Assembly (NCBI GenBank): GCA_947478005.1
Contig: CANJVG010000001.1
Location: 17,832 to 81,831, forward strand
DNA from: Bacteroidota bacterium
Lineage (GTDB): Bacteria > Bacteroidota > Bacteroidia > Chitinophagales > LD1
Direction: 5' to 3'
Length of the DNA stretch: 64,000 bases
In this document: one piece after another, positions 1 through 64,000 of the stretch
Layout of the letters: the number at the start of each line of letters is the position of its first letter
Position numbering within the stretch: the stretch's first letter is position 1
Program-made: the position numbers and the translations under genes
Notes under the pieces: model-generated
Seen by the model: only the letters and a program-made list of their open reading frames with translations
Told to the model about the DNA's origin: nothing
Database searches by the model: none

Positions 1-1539
1 ACCCACATGGGCGGCTGGCGACCTAATTCAAACTACAATCAATTCTCAGGCTATGGAAAAATCCAATTCCAGCCTATAGAAAATCTGAAAATCAGCTTAG
101 AATATTCTGCGCTCCGCAATCGTATTCACATGCCCGGTGGCTTCAGCGATGCACAGTACCAGGAAAATATCCGCGCCTCCTACCGTGCCCGAAACTGGCT
201 AAAAAGCCCTTGGAATGTTGGTGCGTTTAAACTCGATTACAACATCGGCAAAAATGTGTCCATCAACTTTACTTCGTCCCTGCTGGCAAGCGGACGGTCG
301 CTGATTTGGAAAAATGAGGATGGCGGCCCGGAAGAACCGGATGAGATAGACCCCGCTACCGGCACCTATGGCAACCGCGAAGTAGAAAAAGAATCCTTCC
401 TAAGTACCACCAACGAATTGCGCATAACGGCCAACTACCGGATTAGAAAGACCCAAAATACAATTGCCGGTGGGCTCCGCTTTTTCTATGGCAAAATGCA
501 TCGGCAGGGTGGCGGTTTGGGAACTACCGGCAGCGATTTTGATTTAAGCTTAATAGACCCGCGATATGAATATGATTTGAACTTCACCACCACCAATGTG
601 GCTCCCTTTATCGAAAACATTTTTAGGGTTACCGATAAGTTTTCAATCGTACCGGGTTTTCGTTTCGAGTTTGTAAATTCTACCGCCAAAGGATATAATG
701 CTTACGACAACTATGTAGTGAACGCTGACCGTTCCACCAATCGTTATATTCCATTAGCGGGCATTGGTCTGCAATACAAAACAACGTCCACTACCTCGGT
801 TTATGCCAATTGGTCGCAAGCCTATAAGCCAACAGACTATTCGCAGCTTTCGCCCATAGGCACTACTTCCGTTATAGACTCGAAGATGAAAGACGCCAAT
901 GGCTTCAACACAGACCTCGGGTTCAGAGGTACGGTAAAAAACTTTTTGAGTTTCGATATCGGTGCATTCTATCTTCAATACAATAACCGCATTGGTTTAA
1001 TTGAAAAAACAGATACTAACGGAAACACCTACGCTTACCGCACCAACATTGCGAACAGTCGTCACGTGGGAGCAGAAACCTATATAGAGATTAACCCCGT
1101 GAAGGCATTTACAACGGTAAGTAAATACGGTACTATCAGCTTCTTCAACTCGTTTACCTTTATTGATGCCCGGTACACCAGCGGTCCGGTAAAGAATAAT
1201 TTTGTGGAGAATGCTCCGCGCTTCATCAACCGTTTCGGAACCACGTTTGCTGTGCAGGGTTTCTCCATTACATTGCTGGTTAGCCACACTTCCAAGTCGT
1301 TTTCAGATGCCTCCAATACGGTGAAGAGCGATGATGCCGTAGTGGGCCTTGTTCCTTCCTATACCGTGCTCGACCTTTCTGCTTCTTATAAATTTCTGAA
1401 ACGGTTTCAGGTAAAGGCAGGTATAAACAATCTTTCAGGTACAAAGTATTTTACCAAACGCACAGATGAATACCCGGGCCCCGGCATCATTCCTTCACTC
1501 GGGAGAAGTTTCTATGTAGGTGTGGGCGCAAAATTCTAA
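1..1539 (+). CDS. TonB-dependent outer-membrane receptor, C-terminal part (5' end lies outside the window)
   Basis: The reading frame is open back to position 1. The sequence has a beta-barrel-like pattern and ends ...GRSFYVGVGAKF, with the terminal aromatic residue typical of TonB-dependent barrels. A conserved-looking block NLSGTKYFTKRTDEYPGPGIIP is present. Confidence 0.85.
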   Translation, partial: THMGGWRPNSNYNQFSGYGKIQFQPIENLKISLEYSALRNRIHMPGGFSDAQYQENIRASYRARNWLKSPWNVGAFKLDYNIGKNVSINFTSSLLASGRSLIWKNEDGGPEEPDEIDPATGTYGNREVEKESFLSTTNELRITANYRIRKTQNTIAGGLRFFYGKMHRQGGGLGTTGSDFDLSLIDPRYEYDLNFTTTNVAPFIENIFRVTDKFSIVPGFRFEFVNSTAKGYNAYDNYVVNADRSTNRYIPLAGIGLQYKTTSTTSVYANWSQAYKPTDYSQLSPIGTTSVIDSKMKDANGFNTDLGFRGTVKNFLSFDIGAFYLQYNNRIGLIEKTDTNGNTYAYRTNIANSRHVGAETYIEINPVKAFTTVSKYGTISFFNSFTFIDARYTSGPVKNNFVENAPRFINRFGTTFAVQGFSITLLVSHTSKSFSDASNTVKSDDAVVGLVPSYTVLDLSASYKFLKRFQVKAGINNLSGTKYFTKRTDEYPGPGIIPSLGRSFYVGVGAKF

Positions 1540-1556
1540 AACTCAATATATACACC

Positions 1557-2663
1557 ATGAACAAACTTAATCCACTGCTGATTGTCGTAGTCACTTCAGT
1601 TTTTGCCCTGCTTGCTTTATCGCAATGCAGCAAACGCGACAACGAAACCACCACCTACGATTTCGAACACAATCTTGCCGATCTGAATCAGGTTCAGATA
1701 ATCGGCAAGAAAATTTTTTTCGATAAGAATCTCTCCTCTCCTGCAGGTCAAAGTTGCGCCAGCTGCCATAATCCGGCTACCGGTTTCAGCGATCCAGCGC
1801 TTAAACCATTTTCAGAAGGTGCAGTTGCCGGACGATTTGGCAACCGCAACGCACCTCCGCTGGGTTATTTGTCTTTTTCCCCCGTTCGATATTTTGACAA
1901 TGTAGACTCCACATTTGTAGGAGGACTATTTCTAGATGGTAGAGTTAATTCGCTCAAAGAACAAGTTCGTTTTCCATTGCTGAATCATTTAGAAATGAAT
2001 AACGGCAGTATTAGTGAGGTTGTTACTAAAGTGAGTCAAGCCAATTATGCCACTCTGTTTAAAAACACCTTCGGCAAGAATATTTTTGATGATACCACAG
2101 CGGCCTTTGATGCCATTTCAAAAGCAGTCGCAGAATTTGAGCGCAGCGAACAGGTAAGCCCCTTCAGCAGTAAATACGATGCCTACTTAGATGGTGAAGC
2201 ATCCCTTACGCCTCAGGAACTTCGCGGCTTGCAATTATTCAACGATACCGCCAAAGGCAAATGTGCCAATTGTCATCCAAGTGATGCAGACAATGATTTC
2301 GGTGCTGCTTTGTTTACCGACTTTACTTATGACAATATAGGCCTGCCACACAATCCCAATGCAACGACCTCCCAATCCGATTGGGGCTTAGGAGCTATTG
2401 TCAATAATCCTTCCATGAACGGACAATTTAAAGTGCCGTCTTTGCGCAATGTTGCTGTCAGTGCTCCCTATTTTCACAACGGCTATTTCGACAACCTGAA
2501 CGATGCGGTACGATTTTATTCAGAACGAGATGTACCCGGCAAATTTCCGGCACCCGAAGCAAGCCAAAATGTAAACAAAGATGAACTGGGCGATTTACAT
2601 CTTACTCCTCAGGAAATAGATGATATAGTTGCATTCCTTAAAACTTTGACAGACGGATATTGA
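1557..2663 (+). CDS. Di-heme cytochrome c peroxidase (CCP/MauG family)
   Basis: There are two CxxCH heme motifs (SCASCHNPATGFSD and KCANCHPSD). PSLRNVAVSAPYFHNG resembles the conserved CCP block. The N-terminus looks like a signal or lipoprotein sequence (LALSQC). Confidence 0.9.
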   Translation: MNKLNPLLIVVVTSVFALLALSQCSKRDNETTTYDFEHNLADLNQVQIIGKKIFFDKNLSSPAGQSCASCHNPATGFSDPALKPFSEGAVAGRFGNRNAPPLGYLSFSPVRYFDNVDSTFVGGLFLDGRVNSLKEQVRFPLLNHLEMNNGSISEVVTKVSQANYATLFKNTFGKNIFDDTTAAFDAISKAVAEFERSEQVSPFSSKYDAYLDGEASLTPQELRGLQLFNDTAKGKCANCHPSDADNDFGAALFTDFTYDNIGLPHNPNATTSQSDWGLGAIVNNPSMNGQFKVPSLRNVAVSAPYFHNGYFDNLNDAVRFYSERDVPGKFPAPEASQNVNKDELGDLHLTPQEIDDIVAFLKTLTDGY

Positions 2664-2704
2664 TAAATCGCGAATAATTGATAGCATTGAATTCTCAAAA
2701 AATA

Positions 2705-2848
2705 ATGGGAAACGAAAAAGAATTTAATCCATCGAAATGGAAAGTCTGGTTCAAGCGATTTGGACTGGCGGGGTTTTTATTTTTCCTTGCTAAAGGTTTA
2801 GTATGGGTGGGCGTAGCCGTTATGGCTGTTTATGCCGCAAAAGATTAG
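2705..2848 (+). CDS. Possible 47-aa small membrane protein (hypothetical)
   Basis: ATG-to-TAG ORF below the track cutoff, read by hand: MGNEKEFNPSKWKVWFKRFGLAGFLFFLAKGLVWVGVAVMAVYAAKD. It contains one clear hydrophobic helix. No other support. Confidence 0.3.
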   Translation: MGNEKEFNPSKWKVWFKRFGLAGFLFFLAKGLVWVGVAVMAVYAAKD

Positions 2849-2918
2849 AAACTTATCTTTTGCACCTACAGCAATACCGGAAGATTGAAAATAATTGCGC
2901 TTTTATTTTGCGCCACAG

Positions 2919-2948
2919 TTGCAAAAGTATTCGAGATGATTATTTTTG
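2919..2948 (+). promoter_or_regulatory. Candidate Bacteroidetes-type promoter for tRNA-Gln (TTG-N19-TATTTTTG)
   Basis: TTG at 2919-2921 and TATTTTTG at 2941-2948 match the TAnnTTTG -7 motif with 19-nt spacing. The motif ends about 22 nt upstream of the tRNA 5' end. Confidence 0.4.
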
Positions 2949-2970
2949 CGTCCGCTTTTAAAATAAGCAT

Positions 2971-3041
2971 TGGCCCATCGTCTAACGGCAGGACTACAGT
3001 TTTTGGTACTGTGTATATTGGTTCGAATCCAGTTGGGCCAA
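2971..3041 (+). tRNA. tRNA-Gln (anticodon UUG)
   Basis: Cloverleaf drawn by hand: acceptor TGGCCCA/TGGGCCA, D stem GTCT/GGAC, anticodon stem ACAGT/ACTGT with loop TTTTGGT (anticodon TTG), T stem ATTGG/CCAGT with loop TTCGAAT. The U1:A72 pair is typical of bacterial tRNA-Gln. CCA is not encoded. Confidence 0.9.
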
Positions 3042-3051
3042 CAATCTTAAA

Positions 3052-3081
3052 ATCCGCTCTATATATAGAGCGGATTTTTTG
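3052..3081 (+). terminator. Rho-independent terminator after tRNA-Gln
   Basis: Stem ATCCGCTCT / AGAGCGGAT with loop ATATAT, followed by a T-run. Confidence 0.7.
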
Positions 3082-3093
3082 TTTATTCGCCTT

Positions 3094-4065
3094 ATGAACT
3101 TCCTCGATTTTGAAAAACCTATTGAAGAACTCTTTCTTGAGCTCGAACGAGTAAAAGCGGTCGAGTATGACAGCCCAGTTATAAAGGAGCAGATTGTTTC
3201 TAAAGTGGAATACCAACTTAGGGACCGCCAAAAGGAAATTTATTCTACTCTTAGTACCTGGCAGCGCATACAGGTAAGCCGTCATCCCGATCGTCCTTAT
3301 TCCCTTTTTTATATTGAATACATCTGCAACAAATTCGTTGAGCTGTTTGGTGATCGTAATTTTAAGGACGACAAATCAATTATTGGCGGCTTAGGCGAAA
3401 TTGACGGCAAAACCTATATGCTTATTGGACATCAAAAAGGTGTGAATACAAAAATGAGGCAGTATCGAAATTTTGGTATGCCGAATCCTGAGGGCTATCG
3501 AAAAGCGTTGCGATTAATGAAGTTGGCCGAAAAGTTCAATAAGCCAATTGTTACTTTGATTGATACTCCGGGTGCCTATCCGGGTGAGGAAGCCGAAGCC
3601 CGAGGGCAGGGTGAAGCTATTGCCCGCAATTTGATTCAGATGGCTGGATTGAAAGTTCCCGTTCTTTGCATTGTTATAGGCGAAGGCGCCTCGGGTGGTG
3701 CTTTGGGAATTGGTGTGGGCGATAGATTACTGATGCTGGAGAACACCTGGTTTTCGGTTATTTCGCCTGAATCCTGTTCTTCTATTTTATGGAGAAGCTG
3801 GGATTTCAAAGAAAAAGCGGCCGAGGCTTTGAAGCCAACGCCACAAGAATTATTGAAGTTTGGGATTATTGACGGAATAGTGAAAGAGCCACTCGGAGGA
3901 GCACATACGAATCCGGAAGAAATGGCCAAAACATTGAAGCGCACTATCATTAAACACATAGCGGAGTTGGAAGAAAAGACCCCCATCGAAAGAATCAACC
4001 AGCGCATTGTGAAATATTCGGGTATTGGTGTTTATGAATCAACCGAAGAAAATATAGTGCGATGA
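3094..4065 (+). CDS. accA: Acetyl-CoA carboxylase carboxyltransferase subunit alpha
   Basis: [13 protein letters not shown]..., [38 protein letters not shown] and [14 protein letters not shown] are collinear with E. coli AccA. I use the ATG at 3094 rather than the track's TTG at 3079. Confidence 0.93.
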
Positions 4066-4604
4066 AGCTGTGGAACGACCTCCGAAATTATTTCTACCAA
4101 AAAAATATTGTTGCAAAATTGAAGGAACTTAGTCCGGCTCGCAGCCTGACTAATCTGCACGATGCAAAAACGTTAGGTATTGTGTATGACAGCACTAATC
4201 CTGACAATGATGCAGCCATTAGCAAATTTGCCGAGCAGTTGCGCGCAAACGGCAAGACTGTGGAAATACTTGCTTTTATCAACGACAAAAAGATAGAAGC
4301 CAAACCCGGTATAGAACTGTTCAACACAAAAAACCTCAGCTGGAACTTAACCCCGGTAGATGAGCGGGTAGAGAAATTTGCGGCTCAAAAATTTGATTTG
4401 CTGCTGGCCTGTTTTATGGATAGCAGCTACCCGTTGGAATATATTGTAAGAACATCTCGGGCTAAATGGCGTGTGGGTCATTTTTCGGAACAGAAAACCG
4501 ACTATTACGAAATGATGATAAACACCGACAGCAAAAAGGAACTTTCTTATTTCCTGCAACAGGCAACACATTTTCTAAACGCTATAAAATATGATTCAAA
4601 GTAA
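4062..4604 (+). CDS. Conserved hypothetical protein (180 aa)
   Basis: Clean ORF whose start overlaps the accA stop (ATGA) and whose end overlaps the dapA start by 14 nt. I recognise no motif. Confidence 0.6.
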
Positions 4605-5472
4605 ACTACGTGGCACAGGGGTGGCCCTTATTACTCCATTCAACAGCAAAGGTGAAATTGATTTCCCGGGTTTGGAGAAATTGATTGATCATTGTATTAC
4701 CGGTGGGGTAGAGTATCTGGTGTCTTTGGGGACTACCGGTGAAAGTGTAAGCCTGTCGAAGGAAGAGAAACTGGACGTGCTGAATTTTACGATTGAAAAA
4801 AATGCAGGCCGGGTGCCGGTGGTGGCGGGTTTTGGAGGAAACAGCACTCATGGAGTTATTAAGGATATCGAGCAATTCCATTTTAAAGGAGTGGATGCCA
4901 TTCTTTCGGTTTCTCCTTTTTATAATAAACCAATGCAGGAGGGTATTTTTCAGCACTATAAAGCGGTTGCAGCTTCTGCCCCAAAACCTATTCTGCTTTA
5001 TAATGTACCGGGCCGCACGGCATCAAATATGACGGCAGCTACCACACTTCGATTGGCTGAGGTGGAGAACATTATTGGCATGAAAGAAGCTTCAGGCGAT
5101 TTTAACCAATGCATGGCGCTTGTAAAAAACAAGCCAAAAGATTTCCTGCTTATTTCGGGAGACGATAATATTACGCTCGGTTTAGTGGCGTATGGCTTTG
5201 ATGGGGTCATTTCGGTGGTGGGGCAGGCCTTCCCTGCAATTTTTACCGAAATGGTTCGTCAATCTTTGGCAGGCGATTTTGTGAAAGCACACGCGCTTCA
5301 TTATAAGCTGAACGATATAACCGATATGCTGTTTGCAGAAGGGAATCCGGGTGGAGTAAAATGTGCACTGGAGTTGTTGGGAGTTTGTGATAGTCACCTT
5401 CGATTGCCGTTAGTTCTTGTTTCGTCAGCCCTTAAGGATAAGATGAAAGAAGCTATTAATAATCTTTCTTAG
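4591..5472 (+). CDS. dapA: 4-hydroxy-tetrahydrodipicolinate synthase
   Basis: GTGVALITPF, GTTGES and YNVPGRT motifs. The length (293 aa) is typical of DapA. Confidence 0.93.
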   Translation: MIQSKLRGTGVALITPFNSKGEIDFPGLEKLIDHCITGGVEYLVSLGTTGESVSLSKEEKLDVLNFTIEKNAGRVPVVAGFGGNSTHGVIKDIEQFHFKGVDAILSVSPFYNKPMQEGIFQHYKAVAASAPKPILLYNVPGRTASNMTAATTLRLAEVENIIGMKEASGDFNQCMALVKNKPKDFLLISGDDNITLGLVAYGFDGVISVVGQAFPAIFTEMVRQSLAGDFVKAHALHYKLNDITDMLFAEGNPGGVKCALELLGVCDSHLRLPLVLVSSALKDKMKEAINNLS

Positions 5473-5737
5473 AAACCAGGCTGACAATCTGTAGAACGGC
5501 TGGATTTCATAGGTATTAAAGTAAAAAACCTAAAGAAAGCAGGATAGTCAAAAGGGCTAATATCCCGATAATGACTCGATATAACACAGAAGGCAGGTTG
5601 TATTATTTATCCTAAAATAATGAACAACCACTTGCCTTTTCCCGTTTTGAAGTGTATCTTGTCAGCATAACGCAATAAATTTTATATTCGCCCTCCGTAA
5701 AAAAGAAGGCTTTACCTAAAAAAACAAATAGAAAAGA

Positions 5738-6607
5738 ATGAGACAACTCAAAATTTCCAAGTCAATTACTAACCGCGAAAGTCAGTCAATTGAAAAGTAT
5801 TTACAGGAAATTGGCAAAGAGGATTTGTTGACACCGGAAGAAGAGGTGCATTTGGCGCGGAGAATTCGTGCCGGTGACCAAACTGCTTTGGAAAAGCTAA
5901 CAAGAGCCAATCTGCGTTTTGTGGTATCGGTGGCTAAGCAGTATCAAAACAATTCACTTTCATTGAACGATTTGATTAATGAAGGAAACTTAGGATTGGT
6001 GAAAGCCGCTCAGAAGTTTGACGAAACCCGTGGTTTCAAATTCATTTCGTATGCGGTTTGGTGGATTCGTCAGTCTATCATTCAGGCTTTGGCCGAGCAT
6101 TCACGTATGGTTCGTTTGCCGCTGAACAAAGTGGGCTCATTGACCAAGATAAACAAAGTGTTTTCAGAATTGGAGCAAAAATATCAGCGCGAACCTACGC
6201 CTGATGAAGTAGCAATGGTGCTTGAAATAACGGTAGAAGAAGTAATCGCTACCTTAGGTATTTCGGCCCGCCACGTGTCGATGGATGCTCCTTTCACCGA
6301 TGGTGAATCGAATGCCCTGATTGATGTGTTGGAAAACTTCAACGCTGAAAAGGCTGACAATCACTTGGACTATAAAGATTCTTTGCGTATTGAGACTGAA
6401 AGAACCCTGGCTTCTTTGACCGATAGAGAAAAAGAGGTTATCAAATTGTTCTTCGGAATCGGGGTAGAGCATCCTATGACTTTGGAAGATATTGGTGACA
6501 GCCTCGGCATTACCCGCGAACGTATCCGCCAGATTAAGGACAAGGCTATTACCAAGCTTCGTTCACAATCGCGCAGCAAATCGCTGAAAGCGTATCTGGG
6601 ACAATAA
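5738..6607 (+). CDS. rpoD: RNA polymerase primary sigma factor (short Bacteroidetes sigma-70 type)
   Basis: Region 2 ([42 protein letters not shown]), region 3 and region 4 ([23 protein letters not shown]). The 289-aa length matches Bacteroidetes SigA. Confidence 0.93.
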
Positions 6608-6625
6608 AAACAGACGATATTAAAA

Positions 6626-6662
6626 AACAAAAAGCCGAAGAATTTTCTTCGGCTTTTTTGTT
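6626..6662. terminator. Bidirectional rho-independent terminator between rpoD and the XRE gene
   Basis: Stem AAGCCGAAG / CTTCGGCTT, flanked by an A-run upstream and a T-run downstream. Confidence 0.75.
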
Positions 6663-6667
6663 TTCAG

Positions 6668-6940
6668 TTACTTCCACAAAGTGTCATCCTTTTCGGTAAA
6701 ATCTAAAAAAGGTTCTATGGCCATCTGCATGACCACCCAGGGTGGCAGACGCAACGCGCGGCAGATTTTAAAGTAGGTGCTCATCTGCATATCGAAAATC
6801 CCCCTCTCAGCTTTAGAATAATGCGAAGGTTCAATATCGGCAGCTTGAGCGAATGCACCTTGTTTCGGTGTGTGGTTTATGCGCAAGTTGAGAATGGCAC
6901 TTGCAAGGCATTGGATAGCATGGTTTATTTTCATAAGCAT
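6668..6940 (-). CDS. XRE/Cro-C1 family helix-turn-helix transcriptional regulator (90 aa)
   Basis: HTH_3-like segment KQGAFAQAADIEPSHYSKAERG. The small size is typical of this family. Confidence 0.75.
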   Translation of the reverse strand: MLMKINHAIQCLASAILNLRINHTPKQGAFAQAADIEPSHYSKAERGIFDMQMSTYFKICRALRLPPWVVMQMAIEPFLDFTEKDDTLWK

Positions 6941-7097
6941 CTATTTAGTAGTCCAAAAATAGAATAAACTTTTAACGTTTATGGTGTTTTACCGCCACAG
7001 AATTTATTTTCTATTCTCCAGATTTGTGCCTCGAAATTGTTACTCCGTTCTTTGACAGTCGTGTAATGTTATCCTACAGTAAAACAGTCTTGCAACT

Positions 7098-7512
7098 ATA
7101 CCTTGCAAGCTTGCCATCGAACCACGGAAATTTTTCCGGTCGTTCCGCAAGGTTGCAATCGTGTCACGGAATTTTTCTTGATACAGCCGCAAGGTTGAAA
7201 TAGTATGACGGAATTTTCCGGGTCGCTTCGCAAGGTTGCAATCGCATCGCGGAATTTTTCGGGGCTCACCACAAGGTTGAAATCGTGTCACGGAAATTTT
7301 CTTGATGTTCTGCAAGGTTGAAACAGCCTCACGGAATTTTTCGGGGCGCGCTGCAAGGTTGCAATCGGGTCGCGGAATTTTTCGTGGCTTGCCGCAAGGT
7401 TGAAATCATGCCACGGAAATTTTCGGGGCATGATGGCAAGGTTGAAACAGCCTCACGGAATTTTTCTGCGCCCGATTTCAAGGTTGAAACTATCGCGCGG
7501 AATTCTCCGTGG
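7098..7512. repeat. Tandem array of ten 41-42 bp direct repeats (consensus CAAGGTTGMAAY-N6-7-CRCGGAATTTTTC-N10-12)
   Basis: Unit starts, read directly, are at 7098, 7140, 7182, 7223, 7264, 7305, 7346, 7387, 7429 and 7471. Each unit has two conserved boxes separated by variable segments. Degenerate copies occur further upstream, from about 7056. Confidence 0.9.
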
Positions 7513-7567
7513 CCCTCTATCATGTTTATTATCAGTTAATTATAAATAAAAACCAACAACAAACAAA

Positions 7568-8761
7568 ATGTCTACCAGAAGAAAACCTCAAACGTATAGG
7601 CAGCGTTTTAATGCCTTAAAAGCCGGAAAAGCCCGCAAAGATATGGTGCCTGCCCCGCTTATTATTCCCTATTCAGCCGCCACCATTTTGCGGTTAGATG
7701 CTTTTTATGGCCCTTATAAAATAAAGATTGATGCGGTGGATGCCGCCTTGATTGCGCAGGGTGCCGCCACTCATTTGGTAAAAACCACGCGCAGAAAAGC
7801 GGAGTTGAATATTCTTCACTTTTATTCGGCTATGCAAAATGCTATAGCGCGGGAAGTTTTTCCGGAAGAAATAAGGGCGGGCTATGGATTGGCCTTAACC
7901 GATAACAAGATACCAACGGTGAAAAGCGAGGCCGACATTAGTTTTTGGGGCAATAAAATATTGACAGGCGAAGCAGCGCGCATAGCGGGCGGTGGTGCGC
8001 CTATCACTTTTCCTTCGCTGGCCGATGTAACTACGGCATTGAACAATTTCGAGAATGCCAATTTGCAGCAAGCGAATGCCAAGGAGGTGTATGATTATGC
8101 ACAAGAAGCAGTGGAAGCAGATAATGAAGAATGCGACAAACTGATTTTGAAAATGTGGAACGAAACCGAAACTACTTTTGATGAAGGCAACAAGCCGAGC
8201 ATGAGGCGCAAATGCCGCGAATGGGGAGTGGTGTATGTGCCGATACCTGGCGAAGCACTAAACCCCGATGAATATTCCATTGCCGGCAAGGTGACTGACA
8301 GCGCCACAGGCGCCAACCTGGGCGATGTGGTGATTACGATGGTAGAACCCGATGTGACGGTATTGAGCGAAGGCAACGGCAATTACTATTTAGCCCACCA
8401 GCCCGCGGGCAGCTATACGATACAAATTCACAAAGCGGGCTACCTCGACAAAACCATACCAGGCGTAATAGTTACCGCAGGAGCGGTTACTACCCTTAAT
8501 ATGACCCTGGCCTCGGTAGCCACCACCGGCACGCTTAGCGGCAATGTGTCGGCACCGGGCTTTCCACCGGCTACCGTTAGCATACCCGGCACGGCCTTCA
8601 CAGCCACCACCGACCCTATGGGCAACTTTACTATTACAGGCGTGCCCGCTGGTGTGCAAACCGTGCAGGCATTCATCAACAGCAATCCGGCAGCTATACA
8701 AACCCAAACGCCAACCATAGTGGCAGGTGCCACTACTGCGGTTAGTTTTGTTTTTCCATAG
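7568..8761 (+). CDS. Hypothetical protein with two C-terminal CarboxypepD_reg-like (Ig-like beta-sandwich) domains
   Basis: GKVTDSATGANLGDVVITMVEP...GNYYLAHQPAGSYTIQIHKAGY and GTLSGNV...TDPMGNFTITGVPAGVQTVQAF match the CarboxypepD_reg pattern. The N-terminal ~230 aa look helical, are basic at the start, and show no obvious signal peptide. Confidence 0.7.
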   Translation: MSTRRKPQTYRQRFNALKAGKARKDMVPAPLIIPYSAATILRLDAFYGPYKIKIDAVDAALIAQGAATHLVKTTRRKAELNILHFYSAMQNAIAREVFPEEIRAGYGLALTDNKIPTVKSEADISFWGNKILTGEAARIAGGGAPITFPSLADVTTALNNFENANLQQANAKEVYDYAQEAVEADNEECDKLILKMWNETETTFDEGNKPSMRRKCREWGVVYVPIPGEALNPDEYSIAGKVTDSATGANLGDVVITMVEPDVTVLSEGNGNYYLAHQPAGSYTIQIHKAGYLDKTIPGVIVTAGAVTTLNMTLASVATTGTLSGNVSAPGFPPATVSIPGTAFTATTDPMGNFTITGVPAGVQTVQAFINSNPAAIQTQTPTIVAGATTAVSFVFP

Positions 8762-8809
8762 TAGTTAGGGCGCTCCTGTTGGTCGCTGACCAACAGCAAG
8801 CATTCAGAA

Positions 8810-8844
8810 GTTCCACTCCCACAAGGAGTGGAACTTTTTATTTT
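8810..8844 (+). terminator. Rho-independent terminator
   Basis: Stem GTTCCACTCC / GGAGTGGAAC with loop CACAA, followed by TTTTTATTTT. Confidence 0.7.
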
Positions 8845-8893
8845 ATAGATATTGGAAAGAAGGTTACTTTCATTGCAGAATAAATAACCCGCT

Positions 8894-11386
8894 ATGAAGA
8901 ACCTATTGCGCTCGGTTGTATTGTCTTCTGTCTTGTGTCTAATGTCTTTTGTCTCTCACGCGCAGTGGGTGAGTATTCCCGATACGAATTTTGGGACGTG
9001 GTTGAATACAAATAACTATAGTCAATGCTTGCAAGGAAATAGCACGGTAGGCTGGCAGATGGATACGACATGTGATGCTGTAATACATGCCGCCATTGTT
9101 GGTGTGAGTGGTCAAAATATTCATGATCTTTTTGGTATTCAATATTTTGACGAGCTTACTTCCCTTCTTTGTGCACATAATAATCTAACTTTCTTACCTC
9201 CACTTCCTAAAACATTATATTACTTAGATTACCGTTCAAACAATATAACTTCCTTTCCAACTCTATCCGATAGTTTGCTGTATCTATACTGTCTATCCAA
9301 CAATATTAGCTTATTGCCTTCCCTTCCAAGTGGTCTGATTGATTTTAATTGTAGTAATAATCATCTTACCACCTTGCCTCCTTTGCCAAATAATTTGAGA
9401 TGGCTCTCATGTAGTGAAAACCTCCTTCACACACTTCCAACCTTACCAAATTCTATCGAGTATTTAACCGTTTGGGGTAATCCACTTGGGAATAGTTTAC
9501 AGTTGCCTCCACATTTAATCGACCTTTATTGCGGTTACGACTCTTTAACCGTTTTACCCTCCTTGCCGATAACATTGCGCTTTCTTCGTTGTGATGGCAA
9601 TCAGTTATCTCAATTACCTCCTTTGCCCGATAGCTTGTATTATTTAAACTGCATTGGTAATCAATTGACCTCATTGCCGGTTTTGCCTGATAGTTTAAGA
9701 GTATTGGATTGTGTGGGTAACAACCTCACAACGCTGCCTAGCTTGCCCAATCATCTTTATTTTATTGTGGCCGACTATAATCAATTAAGTTCCTTGCCTG
9801 ACCTGCCTGATTCTTTAACGTCTTTCTACTGCAGAGACAATCCCAATCTTTTCTGTTTGCCTAGGCTTAAAAAAATTAGGGAGTTCTATTTCACTAACAC
9901 CGGCATTACCTGTTTGCCTAATTATCCTCAATCGAATACTTTGAGTATCCCTTCTTTAAATACAGTTCCACTTTGCGATATTTTCAATATACATAGTTGC
10001 GAGGTTTACTGGAACATCAGCGGTAAGGTTTACATAGATAGTAATGCAAATTGTTTGAATGACGTGGGTGACCGCGCCTTTTCGAATTTTAAAGTTCAGC
10101 TTTATCAAAATGGAATCATGCAACAGCTACAGAATACACTGGAGGACGGCTCCTATTCTTTCGTTACTGGCTTAGGCACGTATGCTTATTCTTTAGATAC
10201 AGCCAATTTTCCGTTTGTTTTAGCCTGCCCCGATAGTGGCTATTATACTTCAGTCATTTCCGCGCTCGATTCTTTTGATACCGATATGGATTTCGGTTTG
10301 CATTGCAAACCAGGTTTTGATTTGGTGGCTCAAAGTATTTCAGCTATTCGTTTTAGACCAGCCAATGTTACGACCATAAATATCTCCGCTGGAGATGCCA
10401 CCAATTTCTACAATGCCCACTGTGCAGCAGGCACAAGCGGCAGTGTTCAATTAATCATAAATGGAGCAGCCCATTATGCCTCTGCTGCAAGCGGAGCGCT
10501 TATACCTACAAGCATTGTAAACGATACCATCACCTGGAGCATTGCAGATTTTGGTGCGGTTAATTTCTTTACAGCTTTCAATATCAATGTAGCTACCGAT
10601 ACTACGGCTGTTTTAGGTTCGCAGATTTGCTTTACCCTAACAGTAAACCCCATTGCCGGAGATAATAACCCTGCCAATAATATTCTTACCCATTGCTTCA
10701 CGGTAGTTGGTTCCTTCGACCCTAATGAGAAAGAAGTGTACCCCGCAGGCAATATAGATACCGCTACCCATTGGCTTACCTACACCATCCATTTCCAAAA
10801 CACCGGCACAGCCGAGGCGCAGCATATCTACCTAACCGATACGCTCGATAGTAATATAGATGCCGCCAGCTTTCAGCTACTCGCCTACAGCCACCAACCC
10901 ATGGTTCAGCTAAAAGGCAACAACCTCCGCTTCAACTTCACCAACATCAACCTCCCCGACAGCAACACCAATGAAGCAGCGAGCCACAGTTATGTTCAAT
11001 ACAAAGTCAAACTAAAAGACAACCTACCCCTCGGCACCAATATAACCAACACAGCCTTTATCTATTTCGATTTTAATAGTCCGGTGGTTACGAATACTAC
11101 GAGCAATACCATTGCTTTGGCAACAAGCGTTGCTAATCTCGGAATTCGGAATGCGGATTTCGGATTGAATCCAAATCCCGCTACTGAGTCGGTTAGAATA
11201 TCTATCGATGAAAGTATGATTGGCAGCAATCTTACGATCACCGACCTGACAGGAAGAGAAGTATTGCATTCGGCTGTTCAAATCCGCAATCCGCAATTCG
11301 ACATCCGCAATCTATCCCCTGGCGTTTACTTCGTAACTCTCGAAAACAAAACCGGGAGAGTGACGAAGAAACTCGTGAAGCAGTAA
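8894..11386 (+). CDS. Secreted leucine-rich-repeat protein with a T9SS type A C-terminal sorting domain
   Basis: Signal peptide, then twelve consecutive exact 20-residue LRRs (LxxLxCxxNxLTxLPxLPxx, aa 88-327). A beta-sandwich region follows (FDPNEKEV...YTIHFQNTGTAEAQHIYLTDTLD). The C-terminus NPNPATESVRISI...GVYFVTLENKTGRVTKKLVKQ is typical of T9SS CTDs. Confidence 0.85.
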   Translation: MKNLLRSVVLSSVLCLMSFVSHAQWVSIPDTNFGTWLNTNNYSQCLQGNSTVGWQMDTTCDAVIHAAIVGVSGQNIHDLFGIQYFDELTSLLCAHNNLTFLPPLPKTLYYLDYRSNNITSFPTLSDSLLYLYCLSNNISLLPSLPSGLIDFNCSNNHLTTLPPLPNNLRWLSCSENLLHTLPTLPNSIEYLTVWGNPLGNSLQLPPHLIDLYCGYDSLTVLPSLPITLRFLRCDGNQLSQLPPLPDSLYYLNCIGNQLTSLPVLPDSLRVLDCVGNNLTTLPSLPNHLYFIVADYNQLSSLPDLPDSLTSFYCRDNPNLFCLPRLKKIREFYFTNTGITCLPNYPQSNTLSIPSLNTVPLCDIFNIHSCEVYWNISGKVYIDSNANCLNDVGDRAFSNFKVQLYQNGIMQQLQNTLEDGSYSFVTGLGTYAYSLDTANFPFVLACPDSGYYTSVISALDSFDTDMDFGLHCKPGFDLVAQSISAIRFRPANVTTINISAGDATNFYNAHCAAGTSGSVQLIINGAAHYASAASGALIPTSIVNDTITWSIADFGAVNFFTAFNINVATDTTAVLGSQICFTLTVNPIAGDNNPANNILTHCFTVVGSFDPNEKEVYPAGNIDTATHWLTYTIHFQNTGTAEAQHIYLTDTLDSNIDAASFQLLAYSHQPMVQLKGNNLRFNFTNINLPDSNTNEAASHSYVQYKVKLKDNLPLGTNITNTAFIYFDFNSPVVTNTTSNTIALATSVANLGIRNADFGLNPNPATESVRISIDESMIGSNLTITDLTGREVLHSAVQIRNPQFDIRNLSPGVYFVTLENKTGRVTKKLVKQ

Positions 11387-11395
11387 GGCTATCTA

Positions 11396-12364
11396 TTATC
11401 TGCGCAGCACCTTCTCCTCCTCCCCAAAATCCAGTCCCGAGCCTTTAAGTTCCTCAATCTTGCTCAGGTATTTGGCTACAAACTTTTTGTGCGCTTCGCT
11501 TTTGGCATTGCGCGGGCGGTGGCGCGCTGCGGCTGTTATTTCTTCTATATCCTTATTGGTTTCGGTGGTCTTTTTATCAAAATAAGTTTTGGCAAAACTG
11601 TCCCACACATAGTTGGTTGCCTGATAATTGGGGTGCAGCATATCTTCGGCAAAAAACCGATAGTCGCGCAGGTCGTCCATCACGAGCTCGTAGGCCGGGA
11701 AATAGTCGAGCTTAAAGTCTTCAATCAAGCCATGAAGAGCCGTAAACAAATGCGCCTTGCTCACACTGTTTTCGTAATGCCCGAAAGCAAAATATCGCAC
11801 AGGGCTGATGGTGGCTAGAATGCGAACCTCCGGATTTATCTTGCGCAGATTCGAAATAGATTCGGTCATGACCCGGCTTATATCACCGGGAGAAAGCATA
11901 AACCGCTCAAACTGATTGCCCGAAAGTTTATGACAGTTGGAAACCGTTTTCTGATTGCTGAGCAAACTAAAAGCATGGGCTGTGCCGAAGGTAAGAAACA
12001 GCACATCGGCTTCCTTCAAGGCCTTCGAGGCAATCTCCAGATTGGAGTTAATCACCTCCAGCGTTTCCTTCTCGGTGCTGCGCGAAAAACTACCATGATG
12101 GTCGAAACTGTGAAACAACTCATCGTGATACACCAAATCTTTTTCGGTGTAAGGCACCGGCTCAAGCAGGCGGTTAATGGCAGTGGCAATAGAAGCGGGA
12201 TTGTATTGCTGCCCAAACGGATTGATATTGATATCGAACTTATACTCCTGAAATTTCTTGCCGATGTTTTCCGAAAAGCAGGAGCCAATGCTCACGAGCT
12301 TATGGGCATGGTTAATCTGGAAAGAAGCCTTATCGGGTGCTACAACCGTGCGGAAGTTTTTCAT
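11396..12364 (-). CDS. GSCFA-domain protein
   Basis: Contains the eponymous IGSCFSENIG motif near the N-terminus. The 322-aa length is consistent with the GSCFA family. Confidence 0.8.
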   Translation of the reverse strand: MKNFRTVVAPDKASFQINHAHKLVSIGSCFSENIGKKFQEYKFDININPFGQQYNPASIATAINRLLEPVPYTEKDLVYHDELFHSFDHHGSFSRSTEKETLEVINSNLEIASKALKEADVLFLTFGTAHAFSLLSNQKTVSNCHKLSGNQFERFMLSPGDISRVMTESISNLRKINPEVRILATISPVRYFAFGHYENSVSKAHLFTALHGLIEDFKLDYFPAYELVMDDLRDYRFFAEDMLHPNYQATNYVWDSFAKTYFDKKTTETNKDIEEITAAARHRPRNAKSEAHKKFVAKYLSKIEELKGSGLDFGEEEKVLRR

Positions 12365-12446
12365 GGGTGCATAATTGTTGATTGGTTAATCAGCGATTTG
12401 TAGATTAGTAAAAGACAACCAGTCCGCTAATCCACCAATCACCAAT

Positions 12447-13328
12447 CTACTGGTTCTCTATTTTCGGCTTTTTCATATTCAGCAATCTGCGCCATTTGCT
12501 GCGGTCAGTATCGTGGTCGCGTATATCAAACAGCTTTTTGAATTCAGCCAACAAAGCTTTTTCCACTTTCTTTTTCATCAAATCCTGTGTGTGCTCGTCA
12601 TCAAACATGGCCTTGTATTTAGCCGTTGAAATGCGCTTACCAAAACTGAAGTAAAGCTTAGCGGGTCGCGGAATAATAGTGTCGCCAATGCCGCGCACTA
12701 CGGGGGGCATCAGCTCACCGTTCTTAAAATACTTCTCCGCCACACCAATAAATTTTAGAAACTTTCCGAAAGGCGAATTCAGAATATCGTTTGAATCCTT
12801 CACCACCGTATAAGTCTCCTCCGCTCCCACTGCTGCCACGGGTATAATATCGTAGCCGTGCTCCATAGCCAGCCTTACAAAACCCTTGCGGTCCTGCCAT
12901 TTCAAAATATACTCCTCTCCTTTCTTCTTACAAATTTCGCGCGTCCCCCCGGGAAAAACAATAATGCTGTCCTTGCGCTTCATCAGCGAATGGCAGTTCG
13001 CCCTCGATGCCTCTACCACCCCCAGATTGTCCTTCACTATTTCACTCCACACGGGTATTTTAAAATGATTGCTATCGGCCAGCGCGCGCAAAATCACACC
13101 TTTCCGCAAATACAATTCTATGGCAAATGGAAAGCCATCATGGATGCCTAATATGGTATGATTCGAAACATACAGAGCCGGTCTAGAAACATCGAGCTCA
13201 TCGATACCATAAAACTGTGGGGCGAAATAAAATTTGAAAGGCGCAATAAACATGCGCGCAAAGGTTTTGGAAGGTGGAGTGAAATCGAATCCATCATCGT
13301 GCTTTTTGTTGCTTACTCGCTTTGCCAT
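12447..13328 (-). CDS. Lysophospholipid/glycerolipid acyltransferase family protein (PlsC-like)
   Basis: SNHTILGIHDG (acyltransferase His/Asp block) and VFPGGTRE (block III-like FPEGTR). Confidence 0.75.
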   Translation of the reverse strand: MAKRVSNKKHDDGFDFTPPSKTFARMFIAPFKFYFAPQFYGIDELDVSRPALYVSNHTILGIHDGFPFAIELYLRKGVILRALADSNHFKIPVWSEIVKDNLGVVEASRANCHSLMKRKDSIIVFPGGTREICKKKGEEYILKWQDRKGFVRLAMEHGYDIIPVAAVGAEETYTVVKDSNDILNSPFGKFLKFIGVAEKYFKNGELMPPVVRGIGDTIIPRPAKLYFSFGKRISTAKYKAMFDDEHTQDLMKKKVEKALLAEFKKLFDIRDHDTDRSKWRRLLNMKKPKIENQ

Positions 13329-13395
13329 TTTTCTAAAATTAGTTTGGTGCGGTAAATGTAAATTCTATTTTAGTTTTCAATCTGAACAATATTCT

Positions 13396-13836
13396 ATGAA
13401 AAAGAAAAGCACCAAACCGGTTATCGTAAAAATCTCTGCCGAAGCATTAGACAAAAACGGATACCACATCTTCTTAACTACCAAACTAAACGACAAAAAA
13501 TGTCGGTTCCTTATTGATACCGGGGCCTCCCATTCAGTAATAGACAAAACTTATTTTGAAAAGAAACTGAACGAGAAGAAACTTAAAACAGTGAAGCAAT
13601 CTACCACAGGTCTCCACAGCTCGACCACCGAATCGCATTACGGCAAAATTAAAACCTGGGCTCTCGGCAGTTTTGTAATCAAGAGTTTCACTTTTGCGGC
13701 TATTGATTTAGGTCATGTAAACAATACGTATAAATCGCTGGGGAAGCCAAAAATACAGGGCATCCTGGGCTCCGATGTTTTGGTGAAGTATAAAGCGATT
13801 ATTGATTACGGCAAGCTGGAACTTATCTTCGGATAA
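13396..13836 (+). CDS. Retropepsin-like (clan AA) aspartic protease, stand-alone, 146 aa
   Basis: FLIDTGASHSVID contains the D-T-G-A active-site signature. GILGSDVL resembles the second conserved retropepsin block. I chose the ATG at 13396 because the track's 13234 start would overlap the divergent acyltransferase gene. Confidence 0.7.
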   Translation: MKKKSTKPVIVKISAEALDKNGYHIFLTTKLNDKKCRFLIDTGASHSVIDKTYFEKKLNEKKLKTVKQSTTGLHSSTTESHYGKIKTWALGSFVIKSFTFAAIDLGHVNNTYKSLGKPKIQGILGSDVLVKYKAIIDYGKLELIFG

Positions 13837-13845
13837 GAAGGTGCT

Positions 13846-14154
13846 TTATTTAGGATAGCAGTAGTAATCTTCCAGCAGGTAGAAGTTTACGGCATCATTA
13901 AGCTTGCTTGGATTGTCACAAACACTTTTGTATTTATCAATCATCTTACAAGTGTAACCTTTTGCCTCATAGGCGGTCATCAAAGAATCAACGGCATAGT
14001 GTGTGACATCCTTAGTAGCACAAATCTTTGTCAACAGTCCGGTATTGCCGGCAGGTTGACAGTAGGCACAATACTGCTTACATTCCTGACATTTCTGGCA
14101 TGCCGAAACACTTAGCAGAAGCAAAAGGGCGATATAGAAAAACATCTTTTTCAT
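13846..14154 (-). CDS. Cys-rich small lipoprotein (hypothetical, 102 aa)
   Basis: MKKMFFYIALLLLLSVSAC lipobox, followed by CQKCQECKQYCAYC. I chose the internal ATG at 14154, which gives a proper signal peptide. Confidence 0.6.
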   Translation of the reverse strand: MKKMFFYIALLLLLSVSACQKCQECKQYCAYCQPAGNTGLLTKICATKDVTHYAVDSLMTAYEAKGYTCKMIDKYKSVCDNPSKLNDAVNFYLLEDYYCYPK

Positions 14155-14239
14155 AGTTACAGAACGCAATGTTGAAAAAATATTTTGATGAACTGTAAAT
14201 AAAACAACTTTATTTGCTGTCGCTAAAGGTGGTGAGTGT

Positions 14240-14400
14240 ATGTTACAATACATAAACCATAATAGGGAATCAGGTGTAAATCCTGAGTAGTACCCGCTGC
14301 TGTAAGCTCTTTCAAAGTTTCTATCTCACAAAGCCACTGATGCAAATCGGGAAGGCGATAGAAACAGAGTAAACCAGAAGACCTGCCTTCGGCGCAATTA
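14240..14400 (+). promoter_or_regulatory. Cobalamin (B12) riboswitch
   Basis: AATAGGGAATCAGGTGTAAATCCTGAGTAGTACCCGCTGCTGTAAG matches the conserved core GGGAA..GGTG.AAATCC...CCCGC.ACTGTAA. GCCACTG and GGGAAGGC are present, and the B12 box is AACCAGAAGACCTGCC at ~14372-14387. It lies directly upstream of a B12-transport-like operon. Confidence 0.9.
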
Positions 14401-14511
14401 TTTTCAAAGCTTTCGGGAAGAAAGGCTGAGAACTGGAACAGTGCACGGTTTCATTTCCCAATCTCATTTTCGTAGCTGAACACTTTTTTAAAACAAAAAA
14501 CACATTCAGCC

Positions 14512-15762
14512 ATGAAGAAATTCAACACAATGCTGTGCGCGATATTTTTCGCCACACAAATTTTCTCTCAAACAATTGCCGATTTCGAAAACCTCCAGCT
14601 CGCTCCTGACTCCTTTTGGAACGGCAGCGATTTAAGCGGAGAATTCAACAGCGGCAACGCCAGCTTTCCCAACAGTTATGATACTACTTATCAATCCTGG
14701 AGCGGTTTTACCTACAGCAATAAAAGGGATACCACTACTCCGGGCTATTTAAATCAATACAGCGCCATAACAGGAAGTGGTTATAACGGTTCAACTAACT
14801 ATGCTGTTGCTGATGAATACGGTAACACAAAGATTCGCCTCACAGGAAATGCTTCAGGAAAAATGGTAAAGGGCTTTTATATCACTAACGCTACTTATGC
14901 TTACTTAAGCATGAAAAGCGGAGACCAATTTGCCAAGAAGTTTGGCGGAGCTACGGGAACCGACCCCGATTGGTTGCAGTTAAGAGTGTTGGGTTGGTAT
15001 AACGGTGCTTTCAAGCAGCAGGCAGTAGATTTCTTTCTGGCCGATTTCCGTTCTGCCGACAGCACTCAGGATTATATAGTTCGCGACTGGACCTGGCTTG
15101 ACCTCCGCTCACTGGGGAATCTGGATAGTCTTACCTTCCAACTTTCATCTTCAGACACAGCCTTCGGATACATGAACACTCCGGCCTACTTTGCACTGGA
15201 TAATTTCACTACCATGGACACTGCCTATGCTCAGCCTTCAGCAAATGATGACGAAGTAAGTATCGATAATAACGTTGATACTCTAATTTCCGTTCTTGCC
15301 AACGATGCAGGATTAGTACTAAACCCATTAACCGTAGAATTGATTGGATCGCCTCAAGTGGCCGGTTCAACCGATTCTGTGATTAACGGCCAAATCCTTT
15401 ATACCCCGGCTGCTGGCTTCATTGGTGTAGATACACTTTTCTATAGAGTATGTGATGATTTATACGCCTGTGACAACGCTCGAGTAATCGTTCATGTGAC
15501 CGGCATTAACGCAATATACAGCTTGCAGGAAATCGAGACTAAAATTTTCCCGAATCCCTTCACTAACACTATTTCGATTAGTTCATCTGTTTCAATAAAG
15601 GGCCTTGAACTATACAACTTAGAGGGAACTCTGGTAGCCAAGTCCTCTTCAGAAGATAAAAATGAAATCAAGCTTAATACCCAAGATTTTCCATCAGGAG
15701 TCTATTTTCTAAAGATAATATCCGACACCGGAATTTATTTGAACAAAGTCGTTAAACAATAG
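14512..15762 (+). CDS. Surface protein (DUF4465-like N-terminal domain plus cadherin/Ig-like region) with a T9SS type A CTD
   Basis: Signal peptide, then N-terminal domain FWNGSDLSG...QSWSGFTYSNKRD...YFALDNF. ANDDEVSIDNNVDTLISVLANDAG is a cadherin-like repeat. C-terminus: FPNPFTNTISIS...GVYFLKIISDTGIYLNKVVKQ. It is the first gene after the B12 riboswitch. Confidence 0.8.
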   Translation: MKKFNTMLCAIFFATQIFSQTIADFENLQLAPDSFWNGSDLSGEFNSGNASFPNSYDTTYQSWSGFTYSNKRDTTTPGYLNQYSAITGSGYNGSTNYAVADEYGNTKIRLTGNASGKMVKGFYITNATYAYLSMKSGDQFAKKFGGATGTDPDWLQLRVLGWYNGAFKQQAVDFFLADFRSADSTQDYIVRDWTWLDLRSLGNLDSLTFQLSSSDTAFGYMNTPAYFALDNFTTMDTAYAQPSANDDEVSIDNNVDTLISVLANDAGLVLNPLTVELIGSPQVAGSTDSVINGQILYTPAAGFIGVDTLFYRVCDDLYACDNARVIVHVTGINAIYSLQEIETKIFPNPFTNTISISSSVSIKGLELYNLEGTLVAKSSSEDKNEIKLNTQDFPSGVYFLKIISDTGIYLNKVVKQ

Positions 15763-15774
15763 TCGCTGTTGAAC

Positions 15775-16791
15775 ATGAAAATGCAACGCTCAACAAAACA
15801 AAGATTTCGCTTGTTCCTGCTACTGGGATGGAGCGTTGCGTTTTGTTTTCCTGCTAACGCCCAATTTGCCCCGGCTGCTGACATGCCTGGCACAACGGCC
15901 ATATCCAAAGACTCAGCAGTGTTTGTTGAATGGGCAAACGGATGTGTAATCCAACGAGGCTACGTAGATATTGCTAAACCCGATTCGGGTTATACAAGTG
16001 TGGGAGACGTAAACTCCGCCATAGGGATGGCAGGGCAAAACGGAGCCGTAAGTTTAGGCGATGGAGGAACTGCTACACTTACCTTTCCAAATCCGGTTTA
16101 TAATGGCCCTGGTTTTGATTTTGCCGTTTTCGAAAATGGATTCTACACCGGCAGCCCGCTTGCGTTTCTTGAATTTGCCTTTGTAGAAGTAAGCAGTGAT
16201 GGGAATAATTTCGTTCGATTCCCTGCTACTTCAAACATTCAGGATACCACACAAATACCAATGACAGGGGTAGATTGTTCCTTGGTGAATAACCTGGCCG
16301 GCAAATATGTTTTTGGTTATGGCACCCCTTTCGATTTAGAGGAACTGAAGAATGAAATCGGATTGGACGTAAACCACATCACACATATCAGACTAATTGA
16401 TGTGGTAGGGTCAATCAACAACCAATTTGCAAGTCATGACCAATTCGGGAAGAAAATAAACGACCCTTATCCAACTCCGTTTCCTTCCAGCGGTTTTGAT
16501 TTGGATGCAGTGGGCGTTATCAATCAAGTAGGTACCACATCAATAGAAGAAGCAACAGTTGATGGATATCTGTTTACGATCTATCCTAATCCGGCTACGC
16601 ATGGTTATGTAAATTTGAAAGTAAGCGATGCTTTTGTTGGCAGTAAACTGAAAGTATTTGACGTTACCGGAAGAACCACAAACGAAATTCGCATCTCAAA
16701 TGTAAAGAGCAGACTACCTACAGCAAACTGGCAACCGGGCATTTACTTTCTCTCTATAGGAATCCAAACCTCTAAGATTGTAATCGAATGA
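15775..16791 (+). CDS. Secreted hypothetical protein with a T9SS type A CTD (B12 operon member)
   Basis: Signal peptide ending ...FPANAQ. C-terminus: YPNPATHGYVNLKV...VFDVTGRTT...GIYFLSIGIQTSKIVIE. I prefer the ATG at 15775 to the track's TTG at 15769. Confidence 0.75.
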   Translation: MKMQRSTKQRFRLFLLLGWSVAFCFPANAQFAPAADMPGTTAISKDSAVFVEWANGCVIQRGYVDIAKPDSGYTSVGDVNSAIGMAGQNGAVSLGDGGTATLTFPNPVYNGPGFDFAVFENGFYTGSPLAFLEFAFVEVSSDGNNFVRFPATSNIQDTTQIPMTGVDCSLVNNLAGKYVFGYGTPFDLEELKNEIGLDVNHITHIRLIDVVGSINNQFASHDQFGKKINDPYPTPFPSSGFDLDAVGVINQVGTTSIEEATVDGYLFTIYPNPATHGYVNLKVSDAFVGSKLKVFDVTGRTTNEIRISNVKSRLPTANWQPGIYFLSIGIQTSKIVIE

Positions 16792-18656
16792 AAACGTTCC
16801 TGACATTTTTGTTTCTAATCAATTTGCTTGTCTCGCAGGCGGAGAGAAAGGATACTGTCATGTTGGACGAAGTAGTAAAAGTTGAAAATCTTTCTTCGAA
16901 CAATTTCCAATCCCCGTTTACCGAAATGAAATACCAGAACGGTAAAAGATTAAGTGATGCGCTAGGAGAATTTTCCTCCGTGTACATAAAGAATTATGGA
17001 GTGGGTCAACTCTCGTCTATTGCTGTGCGTGGTACATCCGCTTCGCAAACAGAAGTGCAGTGGAATGGAATAAAGCTAAACTCTCCTTCCCTTGGGCAGT
17101 GCGACCTCTCTCTCTTTACCCTGGGAATGCAACAGGATTTACAACTCATTCGCACCGGATACAAAGGAACCATAGGAGGAACTTTACAAATGAATAACGA
17201 GCTAAAAATAGATTCAGGCATATCTGCCAGAATAAGTTTGCGGACAGGAAGTTTCAAAACACATGAAGGAATTGGTTCGTTGCAGTATTCTCACAACCAT
17301 ATTTCCGGAGCCACCAGTTTCAGTTATCTGAGTTCTGAAAACAACTTTCAATTCCGGAATATTTTCAAAGAAGGGCATCCTCTTCAAAAACAAACAAACG
17401 CAGTTGTTCGGCAACTTTCTTTTTTACAACAACTTGGCGGAAAAGTAGATGCACACAATGAAGTGAACTGTTATTTATGGCTTACTGAAGCAGATAGAGA
17501 AGTTCCACCGATAATGAGTAAGGAAATGGGTAGCGAAACTCAATATGATTATTCACTGCGCGCCATGCTGAATTGGAAAGCAAAGTACAGTTTATTGAAA
17601 TTGAGTTTTACCTCTGCTTACATTCAGGATAAACTTCGCTACAAAAATCAGGAGGTATCATTGGATGAAACTTCGATGATGCAAGCCGTTCGAAATGTAT
17701 TTACAACGACTTATTCTTTTCCTTTCAATTTAGTTCTGAATGCAGAATTAAATTATGACTTGGAGCTTGCTAATATTCACTCTTATGGCGAAACTAAATC
17801 AAGAAATACTTCCGGATTAAAATTTTATTCCGATTACTACTTAGCTAATGGCTTAAAAATTCATTTAGGTTTCAGAGAAGATATGGTTGGTAAAAAGTCT
17901 TCGGTCTTTGCACCAGAAATCGCTGCAACCTACAGCAACCGAACGAAGAACGAGAAACACTACTTCAGCGCGGCAACTATCATCTCCCGTAATTTTCGCT
18001 TTCCAACACTCAACGATTTGTATTGGATTCCCGGTGGCAATCCCAATTTGAAAAGTGAACGATCCTGGAATGGTGAATTCAGTTTCAAATATGCCCATCA
18101 AAAGTACTTCGACATTTCTTTGAATGGTTTTTGCCTTTATGTAAATGATTGGATTCAGTGGGCCCCGCAAGGCAACCTCTGGATGCCCGAGAACTATAAA
18201 CGAGTATTATCCAGAGGCTTTGAAGCAAATATTCATACTACGAACGATGAAGGCAAACCGAATAGATTTGCTATTCATTTGAATATATCCTATACCTTCA
18301 CCAAGACTACTAACCTGGATGCTGCAAACGAATTCGACCAATCAGCAAACAAGCAATTAATCTATGTTCCTCTGCATCGTGTTGTTGCCGGAGTTCAGTT
18401 ACAGTACCGGAAATTTTACATGCGCTCAATAAATAGTTTTGTGAGTCGTGTTTTTACTTCTACTGATAATGCACAATTCCTGAAGGGATATTTTCTAAGC
18501 GATTTAGAGGTCGGAAAGGATTTTAGGTTAGGGAAATACGAAACCGGACTTTCCTTTCGTATCAACAATATAGCGGGCACACAATATCAAAATGTAGCAC
18601 AGCATGCCATGCCCGGAAGAAATTTTGAAGGAACCTTACGATTTAAATTCAACTGA
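16788..18656 (+). CDS. TonB-dependent receptor, BtuB-like
   Basis: TonB-box-like DEVVKV, plug block IAVRGTSASQTEVQWNGIKLNS, and barrel end ...GRNFEGTLRFKFN. ATGA start/stop overlap with the previous gene. It sits downstream of the B12 riboswitch. Confidence 0.85.
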   Translation: MKTFLTFLFLINLLVSQAERKDTVMLDEVVKVENLSSNNFQSPFTEMKYQNGKRLSDALGEFSSVYIKNYGVGQLSSIAVRGTSASQTEVQWNGIKLNSPSLGQCDLSLFTLGMQQDLQLIRTGYKGTIGGTLQMNNELKIDSGISARISLRTGSFKTHEGIGSLQYSHNHISGATSFSYLSSENNFQFRNIFKEGHPLQKQTNAVVRQLSFLQQLGGKVDAHNEVNCYLWLTEADREVPPIMSKEMGSETQYDYSLRAMLNWKAKYSLLKLSFTSAYIQDKLRYKNQEVSLDETSMMQAVRNVFTTTYSFPFNLVLNAELNYDLELANIHSYGETKSRNTSGLKFYSDYYLANGLKIHLGFREDMVGKKSSVFAPEIAATYSNRTKNEKHYFSAATIISRNFRFPTLNDLYWIPGGNPNLKSERSWNGEFSFKYAHQKYFDISLNGFCLYVNDWIQWAPQGNLWMPENYKRVLSRGFEANIHTTNDEGKPNRFAIHLNISYTFTKTTNLDAANEFDQSANKQLIYVPLHRVVAGVQLQYRKFYMRSINSFVSRVFTSTDNAQFLKGYFLSDLEVGKDFRLGKYETGLSFRINNIAGTQYQNVAQHAMPGRNFEGTLRFKFN

Positions 18657-19693
18657 TGAAGAGGGTGCATTTACTATTCGTTTTAATTCCACTCCTCTAT
18701 TCCTGTCACAAGGAAACGAAACCCGAGTTGCTTAAAAGCAAGGGAGTATACATCGTTAATGAAGGCAACTTTGGGTTTGGCAACGCAGACATTTCGTTTT
18801 ATGACCCGCAAACAAAGCAAACAAGTAATGACATATTCAAAACCGTGAACGGATATTCATTAGGTGATGTCGCACAGAGCATATATATAAAGGACTCCTT
18901 TGCTTTCATTGTTGTAAATAATTCAGCGAAAATAGAGCTCGTAAAACTTCCTTCATTTCAAAAGGTAAAGACTATCGCTATTCCTGGTTCCAATCCGCGC
19001 TATATTCTTCCTATCGATGACAGCATTGCTTATGTTACCGAAATTTATTCCAATAAAATTCACGTTATCAATTACCTAACGGGAAATTTAAAAACAGAAA
19101 TTTCTGTTCCACAATACACCGAACATTTGATGCGCATGGATGAATATGTTTTTGTCGAGGGTAAAAAGATTTACTCCAATCCTTCATCTAAAGGGGCAGT
19201 ATTCAGAATTCGGATTTCCGACAACACATTACTTGATAAAAAAGAATTTATCGGAGATGCGGAAGGAATTGTAAAAGATAAAAACGGACATCTTTGGATT
19301 GCTCTGGATAAAGATACAGCAACCAATACTAATGCGCAGCTGATATGTTTTGATAAAGAATTTAATACAGTTTCGCAATTCTCGTTGAGTTCATCTAACA
19401 TTCACCTAAATCATTTATCCATTGACGGAAAAGGAGAAACGCTTTTTTACCTGTCAGGCAAAAACATTTATAGCACGTCCATTTCGAACTTTTCACCCAG
19501 CTTACTTTTTACTTCTACCGCATCCAATGTCTATTCCATGGGAATTGACCCGGTAAATAGCGATATTTATCTAAGCGATGCTTTGGACTATGTTCAATCA
19601 TCACGTGTTTACCGTCACGACAAAACGGGAACATTAATTCATTCCTTCCTTGCGGGAATTATCTCCGACAATTTTGCTTTTACACATGAATAG
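18656..19693 (+). CDS. Lipoprotein, YncE-like/beta-propeller-like (in the position BtuG occupies next to btuB)
   Basis: Lipobox LLYSC. GVYIVNEGNFGFGNADISFYD is typical of YncE-like surface propeller proteins. TGATG overlap with the receptor gene. Confidence 0.7.
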   Translation: MKRVHLLFVLIPLLYSCHKETKPELLKSKGVYIVNEGNFGFGNADISFYDPQTKQTSNDIFKTVNGYSLGDVAQSIYIKDSFAFIVVNNSAKIELVKLPSFQKVKTIAIPGSNPRYILPIDDSIAYVTEIYSNKIHVINYLTGNLKTEISVPQYTEHLMRMDEYVFVEGKKIYSNPSSKGAVFRIRISDNTLLDKKEFIGDAEGIVKDKNGHLWIALDKDTATNTNAQLICFDKEFNTVSQFSLSSSNIHLNHLSIDGKGETLFYLSGKNIYSTSISNFSPSLLFTSTASNVYSMGIDPVNSDIYLSDALDYVQSSRVYRHDKTGTLIHSFLAGIISDNFAFTHE

Positions 19694-20873
19694 GGAACAG
19701 CTAACAGTTCACGGTTCACGGTTTACAGTTGCTTTGGTAATGTGGGCTATCCTCAGTGGTCCATCCTCTTGTAAAGATACTTCACAAACCAAAGAAGCTG
19801 TCCATACTCATTGCATGAGGGAAGCATTCCTCCCGGTCAAGTATGCCAAAGGATTTAAAGTTGATTACTACAATGGTTTTAAGGTAATCACCGTAACGGA
19901 TTGGAAAGATACCTCGAAAATATTTGCTCAGTATGTTTTACTTCCAAAAGGGAAACCTGCACCGGTTGATTTCAAATATGCCGTATTATTAGACCTACCG
20001 TTAAGAAAAGTAATTTGTGTTTCTACTAATCATTTATCCGAAATGGTTCGATTGGGTTTAGAAGATTCGGTTGCAGGAGTTGCAAACGTAGCGCTCATAT
20101 ATAATCAGGAATTGGTAGAGAAAGTGAAGCAAAACAAAATTGCCGACATCGGAAAAGATGAATTAAACTATGAGAGGATGGTAGAACTCAATCCCTCTTT
20201 TGTATTTAGCTCGGGCAATTGGGATGGAGGAGATAAAATGAAAAACAAATTAAACTCTCTGCATATCAAATCTGTATTGAATTTGGATTATATGGAACAG
20301 GAACCTCTTGCCCGTGCAGAATGGCTCAAGTTTGTTGCTGCGTTCTATAACCTAGAACCGGAGGCAGACAGTATCTTTCAACAAATAGAAAAAGATTTTT
20401 TGGCGCTAAAGGAAAAAGCGAAAACCGTTTCAAAGAAACCAACTGTCTTTGCCAATATACCGTTTAAGGAGATTTGGTATATGCCATGCGGAGAAAACTA
20501 TATGGCAAAAATGATTGCAGATGCAGGAGGTGAATTCCTATGGAAGGAAGCCAAGGCAACGAACGGATTAAATTTGAATCTGGATTATGAAGCCGTATAT
20601 TCAAGAGCAGCTGATGCAGATGTTTGGCTGTGCAACAGTTTTGCAAGTTCGCTCGCTGATATTAAAGCTGCTGATAAAAAAAATACATTTTTCAAAGCCT
20701 ATAAAAGCAAAAATGTTTTCAATTACGATAAGCGCAATACATCTAACGGAGGATTTGACTTTTGGGAAAGTGGTGCCCTCTCACCTGATAAGATTCTAGC
20801 AGATTTGATTTCTATTTTCCATCCCGAACTTTTACCCAATCATGAATTGTATTATTACCGTAAGCTAAAATGA
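19686..20873 (+). CDS. ABC transporter periplasmic substrate-binding protein (BtuF/FhuD-like)
   Basis: Lipoprotein-like N-terminus (LSGPSSC) and a periplasmic binding protein pattern (RKVICVSTNHLSEMVRLG, NPSFVFSS). It lies upstream of FecCD-type permease and ATPase genes. I chose the ATG at 19686, which overlaps the previous stop. Confidence 0.8.
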   Translation: MNREQLTVHGSRFTVALVMWAILSGPSSCKDTSQTKEAVHTHCMREAFLPVKYAKGFKVDYYNGFKVITVTDWKDTSKIFAQYVLLPKGKPAPVDFKYAVLLDLPLRKVICVSTNHLSEMVRLGLEDSVAGVANVALIYNQELVEKVKQNKIADIGKDELNYERMVELNPSFVFSSGNWDGGDKMKNKLNSLHIKSVLNLDYMEQEPLARAEWLKFVAAFYNLEPEADSIFQQIEKDFLALKEKAKTVSKKPTVFANIPFKEIWYMPCGENYMAKMIADAGGEFLWKEAKATNGLNLNLDYEAVYSRAADADVWLCNSFASSLADIKAADKKNTFFKAYKSKNVFNYDKRNTSNGGFDFWESGALSPDKILADLISIFHPELLPNHELYYYRKLK

Positions 20874-21889
20874 CTTTAAGCAGGAATTTTTTTTTGTTTA
20901 CAATAGGTGTAATAGCAGTAGTAGTAGTTTTCTGCTTACAACTTCTGCTTGGTTCTGTGTCCATTCCGTTCTCCGAAGTTATAGTTATTCTATTAAAGAA
21001 CAGTTCTAACAACGAAGCGTGGCGAAACATCGTGCTTGAATCGCGCTTGCCTGCTTCGCTGGCAGCAATGCTTGCCGGTGCAGGTTTATCCGTAAGCGGA
21101 TTGCAAATGCAAACTATGTTTCGAAACCCTGTGGCGGGCCCTTATGTTTTGGGAATAAGCGCTGGTGCCAGTTTTGGTGTAGCTCTGTTTATTCTTGCCG
21201 CTTCAGCTTTTGGCATTAACGAAATTCGTTTACTAAGTAGCTGGAGTATAATTCTTGCAGCTGCTATGGGAGCCATACTTATCTTTTTGATCAATTTCCT
21301 TATTTCCTTTCGCCTGAATGACATGGTAGCGATTCTGATTATCGGCCTAATGATTGGTGGGGGCATTAGTGCCTTAATTGAAATTATGCAAACCTTTTCG
21401 AGTAATGAGGCCTTGAAAAAATATGTACTGTGGACATTCGGCAGCTTTCGTTATGTGGATGCCAGCCAAATAGTTTACCTGGCAGCCGTGGTACTATCGG
21501 GGGTGGTTTTTTCATTCTTTCTGTCAAAGCCGCTGAACCTTTTATTGCTTGGAGATACTTACGCCACAAGCACCGGACTAAATGTTCGTGTCGCAAAAAT
21601 CCTGATTGTTCTATGCACAAGTATTCTTGCCGGTAGTATTACCGCATTTTGTGGACCAATTGGTTTTGTAGGCTTAGCTGTTCCGCATATAGCACGCGCT
21701 ACCTTTAAAACAGCCGACCATAAAATTCTGACTCCAGCCTGCGTTCTAATTGGGGCTGTAATTTGCGGTCTATGTAATGTGATAGCTTCCACCCCCGGCT
21801 CTGACAATATACTACCAGTAAATGCAATTACTTCACTACTCGGTGCACCTGTAGTTATTTGGATAATTCTAAGACAACGGAAACTTTAA
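20870..21889 (+). CDS. ABC transporter permease, FecCD/BtuC family
   Basis: Polytopic membrane protein with FecCD-like blocks (RNPVAGPYVLGISAGASFG, GPIGFVGLAVPHIAR). ATGA overlap with the upstream gene. Confidence 0.88.
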   Translation: MTLSRNFFLFTIGVIAVVVVFCLQLLLGSVSIPFSEVIVILLKNSSNNEAWRNIVLESRLPASLAAMLAGAGLSVSGLQMQTMFRNPVAGPYVLGISAGASFGVALFILAASAFGINEIRLLSSWSIILAAAMGAILIFLINFLISFRLNDMVAILIIGLMIGGGISALIEIMQTFSSNEALKKYVLWTFGSFRYVDASQIVYLAAVVLSGVVFSFFLSKPLNLLLLGDTYATSTGLNVRVAKILIVLCTSILAGSITAFCGPIGFVGLAVPHIARATFKTADHKILTPACVLIGAVICGLCNVIASTPGSDNILPVNAITSLLGAPVVIWIILRQRKL

Positions 21890-21890
21890 T

Positions 21891-22625
21891 ATGAGTCTGG
21901 CGGCAGAAAAATTGAGTATTGGCTATGGAAACGACAAAATCGTTTTCCGGGATATTTCTTTTGCTGCCAATAAAGGAGAGATGATTGCTTTGCTGGGAGT
22001 AAATGGTATCGGCAAGTCCACTTTGCTTCGAACAGTTTCTGGCTTACAGAAAAGCAGCAGTGGAGATATTTCTATTGATGACCGGACATTAGATACTCTC
22101 TCCGTTCAGGATAAAGCTAAACTGATTAGCATCGTTTTAACTGAAAAACTTTTTGTAGATAATATTTCCGTTCATGAGTTCATTGCTTTGGGTCGGATGC
22201 CTTACACGAGCTGGCTCGGTAATTTATCGATAGAAGACAAGAAGGAAGTGGAGAGGGTGATTGAAGTAATGAAAATGGAGAGACTTCGAGGTAAACTATT
22301 CAATGAAATAAGTGATGGAGAAAAGCAGAAGGTTCTTATTGCCCGGGCACTTTGTCAACAAACTCCGGTTATCATTCTTGATGAGCCCACCGCTTTTCTT
22401 GATTTCAGAAACAAGAAGGAAATTCTTGAACTGCTTTCTTCAATAGCCCGTGATATGAAAAAGATAGTGGTACTATCTACTCACGATATAGAAGCATCCA
22501 TAGAATTTTGCAGCAAATGCTGGCTGATGACGGAAGAGAAACAATTTGTGGAAATAAAGCGGAGTGAAAACTTCAGAAATGAAGTAATGCAGTTGTTGTT
22601 CCCTGAATTAAACAGCCATTCTTAA
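21891..22625 (+). CDS. ABC transporter ATP-binding protein (BtuD/FepC-like)
   Basis: Walker A GVNGIGKST, ABC signature ISDGEKQKV and Walker B VIILDEPT. Confidence 0.9.
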   Translation: MSLAAEKLSIGYGNDKIVFRDISFAANKGEMIALLGVNGIGKSTLLRTVSGLQKSSSGDISIDDRTLDTLSVQDKAKLISIVLTEKLFVDNISVHEFIALGRMPYTSWLGNLSIEDKKEVERVIEVMKMERLRGKLFNEISDGEKQKVLIARALCQQTPVIILDEPTAFLDFRNKKEILELLSSIARDMKKIVVLSTHDIEASIEFCSKCWLMTEEKQFVEIKRSENFRNEVMQLLFPELNSHS

Positions 22626-23093
22626 TTCATCGTACATCTTTTCGATAAAATAGACGGACAGTTTATTTTTTACTTCGATTGACTTTTTAATAGAGACAAA
22701 AAAGTCAACCAGCTTCTTGAAGTCAGCAGGCTTTTGCATGTAGCCATTGGCACCTAATCGATAACACTCAATCATGTCCTTCTTGTAATCACTATTAGTT
22801 ACCATAATAACAGGAGTGGCTTCTAAATCAGGATCAGTTTTAATTTTTTCGAGCACCTCCTTGCCGTTTACTTTTGGCATATTCAAATCAAGCAATACCA
22901 AATCAAAAGGTTTGTTTAAAATCTTTGCAGTATCTAAGGTCTCGCACGCTTCCTCACCATCATAAGCATAAGACAGTTCAATAATTTCACTCAGTTCGGC
23001 TTCCTTAATAGCTTCCTGAATTAAACGAACTTCGGCTGGATTATCCTCTATCAAAAATAAACGATACGATTCTTGACGGTTTACTGTAAGCAT
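22608..23093 (-). CDS. Stand-alone response regulator receiver protein (CheY-like)
   Basis: LIEDN, phospho-acceptor context DLVLLDLNMPKVNG, VIMVTNS and GYMQKP. No output domain is present. Confidence 0.85.
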   Translation of the reverse strand: MLTVNRQESYRLFLIEDNPAEVRLIQEAIKEAELSEIIELSYAYDGEEACETLDTAKILNKPFDLVLLDLNMPKVNGKEVLEKIKTDPDLEATPVIMVTNSDYKKDMIECYRLGANGYMQKPADFKKLVDFFVSIKKSIEVKNKLSVYFIEKMYDELRMAV

Positions 23094-23207
23094 ATATTTC
23101 TAGTTTATTGGGCTAAAATATGCCTAAGCCTATCATTCGAAAGATAGGTTATGGCACCACTACTGTTGAAAAGTAATAGCGGTGGTTCAAAATAGGACAA
23201 ATACCCT

Positions 23208-23246
23208 AAATAAAAATGCGGAATCTGGATTTACCCAATTCCGCAT
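23208..23246 (-). terminator. Rho-independent terminator (minus strand)
   Basis: Stem AATGCGGAAT / ATTCCGCATT. On the minus strand it is followed by a T-run (A-run at 23210-23214 on plus). Confidence 0.65.
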
Positions 23247-23266
23247 TCCAAATTCTTAATGCTTGA

Positions 23267-24754
23267 TTATTCTGCTCCTTCCTGTTTGTCTTCATCGTTC
23301 ACCTTCATGAGCGATTTCGGTTTATAGTTAGGGTTTTCAAGATGAAGGATATAATCTTCTACCTGGTCTGCGCCAATTCTTCTTGCCTTAATTACCTTCT
23401 CTGAATCGAGAATGTAAATCTGCGGAGTGCTTTGAATATCCCATTCGTAACGGAAATTGCTGTGGCGTTTTGAATCGCAAACGTTGGTCCAATCGAGGTT
23501 GTTATTTTTGATAAACTCTACCCAGTCTTTGTAGTTTTCAATTTCCATGATTGCGGGTGCATAGCCTGCTACATCTACTCCTTTCTTCTTCAAATTGTGA
23601 TAGGCTTCACCTAGCACCGGCAACTCCTTTTTGCAATGCCCGCAATCCGGATCCCAAAAGGCAAGGATGGTGTATTTTGCTTTAATGTCCTGCAATGATT
23701 TCCACTGCATTTCCGTAGAGTCACTTGGCAAGATTAGCCGTTGTGCTTTTTTACCCACCAACACTGGTTCCAAGCGGTTGGCACGGTCACAAATCTTAAA
23801 TCTCTTGGCGGTGTCTATCCATGGCGTGAACTCCTGCTGGCAGAAATATTTTTTTCCGAAATGAACATAGGCTGCATCGAAGCCCATGATTTTGGAATTT
23901 GCCATTTCGTTGAAAATATAGGTAAGCACATAACGATAAAGTTCGTTCTTCTTGTCAGTCCTGTTAATTAGGTCATCACCGGCTACAATGATTGAATCAG
24001 GAACCTGCACCACTGTTTGAGAGAAGAAGGTTTTCAATTTATTGTGAAACACCGGGCAACGCAGCAAACGCTCGTCTTTTAAATCTACATTATCCCAATA
24101 GTGGGCTTTGTAGAAACGCCATTGCCATGCTGAGTCAATAATTTTGCCATTTGCATCTTTTGGTGCTTCCGGAACATCCACATCTTTCATTGCGCGGAGA
24201 AGTTTGCCATAAAACAAGTCGGGATACTTTGTCATGATGCTGACGCGCTGCCCTTTTACATCCTTGTCTATTTGAATCAATCGCTCTTTATAACTCTCTT
24301 TATCCTTAGCATCCTTGGCTGCTTTGTAAAGATTGTTGAGAGAATCGGAAGTAACTTTCATTTTGCCTAAAAACTTCATATCATCATAAAACAAAGTGTT
24401 CTCTACCGAGCCCGTTACTTTAATATGGCCGGTTAAATCGGCTGTGTCGGTTTCCAATGTGAAGGATGATTCGCTGATGATAAACTCGAAATAGCGATTG
24501 CCTAATGCCGGAAACACAGCCAGGTAAACACCTCCGGGCAAGGTAGTGTCGGCTTTTAGGCTCAGGCTTCCCTTTTTGTCAAATTCCAAAGTGTCTTTTA
24601 CATACTGCTTGTCGCCATAGTAGTTGGCTAAAATCATTTTTGAGCCTTCAAGATTCTTTACAGTAATCTTGATGTTCATGGGTTTATAATTGGTAGCAAA
24701 TGTTGCTATCATCATAAAAACGAAGAGTAAAGAAGCGGAGATTTTCTTTGTCAT
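23267..24754 (-). CDS. TlpA/ResA-like thiol-disulfide oxidoreductase with a long N-terminal domain
   Basis: Thioredoxin-fold CxxC motif in FWDPDCGHCKKELP, with a signal peptide. I chose the internal ATG at 24754 (MTKKISASLLFVF...). Confidence 0.8.
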   Translation of the reverse strand: MTKKISASLLFVFMMIATFATNYKPMNIKITVKNLEGSKMILANYYGDKQYVKDTLEFDKKGSLSLKADTTLPGGVYLAVFPALGNRYFEFIISESSFTLETDTADLTGHIKVTGSVENTLFYDDMKFLGKMKVTSDSLNNLYKAAKDAKDKESYKERLIQIDKDVKGQRVSIMTKYPDLFYGKLLRAMKDVDVPEAPKDANGKIIDSAWQWRFYKAHYWDNVDLKDERLLRCPVFHNKLKTFFSQTVVQVPDSIIVAGDDLINRTDKKNELYRYVLTYIFNEMANSKIMGFDAAYVHFGKKYFCQQEFTPWIDTAKRFKICDRANRLEPVLVGKKAQRLILPSDSTEMQWKSLQDIKAKYTILAFWDPDCGHCKKELPVLGEAYHNLKKKGVDVAGYAPAIMEIENYKDWVEFIKNNNLDWTNVCDSKRHSNFRYEWDIQSTPQIYILDSEKVIKARRIGADQVEDYILHLENPNYKPKSLMKVNDEDKQEGAE

Positions 24755-24908
24755 AGTTGAATTTTTATCGAGCCAAAAATATTCGATTTCCTTAAAGAGC
24801 GGCATGAAATCAGTTCAATAACCCGTTAAAAAATCTTAACCCTTCGTAGTAGGTTCTTATACGAAGCCCGTTGCAAGGGGTGAATGATTTTAAAGGTATT
24901 TAAGACTT

Positions 24909-26162
24909 CTATTCCACATACAACACCAATCCTTTCAGATATAAACCTTCGGGGTTGAAGATACTTACCGGATGATCGGCAGGCTGAGAGAGGTGGTGAA
25001 GGACTTTGATATTTCTATGCGAATCAATCGCGGCAGATGTAACAGCGCCTGTAAACATTTCGCGATCCACAACCTGTGAACAGGAGAACGTGAACACAAT
25101 TCCGCCTTTCTTTATTTTTTTGAAAGCTGCCTGATTTAATCTTGTGTAAGCCTGAATGGCATGGTGTCGGGCCGACTGCGCTTTTGCAAAGGCCGGGGGA
25201 TCGAGTACAATGATGTCGTATTCTTCTTTGGATGTTTTCATAAAATCAAAAACATCGCTACCGAACGATTCGTGTTTACCCGCACAGTTGTTCAGCTTTA
25301 CATTTTGGTTGGTGAGGTCGATGGCCTTGGCACTGCTATCAACTGAGTGAACGAGCGAAGCACCTGCCTGCATGGCATAAACGGAAAAACCGCCTGAATA
25401 AGAGAAGGTATTCAAGATGCTTTTACCGTTGGCGTATCTAGAAAGCAAAGAACGGTTGTCACGTTGGTCGATGAAGAAACCAGTCTTCTGCCCCAGCACC
25501 CAATCAACCATAAACTTGTTATTATTTTCCAGCACTACCCTGCTCGATTCGGGGGAGGCGTTTTTCGAATAAAGATAAGCATCGGTGGTTGGATGATTGG
25601 TGATGGCAGGTGGAGGAGTTCCTTCTTCTGCTGAACCGGGTGCCGCCATTTTATGATTGAGTGTAGCCGCGCTTTTGTCGTACACCGAAGTCAATCTTTC
25701 GCCATAGCCGGTCTTTAGTATATCTACAAATTTTTCTTTTTCAGCGCTCATGCCTTTTGAATGGCATTGAATTACGGCAGTGCCGTTATACCAGTCAATA
25801 ATCAAACCCGGCATGCCGTCCCCTTCTGCATTTACCAGGCGATAGGCATTGGTGGTTTTGCTTTCGGTCAATCCGATGTTTCTGCGCTGGGCAAAGGCCT
25901 GTTGCAAGCGTTTTTTCCAGATATCTTCAAGGCTGGTTATCTTTTCAAAACTGAAAATGCGCGCGCTGACGCTCCCCGTGCCAAAGTGGCCAATACCGAG
26001 AAACTCTCCGTCTTCGGAAACAATTTCGACTACATCGCCCTGGTCGGGGTTTCCGTCTTTGCATTTTACAGCACCGCTGAATACCCAGGGATGAAAGCGT
26101 TTTATGGCCTGCGTTTTCTGCCGGTGCAGAATCAGTGTAGGGAATGGTTGCTGGTTGCTCAT
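24909..26162 (-). CDS. Class I SAM-dependent rRNA methyltransferase, RlmI-like
   Basis: N-terminal RFHPWVFSGAV (PUA-like start of RlmI/YccW). Methyltransferase blocks ILNTFSYSGGFSV and VLDPPAFAK. Confidence 0.85.
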   Translation of the reverse strand: MSNQQPFPTLILHRQKTQAIKRFHPWVFSGAVKCKDGNPDQGDVVEIVSEDGEFLGIGHFGTGSVSARIFSFEKITSLEDIWKKRLQQAFAQRRNIGLTESKTTNAYRLVNAEGDGMPGLIIDWYNGTAVIQCHSKGMSAEKEKFVDILKTGYGERLTSVYDKSAATLNHKMAAPGSAEEGTPPPAITNHPTTDAYLYSKNASPESSRVVLENNNKFMVDWVLGQKTGFFIDQRDNRSLLSRYANGKSILNTFSYSGGFSVYAMQAGASLVHSVDSSAKAIDLTNQNVKLNNCAGKHESFGSDVFDFMKTSKEEYDIIVLDPPAFAKAQSARHHAIQAYTRLNQAAFKKIKKGGIVFTFSCSQVVDREMFTGAVTSAAIDSHRNIKVLHHLSQPADHPVSIFNPEGLYLKGLVLYVE

Positions 26163-26461
26163 GATACGGACTGCAAGGGTAATTTATTTTTATTCAATAC
26201 TACTGTGAAAAAAGGGAGAAAATAGTAGCGGGTACAACAGCCCTTCAGGATTTGTTACATTCATTTAAACTAATAACTTAATTTCCGAGGAAGCAAATTT
26301 TGTTACCTTACAAGGACTTACTTTCCTTTTATCGATAATCAGGCAAGCATAGCTCAATTTAATGAACCCTGTGAAATCAAGCTCTTACCTTTTGATCCTG
26401 CCGTTAAAATTTCTACAAAAAACTTACAGAAAGTCAACCCGAATCTGAAGTTAACTATATA

Positions 26462-27970
26462 TCAAACCTTCGGCAGCGAAATCCTGAACGTAGTCCCCTT
26501 TCCTATTTCCGACCTGCGCAACACTATTTTTCCGTTGTGATATTCTTCCACTATCCGTTTGGTTAAAGAAAGACCAAGCCCCCAGCCTCTGCGCTTCGTA
26601 CTGTAACCGGGTTCAAAAATCGTCACAAATTTATTTTTCGGAACTCCCTTGCCGGTGTCCGTCACGTCTATGTGCACGTGGCTTGAATCACTACTCACTT
26701 CCAAATCAATTTCCCCTTCACCATCCATCGCATCCAGCGCGTTCTTCAACAGATTCTCCAGTACCCAGTCAAATAGTTGGTTGTTGATCTTGATAGATAA
26801 ATCCTTCGGACAAAAAACAAGAAACCGCGCCTTCTCACTAGCACGCTTGCGCATATAAGCCACATTCCGCTCCAGCGTTTCGCTCACGCTTTGCGGACTT
26901 AGCTGCGGCACCGACCCGATTTTTGAAAACCGGTCAGCGACCAAAGAAAGCCGCTGAATATCACTATCAAATTCGTCCAGCAGTTGTTCGTTGCCCTTCA
27001 TCCCATCCAGGTCGCGCAGCAGCTCAACCCAGCCGCTAAGAGCCGATATAGGAGTGCCCAGTTGATGAGCGGTTTCCTTCGCCATACCCACCCACACCAG
27101 ATTCTGCTCTGCCACCCGTGCGTTGTTAAAGGCAAAATAGGCAATCAGCAAAAAGGCCGCAAAAATACCGAGTTGAATAAAAGGGAAAATACGAAGTTGC
27201 TTAAGCGTCTGCGAATCGTCATAATAGATATACCTGAAAACCCCCTCCCCCAAATCAGCCACAATAGGTTCATGCGCACCTTGCATCTCCCGAATCATCG
27301 CCATCACCGCCTTACTATCCGTCATCTTCAGCGAATCAATATTTCCGTAATCAATCACGTTCATTTTTTCATCCGTAAGAATAACGGGAGCCGAAGCCGT
27401 GTTCACCACCACCTCCGAAATAAACGTCTCCACCAAATCGCTCAGCGTTTGTTTCAGCTTCGTAAAAAGATTAGAGTCCTTATAGTAAATATAATTCTTG
27501 TTGATTTTATAATCCACCAGAATAGGCGCATAGCTCGAAAACTCGGCAATCATTTTCTTCGGCAACTCTAGAAACGTTTTCACGGGAGGAATTTCAATGT
27601 TCCGCGCACCCAGCATATTTCCCTTCTCATCAACCAGAATAGCCGGAATATCGTTATTGGTAGTTACAATCTCATTAAAGAAAGTAAGCATTTCGTTATC
27701 ATTAATCGTCAGTACAAATTTCGTGGACTGAGCATAGATATTCACCTTCTTTCGCTCATCAGCCGCCAGCTTCGTAAACAGTTCCTTCGTGTAGCGAACC
27801 AAACGCGCTTTTCGCGCAATAGCTTCTGCCCACAGGCGCGCCTTATATTTTTCCTCACTCGCCATTTTAGTTGCCAGGTGATTGGTGTACAGCAACGTGC
27901 TGATACCAATAGCAATACCCAGCAGCAATAGAACCAGCTTAAGATTTGATTTGCGCTTATAAACGTCCAT
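26462..27970 (-). CDS. Sensor histidine kinase
   Basis: Two TM segments. H-box ETAHQLGTPISAL, N-box LLKNALDAM, G1 DTGKGV and G2 GWGLGLSL. Confidence 0.85.
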   Translation of the reverse strand: MDVYKRKSNLKLVLLLLGIAIGISTLLYTNHLATKMASEEKYKARLWAEAIARKARLVRYTKELFTKLAADERKKVNIYAQSTKFVLTINDNEMLTFFNEIVTTNNDIPAILVDEKGNMLGARNIEIPPVKTFLELPKKMIAEFSSYAPILVDYKINKNYIYYKDSNLFTKLKQTLSDLVETFISEVVVNTASAPVILTDEKMNVIDYGNIDSLKMTDSKAVMAMIREMQGAHEPIVADLGEGVFRYIYYDDSQTLKQLRIFPFIQLGIFAAFLLIAYFAFNNARVAEQNLVWVGMAKETAHQLGTPISALSGWVELLRDLDGMKGNEQLLDEFDSDIQRLSLVADRFSKIGSVPQLSPQSVSETLERNVAYMRKRASEKARFLVFCPKDLSIKINNQLFDWVLENLLKNALDAMDGEGEIDLEVSSDSSHVHIDVTDTGKGVPKNKFVTIFEPGYSTKRRGWGLGLSLTKRIVEEYHNGKIVLRRSEIGKGTTFRISLPKV

Positions 27971-28047
27971 ATCAATTAGCGAATGAAATGCAAAATAAGA
28001 AATACGAAATAACGGCTGTTGTCTGAATACCGAATACTTACTACTCG

Positions 28048-30639
28048 CTACTTCTCCGTAGTATCAAAATCCATAAACTGCGGTTCTGCTTTCACATCAA
28101 AATATTTTTCCTCACGCTTCTGCTCGTTTTCATCTATTTTCCTTTTCGAATTGTTCAACAGATCTTTAAGCACCTGCCGCTCATTTCTGAAATCCGTTTG
28201 AATCTTCTTCCGTATACCCGCCTTATCAAATTTAATCGTGAGATTATTAATTGGCCCCGTTAACGTAAGATAAAGATTCACGCCTTGATAAGGGTCTTCT
28301 TCAATAAACGATTCATTACCCGCATTGCGCCTGAACTTTTGCGCCAGCAACTTGTGCAGATTAATCTTTAAATGATAGTCAACGATGTTATCGAAATTGT
28401 GATAACCGAAAAACATAAGATTGAGTGCCGAAGTTTTAATTTCAAATTCGGCAACATCAATGCGTCCGTTCGCAATCTTGATGGTGTTTTCCAAATCAGC
28501 AAACTTGATGTCTTCTAACTCTTCCACCCGCACAAACTTCGAAGCCGCCCGAAGCGGTTCAAATCGTATCAACTCACCATTCGTAATTCTAAAATCTACC
28601 AAAGCCGAAAGGGTTTTCATATCCAGATCTTTGTAGTTTCTCCAATCCGCATTTAGTGAAACAGAAGTTGTTACTTTTCCCTTCAAATGCCTGTCCGTCA
28701 ACGCATCCTGCCCGAAGTTTTCGCACTGCCTGAGGATTTCCGGAATGGTTAAGTCAGCCGCCACCAAATCTATTTTCATGGCAAGTGTATTGTCGGGAGT
28801 TAAAGCGATTTGTCCGGTGGTTTTCAGTTCACCCCCCATGGCGCTCGTGCGCAAATGATTAATCTGCACAATGCCTGGGCTTAGTTGCAGGTTGGCCTTC
28901 AAATCCCCAAACTCCATTTTCCTAAAGATAAATTTTCCAACTTCTATATCCAGGTTACCCTTCATGCTGAATATCTCGCGCGGCTTTATTTTCTCACGCA
29001 CCACAGCCTGCGGACGATTCTTCTTACTAAACGCATCCATCATCCCGCTGAGGTTGAACGTCTGCATTTTTACTTTTCCGTTTACAATCAATACAATGTC
29101 ATTGGCCTTTCGTTTCGTGGCCAGGTTGTAAGCAAAAGCAAAAAGGTTTTCGATATTGCCTGAAAGATTAAAATCGGTGCTAAGAAAGTTTAAGGTGAAA
29201 TTGTGTGCCTCAATAAATCTGTTTTCGTACTTCAGCAAGCCGTTGATATTGCCATAAGTAATTCCGTTTTGTCTAAACTCTATTCCCTCCATTTTAAATT
29301 CACCCGAGCCAAGCAGCGTTGAATTTTCTACGTCTGTAAAATCATTCTTCTTTCCCTGCAAATGAAAATTAGAGAAGGTCACCGTGCCGTCAATATCCTG
29401 AATGACCGAATCAGGCACAAAGGGGGTTAGCTCGCTTAGGTGAAGAACTCCATTGGCCGAGAAGTTGAAAACTGGATTCGCGAGGTTTTCTAAGGAGAGT
29501 TTAAAGTCGAAAAGTTCGTTGTCGAGTGTACAATTAAAATTGCTGATGCTGATGCGATTATTTCCATTAGCATCTAAGTCGTAGCTTGCTGTGGCATTTA
29601 CTTTTTGCAGTTGCTTGTTATAGCGACTCAGTTTAATTTCGGCATCTTTTAAAACAGCCGAAACCTTTACCGAAGGGAAAACAGATTTACCGAGAATTCC
29701 TTTTACACTTACAGCAACAGCATATTGCCCGCTGCCCGTAGCCTGATTAAAAGCGGATTTATATTTTTCGGGGAAGAGCGAAAAGAGTTGCTGCATATCG
29801 CTGCCTTCATTCTTTAAACTGAAATTGAGTTGGGTTCCGTTTTTAAGTTCAGCAAAGAAACCGTTGATGTTGAATTGCGATTCGTCAATAGAAATCTTTC
29901 CGTCTTTGAAACTGTATTTATGGTTGGCCTTGTCCACGTTCAGTACCGTTTCAGCCGAAATATTCCGATTGTTCAAAAAAATTTCTCCATTGGCCACTAT
30001 CCGGTTAACCCTGATTTGGCTGCTTACCGTCAACTCAAAATTAGCTTCATCAAAATTACCGTTCATCAGCACCTCATTCACTTTCACATCCACCGTGGTG
30101 TTTTGCGATTTATCCAGGTAATTGAGTTTTACATTCTTTATCAATGCCTTCTTTATCTGTATGGCTAAGTTCTGTTTCTCCTTTGCCTTTGATGGTTTCA
30201 GAATATCGAAGTTTGATTTCCCGTTAGCATCATTGTATAAATTCATTTCTCCATCGCGAATCACAATTTTGGAGAACTCAATTTTGTTACTGAAAAGCGA
30301 ATAGATATTACAGAGCAGCGAAAACTCTTCCACCTTCAACAGCTTCCTGTTTTTCTTATCGAACTTATCGTCAATGCTGACTTTAGAAAAAGTTACCGAA
30401 GCAAAAGGGAAGTGTTTGAACAGCGAAAGCGAAATTCCGTCTTTCACTTCTATAGGAACCGTTATCTGATTGTTTATTTCTGTAATTATTCTCGTTTTAA
30501 TTTTGCTTTCCAGGACCAGCGCAGTAACAAACAGAAGAGAAGCAATAGTTGACAATACAACTAAGACTATCAGCAAGTTTCTCATCCAGGGTGACTTTTT
30601 TTTACCGTTAATTTCTTTGAAACTATTTTCTGTGCCCAT
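28048..30639 (-). CDS. AsmA-family (AsmA/TamB-like) envelope protein
   Basis: Single N-terminal TM anchor (LLIVLVVLSTIASLLFVTALVL), then ~800 aa of repetitive beta-rich sequence with the AsmA-like C-terminal region. The start is uncertain (ATG at 30639 or 30585; the track uses TTG at 30657). Confidence 0.78.
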   Translation of the reverse strand: MGTENSFKEINGKKKSPWMRNLLIVLVVLSTIASLLFVTALVLESKIKTRIITEINNQITVPIEVKDGISLSLFKHFPFASVTFSKVSIDDKFDKKNRKLLKVEEFSLLCNIYSLFSNKIEFSKIVIRDGEMNLYNDANGKSNFDILKPSKAKEKQNLAIQIKKALIKNVKLNYLDKSQNTTVDVKVNEVLMNGNFDEANFELTVSSQIRVNRIVANGEIFLNNRNISAETVLNVDKANHKYSFKDGKISIDESQFNINGFFAELKNGTQLNFSLKNEGSDMQQLFSLFPEKYKSAFNQATGSGQYAVAVSVKGILGKSVFPSVKVSAVLKDAEIKLSRYNKQLQKVNATASYDLDANGNNRISISNFNCTLDNELFDFKLSLENLANPVFNFSANGVLHLSELTPFVPDSVIQDIDGTVTFSNFHLQGKKNDFTDVENSTLLGSGEFKMEGIEFRQNGITYGNINGLLKYENRFIEAHNFTLNFLSTDFNLSGNIENLFAFAYNLATKRKANDIVLIVNGKVKMQTFNLSGMMDAFSKKNRPQAVVREKIKPREIFSMKGNLDIEVGKFIFRKMEFGDLKANLQLSPGIVQINHLRTSAMGGELKTTGQIALTPDNTLAMKIDLVAADLTIPEILRQCENFGQDALTDRHLKGKVTTSVSLNADWRNYKDLDMKTLSALVDFRITNGELIRFEPLRAASKFVRVEELEDIKFADLENTIKIANGRIDVAEFEIKTSALNLMFFGYHNFDNIVDYHLKINLHKLLAQKFRRNAGNESFIEEDPYQGVNLYLTLTGPINNLTIKFDKAGIRKKIQTDFRNERQVLKDLLNNSKRKIDENEQKREEKYFDVKAEPQFMDFDTTEK

Positions 30640-30759
30640 CTGATTTGTGATACCCAATTACTTCTTTAACGTCAACTGTTCCGTGAAATTTCATTCGTAA
30701 CTTTGCTGCGTTTCAACGGATTCAAAAAAAACTATTTTCACTTTCCTTTATAGTCATTT

Positions 30760-32442
30760 ATGAAAAAGATTATTTCTGCCTTTGTCGCGCTGTTTGTTTT
30801 AGTGAGTGTAAATGCGCAGGTGAATAGAAGCCTTCAGCCGGTTAGCAGCCTGATTTCTTCTGATATTTTAACTCCCCTGGAGGAGAGAATCCTTCCTGTC
30901 TTTGATATGGAGGCAGCGAAAAAACTGGATCTGCTTGAAGAGCAGAAGAACGAAATGCCTAAGTTCTCCCGTTCCATCTTTATCAATATTACTTTCAAAA
31001 ACTCAGGAAGTTGGACTTACTTACCTGATGGCAGTCGCGTTTGGCGCTTGAAAGTTACTTCAACCGGAGCGCAGGCTTTGTTGCCCTACTTCAATAAATT
31101 TTATTTGCCCAAGGGTGCTATGTTGCATGTATATACACCCGATAAAGACGAAGTGATAGGTGCGTTTACCTACGAGAATAACCAAACTGACGGCTACTAT
31201 GCCACCGGCTTAATTCATGGGGAAACGCTTGTGATGGAATACTTTGAACCTAAAGAAGAAATCGGTAAAGGAGAAATTTGTTTGAACGAAGTGGGCCATG
31301 CCTATCGCTGGGTGGAAAGCTATTTTCCGAAACGGCATAAGGCGGGTGTTAGCCCCTTGGACTTTGGCAGTTCAGATGTTTGTGAAGTGAATATTAATTG
31401 CACCGAAGGGACCGACTGGCAAGACGAAAAGCGCGCAGTGGTTTGTGTAATTGTTCAAAGCAATACCGGTCAGGGCTCTTGCTCGGGCACTATGATTAAT
31501 AATGTGCGGCAAGATTGCACCCCATATCTCCTCAGCGCACAACATTGTTCCGAAGGCACCGCAGCCAATCAATATGCTCAATGGTTGTTCTATTATAATT
31601 TCGAAGCACCTTCTTGTGTAACTCCAGCTGCCATTGGGCACATAGGCGATTACTTTGTAACCGGCTGCACCAAAAAAGCAGATAGCAATGACAATGGAGG
31701 TGATACGGGTTCCGATTTCTTACTGCTTCAACTAACTCATGTTCCTCCTGATAGCTTTCATATTTATTATGCTGGTTGGAACAACGCTAACACAGCAGCA
31801 GACTCAGGCGTTTGCATTCATCATCCTTATACGGACATCAAAAAGATTTCAACTTTTAAGAAGAAACTCGTAAGCGATACTTGGTTTAATGTGGCCGGCA
31901 CCCACTGGAGAGTGCAATGGGCAGGTACCGTAAACGGGCATGGCGTTACAGAAGAAGGTTCTTCGGGTAGTGCAATCTTCAACACGCAAAGGCAGGTTAT
32001 AGGCACCTTAACCGGAGGTGATTCATATTGTACCGACCCAACAGCAAATGACTATTTTGGAAAGGTAGCTTATCACTGGACAAGTAACGGAGCAGCGAAA
32101 GCACTGCAACTTAAACCATGGTTAGATCCAGACAGCATAGGAGTGACTTCGCTAAATGGCCGAGAGGCAAATTGTGGAATCAACAGTGTTGAATCAATAA
32201 AGGAAGAAGCGTTTTTTCAGCTATTTCCTAATCCCACCAACGGTTTAGTTGAATTGCATTTTTTAAATAGCGATGCCGAGAGAAACGTAAGCGTATTTGA
32301 TGTTACTGGAAGGCAACTATCATTTCAAAAGGCAACTGCGCTTAGCTTTACCATAGATTTATCAAAAGAGAATAAAGGTGTTTATATTGTGACGGTGGTG
32401 GGCAAACAATCACGCACTATCCGCAAATTAGTTTTACAATAA
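30760..32442 (+). CDS. Secreted trypsin-fold serine endopeptidase (lysyl-endopeptidase-like) with a T9SS type A CTD
   Basis: Catalytic-triad contexts LLSAQHC (His), GSDFLLLQL (Asp) and EEGSSGSAIF (Ser). C-terminus: FPNPTNGLVELHF...VFDVTGRQL...GVYIVTVVGKQSRTIRKLVLQ. Confidence 0.85.
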   Translation: MKKIISAFVALFVLVSVNAQVNRSLQPVSSLISSDILTPLEERILPVFDMEAAKKLDLLEEQKNEMPKFSRSIFINITFKNSGSWTYLPDGSRVWRLKVTSTGAQALLPYFNKFYLPKGAMLHVYTPDKDEVIGAFTYENNQTDGYYATGLIHGETLVMEYFEPKEEIGKGEICLNEVGHAYRWVESYFPKRHKAGVSPLDFGSSDVCEVNINCTEGTDWQDEKRAVVCVIVQSNTGQGSCSGTMINNVRQDCTPYLLSAQHCSEGTAANQYAQWLFYYNFEAPSCVTPAAIGHIGDYFVTGCTKKADSNDNGGDTGSDFLLLQLTHVPPDSFHIYYAGWNNANTAADSGVCIHHPYTDIKKISTFKKKLVSDTWFNVAGTHWRVQWAGTVNGHGVTEEGSSGSAIFNTQRQVIGTLTGGDSYCTDPTANDYFGKVAYHWTSNGAAKALQLKPWLDPDSIGVTSLNGREANCGINSVESIKEEAFFQLFPNPTNGLVELHFLNSDAERNVSVFDVTGRQLSFQKATALSFTIDLSKENKGVYIVTVVGKQSRTIRKLVLQ

Positions 32443-32449
32443 ACCATTC

Positions 32450-32938
32450 ATGAAGAAATTATTTTTCGTTGCTTTTATTTTGTCCCTGCTTATTTTTTCC
32501 TGCAAAACCTCCAAGCCCGCAGCAGCCACTGCCGCACCGGTTATAGATACCGTATATGATTATTCGTTCAAAAAAATAACTCGCGATAAGGAGCTTTATA
32601 ACTCCACTACGGAGACAGTTCCGCTCGATACGGTTTACCTGACAAAGGATACCCTGCATATTCTTACCAAAAATATTTTGGCTTGCGATGCCGACAATTT
32701 TCAGTTGATGTGGAATGGAATGATGATGAAATCACTCCCGCCTCAAACCAACGTGAAACTTTTTCAATTGCTCGACACGCAGTGTAAAGAGAAGCATCAT
32801 TTTCATTTAACTTACAATCTGACCCCATTGCAAATGCGCAGAGATTCCTCCTATACTAAGAGTGACACTACCGGCAAGAGCGTTATTGTTCACATAGGCA
32901 ACTGGCAGCGGACCCTGAAATACAGCTATCACAGGTAG
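32450..32938 (+). CDS. Hypothetical lipoprotein (162 aa)
   Basis: Lipobox LLIFSC. It starts 8 nt after the protease gene. I recognise no motif. Confidence 0.6.
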   Translation: MKKLFFVAFILSLLIFSCKTSKPAAATAAPVIDTVYDYSFKKITRDKELYNSTTETVPLDTVYLTKDTLHILTKNILACDADNFQLMWNGMMMKSLPPQTNVKLFQLLDTQCKEKHHFHLTYNLTPLQMRRDSSYTKSDTTGKSVIVHIGNWQRTLKYSYHR

Positions 32939-33109
32939 TATTTTAGATGGAAGATTTAATATTCAAATACACCAGCCAGTATTTGTATTCCATATTCAAT
33001 TTCAAACATTACCTCCCCCAATCTTACTTCTGTCTCTAAACGAAGACAAACAAAAATGGAAAACTAACGACCATGTTCGAACTATAAAATAGTTTTGGGC
33101 ATCGAGCGC

Positions 33110-33841
33110 ATGATTACTCCACCTATTCCACTTCATGTTTCTGCACTTTTTATTGCCCTGGTATTTGGCATTGCATTTTTCAGCATTATAGCGGTGCACG
33201 TGTGTGGAGTTAGAGGCGGTTTGGCTTTTGCAGATCGCAGACGAAACTTATCGGTTACTATTCTTTTTCTATTGGTATGGCTGGCTTTTACAAATATCAT
33301 TGCCCTGTCGGGCTTGCTGGCTAATTTTGCCTCTATGCCGCCCATGTTTCTGCTGGTAGTATTGCCTCCTTTTTTATTCCTTGCAGTATTGATGCAAGCC
33401 AAGACCTTTAACGATTTGTCGGAAAATATCAGCGGTTTCTGGTTTGTGTATGTGCAATCGTTTAGAATATTGATGGAGTTTATCCTTTGGCTGCTCTATC
33501 GTTACCAGATTATTCCCGTGCAAATGACTTTTGAGGGGCTCAATTTTGATATACTCGTTGGCTTATCGGCTCCGTTTGTGGCTTATTACTGCTTTGTAAA
33601 AAAATCGTGGAGCTGGAAAGTAGCCCTTACCTGGAACATTTTCGGGCTATTGTTTTTAGCCAACATTGTTACCGTTGCAGTTCTTTCCACTCCGTATCCG
33701 TTCCGCCATTTTATGAATGAACCCGCCAACACTGTTATTTTTAATTTTCCTTTTGTATGGCTGCCTTCTCTGGTGGTGCCTTTTGCGCTGCTGCTTCACC
33801 TTATCTCTATCCGCAGGCTGCTGCGCTACAAAGCAGTTTAA
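33110..33841 (+). CDS. Hypothetical polytopic membrane protein
   Basis: About seven hydrophobic segments. I prefer the ATG at 33110 to the track's TTG at 33095. Confidence 0.6.
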   Translation: MITPPIPLHVSALFIALVFGIAFFSIIAVHVCGVRGGLAFADRRRNLSVTILFLLVWLAFTNIIALSGLLANFASMPPMFLLVVLPPFLFLAVLMQAKTFNDLSENISGFWFVYVQSFRILMEFILWLLYRYQIIPVQMTFEGLNFDILVGLSAPFVAYYCFVKKSWSWKVALTWNIFGLLFLANIVTVAVLSTPYPFRHFMNEPANTVIFNFPFVWLPSLVVPFALLLHLISIRRLLRYKAV

Positions 33842-34019
33842 GCTACCCGTTTACTGTTTAAAAAAAAACTAAACAGGGTTCTTATCTACAAGGAATCATG
33901 TTTCTGGCGCTAAATGACTTATTCCCAAAGATATCAAATGCCTTTTTGCAGCACCCGAAGATGTTGTAAAATCATTGAAAGCGTTGTCCTATGCTGTAAA
34001 TATCCGTTAGGAATAGGGA

Positions 34020-34244
34020 TTTGTATCCTTCTATATGAACTTTGTATCCAAAATGGATACAACTGTATCATAAAAGATGACAGATATATCCATACAAGAT
34101 ACCACTTTATCCTTTTAGATGACATGCGTATCCTTAGATGATACCACCTTATCCTTTGTTGATACCGCCTTATCACTTTTGGATACAACTGTATCCTTTG
34201 TAGATACACCTTTATCAACTTTGGATACAAATAGACCTGCTTTC
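34020..34244. repeat. Tandem array of about ten 21-bp units, each containing a GATAC-N4-5-TATC dyad
   Basis: GATAC/GATGA anchors at 34056, 34076, 34098, 34118, 34140, 34161, 34182, 34203 and 34224. TATC anchors at 34066, 34087, 34108, 34129, 34150, 34171, 34192 and 34213. The perfect palindrome GGATACA-AC-TGTATCC lies at 34181-34196. Confidence 0.85.
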
Positions 34245-34321
34245 ATGCTATCGTAAAGGACTCTCCTGGTTTTGAACAGAACTTTTGAGTTATCGGAAAA
34301 CAACTTTTTGCTTTTTGACAT
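34115..34321 (-). CDS. Doubtful 68-aa ORF whose C-terminal half is a heptad repeat (VSxxDKx) encoded by the 21-bp array
   Basis: MSKSKKLFSDNSKVLFKTRRVLYDSMKAGLF, then VSKVDKG VSTKDTV VSKSDKA VSTKDKV VSSKDTH. The DNA repeat continues beyond the stop codon, so the coding status is uncertain. Confidence 0.3.
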   Translation of the reverse strand: MSKSKKLFSDNSKVLFKTRRVLYDSMKAGLFVSKVDKGVSTKDTVVSKSDKAVSTKDKVVSSKDTHVI

Positions 34322-34351
34322 GATTTATTCAAAAGCAGAAAGAGCCTAAAA

Positions 34352-34391
34352 CAAAAAAGGCGCTAACCGGATTTGATTCCGGCTAACGCCT
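34352..34391 (-). terminator. Strand-specific rho-independent terminator of gyrA
   Basis: On the minus-strand RNA, AGGCGUUAGCCGG / CCGGUUAGCGCCU forms 13 bp (two G.U pairs), followed by UUUUUGUUUU. On the plus strand the same positions are mismatches. Confidence 0.75.
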
Positions 34392-34414
34392 TTGCTTTTT
34401 ATTTGAAGAATAGC

Positions 34415-36985
34415 TTATTCCTCAGGACTCACGTCTGTTGATGCCAATTCTCCATCTTCTTCGGCATTGTAGTTCAGTTTGCCGTTTTCTATTTTAGCCA
34501 CAGCCGCAATCTGGTCTTTCGGATTGAGTTTAATCACCCGCACTCCTTGCGTAGCGCGACCCATTACCCGCAATTGTTCTACCGCCAAACGAATAGCGAT
34601 ACCCGATTTGTTGATAATCATTACATGGTCATTGTTCGTCACGTTCAATATGGCAATCAGGTGACCGGTTTTTTCGGTAACGCTGATGGTTTTCACACCC
34701 TTGCCTCCACGATTGGTGATGCGATAGTCTTCAATATCAGTTCGCTTGCCATAACCCTTCTGCGAAAGAACCATGATGGTTTCTTCTTTGTTGTCAGGGT
34801 TCACAGTAATCATACCTACTATTTCATCGTTTTCTTCTTCCAAAGTAACGCCTCTAACACCTACCGAGTTACGACCTACGGCTCTAACCTTTTCTTCGTT
34901 AAAGCGAATGGCCTTGCCGGCTTTGGTAGCTACTACTATTTCGCTTTTGCCATTGGTCATACTTACCTGCACCAGTTCATCGCCTTCGCGAATATCAATC
35001 GCGTTTACACCGCCCGTGCGCACATTGCTGTAAGCGCGAAGAGTGGTTTTCTTAATAGTTCCTTTCTTGGTGCAGAAAATAATGCTGTGATTATCGAGGT
35101 AGTCATCTTCTTTCAGATTCTTAACCGGGATGTAGGCCATGATTCGGTCTTCTTTCGGAATGCTGATAAGATTTTGAATAGCACGGCCCTTGCCTGTCTT
35201 TTCTCCTTCCGGAATTTCATACACCTTCAACCAGAAACATCTTCCTAATTCCGTAAAGAATAAAATGTAGTTGTGGTTGGTAGCCATAATCAAATGCTCA
35301 ATGAAGTCTTCATCGCGGGCGCTACTGGCTTTGCTTCCTCTTCCGCCACGGTTCTGCATTTTATAATCGACAGAAGGCGTGCGTTTGATATACCCCAAAT
35401 GCGAAATAGTAACTACCACTTCATCATCGGCAATTAAATCTTCCATATTGAAATCGCCTGAAGAGTATTCGATACTCGTCCTGCGCTCATCCCCATACTT
35501 GGTTCCTACTTCAATCATTTCATCCTTGATGATTTGCATCCGCAAAGGTTCTTCTGAAAGCACTCTGTTCAACCACGCAATGGTCTTCATCAAATCGTCA
35601 TACTCTGCGCGAATCTTGTCTCTTTCCAATCCCGTTAAACGCGATAAACGCATTTCGAGAATAGCCTTCGCCTGAATTTCGCTGAGTCCGAATTGTTTAA
35701 TCAATCCATCCTTTGCAATATCCGTATCAGCAGAACCGCGAATGAGTTTAATAACTTCATCTAAGTGGTCGAGGGCAATCAACAAACCTTCTAAGATATG
35801 CGCACGCTCTTGGGCTTTCTTCAATTCCCATTTAGCGCGTCTGATAACCACCTCACCCCGGAAATCAACGAAATGCTTAATCATATCTCTGAGGTTCAGG
35901 ATATAAGGGCGACCATTTACCAGCGCCACATTGTTTACCCCAAAAGATGTTTGCAGAGAAGTCAAGGCAAATAGTTGGTTCAACACCACATTGCTGATAG
36001 CATCGCGTTTCAACTCAATAACCACGCGAATACCGTTACGGTCCGATTCATCACGAACCTCACTGATGCCTTCAATCTTCTTATCATCGCCCAGTTCAGC
36101 AATCTTCTTCACCAATTCCGATTTTACCACTTGGTAAGGAACTTCATTGATGATGATATGCTCACGACCGTTTTCCTGCGTTTCAATTTCTGCCTTACCG
36201 CGAAGAACCACTCGTCCTCTACCGGTCATGAGCGCCTGACGAACGCCTTCATAACCGTAGATAATTCCCCCTGTCGGGAAATCGGGAGCTTTTACAATCG
36301 TGATTAATTCTTCAATCGTAATATCCTTGTTGTCGATGTATTTGATGATAGCCTCTACCACTTCGGTTAAGTTGTGGGGAAGCATATTCGTTGCCATACC
36401 TACCGCGATTCCCGATGCTCCGTTTACCAGCAAAGTAGGGATTTTGGAAGGTAAAACAGTAGGCTCTTCGAGAGAATCGTCAAAGTTCAGACGCATATCC
36501 ACCGTATCCTTTTCAATATCGGCCAGAATATCTTCGGCTATTTTGCGAAGGCGAGCCTCTGTATAACGCATTGCCGCTGGCGGGTCATTATCAATACTAC
36601 CAAAGTTACCTTGCCCATCTACCAAAGGATAGCGCAAACTCCAGTCCTGTGCCATACGCACCATGGCATCATACACGCTCGAATCTCCGTGCGGGTGATA
36701 CTTACCGAGTACTTCCCCTACGATACGCGCACTCTTCTTGTGCGGCTTGCCGGGCGAAAGCCCTAGTTCGTTCATCGCAAAGAGAACTCTGCGGTGAACG
36801 GGTTTTAATCCATCGCGCACATCAGGAATAGCACGGGAAACGATAACTGACATAGAATAATCTATGTAGGCCGTTTTCATTTCGTCCTCTATATTAATAG
36901 GTGTAATGCGCGGTAAGTTGCGAAGGTTTTGGTCTTGTCCGCCAGTATTTTCGGGCGGTGTTGGGGGATTGAGTTCGTCTGCCAT
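34415..36985 (-). CDS. gyrA: DNA gyrase subunit A
   Basis: [49 protein letters not shown] and [10 protein letters not shown], with C-terminal beta-pinwheel repeats. Length 856 aa. Confidence 0.97.
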
Positions 36986-37159
36986 TTTGATTGTTTATTC
37001 TAAAAAACTGCTTTAGCTTTGATTTGAGTGCGCGAATATAGCATTTCGACACCCCCGCGACAAGGTATTGTGAAGGGAGATTTTCCACATTTCTGTCATT
37101 ATTTCGAAGAAAGGCTAAAATGGGGAGGAAGTCAAGGGTAATATCGGTAGGTATTAGTT

Positions 37160-37193
37160 AAAACAAAAATCCCGAACCTTATGATTCGGGATT
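37160..37193 (-). terminator. Rho-independent terminator (minus strand)
   Basis: Stem AATCCCGAA / TTCGGGATT with flanking A-run/T-run, just downstream of the stop at 37215. Confidence 0.7.
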
Positions 37194-37214
37194 TTGATAG
37201 ACGGTTGGGGAAAA

Positions 37215-38525
37215 CTATTTGCTGTTGCCTGCAAATAATTTCTTAGTGGTAGTTACACCATTGTTCTTAACACGAACTATTATTGAAGCTGCATTTAGAG
37301 TAGTTAAAGTCTTTGTATAAACAGATGTCTGCTCGAAGTTCTCGGCTGAAAGTTGCTGACCGGCCACATTGTAGATTTCAATTTCTGCATCCACTTTAGC
37401 CTCGTTGCTCATATCTATATATACTGTATTGTTACAAATCCAGATTCCTACAGAGCTCTTGTCGTTTACTAAGCTTATACTGGTTTCAATAACCTCTTTA
37501 GCGGTTACAGTAATTTGTTGAGAGCTAACGGCTATACATGCATTGTTATCGGCAGTAAGCGTCACAGTGAATGTGCCGGGAGTAGGAAAGTTACGGATAA
37601 AAGCTAAACCTGTGATAGTGTCGTTGCCGCCAAAATCCCAATTATTATTGATTGCATTTGTCGCTGTAGACGTGAAAGTAATGTCACCCCCTTCCTCTAT
37701 AGTAGTATCAGAAAATGTGAAAGAAGATTCTACCGGTTGCACACCACCTACCTGCACTTGTTTTACCACCGTGTAGTTATTGCTGTCTGTGAGGGTAATA
37801 GTATAAACACCTGTGCTGGCGTATAAAGCAATTGGAGTAGAGTCATTTAAGGTGCCGGTTGAAAGTATAGATGTACTATCAGAAGAAATTGTATAGCTCC
37901 AGCTTACAGATCCTGGTTGAGTTACGTTAATGATACCGGTTGTGCTGCATGTAGCATCGGTTGTAGAGGTAGTCATGGCTGGTGTAAAGTGCAGGGTAAA
38001 TCTACTTCTTGCATCATTTGTCATTCCGGTGAAACTATAATTGCCAGTTCTCGTATCATGTAGTATATGCATCTTCTTATCCTCCAGAATAATGAAATTA
38101 GTAGGGTCGAAAGTGTTCAATTCATCAAAACTCATGGTGAACTGACCGCCAAGACCGGGTGCAAAACCCATTTCAATGGAAGGAGTAGAGTTGATAGCTA
38201 TAAGAGTATTGCGGGACAACACTAAACTGTTGTTGTAAGAATATATACTCAGACGGTCAGGGTCGCCTCCTAATTTATTAGCATCATAAATAGGGTCAAA
38301 AGTATCCGTAGCCAAAACATTAAAGGCCACAATGGCACGATCTCTTAAGCCATTGGCATCATCTACATATATTGTCAACTGATGGTCGTTCACCAAACTT
38401 TGGAATGAACTATTTGTTTGAGCGTGAGCCTTCATAGCTATCAGTGCCTGAGCCAATGCCAGAATAACAAATACTACTCCTGCGGAAATTGTTCCTTTCT
38501 TAGATCTTGTGTTATTGTTTTCCAT
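37215..38525 (-). CDS. Secreted PKD-domain protein with a probable T9SS type A CTD
   Basis: Signal peptide (ALAQALIAMKAHAQ) and a PKD-like block (NNNWDFGGNDTITG...FPTPGTFTVTLTADNN). The C-terminal ~80 aa (EIEIYNVAGQQL...IIVRVKNNGVTTTKKLF) resemble a T9SS CTD. Confidence 0.75.
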   Translation of the reverse strand: MENNNTRSKKGTISAGVVFVILALAQALIAMKAHAQTNSSFQSLVNDHQLTIYVDDANGLRDRAIVAFNVLATDTFDPIYDANKLGGDPDRLSIYSYNNSLVLSRNTLIAINSTPSIEMGFAPGLGGQFTMSFDELNTFDPTNFIILEDKKMHILHDTRTGNYSFTGMTNDARSRFTLHFTPAMTTSTTDATCSTTGIINVTQPGSVSWSYTISSDSTSILSTGTLNDSTPIALYASTGVYTITLTDSNNYTVVKQVQVGGVQPVESSFTFSDTTIEEGGDITFTSTATNAINNNWDFGGNDTITGLAFIRNFPTPGTFTVTLTADNNACIAVSSQQITVTAKEVIETSISLVNDKSSVGIWICNNTVYIDMSNEAKVDAEIEIYNVAGQQLSAENFEQTSVYTKTLTTLNAASIIVRVKNNGVTTTKKLFAGNSK

Positions 38526-38821
38526 GTTTTAAGGTTTTAAGCGTTAACTAAATTTTGTGCTCTTACCTTCAATATAAATCGCGATTCAAACTATGTCAAC
38601 CCCTTTTGTATAATACAACATGCAGCTTTTGTAAATTTGAAACAAAAGATTTAGCACCTCGTAGCACTACACTTTGCAGCCTGATACAAACAATTTTTTT
38701 CCTCTATATGTTACTGACTCTACTTTTCCCTTTTAAATATCAGCCTATCCCTATCACAAAGCTACCCCGGTTTGCTACATTGAAATAAATCAATAGATAG
38801 CGGACCGAAATTTTAAAACCT

Positions 38822-39895
38822 TTGAAAAGGAGAATCTATTACTTAATATTGTTTGCCGGTATTACTTCTGTAAGTACCGCTCATGTCCGCGGCAATAATA
38901 CAAAAGAAAGAAAGGTGAAAGCTCTTTATCTTTCAACTGCTACGGTCAGCAATATGGATAGCCTCCAGCACTTCATCTATCTCGCCAGGCATTCGCTCAT
39001 CAATTCCTATGTAATAGATATAAGAGGAACAGACGGGTTGCTTACTTATGAATCGAAGATTCCGGAAGTTCGCAATGCCAAAGCATGGACTGCTGATTTA
39101 GATATAAAGAAGGTTGTAACCCTTTTTCACCAAAATCATATTTATGTGATTGGAAGAATTGCCTGCTTTAACGATCCTTATCTGCCAACTAAAAAAAATG
39201 ACTGGGCTATAAAAGACAGTCATGGGAACTTATATACCTCGGCAAATGGTGAACCCTGGCTAAACCCCGCTAATAAAGAGGTGTGGAAATATTTGGTGGA
39301 CATAGCAAAAGAAGCATTGGCAAAAGGCTTAGACGAAATTCAATTTGATTATGTGCGATATCCTTTTGCCGGAGATACTTTGGATTTTGGTGAAAAAGTA
39401 AAGGTGCGCCATGAAGCTATAGATGCTTTCCTGGCCTATGCAAGAAAGGAAATGCCAAAGGCTGTTCTGTCAGCCGATGTATTCGGTATTATCTGCGAGA
39501 GTGTAAACGACCCCGAAACTATTGGTCAGAATATTGAATTTGTAGGCCGCAACCTCAACTATATTTCACCAATGACCTATCCTTCGCTCTATGCAAAAGG
39601 GCAACAGGTAAATAATATAACATTTCCTATTCCCGACTTAGACCCTTATGGGGTGGTTTACAATTCACTGCTGCGGGCGAAGGACAGAATAGCAAAGGTG
39701 AAGGGATACTCCGCTAAACTAAGGCCTTACCTTCAGTCATACACGGCTTCATGGTTGCCCAAAGGGGACTATCAAATTTACGAAGCCGAACAACTGAAGC
39801 AGCAAATAAAAGCCGCTCACGATGCCGGTTGCGACCAATGGATTTTTTGGAACGAAGAGAACCGTTATCCCGAATCGGCATTTGAAATAAAGTAG
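38822..39895 (+). CDS. Putative glycoside-hydrolase-like TIM-barrel protein (DUF4015-like)
   Basis: VIDIRGTDGLLTYES and GLDEIQFDYVRYPF resemble the DUF4015 putative glycosyl hydrolase family. The TTG start gives a plausible signal peptide. Confidence 0.7.
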   Translation: MKRRIYYLILFAGITSVSTAHVRGNNTKERKVKALYLSTATVSNMDSLQHFIYLARHSLINSYVIDIRGTDGLLTYESKIPEVRNAKAWTADLDIKKVVTLFHQNHIYVIGRIACFNDPYLPTKKNDWAIKDSHGNLYTSANGEPWLNPANKEVWKYLVDIAKEALAKGLDEIQFDYVRYPFAGDTLDFGEKVKVRHEAIDAFLAYARKEMPKAVLSADVFGIICESVNDPETIGQNIEFVGRNLNYISPMTYPSLYAKGQQVNNITFPIPDLDPYGVVYNSLLRAKDRIAKVKGYSAKLRPYLQSYTASWLPKGDYQIYEAEQLKQQIKAAHDAGCDQWIFWNEENRYPESAFEIK

Positions 39896-40154
39896 ATTAT
39901 TTAGATGCCGTTTCAATAGTTGTAGTCTCATCAAAGCGGAGTTTCATTCCAAAATTTTAATGGGACTTCAATCAGAATTTTAGCACTAACAGCAATTTCC
40001 GAAAACTATTAAACAAAATTTAGCTTTTTTAGCTAGGCCAGTCGCTCCCAAAAGACCTAATGCTTTTATCTATAAAAAATTTCATTATATCCCTTAATCT
40101 CTTTATCATTATTAATTTTGGTACACGGTTTGAAATGGTAGATAAAAGCAGTTT

Positions 40155-40730
40155 ATGAAACGCTCGATAAAAATATTGCTGGTCTGTTTGTTTCCCCTCA
40201 GCCTTTTGGCCGGTGGAAGCAATGATTCTACAGCAGCCCAGAAACCCACCCTTTTAGATTCTATTCCTACCTACACCCTGCACGATGTAGATATCGTTTA
40301 TTTTAAAACTCAGGAAGAATGGATGATGTATTACAAATACAAAAGCCGTATTGAGAAAGTGATGCCTTATGTAAGAATTGCGCGGGAGCTCTATGCTGAG
40401 TTGAAGCAGGAAAAGGAGAATGACAAACGCAGAGAGTTTCGCCACTACCGAAAGGATGTAGAAAAAGAAATGCGCCAGCGATTCGAAAAAGAATTGAAAG
40501 ACCTGAGCATCGGTCAGGGCGAAATGTTGTTTAAGCTCATTAACCGCGAAACAGGCAATAACGCTTTTTCTATTATTAAAGATATAAAAGGTGGAGTTAC
40601 AGCCTGGTTCTATCAGCAGGTGGGTAAACACTTTGGCTACGACCTCAAAGACCATTACAACCCCGAGCAGGAAAAGATGATAGAATTAATCATCCGACAA
40701 ATGGGTCCTGCTTACAACGTCAACTCATAA
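40155..40730 (+). CDS. Secreted hypothetical protein (DUF4294-like)
   Basis: Signal peptide. The block pattern VMPYVRIA...LKDLSIGQGEMLFKLINRETGNNAFSIIKDIKGG...YNPEQE resembles, from memory, DUF4294 proteins of Bacteroidetes. Confidence 0.6.
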   Translation: MKRSIKILLVCLFPLSLLAGGSNDSTAAQKPTLLDSIPTYTLHDVDIVYFKTQEEWMMYYKYKSRIEKVMPYVRIARELYAELKQEKENDKRREFRHYRKDVEKEMRQRFEKELKDLSIGQGEMLFKLINRETGNNAFSIIKDIKGGVTAWFYQQVGKHFGYDLKDHYNPEQEKMIELIIRQMGPAYNVNS

Positions 40731-41702
40731 ACCCATCTCTTTTTTGATGAGGGCTTTGATTTGTTTTTCGTCTATCAGGTTCATGCAATTGAAATGACCT
40801 TTGGGACAGACTTCATAACCGAGTTTAGAGCAGGGACGACATTCCAAATTCGCAACCTCAACATTAGTATGCTTGGTTGCATAAGGATACATACCAAAAG
40901 AAGGAATTGTATTTCCCCAGATAGAAATGATTGGCTTTTTGAAAGCAGATGCAATGTGCATCAGTCCGGTATCGTTGGTAATAATGAGTTTGGCTTGTAG
41001 CACCAACGAAGCTGATTGATTTAAAGAAAACTTTCCGCAGGCGTTAAAGATATTTCCGGTTACAGATTGAACAATCTGATTGCCAATGGCTTCATCTTCT
41101 TCGCCACCTAATAAAACAATAGGGTAATTGAGTTGATTAATAACGCGAATGATTTTTTCAGCAGGGAACTTTTTGGTGTTTTGCTTGGCTCCAATAACCC
41201 AACCAATATATCCTTGCGGAAAAGCAGGAGGCAAGGTTTTTAAATTTATTTCATCGCTCTTCGGAATGAAATAGTCGAGGCCTTCGCCATCGTTTTCTAC
41301 ATATAAGGAAACTGCAGTTTCGAGATAACGGTCAACGATATGCTTAGCAGGAAGGCGATTGATTTTGAAATTCACCATCAACCATTTCTCTACATTAAGC
41401 TTGTTGAAGGAGAAAGATTTTACGCCAAGCAAAAGTTTAAGAAAGAAGGTTCTTTGATTATGGTGTAAATCAATTACGTAGTCAAAATCTTCCTTTTTTA
41501 GTTGACTGACTAAATCCAACAAAGAGTTTTCAAGCAAATGAACTTTAGCGATGTAAGGATTGTTCTGAACTAAAGAATGGAAAGACTTCTTAGTGGCGTA
41601 ATGAATCTCTGCATCGGGAAACTTCTTCTTCAAGCACCGCACCACAGGAGTGGTCAGAACGATATCGCCAATGGAAGAAAAACGTAGAATCAGAATTTTC
41701 AT
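40725..41702 (-). CDS. Glycosyltransferase family 9 (LPS heptosyltransferase-like)
   Basis: MKILILRFSSIGDIVLTTPVVRCLK start and NDTGLMHIASA near the C-terminus are typical of GT9. I chose the internal ATG at 41702. Confidence 0.85.
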   Translation of the reverse strand: MKILILRFSSIGDIVLTTPVVRCLKKKFPDAEIHYATKKSFHSLVQNNPYIAKVHLLENSLLDLVSQLKKEDFDYVIDLHHNQRTFFLKLLLGVKSFSFNKLNVEKWLMVNFKINRLPAKHIVDRYLETAVSLYVENDGEGLDYFIPKSDEINLKTLPPAFPQGYIGWVIGAKQNTKKFPAEKIIRVINQLNYPIVLLGGEEDEAIGNQIVQSVTGNIFNACGKFSLNQSASLVLQAKLIITNDTGLMHIASAFKKPIISIWGNTIPSFGMYPYATKHTNVEVANLECRPCSKLGYEVCPKGHFNCMNLIDEKQIKALIKKEMGL

Positions 41703-41808
41703 TGAAACGAAAATAAAAAAGCAAGGGGGAATGAAGTTGCATTTTAATGAAGGAGGGAAATGAGTTTTAAAACTTCGGAAATCTTTTAGACATTCACGAT
41801 TCCGCAAT

Positions 41809-42900
41809 ATGGAAGTATATATCAAAGGCAGAGGCTCGCAATTAAATCCTACTAACCGGTTTCATAAAACCAGTAATGAAGTGTATGTAGAAGATCTTGC
41901 CACGCAGGAAGAGCGCGAGGAATTGTTGACTACCAACCCGAAGACTAAGTATATCGAAGTATTTCCGAAGACCATTTTGAATAAGGTGGACAGTCCTGAT
42001 ATTGGTTTGTCGTGGAGTATGAATCCATATCAGGGTTGTGAGCACGGATGTATTTACTGCTATGCGCGCAACACACATGAGTATTGGGATTTCAGCAGCG
42101 GTGCTGCTTTTGAGCAGAACATTATGCTGAAGAAAAATGCTCCTGATTTGCTTCGCAAAACGTTGGAGAAGAAGAAGTGGGAAGCGGCTTCTATAATGAT
42201 GGCGGGCAATACGGATATCTATCAACCTGCTGAAAGAAAGTTCGGTATTACTCGCGAGTTGTTGAAAGTGTTTCTTGAATTTAAGCATCCTGTTTCAATG
42301 ATTACCAAGAACAGTTTGATTGAGCGTGATTTGGATTTGCTCAAAAAGTTGGCGAGTGAAAAGCTGGTGTATGTGACGATGAGTTTAACTACATTAGATG
42401 AAAAGCTGAAGCGAGTGATGGAGCCGCGAACTTCAACTTCCAGGAATGTTTTGAAAACAATCGAGCGATTGACTAAAGAAAATATTCCGGTGAATGTGAA
42501 TGTAGCGCCTATTATTCCCGGGATTAATGATGAGGAGATATTTGATATAGTGAGAGCCATTGCAGAAGCGGGTGCTTTAAGTGCGGGGTATATTGTAGTC
42601 AGGCTGAATGGGAACAATGCACTATTGTTTGAAGATTGGATAAACAAGAATTTCCTCGACCGCGCAAACAAAGTGTTGAATCAAATAAAGAGTATGCACG
42701 GTGGTCAGCTCAATGATTCGAACTACGGAAGAAGAATGAAAGGTGAAGGAAAGTTCGCGGAGTTGATTCGCAACCAATTCATCCTTGCGCGCAAGAAGTT
42801 TATGAACGGAAGAGTAATGCCGGGTCTTGATTATTCACTTTATGAAGCGCAGAGAAACCTTCTTCTGGAAAAGGCAGAGCCACAACTGAAGTTGTTTTGA
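41809..42900 (+). CDS. Radical SAM protein (SplB-like/COG1533-type)
   Basis: CxxxCxxC cluster in YQGCEHGCIYCYARN. Length 363 aa. Confidence 0.85.
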   Translation: MEVYIKGRGSQLNPTNRFHKTSNEVYVEDLATQEEREELLTTNPKTKYIEVFPKTILNKVDSPDIGLSWSMNPYQGCEHGCIYCYARNTHEYWDFSSGAAFEQNIMLKKNAPDLLRKTLEKKKWEAASIMMAGNTDIYQPAERKFGITRELLKVFLEFKHPVSMITKNSLIERDLDLLKKLASEKLVYVTMSLTTLDEKLKRVMEPRTSTSRNVLKTIERLTKENIPVNVNVAPIIPGINDEEIFDIVRAIAEAGALSAGYIVVRLNGNNALLFEDWINKNFLDRANKVLNQIKSMHGGQLNDSNYGRRMKGEGKFAELIRNQFILARKKFMNGRVMPGLDYSLYEAQRNLLLEKAEPQLKLF

Positions 42901-42905
42901 GAATG

Positions 42906-42942
42906 AAGGATGACCGAAGCTTATGCAACTTCGGACATCCTT
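42906..42942. terminator. Possible bidirectional hairpin between convergent genes
   Basis: AAGGATGACCGAAG / CTTCGGACATCCTT with one internal mismatch. The U-tract is weak. Confidence 0.4.
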
Positions 42943-42950
42943 ATAGAACA

Positions 42951-45623
42951 TTAATGAGGGAACTTGAAAATGTCTTTGGCTTTATTGGCGGCATCTTTTG
43001 CTACCTTGTCGGCTGCGTCTTTTGCTAATTTATTGGCTGCGTCTGTGGCGGCTTTTTGTGCCGCATCCTTGGCCTGTTGTTCTAACTGAGCTTTTTGTTT
43101 TTGCAGTTCTTCTTCTCCACGTTTCTTCAAATCATCTATTTGTTTTTTGGCTTCTTCTTCGGCTTTCTTTTTTAGATCATCCACCACACCCTTCGCCATG
43201 TCCTTACCAGATGAACCACCGGTTGTAACCTTTGAGAGACTAACGATTGGCTTAGCAGTAGTGCCGGTTACTTTGAAGAGGAACCCAATTACATCGGGCA
43301 TCGCAGAACCTAAGCCCGGAATTTTGGAAAGTAAACCTTGTGCATACGCAGTTGCAGGCCCGAGTTCTTTACTTGGCACATCCATGCGCATATCGTAGTT
43401 GATGCTTTGGTCGAAGCCGTTGGAGCCGGCTACGTTTACGTTATAGCCGTTTCCGAATTTTAAATCAGTCGGGTCAACAAATACTTTTCCGTCTTTGAAT
43501 TTGAGATTGGCTGTGGCGTTTTTCAATTCGAGATTTTGCAGGGCGGGGATTTTAGAAAGGGCAGTTACCTTTTCTAAGATGGGGAGACCTACGACTCTGG
43601 CCGAAGGAATTTCTACTTTACCTTCTCCTGTAAGCGAGTTGTAGTCAACGCTCATGTCGGGGTTGAGTTTGCCACTGCCTTTTAAGTTGCTGGAGAAACT
43701 TCCTTGGATGTATTTGATTACCGGAGCCATCTTCTCGCTCATGCCAACCGAAGTATAGGTTTTCTGCACATCGAAGTTCTTGATATCGTAAGTGAATGAT
43801 ACGTCAGGATGCTTGAGGTTCTTGGTTACATACTTAGCGCTGATGTTGGCGCTGCCGCCTAATAGATTGGCGAAGAGGTCGTTCAGATTGATGGCTTCGT
43901 CTTTAATCGTTACCTGTCCTTTTACATTTTCGAGAACCATTTTTTCATACAGGATTTTTCCGAAAGAAGAGTTGGCGGTGAAATCGATGTGAGCCGGAAC
44001 TTTGAAGTACTCAGTTTTTGCAGTGTCAACAGCCTTGGCGGTGGCAGGTGCGTTTTCATCTTTCTTCAACCATTCGTTGGCATCGAACTGGGTGGAGCGG
44101 AGATTGATGGTGCCTGATAAATCGCCCGTGCCGAAGGCGTAAGCCATGAAGTTATCAAGCGTTCCGTTGGCGTTGAAGTCGCTTTTGCCGATGGCGGATG
44201 AGAAATTATTGAGTGTGACGTTCTGTGGATTGAAGGTCATTTGCATATCCATCACGCGCACAGGCATTGGGGTTTGTTTGCTGTCGTAAACGAGGTTGGT
44301 TACTTTCATATTTCCTCCGGCACGAATGGCTGCGTAGTTCTTTTTGTCAATGTCGCTTTTCTTTCCCGCGAAATCGAGATTGATGTTGAGGAGACCCGTC
44401 ATGGTTTTGAGGCCTTCCATAGGGTAGAACTTCGGAACGCTGGATAAATCGACTTTGCCGCTGATGTTGGCCACCACATTAGGGTCACTAACGGGTGTCT
44501 TTACATTTATTTTAGCATCCACCGGATCGGTGCCGGCTTCCAGGTGGAGCTTGGAAATGTCCACCACCGTTAAATCTAAATCACCCTGGGGCTTGGTGAT
44601 GTTGGTGGCGATGAAAATGTTCTTTACCGCAACCGGTAAGGATGGATATTGGAACATACCATTATTTACCTTGAGGTCGAGATGGAAGGCGGGATAGTTT
44701 TTGTCTTTGTAAGTTCCCTTGACATCGCCAGCGAGGGCGAGGCTTCCGCTGGTTTTAATCTGGTCGAAATCTTTTTTGTAAACGGCAGGAATGAGCGATA
44801 GTATGTTTTTGAACTCCGCTTCTTTGGACTTGAACTTTACATCGAGATTCATTTCGTCTTTCTTGTTCTGCACAAAGCCATCGAACTGTAAGCCGAGAGC
44901 GTTGAGGGCGATGGAGTTTTCTTTGAAGGTGTATTTGCTGTTCGCATTATCAACCGATACATTTATTTCGGCATCGAGCTTAGCCCGGCTGAGGTAGGAA
45001 ACGGCTCCGCTGCGGTAGGTGAGTTCCGCAATGTTTGTTTTGGTAACAAAGTCATAAAGGTCGCTGGTTACATCGCCACGGCCCGCGAAATCAAGGTCGT
45101 GAATCTGCGCGAAGGAGTTTCCTTTTTTGTCATCATACTTTATTTCTCCGTTCTCAATCTTGTAGCTTTTTATTTGAAGCGAGAAGTTGGAAGTAGAGCT
45201 GGTGGTGGTTGATTTTTCACTGCTCGGTTTTACAATATCCCAATTGGCTTTTCCGGCTTCGTTTACTTTGGCGTTGATGTTTGGTTCAATCATGTTGAGG
45301 GCGATGAGTTTGTATTGTTCGCCTTTGATAACGCTCATTAAATCAACTGTGAAGTTTATGTTCTTCAGGTAAACGAGGGTATCGCCTTTGAAGTCATCTA
45401 CACCAACCACGCTGAGGTCGTTTAGCGAGAAGCTGAAATTGGGGAAGCTGCGCATTAGGGAGAGGCTGAAATCGCCATAGTCAACCTTGGCAGTGAGGTA
45501 GTTGTTTATTTCTTCTTTGACGCGGGCGTTTATTTTGTCTTTGAACAAAAAGGGAAGGGCTACGACAGCGGCTACTAGCAGGATGACGAAGATGGCGAAG
45601 CCTATCAGAATTTTTTTACCCAT
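42951..45623 (-). CDS. AsmA-family envelope protein with a C-terminal Lys/Ala/Glu-rich tail
   Basis: N-terminal TM anchor (ILIGFAIFVILLVAAVVALPFL), a long beta-rich body, and the final ~85 aa KKKAEEEAKKQIDDLKKRGEEELQKQKAQLEQQAKDAAQKAATDAANKLAKDAADKVAKDAANKAKD. I chose the ATG at 45623. Confidence 0.78.
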   Translation of the reverse strand: MGKKILIGFAIFVILLVAAVVALPFLFKDKINARVKEEINNYLTAKVDYGDFSLSLMRSFPNFSFSLNDLSVVGVDDFKGDTLVYLKNINFTVDLMSVIKGEQYKLIALNMIEPNINAKVNEAGKANWDIVKPSSEKSTTTSSTSNFSLQIKSYKIENGEIKYDDKKGNSFAQIHDLDFAGRGDVTSDLYDFVTKTNIAELTYRSGAVSYLSRAKLDAEINVSVDNANSKYTFKENSIALNALGLQFDGFVQNKKDEMNLDVKFKSKEAEFKNILSLIPAVYKKDFDQIKTSGSLALAGDVKGTYKDKNYPAFHLDLKVNNGMFQYPSLPVAVKNIFIATNITKPQGDLDLTVVDISKLHLEAGTDPVDAKINVKTPVSDPNVVANISGKVDLSSVPKFYPMEGLKTMTGLLNINLDFAGKKSDIDKKNYAAIRAGGNMKVTNLVYDSKQTPMPVRVMDMQMTFNPQNVTLNNFSSAIGKSDFNANGTLDNFMAYAFGTGDLSGTINLRSTQFDANEWLKKDENAPATAKAVDTAKTEYFKVPAHIDFTANSSFGKILYEKMVLENVKGQVTIKDEAINLNDLFANLLGGSANISAKYVTKNLKHPDVSFTYDIKNFDVQKTYTSVGMSEKMAPVIKYIQGSFSSNLKGSGKLNPDMSVDYNSLTGEGKVEIPSARVVGLPILEKVTALSKIPALQNLELKNATANLKFKDGKVFVDPTDLKFGNGYNVNVAGSNGFDQSINYDMRMDVPSKELGPATAYAQGLLSKIPGLGSAMPDVIGFLFKVTGTTAKPIVSLSKVTTGGSSGKDMAKGVVDDLKKKAEEEAKKQIDDLKKRGEEELQKQKAQLEQQAKDAAQKAATDAANKLAKDAADKVAKDAANKAKDIFKFPH

Positions 45624-45802
45624 GGCGATTGTATTTTTAGCGAATGTAGTGAATGACAATAATACAATGGTTTGTTTAGAAATGAATTTTCTGTTTGTGG
45701 TTTATTGTTTTTTTGTTTTTCGGTTCGTCCGGAATGAGGTTCTCTCGGAGGCGCGGAGTACTCGGAGGTTTTTTGAGTGGAAACGATGGGTGACGACTGT
45801 CA

Positions 45803-45985
45803 TAGCGTCAGTGAGAGGGGTAATAACGGCAGAATCACGTGCGATACGGAGCGTGAGAGGAGCGATTCGGGACGCGACATGCGCAATACGGAGGGCGAGA
45901 GGAGTGATTCGGAGCGTGATACGTGCAATACGGAGAGTGAGAGGAGTGATTCCGAGCGTGACACATGCGGTTCGGAGGGTTAGAG
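45803..45985. repeat. Tandem repeat with 42-bp period (about 4.3 copies), resolvable into alternating 21-bp half-units
   Basis: GTGAGAGG/GCGAGAGG anchors at 45811, 45853, 45895 and 45937 (exact 42-bp spacing). The half-units are ATACGGAGnGTGAGAGGAGyG and ATTCGGAGCGTGAyAcrTGCr. Confidence 0.85.
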
Positions 45986-46357
45986 ATGAGCCTTCAAGGG
46001 GTATTTATTGGATGAATTTGATGGAAATGGAAGGTTTTTTGATAGAAAGTGGGGTTTTGAAAGAAAGCCGCTCAAAAGGAGGAATGGAAAGACATTTTGA
46101 AAGCAAAAAGCAGAATACAGGTTAACGCAAAGTGATGGCGCAAAGAGCGCGAGAGAGGGGCCCTAGATCATTCCCATGTAAATTCCCGCTGAAATAGGCA
46201 GGGTGAAACAGAGGGAATGCACTCCACCAGCGTCTCGCTGAAAGCAACGAGGCACCTCCGCCAGCAGATGATATAAGATAGCAAAAAGGAGTGGGAAGGA
46301 GTAGCCCGACCAAAGCTTTGCGAGGAAACCTCCTGCTGGACTATTTTTATTGTCCCT

Positions 46358-46386
46358 TTTGAATTTACAATATTCGGTTAGTTTTG
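46358..46386 (+). promoter_or_regulatory. Candidate promoter of rpsA (TTTG-N17-TAGTTTTG)
   Basis: TAGTTTTG at 46379-46386 matches TAnnTTTG, and TTTG lies at 46358-46361. The spacing is slightly short of the consensus. It sits about 70 nt upstream of the rpsA ATG. Confidence 0.35.
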
Positions 46387-46455
46387 CGCCCCCGTATTTA
46401 ATAACTAAAACTCGCGCACTCGAGGCGAGAATAAACAAGTATCGAGTTTTTAATC

Positions 46456-48375
46456 ATGTCAGAAGAAATTTTAGAAACAAAAGAAGAAAAAGTAGAACAG
46501 AAGCCGGTTGCGGTGGTTTTGCATGACGATTTCGATTGGAACGTAGACAAGAGAAACGTGGTGACTTATACCGAAGCTGAGCGCATTCGCTATGATGCCG
46601 AGTATTCTTCTACCCTGAAGACCATCGAAAACGATGAGATTGTGAAGGGTATTGTAGTGGCATTGACCAATACCGATGTGGTCTTGAACATTGGATTTAA
46701 ATCAGACGGATTGGTTCCGCTTTCAGAATTCCGCGATGTGGAAGATTTGAAGGCAGGCGATGAGTTTGATGTGTATGTAGTGAATAAAGAAGACAAGAAA
46801 GGTATTTTGCAACTAAGCCGCAAAAATGCCCGCACTATGAAAGCGTGGGAAGAAATCGTATCGGCTCATAAAACAGGTATTGTGGTGCAGGGTAAAATTA
46901 TTTCGAAAACAAAAGGCGGTCTTATCGCTAATATTTTCGGAGTGGATACTTTCCTTCCGGGTTCTCAGATTGATGTGAAACCTATTACAGACTATGATGT
47001 GTATGTAGGTAAAACAATGGAGTTGAAGGTGGTGAAGATTAATGAAACCATTAAGAATGCCGTTGTATCTCACAAAGCATTGATTGAGTCGGATATCGAA
47101 TCGCAACGCGAAGCTATCATCGGTAAATTGGAGAAAGGACAGGTATTGGAAGGAACTATCAAGAACATTACTGATTTCGGTGCGTTTATCGACTTGGGTG
47201 GTGTGGATGGATTGCTTTACATCACTGATATTTCGTGGGGCCGTATCGGACATCCGAAAGAGGTGTTGGAACTGAACCAGAAGCTGAATGTGGTTGTATT
47301 GGATTACGATGATAACAAGAAACGTATTTCGCTTGGTTTAAAACAATTGCAACCGCATCCATGGGATACTTTGGATAAGGATATTGAATTGGGCAGCAAG
47401 GTGAAGGGCAAAATCGTAAACATTGAAGATTACGGTGCATTCCTGGAAATCACTCCTGGCGTTGAAGGTTTGGTTCACGTAAGTGAAGTTTCCTGGAGCA
47501 ATACTCCGGTGAACAGCCGCGAATTCTTCCACAGTGGCGATACCCATGAGGCTGTAGTAATGACGCTTGACCGTGAGGAAAGAAAAATGTCGCTTTCGTT
47601 AAAGAGAATGACAGAAGACCCTTGGGTGAAGATTGCAGAAAAATTCCCGATAGGAACCAAAACCAGAGGTACGGTTAAAAATATCACTCCTTATGGCGTG
47701 TTTGTAGAATTGACTGAAGGAATCGGAGGAATGGTTCACATCAGCGATTTATCATGGACAAAACGTTACAGCACCCCTAATGAATTTACCAAAGTAGGTA
47801 GCGAATTAGATGTTGTAGTGCTTGATATTGACAACGAAAACCGCAAACTGACCCTTGGTCATAAGCAAATTGAGGAAGATCCATGGGATTCATTCGAAAA
47901 TGTATTCCCTATCGGTTCTACCCATGAAGCAACCGTTCTTAATGCAGATGATAAAGGCGCTACAATTCTTTTGCCTTACGGCTTAGAAGCATTTGCTCCA
48001 AAGAAACACTTAGCTAAAGAGCAGGGTGGTTTCCTGGCTGCTGATGAAAAAGCAACCTTCAAAGTATTAGAGTTCAACCGCAACGACAAACGTATTCTGG
48101 TTTCTCATACCCGTATTTGGGAAGAAGTGAAACAGGAAACTGAAGACACCGAGCGTAAGGAAAAGAAGGTAGAACGCGAAAAGACAGCGAAGGTGGTAAA
48201 AACCCTACAGAAGAATGTAGAGAAAACAACCCTTGGTGATTTGAGCGCTTTGACTGAGCTTAAAGAAAAGATGGATAGCAAATCAGCCGCAGACGCAGTG
48301 AAGAAACTCGAAAAGAGAGAGGAAGCTGCTAACAATGCTTCGGCAGAAACTACAGACGATACAAAGCCAGAGTAA
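46456..48375 (+). CDS. rpsA: 30S ribosomal protein S1
   Basis: Six S1/OB repeats (e.g. GKIISKTKGGLIANIFGVDTFLPGSQ, GTIKNITDFGAFIDLGGVDGLLYITDISW, GKIVNIEDYGAFLEITPGVEGLVHVSEVSW), plus a Lys/Glu-rich C-terminal tail. Confidence 0.95.
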   Translation: MSEEILETKEEKVEQKPVAVVLHDDFDWNVDKRNVVTYTEAERIRYDAEYSSTLKTIENDEIVKGIVVALTNTDVVLNIGFKSDGLVPLSEFRDVEDLKAGDEFDVYVVNKEDKKGILQLSRKNARTMKAWEEIVSAHKTGIVVQGKIISKTKGGLIANIFGVDTFLPGSQIDVKPITDYDVYVGKTMELKVVKINETIKNAVVSHKALIESDIESQREAIIGKLEKGQVLEGTIKNITDFGAFIDLGGVDGLLYITDISWGRIGHPKEVLELNQKLNVVVLDYDDNKKRISLGLKQLQPHPWDTLDKDIELGSKVKGKIVNIEDYGAFLEITPGVEGLVHVSEVSWSNTPVNSREFFHSGDTHEAVVMTLDREERKMSLSLKRMTEDPWVKIAEKFPIGTKTRGTVKNITPYGVFVELTEGIGGMVHISDLSWTKRYSTPNEFTKVGSELDVVVLDIDNENRKLTLGHKQIEEDPWDSFENVFPIGSTHEATVLNADDKGATILLPYGLEAFAPKKHLAKEQGGFLAADEKATFKVLEFNRNDKRILVSHTRIWEEVKQETEDTERKEKKVEREKTAKVVKTLQKNVEKTTLGDLSALTELKEKMDSKSAADAVKKLEKREEAANNASAETTDDTKPE

Positions 48376-48397
48376 TTTCGATTACCGGTTTATTACA

Positions 48398-48433
48398 AAT
48401 CCCGCTTCTTGAAAAAGGAGCGGGATTTTTTTT
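48398..48433 (+). terminator. Rho-independent terminator of rpsA
   Basis: Stem ATCCCGCTTCT / AGGAGCGGGAT (one G.U pair), followed by TTTTTTTT. Confidence 0.75.
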
Positions 48434-48660
48434 GACCAATAGCGACATAGTTTCTCTACCAGTTTGTTAGAAACTTGCGTAATCCGGATAGCGATTTGAG
48501 GAGGTTAGTTAGTCGGTGTTGTTTGTTTTCACATCCTAATCCTAACGCGATAACAAAACCCAGCCTCGCTGGTCTAAACGAAGCCCGTTAAATACACTTA
48601 GAATAGATGAAAATTAGTCTGTTGAAATGGGATTAAACCTATTGAATATTCCCCTCCTAA

Positions 48661-50061
48661 TCAGAACTCAATAGCACTGATGGTTCGGTGAGCAATATCA
48701 GATGCTGTGGCAGCTTCACAAAAAATAGTCCTAGCCATGTTTCCCGACCGAAACCACTGTAAAACGAGCGTCTGGGGTACACCAGCCGTAACCACGATTG
48801 GTTTAGTGAAAGAAATATTCCAAGCAGTAACAACTCCAGTTGTGGAGTTCAAATCTTGGCCCGCAGAAACACTTCCACCCACCGAAACACCATTGACCAT
48901 CAGGCGGGCGAAAACATTCTGATGAACATTTGTACCTGTAGGGTCGCTTCTTCCTGAAATAGTAAATGATACCAGTAAATTAGATTTTACAGGGGTGAAA
49001 GTCAGGTTCAATCCAGTTGAAACATAGCCTCCTCCGTTCATACTGATATCGGTGGAACCGGTAATCGAGTGAACTAATACAGTAGGTATGGTAGTTGTAA
49101 GTGTGCCGCAAGGGTCAGTAGAGGAAAGTAAGTTAGTGCCGGTAGAATAAGATAAAGCTGTGTTGCAATCGCCAAAGCCGGTGGGACCGGTAACGCCTAT
49201 AGCACCGGTGGCGCCTGTAGCACCTACTCCGGTTACACCTGTAATGCCTTGCACCCCAATAACCCCCTGTGCGCCTGTGACACCTTGTATGCCTGTAGCT
49301 CCTTGTGCCCCTGTAACACCTGCAATACCTTGAAAGCCTGTGACGCCTTGCAGACCTGTAGCCCCTTGAATACCGGTAGCACCCACTGAGCCCGTAGCTC
49401 CGGTATTACCTTGATTGCCCGTGGCACCTGTTGCACCAGTGTTGCCATTTAGCCCGGTAGATCCCGTAAGCCCCACTGCTCCTGTGGCACCTGCAACACC
49501 TTGAGTGCCTGTTGCTCCTTGGATTCCGGCACCCGTTATTCCCTGAATCCCCTGAGCTCCTGTATTTCCAGCCGAACCTTGTGCTCCTGTTATGCCTTGT
49601 AGGCCTGTAGGTCCTGTGGTTCCATTTAACCCGTCAATACCTGAGGGTCCTGTAGAACCTGGGAGGCCCGGCAGCCCATTTGTCCCGCTCAGTCCTGTTG
49701 GTCCAATAATCCCGGCTGTTCCGGTGGCTCCATTTAGACCTGTTACACCAGGGGTCCCCTGAGGGCCCGTAGCACCCGCTGGTCCGGACAGCTGACAAAG
49801 CGAAGTCCAACCGCTACCGACCGCGTAATAGAAAAAGCAATTAAAATTTATATCGTAAACTAAGAGGCCATTTGCAGGGGAAACGATTGCTAAACGTTGT
49901 CCGGTCGTCATTCTCGGAGCAATAAAGCCTTTATCAGTAGCCTCCAGATGCAACACTGAACTGGCATCGGGATTGGCGAGTCCAATGCCCACATTATTTT
50001 GGGCTGTTGCTGAGAACCCGATGAGGAGAAGAAAGTAAAGGAGGATGTGGATATTCTTCAA
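48661..50061 (-). CDS. Collagen-like (G-X-Y) repeat protein, paralog A, with conserved N-terminal module and globular C-terminal domain
   Basis: TTG start and signal peptide. Conserved module [19 protein letters not shown]...[18 protein letters not shown]. About 205 aa of G-X-Y triplets (aa 93-297, DNA ~49171-49785), rich in T/Q/N at Y, with a few interruptions. The C-terminal domain is ~170 aa. Confidence 0.85.
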
Positions 50062-50126
50062 TGCAAAATAAATTAAGGTTTAAATTTAGATTATTTTTTG
50101 AATGGAATAACTCGAGGAACAGTTTT

Positions 50127-50369
50127 TTACCTAATCTTGCTGCTGGACACAGGAACGTTTGCATTCGATATCTCTGTATTTGACACTAATTTTCCACGTA
50201 CAGTATCAACATCCTCCTTTTTATAAGAAGCAGGTTTATTTGGAGAAATTTTGAAACCCGCAGAGGATCTTATCTTGCCCAAGGCATCTTTTCGATTAGA
50301 ATCAGCCTGTTGTGCTGAAGGAAAAAGACACAAAAAGTTGATAAAAATTATGGTAACGATAACCCGCAT
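50127..50369 (-). CDS. Small secreted hypothetical protein (80 aa) between the collagen-like paralogs
   Basis: Signal peptide MRVIVTIIFINFLCLFPSAQQ, then a hydrophilic ~60 aa. It starts 9 nt after the paralog B stop and ends 65 nt before the paralog A start. Confidence 0.5.
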   Translation of the reverse strand: MRVIVTIIFINFLCLFPSAQQADSNRKDALGKIRSSAGFKISPNKPASYKKEDVDTVRGKLVSNTEISNANVPVSSSKIR

Positions 50370-50378
50370 GAAACAATT

Positions 50379-52100
50379 TTATCTATAATGAACAATAAGT
50401 GTCATAGCTCCGGCCGTGGCATCTGTAAATCCATCGCCACCAATATTAACCGTTGCTCCTATTGTGCCTCCGAATCTCCTAGACCGAAAATCAATAGTAT
50501 GTGCACCGGCTCCCAGGACTACCATACCCATAATTGATCCGTTGGCAAAAGAGTTAGAGTTAGAGTTAACACAGGTAATTCGAGCAAAACCTCCGTAATT
50601 CATTAAGACTCCATCCACATGAAAAGCTATATCCACGGTATTGTATAAACCTGCGGTAGTAGCGGTATTCAGCATACCAATAGAGGCAAAACAAAAGACT
50701 TCAGCCGTTTGCCCGGCAGGGACAGTTATTGTTTGAGTCATGTTCGGGTTAACCACAAAAGCAACTCCGGCAACGTTTGTTCTAGCAGCAGTATTAATAA
50801 CATGATAATATTCAGTTCGTGGTTCTAACACCGTGATATCGCCATTAGCATCTACGCCCAGATTACGGGGGTATGAGTTGGTAGGAAATGTTGCGACCGG
50901 ATTAAAGCCTGCTGCATTTCCAAAGGCATCTACACGAATGGTAGGTTGTTTAACGGTAAAGGCCGGATTGGTTACCCCTCCACCATAGGTGCCGGCAGCG
51001 GTAATATTACCTTGGCGAACCTGCCCTGAACCGGCACTTGTGCTATAGATACCACTAATGTGTAAGGTTCTTACAGGAGCAGGCAATCCTATCCCTACAT
51101 TTCCGTTAGCCAATATACGAGCCTTCTCGATATTATTTGTTCTGAAAACTAAATCAATATTATCCGTGGTACCTAAAAAATTAGTCGCAGGTGCTGTTCC
51201 TGAATTGCCTGTTATTTTCCAAAACACACCGTTCGCATCCGAAGGTGCCCACTGAACTCCGTTGAATAACAATACCTCGTTTGGCAAAGGAGCGGTAGCA
51301 CTAATTCCAATCCCCTGTAACCCCACCACCGTAGGATTAGGATAAATTCCGGATAAATCGCCCCCGGCAGCCCCCAAAGGACCGGTAGGGCCAGTTGCAC
51401 CGGTGTCTCCTGTAAAGCCGGTTATTCCCTGTGCTCCTGTAATACCCTGTAGACCCTGAACGCCTGTTACCCCTTGAATTCCTTGGGCACCGGTAATACC
51501 TTGAATACCTTGTACTCCTGTAACACCTTGGATTCCTTGTGTGCCAGTTACTCCTTGAATGCCGGTGGGACCTGCGATACCCTGCGCGCCCGTAGCTCCT
51601 GTACTTCCGTTAACACCTGTCGGACCTATGTTTCCGTTCAAACCATTAATACCTGTAGCTCCCGTAACACCAGTGGTACCTGTTGCTCCGGCATTTCCAT
51701 TTAAACCATTCGTGCCTGGAACACCTGCGCTTCCTGTTGCTCCTGTTACACCGTTACTGCCGTTTGCACCTGTAACACCCTGTACTCCCTGCACGCCTGC
51801 TGGACCGGAAGGACCGGCATTTTGGCAAAGAGAAATCCATCCTCCACCTGTTGTGTAATAGAAGAAGCAATTAAAATCTAGGTCATAAACCAAAAGACCA
51901 TTTGCGGGTGCAGCTATAGCCGAGCGTTGGACAGTAGTCATACGAGGTGCTATAAAACCCTTATCGCTAGACTCTAAATGAAGAACCGCGCTGGCGTCAG
52001 GATTTGATAAACCGATACCAACATTGTTTTGTGCCATTACAGAACTACTTGGCAGTAAATGAAAAAAGCAGAAGCAAAGAAGGAAGAAAATATTTCTCAT
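50379..52100 (-). CDS. Collagen-like (G-X-Y) repeat protein, paralog B, with an extended C-terminal region
   Basis: Same N-terminal module as paralog A ([19 protein letters not shown]...[17 protein letters not shown]). G-X-Y region at aa ~96-246 (DNA ~51363-51815). A ~330-aa C-terminal region follows and includes [43 protein letters not shown]. Confidence 0.85.
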
Positions 52101-52409
52101 AGGTTACAATAGGAATGGACAAATGTAAGGAAAACGAATTTAACATCTATATAGAGATGAAAATAATAAGACAAACGTTGTTCACAACATGTGAATTAGA
52201 GAAATACTTACGTTCAACGATGCGAACAGTTGAAATACACTTCTTTTATTTTGGTCAATAATTCCCATTGCTCCACTCCTCTCCCATTCACAGAGCAAAT
52301 ATGACATTGCTCAAAAAAATGAAACAATCCAGCGCTTGTTTCGTATAGCTAAACTGTTGCATGAAATTGAAGGCTTTACGCAACGGATAAATAAAAAACC
52401 GGAATTGGC

Positions 52410-55400
52410 ATGAAGAAGTTTACACGTGCTTTTGTATTACTTACCGCAATTTGCTGTCTTTGTTTGCCGGCCCAAGCGGCTGTTTTTATCAACAAAACTC
52501 AAGTAAACGTAAGTTGCAAAGGAGGAAACAACGGAAGTATTGACATTACACCAAGTGGTGGTTCTGCCCCCTATACTTATAATTGGGGTGGAGCAATTAC
52601 GACACAGGACAGAAGTAATTTAACGGCTGGAACTTATAGCATTACTGTCTCTGATTTTTTTGGTGTTTCCGCCTCTCTGTCTATTACCATTACCGAGCCT
52701 ACATTCATAACGACTACAAAATCAATTACAAGTGTTTTTTGTGGTGGTGGCAACACAGGAGCCATACAACTAACTGCTAGCGGAGGAACACCTGGTTACA
52801 CATACATCTGGAATGATTTGTCAACCACTCCCAACAGAAGCAACCTTACAGCAGCCAATTATTATGTAACCATTACTGACTCTAAAGGCTGCACTAAAAT
52901 TGATTCTGCCAATGTTACTCAGCCACCTGGAATGGTTCTTTCTAAAACAACTACGAATGTAACTTGTGGAAGCGGTGCAAACGGAGCCATAAACCTCACT
53001 GTTCAATTTGGTGTTCCGGGTTATAGCTATCTATGGAATGGAGGAGCTACTACGGAAGATAGAACCGGAATAGCTGCCGGGAGTTATGTGGTTACTGTAA
53101 CCGATGCTTCAGGCTGCTCAGCATCTCTGTCTGCCACAGTTGGACAATCCGGTAGCACAATGGGGATTAACAGCAATTCAGTTATGCCTTCTTGCTATGG
53201 CGGAAGCAACGGAACTATTACGGTAACGTCAGTAGTAGGAAGTGTAGGTCCTTATACTTATGCATGGAGCGATGGTCCTACCACACAAAGCCGGACAGGA
53301 TTAGCTGCGGGCTCCTACACTGTAACAGCTACATCAAGTACAGGGTGCACAACATCAAATATTATCAATGTAGCGCAACCTCCACTTCTTTCAGTGGTTC
53401 TAGTACCATTTTCACTTTCCTGCAATGCAAGTAATAATGGAGCAATTAATACTACTGCAAGTGGAGGAACAGGCTCATATTCTTATGTTTGGAATGATGG
53501 TTCCCATCTTAGAAACAGAACAGGACTACCAGCTGGTAACTATATTATAACGGTAACAGATGCCAAGGGCTGTACTGTTGTCGACACAGCAGTTGTACCC
53601 GAGCCACTTATGCTGGTATTAACCCAAACACCAACACCCCTTGCTTGCATCGGTGGGCCTACTGGTTCGGTAACTGCAAATGCAACCGGAGGAACTGAAC
53701 CCTACAATTATTGGTGGGGAGGAGGCGTAATTACACAAACCATTTCGAATGTTGGTGCAGGAACCTATTGCGCCACCGTTACGGATAACCATGGATGTAC
53801 AGCATCCGCTTGTGCAAATATTCCCGTTTTTATTCCATTGAGTGTTACAACCACTCAAACGAACGTCATCTGTTATGGAGCAAATACAGGCTCCATAAAT
53901 GTTACCCCATCAAATGGAACATCACCTTACACTTATTTATGGAGCAACGGAAGTTTATCCCAAAATCGCACTGCTCTTCCTGCGGGAACTTACACCGTAA
54001 CTATTTCCGATGCAAATCCCTGTACTGTTTCTCAAACTATAACCATTACGCAGCCTCTGTTTCCATTACAAATAAACTCGACTATCGCAGACGCTATGTG
54101 CTATGGCAACAGTAACGGAAGTATCAATATCACAGTCATTAATGGAACTTCTCCATATTCCTATAATTGGGGAAATGGTATAACAACGCAAAACAGAACC
54201 GCTCTAGTCACAGGAACATATCCTTTGACAGTAACTGACATTAACTCCTGTTCTGTAAGTTCTAGTTTTTTTGTAAGTCAGCCTACCCTCTTAGTCGTTT
54301 CGCCAACCGTTGCAAATGTTAGTTGTTTTGGAGGCAGTAATGGTTCTATTACTTTAGGTGTAACCGGCAGCTTTGCACCTTATACTTATAGCTGGAATAA
54401 CGGTTCAGGTAGTCCAATCAGAAATGGTTTGCTTGCCGGAAATTACTTCGTAACAGTGACTGACAATCACACATGTACCGCTACATCAAGTGCTGTAGTA
54501 AATCAACCAACCGCGGTAGCAATTGTTGTGAGCCATGGTGATGCACCCTGTTTTGGTACAAGCAACGGCTGGATAAACTTGGTTGTATCGGAAGGTGTAG
54601 CACCTTACTCTTACAATTGGGGCAACGGTATTTTTACGCAAAATAGAACATCGCTGTCGGCAGGTAGTTATCCTGTAACTGTAACAGACAATGCAGGATG
54701 TACTGCGACTGCTTCTGCAACTATCAGCCAACCTACGGCTATCACTGTATCTTCTTCGGTTATCAATGCTACTTGCTTTGGTGGCAACAACGGCTCCATT
54801 AATCTAAGCGTTAGTGGAGGTACTTCACCTTATACCTACAACTGGGCAGGCAATATTACTACTCCTATCAGAACCAATTTGGGTGGAGGAACTTATGCTG
54901 TTACCGTCACAGATGCTCAAAGCTGCACGGCTACACATAGCGCTTTTGTAGGTCCGGCCTCCGGTCTAAGCATTACGCCTATTGTAACTAACGTATCTTG
55001 CAATGCCGGAACCAATGGCTCCATTTCTTTATCGGTTTCAGGAGCTACGCCACCCTATACATTTAGCTGGGCCAATGGTGGAGGCACATTGCCAAACAGA
55101 ACCGGTCTTTCAGCAAATTCCTATACTGTAACTGTAACTGATAATTTAGGCTGTACAGCTTCAAATACTTCAACTGTTATACAACCATCTGTAATTTCCG
55201 TAACCACGAACGTTACCAACGCAAACTGTTTTGGCGGCAACAATGGGGCTATAGTTGTTGGTGTAAGCGGTGGTACTTCGCCATATTCTTTTAACTGGAG
55301 TTCAGGAGCATTTTCTCAGAACTTAAATTTACTTTCAGCGGGAAACTATACCGTTACTATTACCGATAATGCCAACTGTAGTCTTCTTAGCACCAGTGTC

Positions 55401-58400
55401 GTAAGTCAAGGAACTGCTATTCTCATCACAGGCACCGTAACGAACACAACTTGCAATGGAGGAAATATCGGTGCCATTAATCTTTCTGTAACCGGGGGAG
55501 TTGGACCCTATACATATAATTGGGGACCCGGTTTAGTCATGCAGAACAGAACAGGTCTCTCAGCAGGCACTTATATTGTAACCGTTAGTGACAATGTTGG
55601 ATGTACAGCCTCCAAATCGTTTGTTGTTAGTCAACCAGGCGGCATTACCGCTTCTTCAACTACTACCAATGTAGCCTGCAACGGAGGTAACAATGGAACC
55701 ATTATCCTAACAGTAGCGGGTGGAACTTCACCTTATACTTACAATTGGGGAGGAGGTTTTGTTACACCGAATAGAAATAACCTTGTAGCCGGCTCTTATA
55801 CCGTTACAATTACGGACAATGCGAATTGCAGTATCAGTCATACTGCAGTTATTGCACAAACAACTTCTCTCAATATTTCCCCCGTAATTACAAATGTAAG
55901 TTGCAATGGACAAAGCAATGGAGCTATAAATTTAACTATTACAGGCGGTGCAACTCCATATACTTATAATTGGGGGAACGCCATAACCACACCTGGCAGA
56001 ACTGGTCTTTCAGCAGGGTCATACGTTGTTACAATAACAGACAATTCTAACTGTACTTTATCCAGCACGATGAGCGTAAATCAACCAAACGTGCTTTCAG
56101 TTATTCCAACCATAACCAATGCCGCTTGTACCGGAGGTAATACCGGTGCTATTAACATTACAGTAAACGGAGGCACCGCTCCTTATGCTTTTAATTGGGG
56201 TGGAAATATAACTACACAGGATAGAATAAATATTCCTGCCGGGAACTATTCTTTAACCGTTACCGATAACGCTAATTGTACTGCTTCTATTCCCTCCATT
56301 GTTGTTCAGGCGGTCAATTTGACCTTATCACCTGTAATCACAAATGTTACTTGTTACAATGGGAACAATGGTACCATTAGTGTAACCGCAGGTGCAGGAA
56401 CGGCCCCTTATTCTTATAATTGGGGAAACAATATCGTATCGCAAAACAGGGCCAATCTACAAGCAGGCACTTATAACGTGACGGCTACAGATATTGCGGG
56501 TTGCTCAGGTACTGGCTCAAACATTATTACACAACCTGCTGCTATTACGGTTACGCCTATTATCACTAATGCTTCATGCAACGGAGGAAACAATGGAACA
56601 ATTAGTCTTACCCCAAACGGAGGAACCGCTCCATACTCTTTCTTATGGACTAACGGAGCAACTACATCCGGCAGAACAGGCCTTATACAAGGTTCTTATC
56701 CTGTTACTGTTTCTGATAACAATATGTGCAGCTTCAACACAAACATAACAGTAAATCAGGCAGCGCCAATGGTGGTTAACAATACCAAATCGAATGTTGC
56801 CTGTTTTGGTGCGGCTACAGGAAGTATAAACCTAAGCATCATTGGCGGCAATGCACCTTATGGTTTCCTTTGGAGCAATGCCGCCAGCACTCAAAATATT
56901 TCAGGTTTGGTTGCGAATAGCTATAACGTAACTGTAACAGATGCCACAACCTGTACTGCAAGCACTTCTGTCTCCATTACACAAGCGCCACAGATTACTA
57001 CATCCATATCAACCATCAATGCTACCTGTTTTGGGTGGAGCAGCGGTCAAATTGATTTAACGGTAAGCGGTGGAACCGGAGCTTATGGATATTTGTGGAG
57101 CAATGCCGCCACCACGCAGGATTTGTTGGGAGTAGCGGCCAATACTTACACCGTAACCGTTCATGATGCCAATAGTTGTACCGTAACGGCAAGTACCACC
57201 ATAACTCAGCCCGCACAATTAGTATTGACTTCTACCAAAATTAATGCTTCTTGTTTTAGTAGTTCAACGGGCAGTATCGATTTATCGGTAAGCGGAGGTG
57301 CAGCTCCCTACACTTACGCATGGAGTAATGCAGCTGCTTCACAAGATATTTCAAATCTTACGGCTGCATCCTACAATGTAATCGTAAATGACAATAATGC
57401 CTGTAGTGCATCTACGTCTGTTGCAATTACACAACCTTCTGCATTAGTTGCATCTCAAACGCATACTAATGTAAGCTGCAACGGAGGGGCGAATGGCACT
57501 ATAAATACAGCTGTAACCGGAGGGACTTACCCTTACTCTTATAACTGGGGTGGTGGAAATACTTTGCCAAACAGAACTAATCTTTCGGCTGGCAATTTCA
57601 CTATCACTGTAAATGATTCTAAAGGTTGTAGCGTCACCGCCACATCTATCATAAGTGAACCGGCACCTATCGCATTTGCCTTTGCAAAAACGAATGTGGT
57701 TTGCAGTGGTTCATCAACCGGAAGCATTGACGCCACCATAAGCGGAGGCACGGGTGCTTATACTTATCATTGGAATACAAATGCATTGACACAGGATTTG
57801 TGGAACTTGAACGCAGGCAACTATTCCTTAACCGTTACAGATGCCAACACCTGCACCTCTTCTGCTATGGTTGCTATTGCACAACCGGCTCCGCTCACTG
57901 TTGTTCTAACGCATACAGATATTAGTTGCTTTGGTGCTCATAATGGATCTATAATGGCCAATGTATCGGGTGGAAACGGGGGGTATGTTTTCGATTGGAG
58001 CAACGGAGCCACTACTGCGAATCTGAATAATCTTCCTCCTAATAACTATGTGCTTTCGTTGAGCGATGCCGCTGGCTGCGCCACCAGTATTGCGCTGAGT
58101 ATTATAGAGCCATCGGCACTTACTTTAGCTGAAGCCCATAGTAACATTACCTGCAACGGAGCCGCTAACGGAAATATCCACATTACCGCAACAGGCGGCA
58201 CAGGAAACTATTCCTATGCCTGGAGCAATGGTTCAAGCACGCCAACTATTTCTTCTCTGCTTCCAAATAATTATACTATTACTGTATCAGATGCCAAAGG
58301 ATGCACCGCTTCTAAAGCCATAAGTATTACGCAGCCTGCTCCGCTGGTTGTAAGCGAAACACATCAGCCTTATGCTTGTTCAGGAAATGCCGGAGCCATT

Positions 58401-59990
58401 GACATTACGGTAAGTGGAGGTAATCTGCCTTATACTTATCTTTGGAACAACCATGCCATCACCGAAGACATTAGCAATCTGAATGGCGGAACCTATTCCG
58501 TAGTTGTTTCGGATATTAACGCTTGCTCGTCTACAACAGCCGTTTCCATTTCTGTGCTTACATCACTAAGCACTACTGTTACGCATACCGACTTACTCTG
58601 CAATGGCATTAGCACCGGTTCTATTCATACCGTGGTAACAGGAGGTTCTTCACCTTATACTTTTAACTGGAATACCGGAGCTGCCAGCCAAGATTTGAAT
58701 GCTTTGGCAGCAGGTAGCTATTCGGCAGTAATTACCGATGCCAATCACTGTTCTGTTTCTGCTGCAGCTGTTCTCAAACAGCCTGCCCCTGTTGCTATCA
58801 ACATCAGTCCGAAGCCTGTAAGCTGCTTTGGATTCAGTGATGGAGAACTAAGCATTCAAGCCTTTGGCGGTACCGCCCCTTATACTTATAATTGGGATAA
58901 CGCATCATCTGATTCAACAATTAAATCCATACCAGCCGGGTCTTACGATGTAACCGTCACTGATGCAAACAGTTGTAAAACAAATTTCACAACCCTGACC
59001 GTTACTCAACCTGCTCAACTAACAGTAAGTTCATATGTCGTAAATGTAGGCTGTGCCAGCACTAACGATGGTGAGTTGCACTTTAAGGCAGAGGGCGGAG
59101 TCCCTCCTTATATTTATGAAAGCCTGAACAGTCACCTTGCCATGGACATGATGAATCTTCCAACCGGAGATTATACTGTAACCGTAACAGACAATAATGG
59201 ATGCCAAACAAGTAAGGTAGAGGTAATTGGTTTAGCCCCTCCGCTTCAACTTACGCCTCAAGTCAAAAACCAATCGTGTGCCGAGGTGAAGAACGGAGCT
59301 GTTAGTTTGAATATAACAGGTGGCACCCCTGTTTTCAATTATCTATGGAGCAATGGCGATACGTTGTCAGCCCTATCCTCCTTACCCCAAGGTCAGTATT
59401 CTGTTACTGTTTCTGACTCGCGCAGATGCTCTGCCGAAGCCAGCTTTGCACTTGCGGTTGATTATGAATTGCAGATTGATGCCACTAAATCTACCACCAT
59501 CAATTTGGGCGAATCATTACTATTGAGTGTGGTTGTCAATACCGACCACAACAATCAATATACCTGGACTCCTGCTGAAAACATAACTTGCTCTACTTGC
59601 CAAAATACGTTGACGGCACCGACCGTAACTACCCTTTACACCGTAAATGTTGTAGATGCCAATGGTTGCAAAGCGGTAGATACCTTGACGGTAGAAGTAA
59701 AATCAGTGAGCGACATTTTTATTCCGAATGCGTTTTCACCAAATGGCGATGGGCAAAATGATTTCTTACAAATCTATGGTAACACTGGCACCTTGGCCTT
59801 TGTAGATTTTATGGTGTTTGACCGCTGGGGCGAGAAGGTTTTTGAATCGGGCAACGCCAACTTTAGTTGGGATGGAACCTACAAAGGTGAACTGGTCCCT
59901 CCGGGAGCATATATCTATACCATGAAGGCTGTATTTATGAACGGATATGCACGGAACGATTTCAAAGGTAGTGTAACAGTACTGAAATAG
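52410..59990 (+). CDS. Giant SprB-repeat cell-surface protein (2526 aa) with a T9SS type B (gliding-motility-associated) C-terminal domain
   Basis: Signal peptide. I counted 31 tandem ~75-aa repeats by the signature NVSC.GG.NG.I.......GG..PY.Y.W...........L.AG.Y.VTVTD...C. C-terminus: IFIPNAFSPNGDGQNDFLQIYG...FMVFDRWGEKVFES...WDGTYKGELVPPGAYIYTMKAVF...KGSVTVLK. Confidence 0.9.
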   Translation: MKKFTRAFVLLTAICCLCLPAQAAVFINKTQVNVSCKGGNNGSIDITPSGGSAPYTYNWGGAITTQDRSNLTAGTYSITVSDFFGVSASLSITITEPTFITTTKSITSVFCGGGNTGAIQLTASGGTPGYTYIWNDLSTTPNRSNLTAANYYVTITDSKGCTKIDSANVTQPPGMVLSKTTTNVTCGSGANGAINLTVQFGVPGYSYLWNGGATTEDRTGIAAGSYVVTVTDASGCSASLSATVGQSGSTMGINSNSVMPSCYGGSNGTITVTSVVGSVGPYTYAWSDGPTTQSRTGLAAGSYTVTATSSTGCTTSNIINVAQPPLLSVVLVPFSLSCNASNNGAINTTASGGTGSYSYVWNDGSHLRNRTGLPAGNYIITVTDAKGCTVVDTAVVPEPLMLVLTQTPTPLACIGGPTGSVTANATGGTEPYNYWWGGGVITQTISNVGAGTYCATVTDNHGCTASACANIPVFIPLSVTTTQTNVICYGANTGSINVTPSNGTSPYTYLWSNGSLSQNRTALPAGTYTVTISDANPCTVSQTITITQPLFPLQINSTIADAMCYGNSNGSINITVINGTSPYSYNWGNGITTQNRTALVTGTYPLTVTDINSCSVSSSFFVSQPTLLVVSPTVANVSCFGGSNGSITLGVTGSFAPYTYSWNNGSGSPIRNGLLAGNYFVTVTDNHTCTATSSAVVNQPTAVAIVVSHGDAPCFGTSNGWINLVVSEGVAPYSYNWGNGIFTQNRTSLSAGSYPVTVTDNAGCTATASATISQPTAITVSSSVINATCFGGNNGSINLSVSGGTSPYTYNWAGNITTPIRTNLGGGTYAVTVTDAQSCTATHSAFVGPASGLSITPIVTNVSCNAGTNGSISLSVSGATPPYTFSWANGGGTLPNRTGLSANSYTVTVTDNLGCTASNTSTVIQPSVISVTTNVTNANCFGGNNGAIVVGVSGGTSPYSFNWSSGAFSQNLNLLSAGNYTVTITDNANCSLLSTSVVSQGTAILITGTVTNTTCNGGNIGAINLSVTGGVGPYTYNWGPGLVMQNRTGLSAGTYIVTVSDNVGCTASKSFVVSQPGGITASSTTTNVACNGGNNGTIILTVAGGTSPYTYNWGGGFVTPNRNNLVAGSYTVTITDNANCSISHTAVIAQTTSLNISPVITNVSCNGQSNGAINLTITGGATPYTYNWGNAITTPGRTGLSAGSYVVTITDNSNCTLSSTMSVNQPNVLSVIPTITNAACTGGNTGAINITVNGGTAPYAFNWGGNITTQDRINIPAGNYSLTVTDNANCTASIPSIVVQAVNLTLSPVITNVTCYNGNNGTISVTAGAGTAPYSYNWGNNIVSQNRANLQAGTYNVTATDIAGCSGTGSNIITQPAAITVTPIITNASCNGGNNGTISLTPNGGTAPYSFLWTNGATTSGRTGLIQGSYPVTVSDNNMCSFNTNITVNQAAPMVVNNTKSNVACFGAATGSINLSIIGGNAPYGFLWSNAASTQNISGLVANSYNVTVTDATTCTASTSVSITQAPQITTSISTINATCFGWSSGQIDLTVSGGTGAYGYLWSNAATTQDLLGVAANTYTVTVHDANSCTVTASTTITQPAQLVLTSTKINASCFSSSTGSIDLSVSGGAAPYTYAWSNAAASQDISNLTAASYNVIVNDNNACSASTSVAITQPSALVASQTHTNVSCNGGANGTINTAVTGGTYPYSYNWGGGNTLPNRTNLSAGNFTITVNDSKGCSVTATSIISEPAPIAFAFAKTNVVCSGSSTGSIDATISGGTGAYTYHWNTNALTQDLWNLNAGNYSLTVTDANTCTSSAMVAIAQPAPLTVVLTHTDISCFGAHNGSIMANVSGGNGGYVFDWSNGATTANLNNLPPNNYVLSLSDAAGCATSIALSIIEPSALTLAEAHSNITCNGAANGNIHITATGGTGNYSYAWSNGSSTPTISSLLPNNYTITVSDAKGCTASKAISITQPAPLVVSETHQPYACSGNAGAIDITVSGGNLPYTYLWNNHAITEDISNLNGGTYSVVVSDINACSSTTAVSISVLTSLSTTVTHTDLLCNGISTGSIHTVVTGGSSPYTFNWNTGAASQDLNALAAGSYSAVITDANHCSVSAAAVLKQPAPVAINISPKPVSCFGFSDGELSIQAFGGTAPYTYNWDNASSDSTIKSIPAGSYDVTVTDANSCKTNFTTLTVTQPAQLTVSSYVVNVGCASTNDGELHFKAEGGVPPYIYESLNSHLAMDMMNLPTGDYTVTVTDNNGCQTSKVEVIGLAPPLQLTPQVKNQSCAEVKNGAVSLNITGGTPVFNYLWSNGDTLSALSSLPQGQYSVTVSDSRRCSAEASFALAVDYELQIDATKSTTINLGESLLLSVVVNTDHNNQYTWTPAENITCSTCQNTLTAPTVTTLYTVNVVDANGCKAVDTLTVEVKSVSDIFIPNAFSPNGDGQNDFLQIYGNTGTLAFVDFMVFDRWGEKVFESGNANFSWDGTYKGELVPPGAYIYTMKAVFMNGYARNDFKGSVTVLK

Positions 59991-60060
59991 ACGGTTAAAC
60001 ACCACGCTAATACAGCGGATTCTCTAAAGGTTTTCATTTCCGGTTTTACCTTCAAAGAAA

Positions 60061-60088
60061 GCGACCCTAAACGGTCGCCTTTTTTTTG
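60061..60088 (+). terminator. Rho-independent terminator of the giant adhesin gene
   Basis: Stem GCGACC / GGTCGC with loop CTAAAC, followed by CTTTTTTTTG. Confidence 0.75.
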
Positions 60089-60317
60089 TGCTGAAGTTTG
60101 CCCAATACCATATTTCATTTACTAAGGCTTATAGACCCTCAGAATTTCAGTATAACAAACCTTTTTAGTCAAAATACAGTTAAGACAGTTCCATTTTATG
60201 ATGGTCAGGGTAATTGTTCATTAAATTACCATCAACCTTCCTTTTTGAAAAGACCTACTAGCTTTCTCTGCCCGAATCGTAAACTTTATAGATTTGCCCC
60301 AACTATTATAGCCTACT

Positions 60318-60773
60318 ATGAAACTACTCCTAAAATATACTGTTTTGCTTATCGCCTGTGTTGCTCTACTGTTTGCACCTTCCTGCCAAACCACGTGCGA
60401 TGCAGGATACGAAGGCAAACGGTGCGATGTGCCTTGGCGGAATAAATATAAAGGCGTATGGAGTGCCCATGATACATCAGGAGCCATAACCCTGGCCTAC
60501 CTCGACACGATTACCGATGGGAATGAGGTTACAGATGTATTTCTCTCACGCGCTTTTTCTCAAAATCAGTTTTACAAGTTTGTGAGGGCCACAATTAATG
60601 ATAATACTATAAATATTGCGAGCCAGAAACCTGACGTGACTAAAATCTATGTAGAGGGAACGGGCACACTAAATGGCGATAAAAACACCATAACCTGGGC
60701 ATATAAACTGACCAACAAATACGGGCCAATACCGGTTGATACCGTATATACAGGCGTTTGGATAAAGCAATAA
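60318..60773 (+). CDS. Small lipoprotein with an N-terminal EGF-like Cys motif (paralog 1)
   Basis: Lipobox LFAPSC, immediately followed by QTTCDAGYEGKRC (C-x3-C-x2-G-Y-x-G-x2-C). Length 151 aa. Confidence 0.65.
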   Translation: MKLLLKYTVLLIACVALLFAPSCQTTCDAGYEGKRCDVPWRNKYKGVWSAHDTSGAITLAYLDTITDGNEVTDVFLSRAFSQNQFYKFVRATINDNTINIASQKPDVTKIYVEGTGTLNGDKNTITWAYKLTNKYGPIPVDTVYTGVWIKQ

Positions 60774-60854
60774 AGACATAACGTAAACTTCGCTTGCTTG
60801 CTTAAAGTAACTTTCTACATTTGCCCCATAATTATAAACCAAAACAAAAACAAA

Positions 60855-61313
60855 ATGAAAAACATTTTCAAAGGATTTTTAGCAGCAACAACCTTAGGCG
60901 TTGTCTTAACAATTGCATCGTGTACTAAAACTTGTGATACAGGATTTGAAGGAAGCGATTGCAAAACTGAAATGAGAACGAAACTTTTAAAAACAGGTGC
61001 GGCTGTCACCGAGACATTGACTGGGGATACATCTGTTTACCACTACAACGTTGATATTGTTACTGATAGCGATCCTGCAAAGTTCCGTATCAAAAACCTA
61101 GGAAATTACAACTGCTCTACAGGCGACTATTATGTTACTGTTAACGTAGCTAGCACTAACAGCTATACCTTCAGTGGTGTGGTTTCTTGTGCTACTACTT
61201 TTAACGGAAATGCTTCGTATGATGGTACCTCTAAAAAACTGACAGTTACTTATACTGCAACATATGGTACTCCTACTAAAACAGATAACGCTACCGCAAT
61301 TATTCAGCTATAA
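60855..61313 (+). CDS. Small lipoprotein with an N-terminal EGF-like Cys motif (paralog 2)
   Basis: Lipobox TIASC, followed by TKTCDTGFEGSDC. The size and layout match the upstream neighbour. I chose the ATG at 60855. Confidence 0.65.
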   Translation: MKNIFKGFLAATTLGVVLTIASCTKTCDTGFEGSDCKTEMRTKLLKTGAAVTETLTGDTSVYHYNVDIVTDSDPAKFRIKNLGNYNCSTGDYYVTVNVASTNSYTFSGVVSCATTFNGNASYDGTSKKLTVTYTATYGTPTKTDNATAIIQL

Positions 61314-61330
61314 TATTGTAGTAGTTCAAA

Positions 61331-61369
61331 TAAAAAAAGCCGATTCGGAATTCCGAATCGGCTTTTTTT
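61331..61369. terminator. Bidirectional rho-independent terminator
   Basis: Stem AGCCGATTCGG / CCGAATCGGCT, flanked by A7 upstream and T8 downstream, between convergent genes. Confidence 0.8.
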
Positions 61370-61395
61370 TATTTGCTTAATGTAGAATACAAAGA

Positions 61396-61815
61396 TTAAT
61401 GTTTCTTTCCCAAGTTAACTGGTTGTCCTCCTGTTTCCGCACCTTTCTTTCCTTCATTTACAGCGGGTTGACCATCGCCTTTCTTACCTGTATTTCCGGT
61501 TTCCGGTTTCTTAGCTTCTGGTTTCGGAGCTGGTTTAGCCTTAGGTTTTGGAGCTGGTTTCTTTCCCTTAGTTGCCTTAGCCTGCTCTTCTTGCCATGCG
61601 GTAAATGCCACACTGGCTAAAGAGTCAACTGCAGTAGCACAAGCTTTGCTTACCTCTTCGCTCAATCCACCCAACTTTTCATCTACCGCTGTTTGAATTT
61701 TTGAATTTTGTTCATCAACCTGTTTTTTTACCTGCTCTGCATTGTTGCAAGAGGTCAGTACGATAGCAGCTGAAAAAGTAGCAACTGCCGAAAATGTCAT
61801 GAATATTTTTTTCAT
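61396..61815 (-). CDS. Hypothetical lipoprotein with a Lys/Pro/Ala-rich C-terminal tail
   Basis: Lipobox VLTSC, a helical segment, then KGKKPAPKPKAKPAPKPEAKKPETGNTGKKG... Confidence 0.6.
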   Translation of the reverse strand: MKKIFMTFSAVATFSAAIVLTSCNNAEQVKKQVDEQNSKIQTAVDEKLGGLSEEVSKACATAVDSLASVAFTAWQEEQAKATKGKKPAPKPKAKPAPKPEAKKPETGNTGKKGDGQPAVNEGKKGAETGGQPVNLGKKH

Positions 61816-61843
61816 TGTCTTTTTTGTTTTAGTGGTTTACAAA

Positions 61844-62092
61844 TTATTTAGCAGCAGTTTCCGCACTGGCCGCCTTCTTAGCCTCCACAGCTGCGTTCAC
61901 CTGAGCTTCCAATCCGCTTTGGCAAGCGGCTTGCAACTCGGCCAGTTTAGCATCTTTTTGTGCATTGAACAATGAATCAACCTGAGCATTAATTTGCTCC
62001 TGAGTAAGCGGGGTAAATTTCTCGCCACATGCTATAAATGTGAGAGAGAAAAGCACTCCCACCGCGAAAGTGAAATGAGTTACCTTTTTCAT
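61844..62092 (-). CDS. Hypothetical small lipoprotein (82 aa)
   Basis: Lipobox FIAC. The Ala/Gln/Glu-rich helical sequence has a layout similar to the N-terminal part of the downstream gene. Confidence 0.55.
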   Translation of the reverse strand: MKKVTHFTFAVGVLFSLTFIACGEKFTPLTQEQINAQVDSLFNAQKDAKLAELQAACQSGLEAQVNAAVEAKKAASAETAAK

Positions 62093-62225
62093 GATAATAA
62101 TTTGGTTTTGTTATTTAATGAGGCGAAAATAGGCTTTGCAACGGAATTAAGGAAAACAGTTTTTCACAAAAAAGACATAATCGTTGTTAGTTAGTATTGT
62201 TATACAATTCCCCCTAGACATTCTA

Positions 62226-62813
62226 CTACTCTATCTTACCGTAGAACTCTTCTTCAAACTGCGCCTGCTTCATTTTTTTATAGGCATTGCTACCCGTAAA
62301 ATTCAAAGCAATTTCCATGCTGATAGGGTCTAAGTAACCCTGGTGAATGTCAATCTTCGTTCCGGTTTCGTCTAAAACTACGCTGGCAGGATAACTCAAT
62401 TTACCATTCAACATAGTAGTGGCAAAGGCATTGGCAAAAATCTTTTTGTCGGGAATAAACTCGTAGGTCTTGCCCTTAAACGCCACCGATGTTTTAGTTT
62501 CGGCATTAAACTTTACGGGGTAAAAATGCTGGTTGATGTAATGGGCAATTTCGCGGTTCTTGTAAGTCACCGCATCTTCTTTGCGGCACCAGCCACACCA
62601 AGTGGCAAAAAAACTGATGAAGATTTTCTTCGGCTTCTTTTGTTGCGCAGCCATCGCTTCTTCAATCGTCATCCATTTAATAATCGTGTCTTTGTAGAAG
62701 CGGCTTGAATCAATACCTGCTCTCGAAATCCGCTTAGCAGATGTATAAGACCCTCCTGCAGTGGCATTATAGTAAACAGCCGAAATCAAAAGAATAGTGA
62801 GTAATTTTTTCAT
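62226..62813 (-). CDS. Thioredoxin-fold protein (secreted)
   Basis: Signal peptide and a WCGWC active-site-like motif in FFATWCGWCRKE. Confidence 0.8.
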   Translation of the reverse strand: MKKLLTILLISAVYYNATAGGSYTSAKRISRAGIDSSRFYKDTIIKWMTIEEAMAAQQKKPKKIFISFFATWCGWCRKEDAVTYKNREIAHYINQHFYPVKFNAETKTSVAFKGKTYEFIPDKKIFANAFATTMLNGKLSYPASVVLDETGTKIDIHQGYLDPISMEIALNFTGSNAYKKMKQAQFEEEFYGKIE

Positions 62814-62895
62814 GGGCTTGTAAGCTTAATGCACTGCAAGATGCTTTTTAGGCTGCAGAAAAAAAATGCTGCTAAGCCGACCGTAATAAAATAGG

Positions 62896-64000
62896 CTACG
62901 GTATGAAGTACACTTCGTACTCGTAGTTAAGTACCTTTTTCTCGCTTGCGCCTAATTTCACTTCCCATTTAATGTTCGAAGCGGGGTTTACGTAATTATA
63001 GGAGTTTACCTTGGTTACTTTACCATCGGCAGTATTTGTAAGCACCGTACCACTAAGCGATTTAGTCACGGTCACTGTTACCTCCTTGTTTTGAAAATTA
63101 TCTACGTTCACTGTTCCCTTTAATACTACTTTGCTGTAGTTGGTCTTGCCAATCTTCTTGGCCAGGTCAAGGCGCGATTTCTCTTCCTCCGAGTTTTTCA
63201 TGATGATATCAATGGCCTTCGACAAACGCACATTGGTATTAGAACCCACGGGAGTATATTTCAACTCATCCTGTGCAATGAACTGGTCTTTCTCATTCAC
63301 CACCATCACACTTGCCGTAGTCAACGGCACCGAAGAAATATTTTTCACTTCCAAGGAATGAAAAATGTCAAAGGTTCTTTCGTCCTGCGGCACGTAGCGG
63401 GTGTTATAGTAATTGGTAATATCGTTAATAGAGCCTTCATACTTATCGCGATATTCCACATTGCCCGCAAAAATGGGAAAAGTGCCTTTGCTCTGATTCG
63501 GCAATGAAATTTTACCCAGTTTATAGATATACATATCACCGGTCTTTTCACCTGCGGTACTAAATTCATTATCAAAATAGCCATCTTCCGCAGTCTCCTC
63601 ATCCTTACGGACTGCCATTGCATTACTCTGCATATAACTCTTGGTGCGATAGTTCCCTCCGGTATAAGCATTTCCATCCGAAGTAATATAGTCGTAGGTC
63701 ATTGGGTCCATCTTTCCGCTATTGCTCATTTGCGGAGAACCCACTACCAACTCCGTTTCCGATTCTTTCAAATCTTCGGCATAGTTTTCAACGGTGGCTT
63801 TCATCTCAAGACGCGCGGTTTTATCATCCTTCAACCGCAGATAATAGGAAGGAATCCAGTTGATACCTCCTGTCATATAAATCTCCTGCAACGAAAGATT
63901 ATCGGCAGGCTTATCGGCCTTTATCACCATCATTCGTTTAATGCTATCGGCCATATAAAATGCCGAAGGATCCTCTTTAAACTCCGCATCATAAATCTGC
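62896..64000 (-). CDS. DUF4139-like domain protein (5' end lies outside the window)
   Basis: The frame stays open upstream of the track's ATG (63954) to the window edge (...QIYDAEFKEDPSAFYMADSIKR). GGINWIPSYYLRL...ATVENYAEDL resembles DUF4139-type proteins. Assignment is from memory only. Confidence 0.6.
   Translation of the reverse strand, partial: QIYDAEFKEDPSAFYMADSIKRMMVIKADKPADNLSLQEIYMTGGINWIPSYYLRLKDDKTARLEMKATVENYAEDLKESETELVVGSPQMSNSGKMDPMTYDYITSDGNAYTGGNYRTKSYMQSNAMAVRKDEETAEDGYFDNEFSTAGEKTGDMYIYKLGKISLPNQSKGTFPIFAGNVEYRDKYEGSINDITNYYNTRYVPQDERTFDIFHSLEVKNISSVPLTTASVMVVNEKDQFIAQDELKYTPVGSNTNVRLSKAIDIIMKNSEEEKSRLDLAKKIGKTNYSKVVLKGTVNVDNFQNKEVTVTVTKSLSGTVLTNTADGKVTKVNSYNYVNPASNIKWEVKLGASEKKVLNYEYEVYFIP

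Follow-up and report, generated by a model that had tools for sequence, protein, structure and literature searches.

In the usual view, a bacterial promoter relies on one or a few operator sites. Repeated elements of other kinds occur near genes and origins: the LytTR regulators AgrA, ComE and PlnC have 9-bp direct repeats with a 12-bp spacer, which gives a 21-bp period, and the hmw adhesin genes of Haemophilus influenzae have variable tandem repeats of 7 bp upstream. Plasmid iterons are repeats of 17 to 22 bp beside a rep gene or an origin, and CRISPR arrays consist of repeats of 25 to 40 bp with unique spacers of similar length. At the sopC site of the F plasmid, SopB binds a 16-bp inverted repeat in each of 12 directly repeated 43-bp units (PMC3177203). 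In the type III toxin-antitoxin system ToxI, 36-nt repeats are located upstream of toxN (PMC5086642). The array analyzed here, which lies before a gene for a 397-aa protein in a 64-kb stretch of DNA from a member of the Bacteroidota (the window), represents a kind of upstream element that had not been described before; a literature search returned no description of such arrays.

Direct sequence analysis revealed ten head-to-tail units of 41 to 42 bp each, spanning 7098 to 7519 with + polarity relative to the downstream gene. In the register of box A, the first of two conserved boxes, the units start at 7105, 7147, 7189, 7230, 7271, 7312, 7353, 7394, 7436 and 7478. TRF reported a period of 41 (8.3 copies, 71% matches) and a period of 123 (2.9 copies, 82%) over 7105 to 7504. 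A repeat search found nine copies at a spacing of 41 to 42 bp, and the base autocorrelation peaked at lags 41 (0.56) and 42 (0.49), versus ∼0.27 at other lags. The unit starts listed in the preliminary description, the first of them at 7098, are correct, as are its distances of 157 bp to the start of the open reading frame (ORF) at 6668 to 6940 and of 55 bp to 7568. The higher-order structure of three units that it proposed is present but modest, with a mean unit identity of 79% at lag 3 versus 71 to 74% at other lags. Pairwise likeness among the units is 62 to 88%, and the best pairs are U6 and U9 (88%), U4 and U7 (83%), U5 and U8 (81%), and U2 and U5 (81%). An A/T tract occurs once per unit. 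Decayed repeat-like sequence with the half-sites TCGTGTAA, CTTGCAAC and CTTGCAAG can be read at the 5′ edge of the array (7040 to 7104, + strand), where the repeat search also reported an inverted repeat. Between the last unit and the ATG lies an A/T-rich leader (7520 to 7567, + strand), which is without an exact Bacteroidetes −7 box (TAnnTTTG) and can be partly aligned with the homologous loci L119 and L120.

Both conserved boxes are dyads. Box A, (G)CAAGGTTG(A/C)AA, is found once per unit at 7105 to 7489 (+ strand) as the dyad (T)GCAA-GG-TTGC(A), which is complete in units 2, 4 and 7; unit 1 reads GCAAGCTTGC, and the right arm is degenerate in the units that read TTGAAA. Box B, C(A/G)CGGAA(A/T)TTTT(C), is likewise found once per unit, at 7125 to 7510 (+ strand), and provides a second dyad, CGGAA..TTCCG. 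This CGGAA-W-TTCCG-like dyad is perfect in units 1 (CGGAAATTTTTCCG) and 3 (CGGAATTTTCCG), and unit 10 reads CGGAATTCTCCG. Box B follows box A at a distance of 20 to 21 bp from centre to centre. Many units of the window carry degenerate dyads only, for example where box A reads TTGAAA. The perfect 8-bp inverted repeat of the preliminary description exists, with arms ATCATGCC at 7405 to 7412 and GGCATGAT at 7427 to 7434, but it had been misplaced in U7 and is found where U8 runs into U9. Its arms bound a 30-bp near-palindrome without strand assignment, ATCATGCC-ACGGAAATTTTCGG-GGCATGAT (7405 to 7434), which is centred on box B of the eighth unit, is specific to that unit, and is kept neither in the other units of the window nor in L119.

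The combined pattern CAAGGTTGMAA-N5-9-CGGAAWTT occurs eight times in the array, versus none expected from shuffles. With at most one mismatch, GCAAGGTTGMAA occurs 11 times in the window, ten times in the array and once as a chance-level site at 14166, and the motif is unique to the array within the 64 kb. In the 19 units of the window and L119 taken together, the AAGGTTG and CGGAA boxes are invariant (A3, A4, T8 and G9 of box A; C21, G22, G23 and A25 of box B), whereas the segments between the boxes vary.

The gene preceded by the array (7568 to 8761, + strand) encodes a 397-aa protein with two CarboxypepD_reg (Ig-like) domains in Pfam. Its N-terminal ∼230 residues form an all-helical bundle in the AF2 model. 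For this N-domain there was no match in Pfam and no significant fold match in the PDB (best Foldseek E value, 0.05); the Ig-like domains dominated the Foldseek results for the full-length model, and the PDB profile search matched the C-terminal domains only. PHROGs, NCBIfam and PADLOC yielded nothing useful on the function of the protein, a signal peptide is not evident, and the N terminus is arginine-rich. The exact product is not on record. In a search of a representative set of 1.84 billion proteins, with a profile that still included the C-terminal columns, CarboxypepD_reg repeats crowded the results, so that no usable estimate of family size was obtained. Directly 3′ of the gene is a terminator-like hairpin with a 14-bp stem and a T run (8806 to 8838, + strand), followed by an 830-aa gene (8894 to 11386, + strand) with LRR, DUF7619 and a type IX secretion C-terminal sorting domain; a similar neighbour also follows relatives of the 397-aa gene elsewhere. 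The context in the window is chromosomal housekeeping (rpoD-like sigma, dapA-like, gyrA and rpsA), and no relatives of the gene were found in the viral contigs of IMG/VR. Two further 21/42-bp arrays lie within the window, and the ORFs that adjoin them (902 and 248 aa) are unrelated to the 397-aa gene family.

The array is a conserved attribute of the whole gene family. Tandem arrays precede the gene at 52 independent loci that encode relatives of the 397-aa protein, with a period of 42 bp in 48 and of 41 or 43 bp in the other 4, and with 2 to 14.5 copies. These arrays end 30 to 130 bp before the start codon (median, 85 bp), and nearly all relatives with ∼35% identity or more, from dozens of uncultured Bacteroidota, have one. 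The earlier suggestion that the period places all boxes on the same face of the DNA is strengthened by the preservation of the 42-bp period in 48 of the 52 homologous arrays.

Unit sequences differ from locus to locus, but the architecture is common to them: a dyad with a spacer of 0 to 2 bp, often with a second dyad 21 bp away. The common plan reads CCC(C), dyad, (G)ACCAT, a GGAA box ∼16 bp past the dyad centre, and TAGCCC. Motifs are biased in strand relative to the gene (AAAAAGT, 7 versus 0; CCCAT, 10 versus 1). Dyads with arms of at least 6 bp and a spacer of at most 4 bp were found in 21 of the 52 consensus units, versus a mean of 2.8 and a maximum of 9 in 200 trials of shuffling, and in 12 of the 52, versus 1.7 expected, another dyad with arms of at least 4 bp lay ∼21 bp from the first. 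The pattern is clean in L210, where AACCCA-AC-TGGGTT and CTTCCG-TT-CGGAAG are exactly 21 bp apart. Most dyad spacers are 0 to 2 bp, as in the operators of dimeric helix-turn-helix (HTH) proteins. A search with the box-A pattern returned 118 genome loci, a heterogeneous set with many coding 21-bp repeats, and no shared neighbour was found among them.

Comparison of the window with L119, whose proteins are 60% identical, gave a 69% DNA alignment that runs from the array into the gene, and nothing aligns upstream of the array. In many loci the units of a single array match each other at 85 to 98%, whereas units diverge between loci, which indicates concerted evolution. Over 1,942 bp, the only difference between loci L129 and L131 is one 42-bp unit, a copy-number difference of the kind seen in promoter VNTRs, and the other assemblies of the window's own organism end inside the array.

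The divergent ORF at 6668 to 6940 (− strand) encodes a 90-aa XRE-type HTH protein (Pfam HTH_3, E value of 0.006; PADLOC HTH_VI, E value of 2.4e-5), which is the candidate for binding the array. In a database of 5.8 billion proteins it matches only itself and is thus an orphan. An exact Bacteroidetes-type −7 box, TATTTTTG, is located at 6954 to 6961 (− strand), 14 to 21 bp before the start of the ORF, and is likely the promoter of the HTH gene. Dyad-symmetric sites in a region shared with a divergent HTH gene are characteristic of XRE operators, and boxes A and B of the window array fit this layout, which is repeated in L133, L210 and L119.

The preliminary description had proposed an operator array for the adjacent HTH protein. 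A divergent XRE-type gene does recur upstream in the sub-clade of the window, among the closest loci: the window, L119 (with a weaker HTH match), L133 and L210. Elsewhere the neighbours are of other kinds: an HNH_3/AP2-like gene upstream of the array in L201 and L204, response regulators with GerE or LytTR domains in L148, L152, L157, L160 and L170, a receiver-only ORF in L163, a LytTR protein at L132, and an AraC protein at L188. In ∼40% of the loci (for example, L120, L095, L123, L129 and L203) a regulator neighbour is missing or unrecognizable. Moreover, the HTH proteins of the window and L119 gave no BLASTP alignment although both boxes are common to the two arrays, which suggests that the binder may be encoded elsewhere. 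Of the earlier proposals, an operator array for the adjacent HTH protein survives best, as a candidate role.

Taken together, these patterns are best read, albeit tentatively, as a helically phased, fast-evolving, putative multi-operator array that controls the 397-aa gene. The array would be double-stranded regulatory DNA, with approximately ten operator-like modules stacked into a conserved control region upstream of the gene. Each module of 41 to 42 bp holds two short palindromes ∼21 bp apart and, since 41 to 42 bp corresponds to four helical turns, all sites would lie on one side of the helix. Dimeric DNA-binding proteins may occupy the dyads cooperatively, and the occupied dyads would set transcription from a promoter in the A/T-rich stretch of ∼50 bp between the last unit and the ATG. 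In 49 of the 52 loci the stretch from the array to the ATG has no exact match to TAnnTTTG, but this exact motif is an insensitive indicator, found upstream of only 6 of the 26 control genes of the window. In the lineage of the window the binder would most plausibly be the divergently encoded XRE-type HTH protein. Units are probably gained and lost via slippage or unequal exchange in whole 42-bp steps, so that helical phase would be preserved and output could be tuned. That a protein binds the array, which protein it is, where the promoter lies, and whether the gene is activated or repressed are all matters of inference from these patterns.

Other explanations were weighed against this one. One would have the array encode protein; this was rejected, and the earlier claim that the array is noncoding holds, since the 41-bp units break every frame and the ORFs that cover the arrays of relatives lie on differing strands and have no Pfam match. 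The preliminary description had also raised stacked promoters, in which every unit would be an alternative (ECF-type) sigma promoter and initiation towards the gene would be multiplied. Bacteroidota sigma-A does not use TTGACA, and ECF-type promoters have a GGAAC-like −35 and a CGT-like −10 element 16 to 17 bp apart. The conserved polarity of the units relative to the gene, the recurrence of GGAA-type boxes and the lack of a canonical sigma-A −7 box before the 397-aa gene would all suit such promoters, and TTGAAA and TTGCAA resemble −35 hexamers. However, in the comparison of the 52 homologous arrays no two motifs are kept at promoter-like spacing, nor is any −35/−10-like pair. The elements that are conserved are palindromes, unlike promoters, and a sigma-70-type scan found nothing periodic in the array. 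We regard this proposal as very improbable. A sigma-54 promoter was also considered and discarded, as the GG-N10-GC spacing, read from the sequences, fails to hold across loci. The array could instead be transcribed as repeat RNA, within a long 5′ leader or as a separate noncoding RNA, and its units could fold into repeated hairpins or bind a protein, whether to sponge it up or to act like a type III antitoxin on the downstream product. The position of the array directly upstream of the gene in a fixed orientation resembles that of ToxI before toxN (PMC5086642). The window array also gives a better fold on its + strand than on its − strand (−137 versus −107 kcal/mol), units U2, U5, U7 and U8 can be read as forming pairs, G-U among them, around box B on the + strand, and the N terminus of the protein is arginine-rich. 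Against this, the bias in fold energy flips between loci (49 arrays, both strands), many arrays, being C/A-rich, have almost no structure on the gene strand, and whole-array minimum free energy folding gave no repeated hairpin pattern. Rfam gave no match at the gathering threshold and, at an E value of ≤10, one chance-level match in the array. Mismatches in the dyads (G-T, 45; A-C, 37) show no strand bias of the kind that G-U pairing would leave, and dyad spacers of mostly 0 to 2 nt are too short for an RNA loop. A helix test around box B on 19 units was no better than shuffles, with the hairpin paired in 44.7% of cells versus 47.1%. The interval from array to gene (7513 to 7567) contains no terminator-like site, and the protein is not ToxN-like. 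The structured leader or small RNA array of the preliminary description is not supported by these results, and we regard an RNA role as improbable.

A further alternative is a contingency, or VNTR, spacer, whose repeats would not be bound in a sequence-specific manner and would persist because slippage regenerates them. Only whole-turn steps of 42 bp would be tolerated between an upstream element and the promoter, and copy number, the intrinsic curvature due to the A/T tracts or spacing would modulate the expression of a surface-related gene. The one-unit polymorphism between otherwise identical contigs (L129 and L131), the assembly breaks within the array in the window's organism, the concerted evolution seen as homogenization within arrays and divergence between loci, and the recurring A/T tract all agree with this. 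For a neutral spacer, however, the strong enrichment of dyads in the units, the invariance of both boxes in two species while their flanks vary, and the oriented architecture across the family are unexpected, and we consider it unlikely. A centromere- or iteron-like site of a mobile replicon, serving partition or replication as sopC or plasmid iterons do, is suggested by the striking likeness of the array to F sopC (PMC3177203). This reading is largely refuted by the context and is hardly credible: no ParA, ParB or Rep was found by Pfam among the flanking genes, the surroundings are those of chromosomal housekeeping genes, the array always directly precedes members of one gene family, whose chromosomal surroundings vary, and no relatives were found in viral contigs. 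Iterons in the replication sense, as the preliminary description had allowed, likewise lack support, given the missing rep gene and a period twice that of iterons.

A further observation speaks against the multi-operator reading. Arrays of 41 to 42 bp with a very similar box A precede housekeeping genes, such as tpiA, fabD and alaS, in other Bacteroidota. One Flavobacteriales metagenome-assembled genome (MAG) has an identical 41-bp unit with a ∼75-bp flank before both tpiA and fabD, and another has one unit sequence both before alaS and before a member of the 397-aa gene family. These arrays point to a factor of more general scope, or to a cassette that moves or recombines, and away from an operator tied to one locus. 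Phased 21/42-bp tandem dyad arrays might be a general, undescribed class of enhancer-like promoter module in Bacteroidota, a proposal that we put forward as doubtful; besides the two MAGs, the two further 21/42-bp arrays of the window are examples of the pattern. With the same reserve, the unit families of such a class would be genome-specific, with concerted evolution, quick changes in copy number and several promoters per genome. If true, dedicated factors would bind such arrays and cover the DNA along one face, and the arrays before the 397-aa gene family would be the best-conserved instance.

A family-wide upstream element built of 5 to 14 phased double-dyad modules would constitute a distinct regulatory architecture, in which a 42-bp period is kept over deep divergence while the sequence changes by locus and units turn over between near-identical strains. 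The array would offer environmental Bacteroidota a simple means of tuning or switching surface- and type IX secretion-associated genes, and it flags an uncharacterized protein family, with a helical N-domain and Ig-like domains, as tightly regulated. It also explains the assembly breaks at loci of the family and the spurious ORF predictions there, and the relation of array length to output is a clean experimental handle.

Among known systems, sopC shares with the array the head-to-tail arrangement of approximately ten units of 42 to 43 bp, each with a short dyad and variable linkers, the phasing of sites on one helix face, and a variable copy number; an inverted repeat in each tandem repeat is a feature of partition centromeres in general. 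Unlike sopC, the array has no ParA/ParB operon and no parR/parM genes beside it, carries two different dyads per unit, and is chromosomal and immediately upstream of a specific protein-coding gene family, and its function would be transcriptional rather than segregational. Plasmid iterons differ from it in period, which is 41 to 42 bp here, and in neighbours, which here are the HTH ORF, a sigma factor and the CarboxypepD_reg gene. A CRISPR array was rejected, as the units are head to tail and their variable segments of 6 to 12 nt are related between units at lag 3.

Type III toxin-antitoxin loci also have direct repeats of ∼36 to 45 nt that lie immediately upstream of the gene, are co-oriented with it, and differ in sequence between families. 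In contrast to these, the present locus has no terminator between array and gene (7513 to 7567), its product is not of the ToxN, AbiQ, CptN or TenpN type (CarboxypepD_reg only in Pfam, no PADLOC toxin match), and the array shows no signal of RNA structure or strand and has many more, and more diverged, copies. With hmw-type promoter repeats the array shares its place upstream of a surface- or secretion-associated gene and a unit-number polymorphism, seen between near-identical genomes, that could tune expression; it differs in a unit of 42 bp versus 1 to 7 bp, in the conserved palindromic boxes within the units, and in its conservation across a whole gene family over deep divergence.

The 21-bp (two-turn) periodicity is like that of LytTR sites, and LytTR genes adjoin two arrays of the family (L132 and L152), but the units are dyads and not 9-bp direct repeats, and the array of the window has no adjoining LytTR gene. 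The dyads themselves, with arms of 5 to 8 bp and spacers of 0 to 2 bp, are like the operators of XRE, Cro and C proteins and the 7-2-7 sites of the NarL/LuxR type. As with XRE, Cro and C-protein operators, a small divergent HTH gene adjoins and the integral-turn spacing favours cooperative binding. Known HTH operators, however, comprise one to four sites, whereas here 5 to 14 tandem modules are homogenized and vary in number.

The array at 7098-7519 is made up of ten head-to-tail units of 41-42 bp, with the unit starts and flank distances that were given in the preliminary description. Tandem Repeats Finder (TRF) returned a period of 41 (8.3 copies, 71% matches), a separate repeat search found nine copies in register, 41-42 bp apart, and the autocorrelation peaked at lags 41 (0.56) and 42 (0.49) over a background of ∼0.27. 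The two-box pattern of the units occurs eight times versus none in shuffles, and within the 64-kb window box A is confined to the array, save for one chance-level site with one mismatch. Both boxes are palindromic, (T)GCAA-GG-TTGC(A) for box A and CGGAA-W-TTCCG for box B, and their centers lie 20-21 bp apart. The three-unit higher-order structure reported earlier is real (TRF, 123 bp, 2.9 copies, 82%), although weak, with a mean identity of 79% at lag 3 and 71-74% at the other lags. Units 8 and 9 (7405-7412 and 7427-7434) hold the 8-bp inverted repeat that had been assigned to the seventh unit. The array was rightly taken to be noncoding, given the 41-bp units and the inconsistent open reading frames (ORFs), without Pfam matches, called over the arrays of relatives. 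The feature is real, noncoding, conserved, and dynamic.

For the 397-aa protein encoded downstream (7568 to 8761, + strand), 66 relatives are present in the databases; wherever the source is named, they come from uncultured Bacteroidota. Their genomic loci (designated L) were retrieved, and TRF was run on the DNA upstream of the gene. A tandem array directly precedes the gene in 52 independent loci, with a period of 42 in 48 of them and of 41 or 43 in the remaining four; for two further loci (L143 and L183) TRF reported an 84-bp period alone. In several family arrays, 84- or 126-bp rows also appear as a reflection of higher-order structure. Copy number ranges from 2 to 14.5 (median, 5.6), and the median distance from the array end to the start codon is 85 bp, with 39 loci falling within 30-130 bp. 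Arrays are near-universal in relatives with ∼35% identity or more and were mostly undetected by TRF in the most distant ones (25 to 33%). Both boxes of the window are kept at L119 (60% protein identity) and are not kept at L120 (58%). The DNA of the window and L119 can be aligned (69%) over a stretch that runs from within the array, across the leader, and into the gene; farther upstream, beyond the array, the two do not align. Across the 19 units of these two arrays, AAGGTTG and CGGAA are invariant and the linkers vary.

Many family units read, in gene orientation, CCC(C), dyad, (G)ACCAT, GGAA(A/G) box, TAGCCC, with the GGAA(A/G) box ∼16 bp past the dyad center. The dyad frequently has the frame TCTnnnn-NN-nnnnAGA, with arms of 5-9 bp and spacers of mostly 0-2 bp. 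The motifs are markedly biased in strand with respect to the gene. The plan is seen in pure form at L210, a paralogue from the same genome as L119, where two perfect 6-2-6 palindromes occur in alternation at 21-bp intervals, with linkers of 7 bp.

Units are commonly 85-98% alike within one array, and arrays differ between loci, which is concerted evolution with rapid turnover. L129 and L131, from different samples, are identical over 1,942 bp save for a single 42-bp array unit. The organism of the window is represented by four other assemblies, identical to the window, all of which break off within the array.

Upstream of the array lies a divergent 90-aa ORF (6668 to 6940, − strand) with a weak but reproducible XRE-type helix-turn-helix (HTH) match (Pfam HTH_3, E = 0.006; PADLOC HTH_VI, E = 2.4e-5). 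An exact Bacteroidetes −7 box precedes its start by 14-21 bp, and among 5.8 billion proteins it has no homologue but itself. The AlphaFold model of the 397-aa protein is confident (pLDDT, 90-91) and shows an all-helical N-terminal bundle of ∼230 aa, with no Pfam family or significant PDB fold match, followed by two Ig-like CarboxypepD_reg domains. A strong terminator-like hairpin (8806-8838; 14-bp stem and T run) lies directly 3′ of its gene. This makes cotranscription with the next gene, encoding a leucine-rich-repeat (LRR) protein that bears a type IX secretion sorting domain, doubtful here. Type IX secretion cargo genes come after family members in many loci.

Many loci encode a DNA-binding regulator directly upstream of the array, but its class is not constant. 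Divergent XRE-type HTH proteins are found in the window, L119 (weak), L133 (E = 7e-11), and L210 (E = 5e-8). Response regulators with GerE or LytTR outputs occur at L148, L152, L157, L160, and L170, a receiver-only ORF at L163, a LytTR protein at L132, and an AraC protein at L188. At L201 (4705-5268) and L204 (4890-5453), both marine or freshwater loci, a divergent 187-aa protein, 65% identical between these loci and weakly matching HNH_3 and AP2-like domains, is a candidate unusual regulator. These classes place the window in a sub-clade in which a small XRE gene diverges from the array and its gene, a classical local regulator/operator arrangement. Caution is called for on three counts: about 40% of the loci have no recognizable regulator, the HTH proteins of the window and L119 are not alignable to each other though the boxes are common to both, and the 397-aa protein is without a DNA-binding fold.

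One genome per species was also scanned for two box-A-like motifs 39-43 bp apart. At least 118 loci match, a set biased by the search pattern, in which many are unrelated 7-, 8-, or 21-bp repeats and some are 41-42 bp Bacteroidota arrays before housekeeping genes. The Flavobacteriales MAG M30B41 carries the 41-bp unit CAAGGTTGCAACGGTCCGTAAAAATTTTGAAATGTCCTTCG in 10 copies at L096 (1976-2386) and 6 at L094 (3303-3549), 1.26 Mb apart on the same scaffold; one array precedes tpiA and the other fabD, and both have in common a 5′ flank of ∼75 bp with a palindrome in it. Within this one genome the array family is dispersed. In MAG LinL4_bin-1161, one 42-bp unit precedes both alaS and a gene for a distant 397-aa family member (L010, 761-928, and L050, 3280-3405, in either order), and in one Prevotellaceae MAG a 42-bp unit recurs among L004, L027, and L068. 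Two further intergenic arrays lie within the window. That at 34040-34230 (21-bp period, 42 in TRF) has about nine GATAC-N-TATC-type dyads, such as GGATACA-AC-TGTATCC, and is flanked by the 3′ ends of an unannotated 248-aa ORF (33095-33841, +) and gyrA (34415-36985, −). That at 45836-45985, with a 42-bp unit of two 21-bp half-units strongly purine-rich on the + strand, lies between rpsA (46456-48375, +) and a 902-aa ORF (42951-45659, −), 180-330 bp upstream of the latter, which has no Pfam match and is unrelated to the 397-aa family. Together with the housekeeping-gene arrays, these suggest that the phenomenon may be broader than this family. Elsewhere in the window are a cobalamin riboswitch (14210-14404, +; Rfam RF00174, 94 bits) and tandem repeats inside long − strand ORFs at 49186-49380 (18 bp) and 51424-51560 (27/54 bp), probably coding for collagen-like or Gly-rich sequence.

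The best-supported reading, inferred as to function, is that the 397-aa gene is controlled by a helically phased array of multiple operators on double-stranded DNA. The most plausible, though unproven, binder in the lineage of the window is the XRE-type protein encoded divergently, and gain or loss of whole units would provide a tuning mechanism. The most plausible rival is a VNTR or curvature spacer that works largely independently of its sequence. Unit sequence is almost wholly different from locus to locus. Dyads are well in excess of chance: those with arms of at least 6 occur in 21 of the 52 consensus units versus 2.8 in shuffles (maximum of 9 in 200), and a second dyad (arms of at least 4) lies ∼21 bp from the first in 12 of 52, versus 1.7 expected.

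A transcribed repeat RNA ranks next, but no evidence favors one. No terminator lies between the array and the 397-aa gene, and on the gene strand several arrays are rich in C and A with almost no structure. The structured leader or sRNA array proposed earlier drew no support from Rfam, wobble, folding, or helix tests: the array has no Rfam match, dyad mismatches (45 G-T versus 37 A-C) indicate wobble tolerance on neither strand, the better-folding strand switches between loci, and the box-B hairpin suggested by the eighth unit is paired in 44.7% of cells versus 47.1% in shuffles. Moreover, with dyad spacers of 0-2 nt, RNA loops cannot form. Stacked alternative-sigma promoters, also proposed earlier, come third in plausibility. 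Least plausible is a centromere-like or iteron-like site, and the window has a chromosomal Bacteroidota context (RpoD-like sigma factor, gyrA, and rpsA).

This kind of array, as tandem protein-binding sites or a promoter VNTR, is already known. No description of such arrays was found in the literature searched, and to our knowledge the family-wide 42-bp double-dyad form has no precedent. Compared with type III antitoxin arrays (PMC5086642), the array of the window fails on terminator, toxin family, and RNA signals. The closest known object in form is sopC of F, with 12 repeats of 43 bp and a 16-bp inverted repeat in each (PMC3177203), a type from which the array of the window is excluded by its genetic context.

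Follow-up and report, generated by a model that had tools for sequence, protein, structure and literature searches.

Two collagen-stalked proteins, A and B, encoded by a freshwater Bacteroidota bacterium are probably trimeric surface fiber adhesins that are functionally coupled to T9SS type-B cargo, a reading to which we assign a probability of roughly 60%. In the model that we favor, both proteins would be exported by Sec, cleaved by signal peptidase I at A|Q, and assembled, each on its own, as a homotrimeric fiber. The mature chain would start with a phage-tail-fiber-type module of ~72 residues, which we infer aligns the three chains and keeps them together proximally, and would continue as a Pro-poor, GXT/GXQ-rich, collagen-like triple helix whose length would come to about 44 nm in A and about 57 nm in B. 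The distal end would be a jelly-roll head, trimeric and of the TNF/C1q type, preceded in A by a beta-helix neck. The heads probably bind a ligand, most likely a glycan, as do, by analogy, BC2L-C, PLTL, and the tips of the Bdellovibrio MAT (mosaic adhesive trimer) fibers.

The A-S-B locus and its chromosomal setting

Genes A, S, and B lie on the minus strand of the window, that is, the whole stretch of 64,000 nucleotides that was analyzed, and the coordinates below refer to this strand unless marked otherwise. Gene A (50379..52100) encodes 573 aa comprising a signal peptide, an N-terminal module (N-module), 51 GXY triplets, a beta-helix-type neck, and a predicted TNF/C1q-like head. Gene S (50127..50369) encodes 80 aa, a signal peptide plus a mature part of 61 aa, and gene B (48661..50061), which has a TTG start, encodes 466 aa with a signal peptide, an N-module, 67 GXY triplets, and a predicted TNF/C1q-like head, without a neck. 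The gap between A and S is 9 nt and that between S and B is 65 nt; these ORF calls agree with the original prediction, which had placed an 80-aa signal-peptide protein between paralogs of 573 and 466 aa at the same spacings. A shorter call of 552 aa (P0001) proved to be gene A read from an alternative start at Met22, which would delete the signal peptide, and was rejected as a length variant.

A Bacteroidetes-type -7 promoter box, TACATTTG (52120..52127), was located by a regex scan 20 to 27 nt upstream of the A start codon, and it is the one occurrence of TAnnTTTG on the minus strand between 48300 and 52450. At the other end, the B stop codon is followed after 76 nt by a terminator-like hairpin and a T-run (48562..48585). 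The sequence scans found nothing comparable between these two elements, and a sigma-70 promoter scan gave no excess over shuffled controls. A search for RNA-seq runs covering the locus returned none. The single transcript that had been proposed is thus plausible from these sequence signals, and A, S, and B would probably be co-transcribed from a single promoter upstream of A.

All three proteins have signal peptides that end in A|Q. The A signal peptide (52032..52100, aa 1-23) has the predicted cleavage site VMA|QNN, which leaves Gln as the mature N-terminus, and is conserved in the paralogue and the orthologues. It is followed directly by the N-module, which in A begins QNNVGIG and covers aa 24-95 (51816..52031); in B the N-module covers aa 21-92 (49786..50001). 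A and B are colinear from residue 1, with 59% identity over 264 aa, and the N-module alone, originally put at ~70 aa, spans ~72 aa and is 77% identical between them. An upstream precomputed annotation lists PF26696 "PTL_trimer" for A, B, and their homologues; because the presence of this annotation tracks the presence of the module, we infer that PF26696 is the N-module. The module is very common (about 37,000 representative proteins). When the isolated N-module, the C-terminal region of A, and the B head were compared with Pfam, NCBIfam, and PDB sequences, nothing useful was obtained save a weak MAT match, which was later borne out by a profile search, and the AlphaFold2 monomer models have low confidence at aa 20-45 within the N-module.

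The context of the locus is chromosomal, with gyrA, rpsA, a glycosyltransferase gene, TonB receptors, and T9SS cargo, and no phage or eCIS genes were found among the window ORFs scanned with Pfam and NCBIfam. In orthologous loci, an A-like gene with a small ORF is likewise divergent from a type-B-CTD adhesin gene, and this synteny is kept in several MAGs. These observations bear on whether A and B could be orphaned tail-fiber genes of a decayed prophage or eCIS. Such an origin is suggested by matches of A and B to PHROG tail-fiber families, though mainly through the collagen repeats, by the presence of the N-module on 13 viral contigs, by the frequency of collagen plus C1q fibers in phages and giant viruses, and by the existence of Bacteroidota eCIS fibers with C1q, S74, or collagen parts (PMC12923769). 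However, both A and B carry Sec signal peptides, their flanks and shared synteny are those just described, and the viral copies of the N-module differ in that they occur only inside PHROG-typed tail-fiber proteins, at internal positions, without collagen, a CTD neighbor, or a small ORF. Phage and eCIS fibers are, to our knowledge, cytoplasmic, and neither A nor B shows the marks of a prophage or eCIS tail fiber, namely a virion or contractile gene cluster and a missing signal peptide. The original prediction had warned that homologues confined to prophage tail-fiber modules would indicate a phage remnant; the homologues are overwhelmingly in cellular contexts, and we consider this origin largely refuted already and highly improbable.

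Stalks, heads, and the orientation of the fibers

The collagen-like region of A (51357..51815, aa 96-248) consists of 51 uninterrupted GXY triplets, equivalent to about 44 nm if triple-helical, and that of B (49171..49785, aa 93-297) of 29 + 33 + 5 = 67 triplets, interrupted twice by 2 residues, which would span about 57 nm as a triple helix. Both match the Pfam Collagen family (PF01391) with E values of 1e-23 (A, 83 bits) and 6e-29 (B, 100 bits), where the cut-off is 27.2, so that A and B, with their long G-X-Y regions above the gathering score, belong to the bacterial collagen-like proteins. Position Y is mostly T, Q, or N with some A, position X holds V, A, and I, and Pro makes up about 7% of the X/Y positions. 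The long, Pro-poor triplet stalks of ~150 and ~205 residues that had been predicted were recovered, as was the dominance of T, Q, and N at Y, while V, which had been assigned to Y, belongs to X.

To characterize the heads, we combined AlphaFold2 monomer prediction with Foldseek searches against the PDB. The A head (50382..50843, aa 420-573) is predicted as an all-beta jelly roll of the TNF/C1q type with a pLDDT of about 90, and the B head (48664..49170, aa 298-466) as a TNF/C1q-like jelly roll with a pLDDT of 70-97; in both cases we regard the assignment as a confident prediction, and it bears out the earlier description of beta-rich C-terminal domains. The A head matched BxpB (8d02), ExsF (9h3d), C1q (6z6v), Pgp3, and TNF ligands, together with PLTL (9ib7, TMt 0.70) and BC2L-C-Nt (2wq4, TMt 0.71, rmsd 3.2). 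The best match of the B head was the C-terminal domain of F-BclA (9h38, E 1.4e-5), followed by Pgp3, BC2L-C, and C1ql1. Viral collagen plus C1q fibers were likewise among the head matches. The structural matches of both heads are all trimeric folds, and the heads of A and B would be trimers as well. At the level of sequence, neither head matched any Pfam family even at E<=10, and the B head family is rare (4 homologues found). Alignment of the A-head and B-head profiles with hhalign gave an E value of 0.002-0.005 and a probability of 7-14% over 123 colinear columns, which is too weak for a claim of sequence homology; a fold common to the two heads is suggested by the structure predictions.

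Between stalk and head, A alone contains a neck (50844..51356, aa 249-419), a module shared with many Bacteroidota fibers that is homologous to the Bdellovibrio MAT beta-helix and has low confidence in the AlphaFold2 monomer model.

Which end of the fiber is distal was considered together with protein S. S is cleaved at PSA|QQ, and its mature 61 aa are polar, of low hydrophobicity, and basic (pI 10.1), set against the acidic A and B fibers (pI 5.7-5.8); S is a small, basic, probably disordered secreted protein. Although S is syntenic in orthologous loci, the syntenic copies share only 16-25% identity, and 8 clusters could be retrieved. No small ORF was found after B. In a survey of N-module genes and their flanks in 80 species-representative genomes, 21 of 72 fiber genes were followed within 20 nt by a small signal-peptide ORF, whereas among 300 background genes 3 were (p ~1e-13), and such companions accompanied 17 of 24 fibers with A/B-type heads versus 4 of 48 other fibers. 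S thus tracks with TNF-headed fibers and may help the head to assemble or dock.

The same observations could be read with the polarity reversed, such that the TNF-like head anchors the fiber and captures a peptide, either S or a different one, and the N-module is the free end. In the Bacillus exosporium, BxpB and ExsF hold the N-terminal peptides of collagen-like proteins. BxpB and the ExsF-peptide anchoring complex (9h3d) are among the best matches of the A head, the small ORF tracks the head type and not the N-module, and the opposite charges of S and the fibers would suit such a capture. Against this, stalked jelly-roll heads are distal in BclA, C1q, MAT, and phage fibers, which are a better match for A and B than the stalk-less BxpB, and the poor conservation of S would be unusual for a specific docking peptide. 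We therefore consider the reversed polarity quite unlikely and retain the orientation with the head outermost.

Type-B neighbors and the proposed route to the surface

Neither A, B, nor S contains a T9SS CTD of type A (PF18962) or type B (TIGR04131/CHU_C), no conserved lipobox is present in A or B, and no beta-barrel was found, and on CTD and lipobox the domain searches agree with what had been claimed at the outset. Because A and B lack a T9SS signal and a lipid anchor, their surface display would depend on a co-encoded T9SS type-B-CTD protein. At the A-S-B locus, the candidate partner for secretion or anchoring is the divergent SprB-repeat giant adhesin (52410..59990, plus strand). Its 2,526 aa include 30 SprB repeats together with a type-B CTD of the T9SS (CHU_C); the original prediction had already described a giant SprB-repeat adhesin gene divergent from A-S-B.

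The gene-neighborhood survey strengthened this link, in that a position next to T9SS type-B-CTD genes has been kept in different orders. Nearly all flanking type-B-CTD genes (48 of 52) directly adjoin the N-module gene, and 37 lie within 150 nt upstream of the fiber gene on the same strand. In most relatives, the type-B-CTD partner is a dedicated protein of ~420-600 aa encoded immediately upstream, and these short partners share a conserved, unannotated N-domain of ~330 aa across orders. A type-B-CTD neighbor is missing for about half of the surveyed N-module fibers, mostly long ones (roughly 650-1,270 aa), and none of the surveyed N-module ORFs, partner-less fibers included, has a CTD of its own; T9SS coupling therefore cannot be the export route of the whole family. 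The ~330-aa partner N-domain is absent from the SprB-repeat giant and from the window, and the giant is divergent and not co-directional, which makes the case for a partnership weaker at this locus than for the canonical cassette. Nor did a PorP/SprF-like gene turn up beside the giant. We know of no established mechanism by which T9SS carries a CTD-less protein. PorP-like proteins reportedly hold type-B cargo (PMC9143113).

Two other placements would dispense with T9SS-dependent display. In the first, the trimers would remain periplasmic or sit against the outer membrane from within, for instance as spacers or connectors, and would never be exposed on the surface. That the Sec signal peptide is the sole export signal, that A and B offer no CTD, lipobox, or beta-barrel, and that half of the family is without a T9SS neighbor all fit this placement. 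The stalks of 44-57 nm, however, exceed the typical Gram-negative periplasm of roughly 20-30 nm, TNF-like lectin heads and layouts of the MAT and BclA type are known from outward-facing fibers, and the close association with type-B-CTD adhesins, which are secreted, also points outwards, so that an envelope-internal location appears unlikely. In the second, the cells would release A and B into the medium or into a biofilm or sheath matrix, where they would act as cross-linking collagen-like lectins. Here the missing anchoring signal would be expected, many bacterial TNF-like lectins of the same fold are soluble (PLTL, BC2L-C), and bacterial collagen-like proteins have reportedly been linked to biofilm formation (PMC4319854). 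A released lectin would nevertheless still need a route across the outer membrane, and the conserved pairing with cell-attached type-B-CTD adhesins favors a cell-associated assembly; we judge release to be improbable and prefer display at the cell surface.

A further possibility, which we advance tentatively and as more doubtful than the functional coupling itself, is that these genes represent an undescribed Bacteroidota three-gene module that consists of a type-B-CTD partner with the ~330-aa N-domain, a CTD-less TNF-headed collagen fiber, and a small disordered secreted protein. The folded trimeric fiber would cross the outer membrane and be anchored by riding on its CTD-bearing partner, a form of T9SS "hitchhiking," S-like proteins would be periplasmic assembly or docking factors, and A-S-B with the giant would be a variant of this module. 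Literature searches on PF26696/PTL, collagen with a type-B CTD, and collagen with SprB found no description of such a system. The cross-order linkage of CTD-less fibers to type-B-CTD genes provides a concrete hypothesis for how CTD-less proteins reach the Bacteroidota surface and for the role of type-B-CTD proteins without adjacent PorP/SprF genes, and cultured carriers such as Fluviicola chungangensis MAH-3, which has the canonical cassette at about 314.9-318.0 kb of contig NZ_VLPL01000003.1, make the T9SS coupling testable. By analogy, the A and B heads are candidate new glycan-binding lectins in freshwater bacteria.

Comparison with known systems

Bacillus spores, complement C1q, and viruses provide well-studied examples of collagen-stalked fibers with TNF/C1q-type heads. 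A and B share with Bacillus BclA and F-BclA, which form exosporium and endospore-appendage fibrils, a GXT-rich, Pro-poor stalk and a C-terminal TNF/C1q-like trimeric head, as the 9h38 fold match illustrates. They differ in being Sec-exported proteins of a Gram-negative host with another N-terminal module and no exosporium-targeting motif, and there is no sequence homology to BclA beyond collagen: Pfam and NCBIfam gave no matches outside the collagen region of A and B, and BclA (1wck) aligns only to the collagen part. C1q itself has the same layout of collagen stalk and globular head, and the C1q/TNF superfamily, BC2L-C-Nt, and PLTL share the jelly-roll fold predicted for the A and B heads (TMt 0.5-0.71), but at only 8-19% sequence identity. 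Neither head joins the C1q/TNF superfamily by sequence profile, and the similarity is one of fold. The BclA/C1q analogy of the original prediction, to which Foldseek adds BxpB/ExsF, accordingly holds as a fold resemblance and not as family membership.

A and B can also be likened to the bacterial surface collagen-like adhesins Scl1/Scl2 of Streptococcus and Lcl of Legionella, which have an N-terminal trimerizing domain. A and B, however, lack an LPXTG motif, their terminal domains differ, and they score 62-96 bits against the NCBIfam cut-offs of 325-500 for Scl1/Scl2/Lcl, with the collagen part alone matching. With the collagen-like fibers of phages and giant viruses, A and B have collagen repeats, C1q-like tips, and S74-type relatives in common, and the N-module and neck motifs are also present in Bacteroidota phage tail-fiber proteins. 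A and B are distinguished from these by signal peptides, a chromosomal location without virion genes, an N-module at the mature N-terminus, and T9SS-cargo neighbors.

MAT fibers have reportedly been shown only recently to mediate prey recognition in Bdellovibrio. Behind a signal peptide they have a conserved beta-rich N-terminal domain of ~130 aa, then a beta-helix, and finally variable tips, some of which are TNF-like lectins, and the published best matches of the Bd2734 tip are BC2L-C (2WQ4) and C1q-like structures (PMC10769870). The profile of the A neck matched Bd2133 (8ond) with an E value of 3.5e-10 and 8ojn with 6.2e-8, and this MAT-homologous trimeric beta-helix segment is found in A only. 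The N-module profile gave an E value of 0.12 against the crystallized C-terminal fragment of Bd2133. The A/B stalk is predicted to be a collagen-like triple helix whereas that of MATs is beta/coiled, the A/B N-module has ~72 aa (PF26696) compared with ~130 aa for the MAT N-domain, the two being set side by side from description, and A and B, unlike the Bdellovibrio MATs, belong to a Bacteroidota host with T9SS. For MATs, no association with type-B-CTD genes or with a small secreted ORF, as seen for A/B-type fibers, is described. In both the Bdellovibrio bacteriovorus MATs (Bd2133, Bd2439, and Bd2734) and A/B, an N-terminal beta-rich module directly follows the signal peptide, and both are trimeric fibers (predicted for A and B) with interchangeable C-terminal tips, including TNF-like tips with BC2L-C/C1q-like matches; relatives of either type end in S74 or other tips. 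Taken together, the genes and predicted folds of this locus suggest that Bacteroidota build a hybrid of TNF/C1q-headed collagen fibers and MAT fibers.

Gene structure and architecture of the A, S and B proteins

ORF calling agreed with the original prediction of two paralogous collagen-like fibre genes, A (50379..52100, 573 aa) and B (48661..50061, 466 aa, TTG start), with the gene of a small secreted protein, S (50127..50369, 80 aa), between them; all three lie on the minus strand, separated by gaps of 9 and 65 nt. Each product carries a signal peptide with an A|Q cleavage context, so the mature chains start with Gln. This context fits the Bacteroidetes "Q-rule," under which signal peptidase I substrates bear an N-terminal pyroglutamate. 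The public gene call for A (P0001, 552 aa) starts instead at Met22 (window 52037-52100), which would remove the signal peptide and is probably an error, since the paralogue and all orthologues retain that peptide. Both this call and the TTG start of B are relevant to automated annotation of the fibre family. A scan of the minus strand from 48300 to 52450 found a single Bacteroidetes-type -7 box, TACATTTG, which precedes A by 20-27 nt; a terminator-like hairpin lies 76 nt past B and none lies between the three genes. Because the only box precedes A and the hairpin occurs only after B, the arrangement is consistent with the proposed single A-S-B transcript. The G+C of S (0.38) is clearly below that of A (0.47) and B (0.51), a difference probably explained mostly by the Gly-rich collagen codons of A and B.

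A and B align from residue 1 with 59% identity over 264 aa, and the N-terminal module that they had been predicted to share (the N-module, ~72 aa) is 77% identical on its own. The collagen-like stalk comprises 51 uninterrupted G-X-Y triplets in A (aa 96-248) and 29+33+5 triplets with two 2-residue breaks in B (aa 93-297; Pfam Collagen, E 1e-23 and 6e-29 for A and B); local Pfam and NCBIfam copies recognized nothing outside this part of either protein. As predicted, T, Q or N fill most Y positions and Pro is rare, but V, which had also been placed at Y, sits at X, as do A and I. The precomputed annotation of a large protein collection lists PF26696 "PTL_trimer" and Collagen for both proteins, and comparing hits with and without the PF26696 annotation links it tentatively to the N-module. 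In an AlphaFold2 monomer model of B, the second half of the N-module (aa 50-90) forms a small helix and a three-stranded meander (pLDDT ~78), and the first half (NNVGIG...LHLE) is unresolved. A Cys pair (NCF...SLC) is invariant in the close N-module clade (Cys78 and Cys92 of A at 51867-51869 and 51825-51827; Cys75 and Cys89 of B at 49837-49839 and 49795-49797), with the second Cys 3-4 residues ahead of the first GXY triplet. An intra- or inter-chain disulfide between them could lock the triple helix where it starts, as happens in other collagens.

Predicted folds of the C-terminal heads

A was modelled with AlphaFold2 over aa 246-573 using 18 sequences, and B as the whole protein from a hand-checked alignment. 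The A head (aa ~420-573) is a confident all-beta domain (pLDDT ~90); the preceding neck (aa 249-419) has low confidence, as expected for a trimeric fibre modelled as a monomer. Foldseek searches against the PDB assigned a TNF/C1q-class jelly roll to the A head, which matched the lectins PLTL (TMt 0.70) and BC2L-C-Nt (TMt 0.71, rmsd 3.2 A), to Bacillus BxpB, ExsFA and ExsF, and to C1q, chlamydial Pgp3, TNF ligands and phage fibre tips. For the B head (pLDDT 70-97), the top structural match was the F-BclA C-terminal domain, followed by Pgp3, BC2L-C, PLTL and C1q-like proteins. The anticipated BclA/C1q likeness was thus recovered for both heads as a resemblance of predicted folds. A viral structure library returned collagen + C1q-type fibres of giant viruses and phages. 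Since direct profile comparison of the two heads was marginal (E 0.002-0.005), we claim a shared modelled fold and not homology. A rival reading reverses the polarity, making the head a BxpB/ExsF-like anchor for S; the reading that we propose, in which the heads would be distal and bind ligands, probably glycans, has the lectins PLTL and BC2L-C among the matches of both heads.

Conserved neighbourhood and cellular context

The main new result is a conserved gene neighbourhood. We surveyed 80 genome loci with flanks of +/-6 kb, using crude, home-made HMMs for T9SS C-terminal domains (CTDs) and a similarly crude signal-peptide test. The N-module fell within the first 60 aa in 95/95 N-module ORFs, 88 of them with collagen runs. 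Among the type-B-CTD genes in the flanks, 48/52 adjoined an N-module gene, 37 of these 48 lying at most 150 nt upstream on the same strand. A 60-125-aa signal-peptide ORF followed within 20 nt in 21/72 complete fibres versus 3/300 background genes (p ~1e-13), and 20 of these 21 fibres also had an adjacent CTD gene. The small ORF accompanied short fibres with A- or B-type heads (17/24) far more often than other fibres (4/48; p ~1e-7). About half of the surveyed fibres, mostly long forms (~650-1,270 aa), lacked a neighbouring CTD gene; none of the sampled fibres had a CTD of its own. Likewise, Pfam, NCBIfam and home-made HMM searches found neither a type-A nor a type-B CTD in A, B or S, in line with the original prediction for the two fibres.

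The closest relatives are Chitinophagales MAGs, in which A orthologues retain the layout: a PKD/type-B-CTD adhesin of 935-1,244 aa is encoded divergently, and a 77-84-aa signal-peptide ORF that is just 16-25% identical to S follows 2-10 nt downstream. The B-type head is rare (4 homologues found); at L006 and L007 it occurs in cassettes ordered type-B-CTD protein, fibre, small ORF, and no small ORF follows B itself. The small proteins are alike in features, not in sequence. Their signal peptides end in (S/A)|Q, their mature parts are polar, weakly hydrophobic and in most cases basic, and their C-termini are rich in Lys/Arg. Only 8 clusters were recovered by a word-index search. At L006:7800-8000 and L007:5139-8000, a run of N or a frameshift lies inside long collagen repeats, and gene callers fragmented the fibres there. 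Because assemblies break or frameshift in these repeats, counts of the family in MAGs are likely too low and its members truncated.

The 420-600-aa partners, type-B-CTD proteins encoded beside the fibres, have in common a ~330-aa N-domain (L051:4141-5190 and 34 other loci, e.g. L006:4709-5700 and L030:4604-5630) with 30-50% identity across orders and no Pfam, NCBIfam or PDB match, which looks like an unannotated family. It is missing from the giant adhesin divergent from A (52410..59990, plus strand; 30 SprB repeats, CHU_C/type-B CTD), whose similarity to L002-type adhesins is limited to the last ~660 aa (24% identity) and which has no flanking PorP/SprF-like gene. Locus L069 (CP034120.1, 3476258-3488470) holds two complete partner-fibre cassettes with T9SS type-B CTDs, the partners being 62-75% identical to those of Fluviicola. 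The record bears the title of a gammaproteobacterium, Glaciecola amylolytica THG-3.7, yet carries Fluviicola-like T9SS cassettes; mislabelling or contamination of that genome is probable.

Gene content across the window is that of an ordinary Bacteroidota chromosome, with gyrA, rpsA, TonB-dependent receptors, an AsmA-family protein, a histidine kinase, a glycosyltransferase, a radical-SAM gene and several T9SS type-A cargo genes, and its sequence is present in freshwater and lake metagenomes. It is rich in T9SS cargo: three of five type-A CTD-like ORFs (8894-11386, 14512-15762, 15769-16791, 30760-32442 and 37215-38525) are Pfam-supported and two were detected by home-made HMM only. Between the radical-SAM gene and rpsA lies a 902-aa ORF (42951-45659, minus strand) without a Pfam match, its 5' end overlapped by an opposite-strand ORF of 207 aa (45502-46125).

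No phage or contractile-system genes were found among the window ORFs scanned. The N-module of A matched 37,016 representative proteins with E<=1e-3, of which 5,957 reached E<=1e-10; because it often recurs 3-11 times within one protein, and these proteins reach 6,840 aa (e.g. P0118-P0266), it is, judged by its sequence distribution, a general building block of Bacteroidota fibres and not a dedicated N-terminal anchor. Close relatives occupy at least 433 confirmed loci in species-representative genomes, nearly all Chitinophagales, Flavobacteriales (Fluviicola, Crocinitomicaceae) and Sphingobacteriales, versus only 13 loci in IMG/VR (34-56% identity). In the IMG/VR proteins the N-module is internal, 5/8 module-bearing proteins scanned match PHROG tail-fibre families, and collagen, a CTD neighbour and the small ORF are absent. 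Homologues are therefore not confined to tail-fibre modules, the distribution that the original prediction had associated with a phage remnant. Modules are shared with phage fibres, yet the A-S-B locus is not a phage remnant, and the rival reading as a phage or eCIS remnant is largely excluded.

Proposed display and relation to known fibre systems

Gene and domain organization, predicted folds, the cellular setting and the neighbourhood statistics are observed; beyond these, we propose that A and B are exported by Sec and cleaved to an N-terminal Gln. They would form homotrimers, since collagen repeats require trimers and these are typical of every matched head fold, with predicted stalks of ~44 nm for A and ~57 nm for B at 0.286 nm per residue. 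Surface display would come from association with a T9SS type-B-CTD protein, a class described in PMC9143113 as held at the surface by PorP-like proteins, and S, as a head-linked factor, may act in assembly or docking. Speculatively, the CTD-less fibres could be carried by the T9SS through hitchhiking on the partner, a testable possibility. Rival explanations are a periplasm-confined structure and a shed matrix component or soluble lectin: the fibres have no CTD of their own and about half have no CTD neighbour, and set against this is the adjacency of partner genes to the others. We found no description of collagen-like fibres linked to type-B-CTD genes in searchable papers.

A and B work like BclA, C1q and mosaic adhesive trimer (MAT) fibres of Bdellovibrio. 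In sequence-membership tests, they fell outside BclA, C1q/TNF, Scl/Lcl and T9SS cargo; both are annotated upstream as members of the PF26696 family. Part of the A neck (aa ~250-360, GDLSGxYPNPxV...) is common to many Bacteroidota fibres, in which the C-terminal end is formed by a Peptidase_S74 chaperone, a phage Collar domain or a T9SS CTD instead. The neck profile also matched crystallized MAT fibres (Bd2133, E 3.5e-10; 8ojn, E 6e-8), so that A shows beta-helix homology to them. In MAT fibres, a signal peptide precedes a conserved, beta-rich domain at the N-terminus, followed by a beta-helix and by tips that can be swapped; among these tips are TNF-like lectin domains, for which BC2L-C and C1q-like structures are the best matches published (PMC10769870). 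The A and B heads match the same structures. Because of the neck homology, the matching tip structures and the MAT layout, the description that fits A and B best is that of Bacteroidota counterparts to the MAT fibres, with a BclA-like collagen triple-helix stalk.
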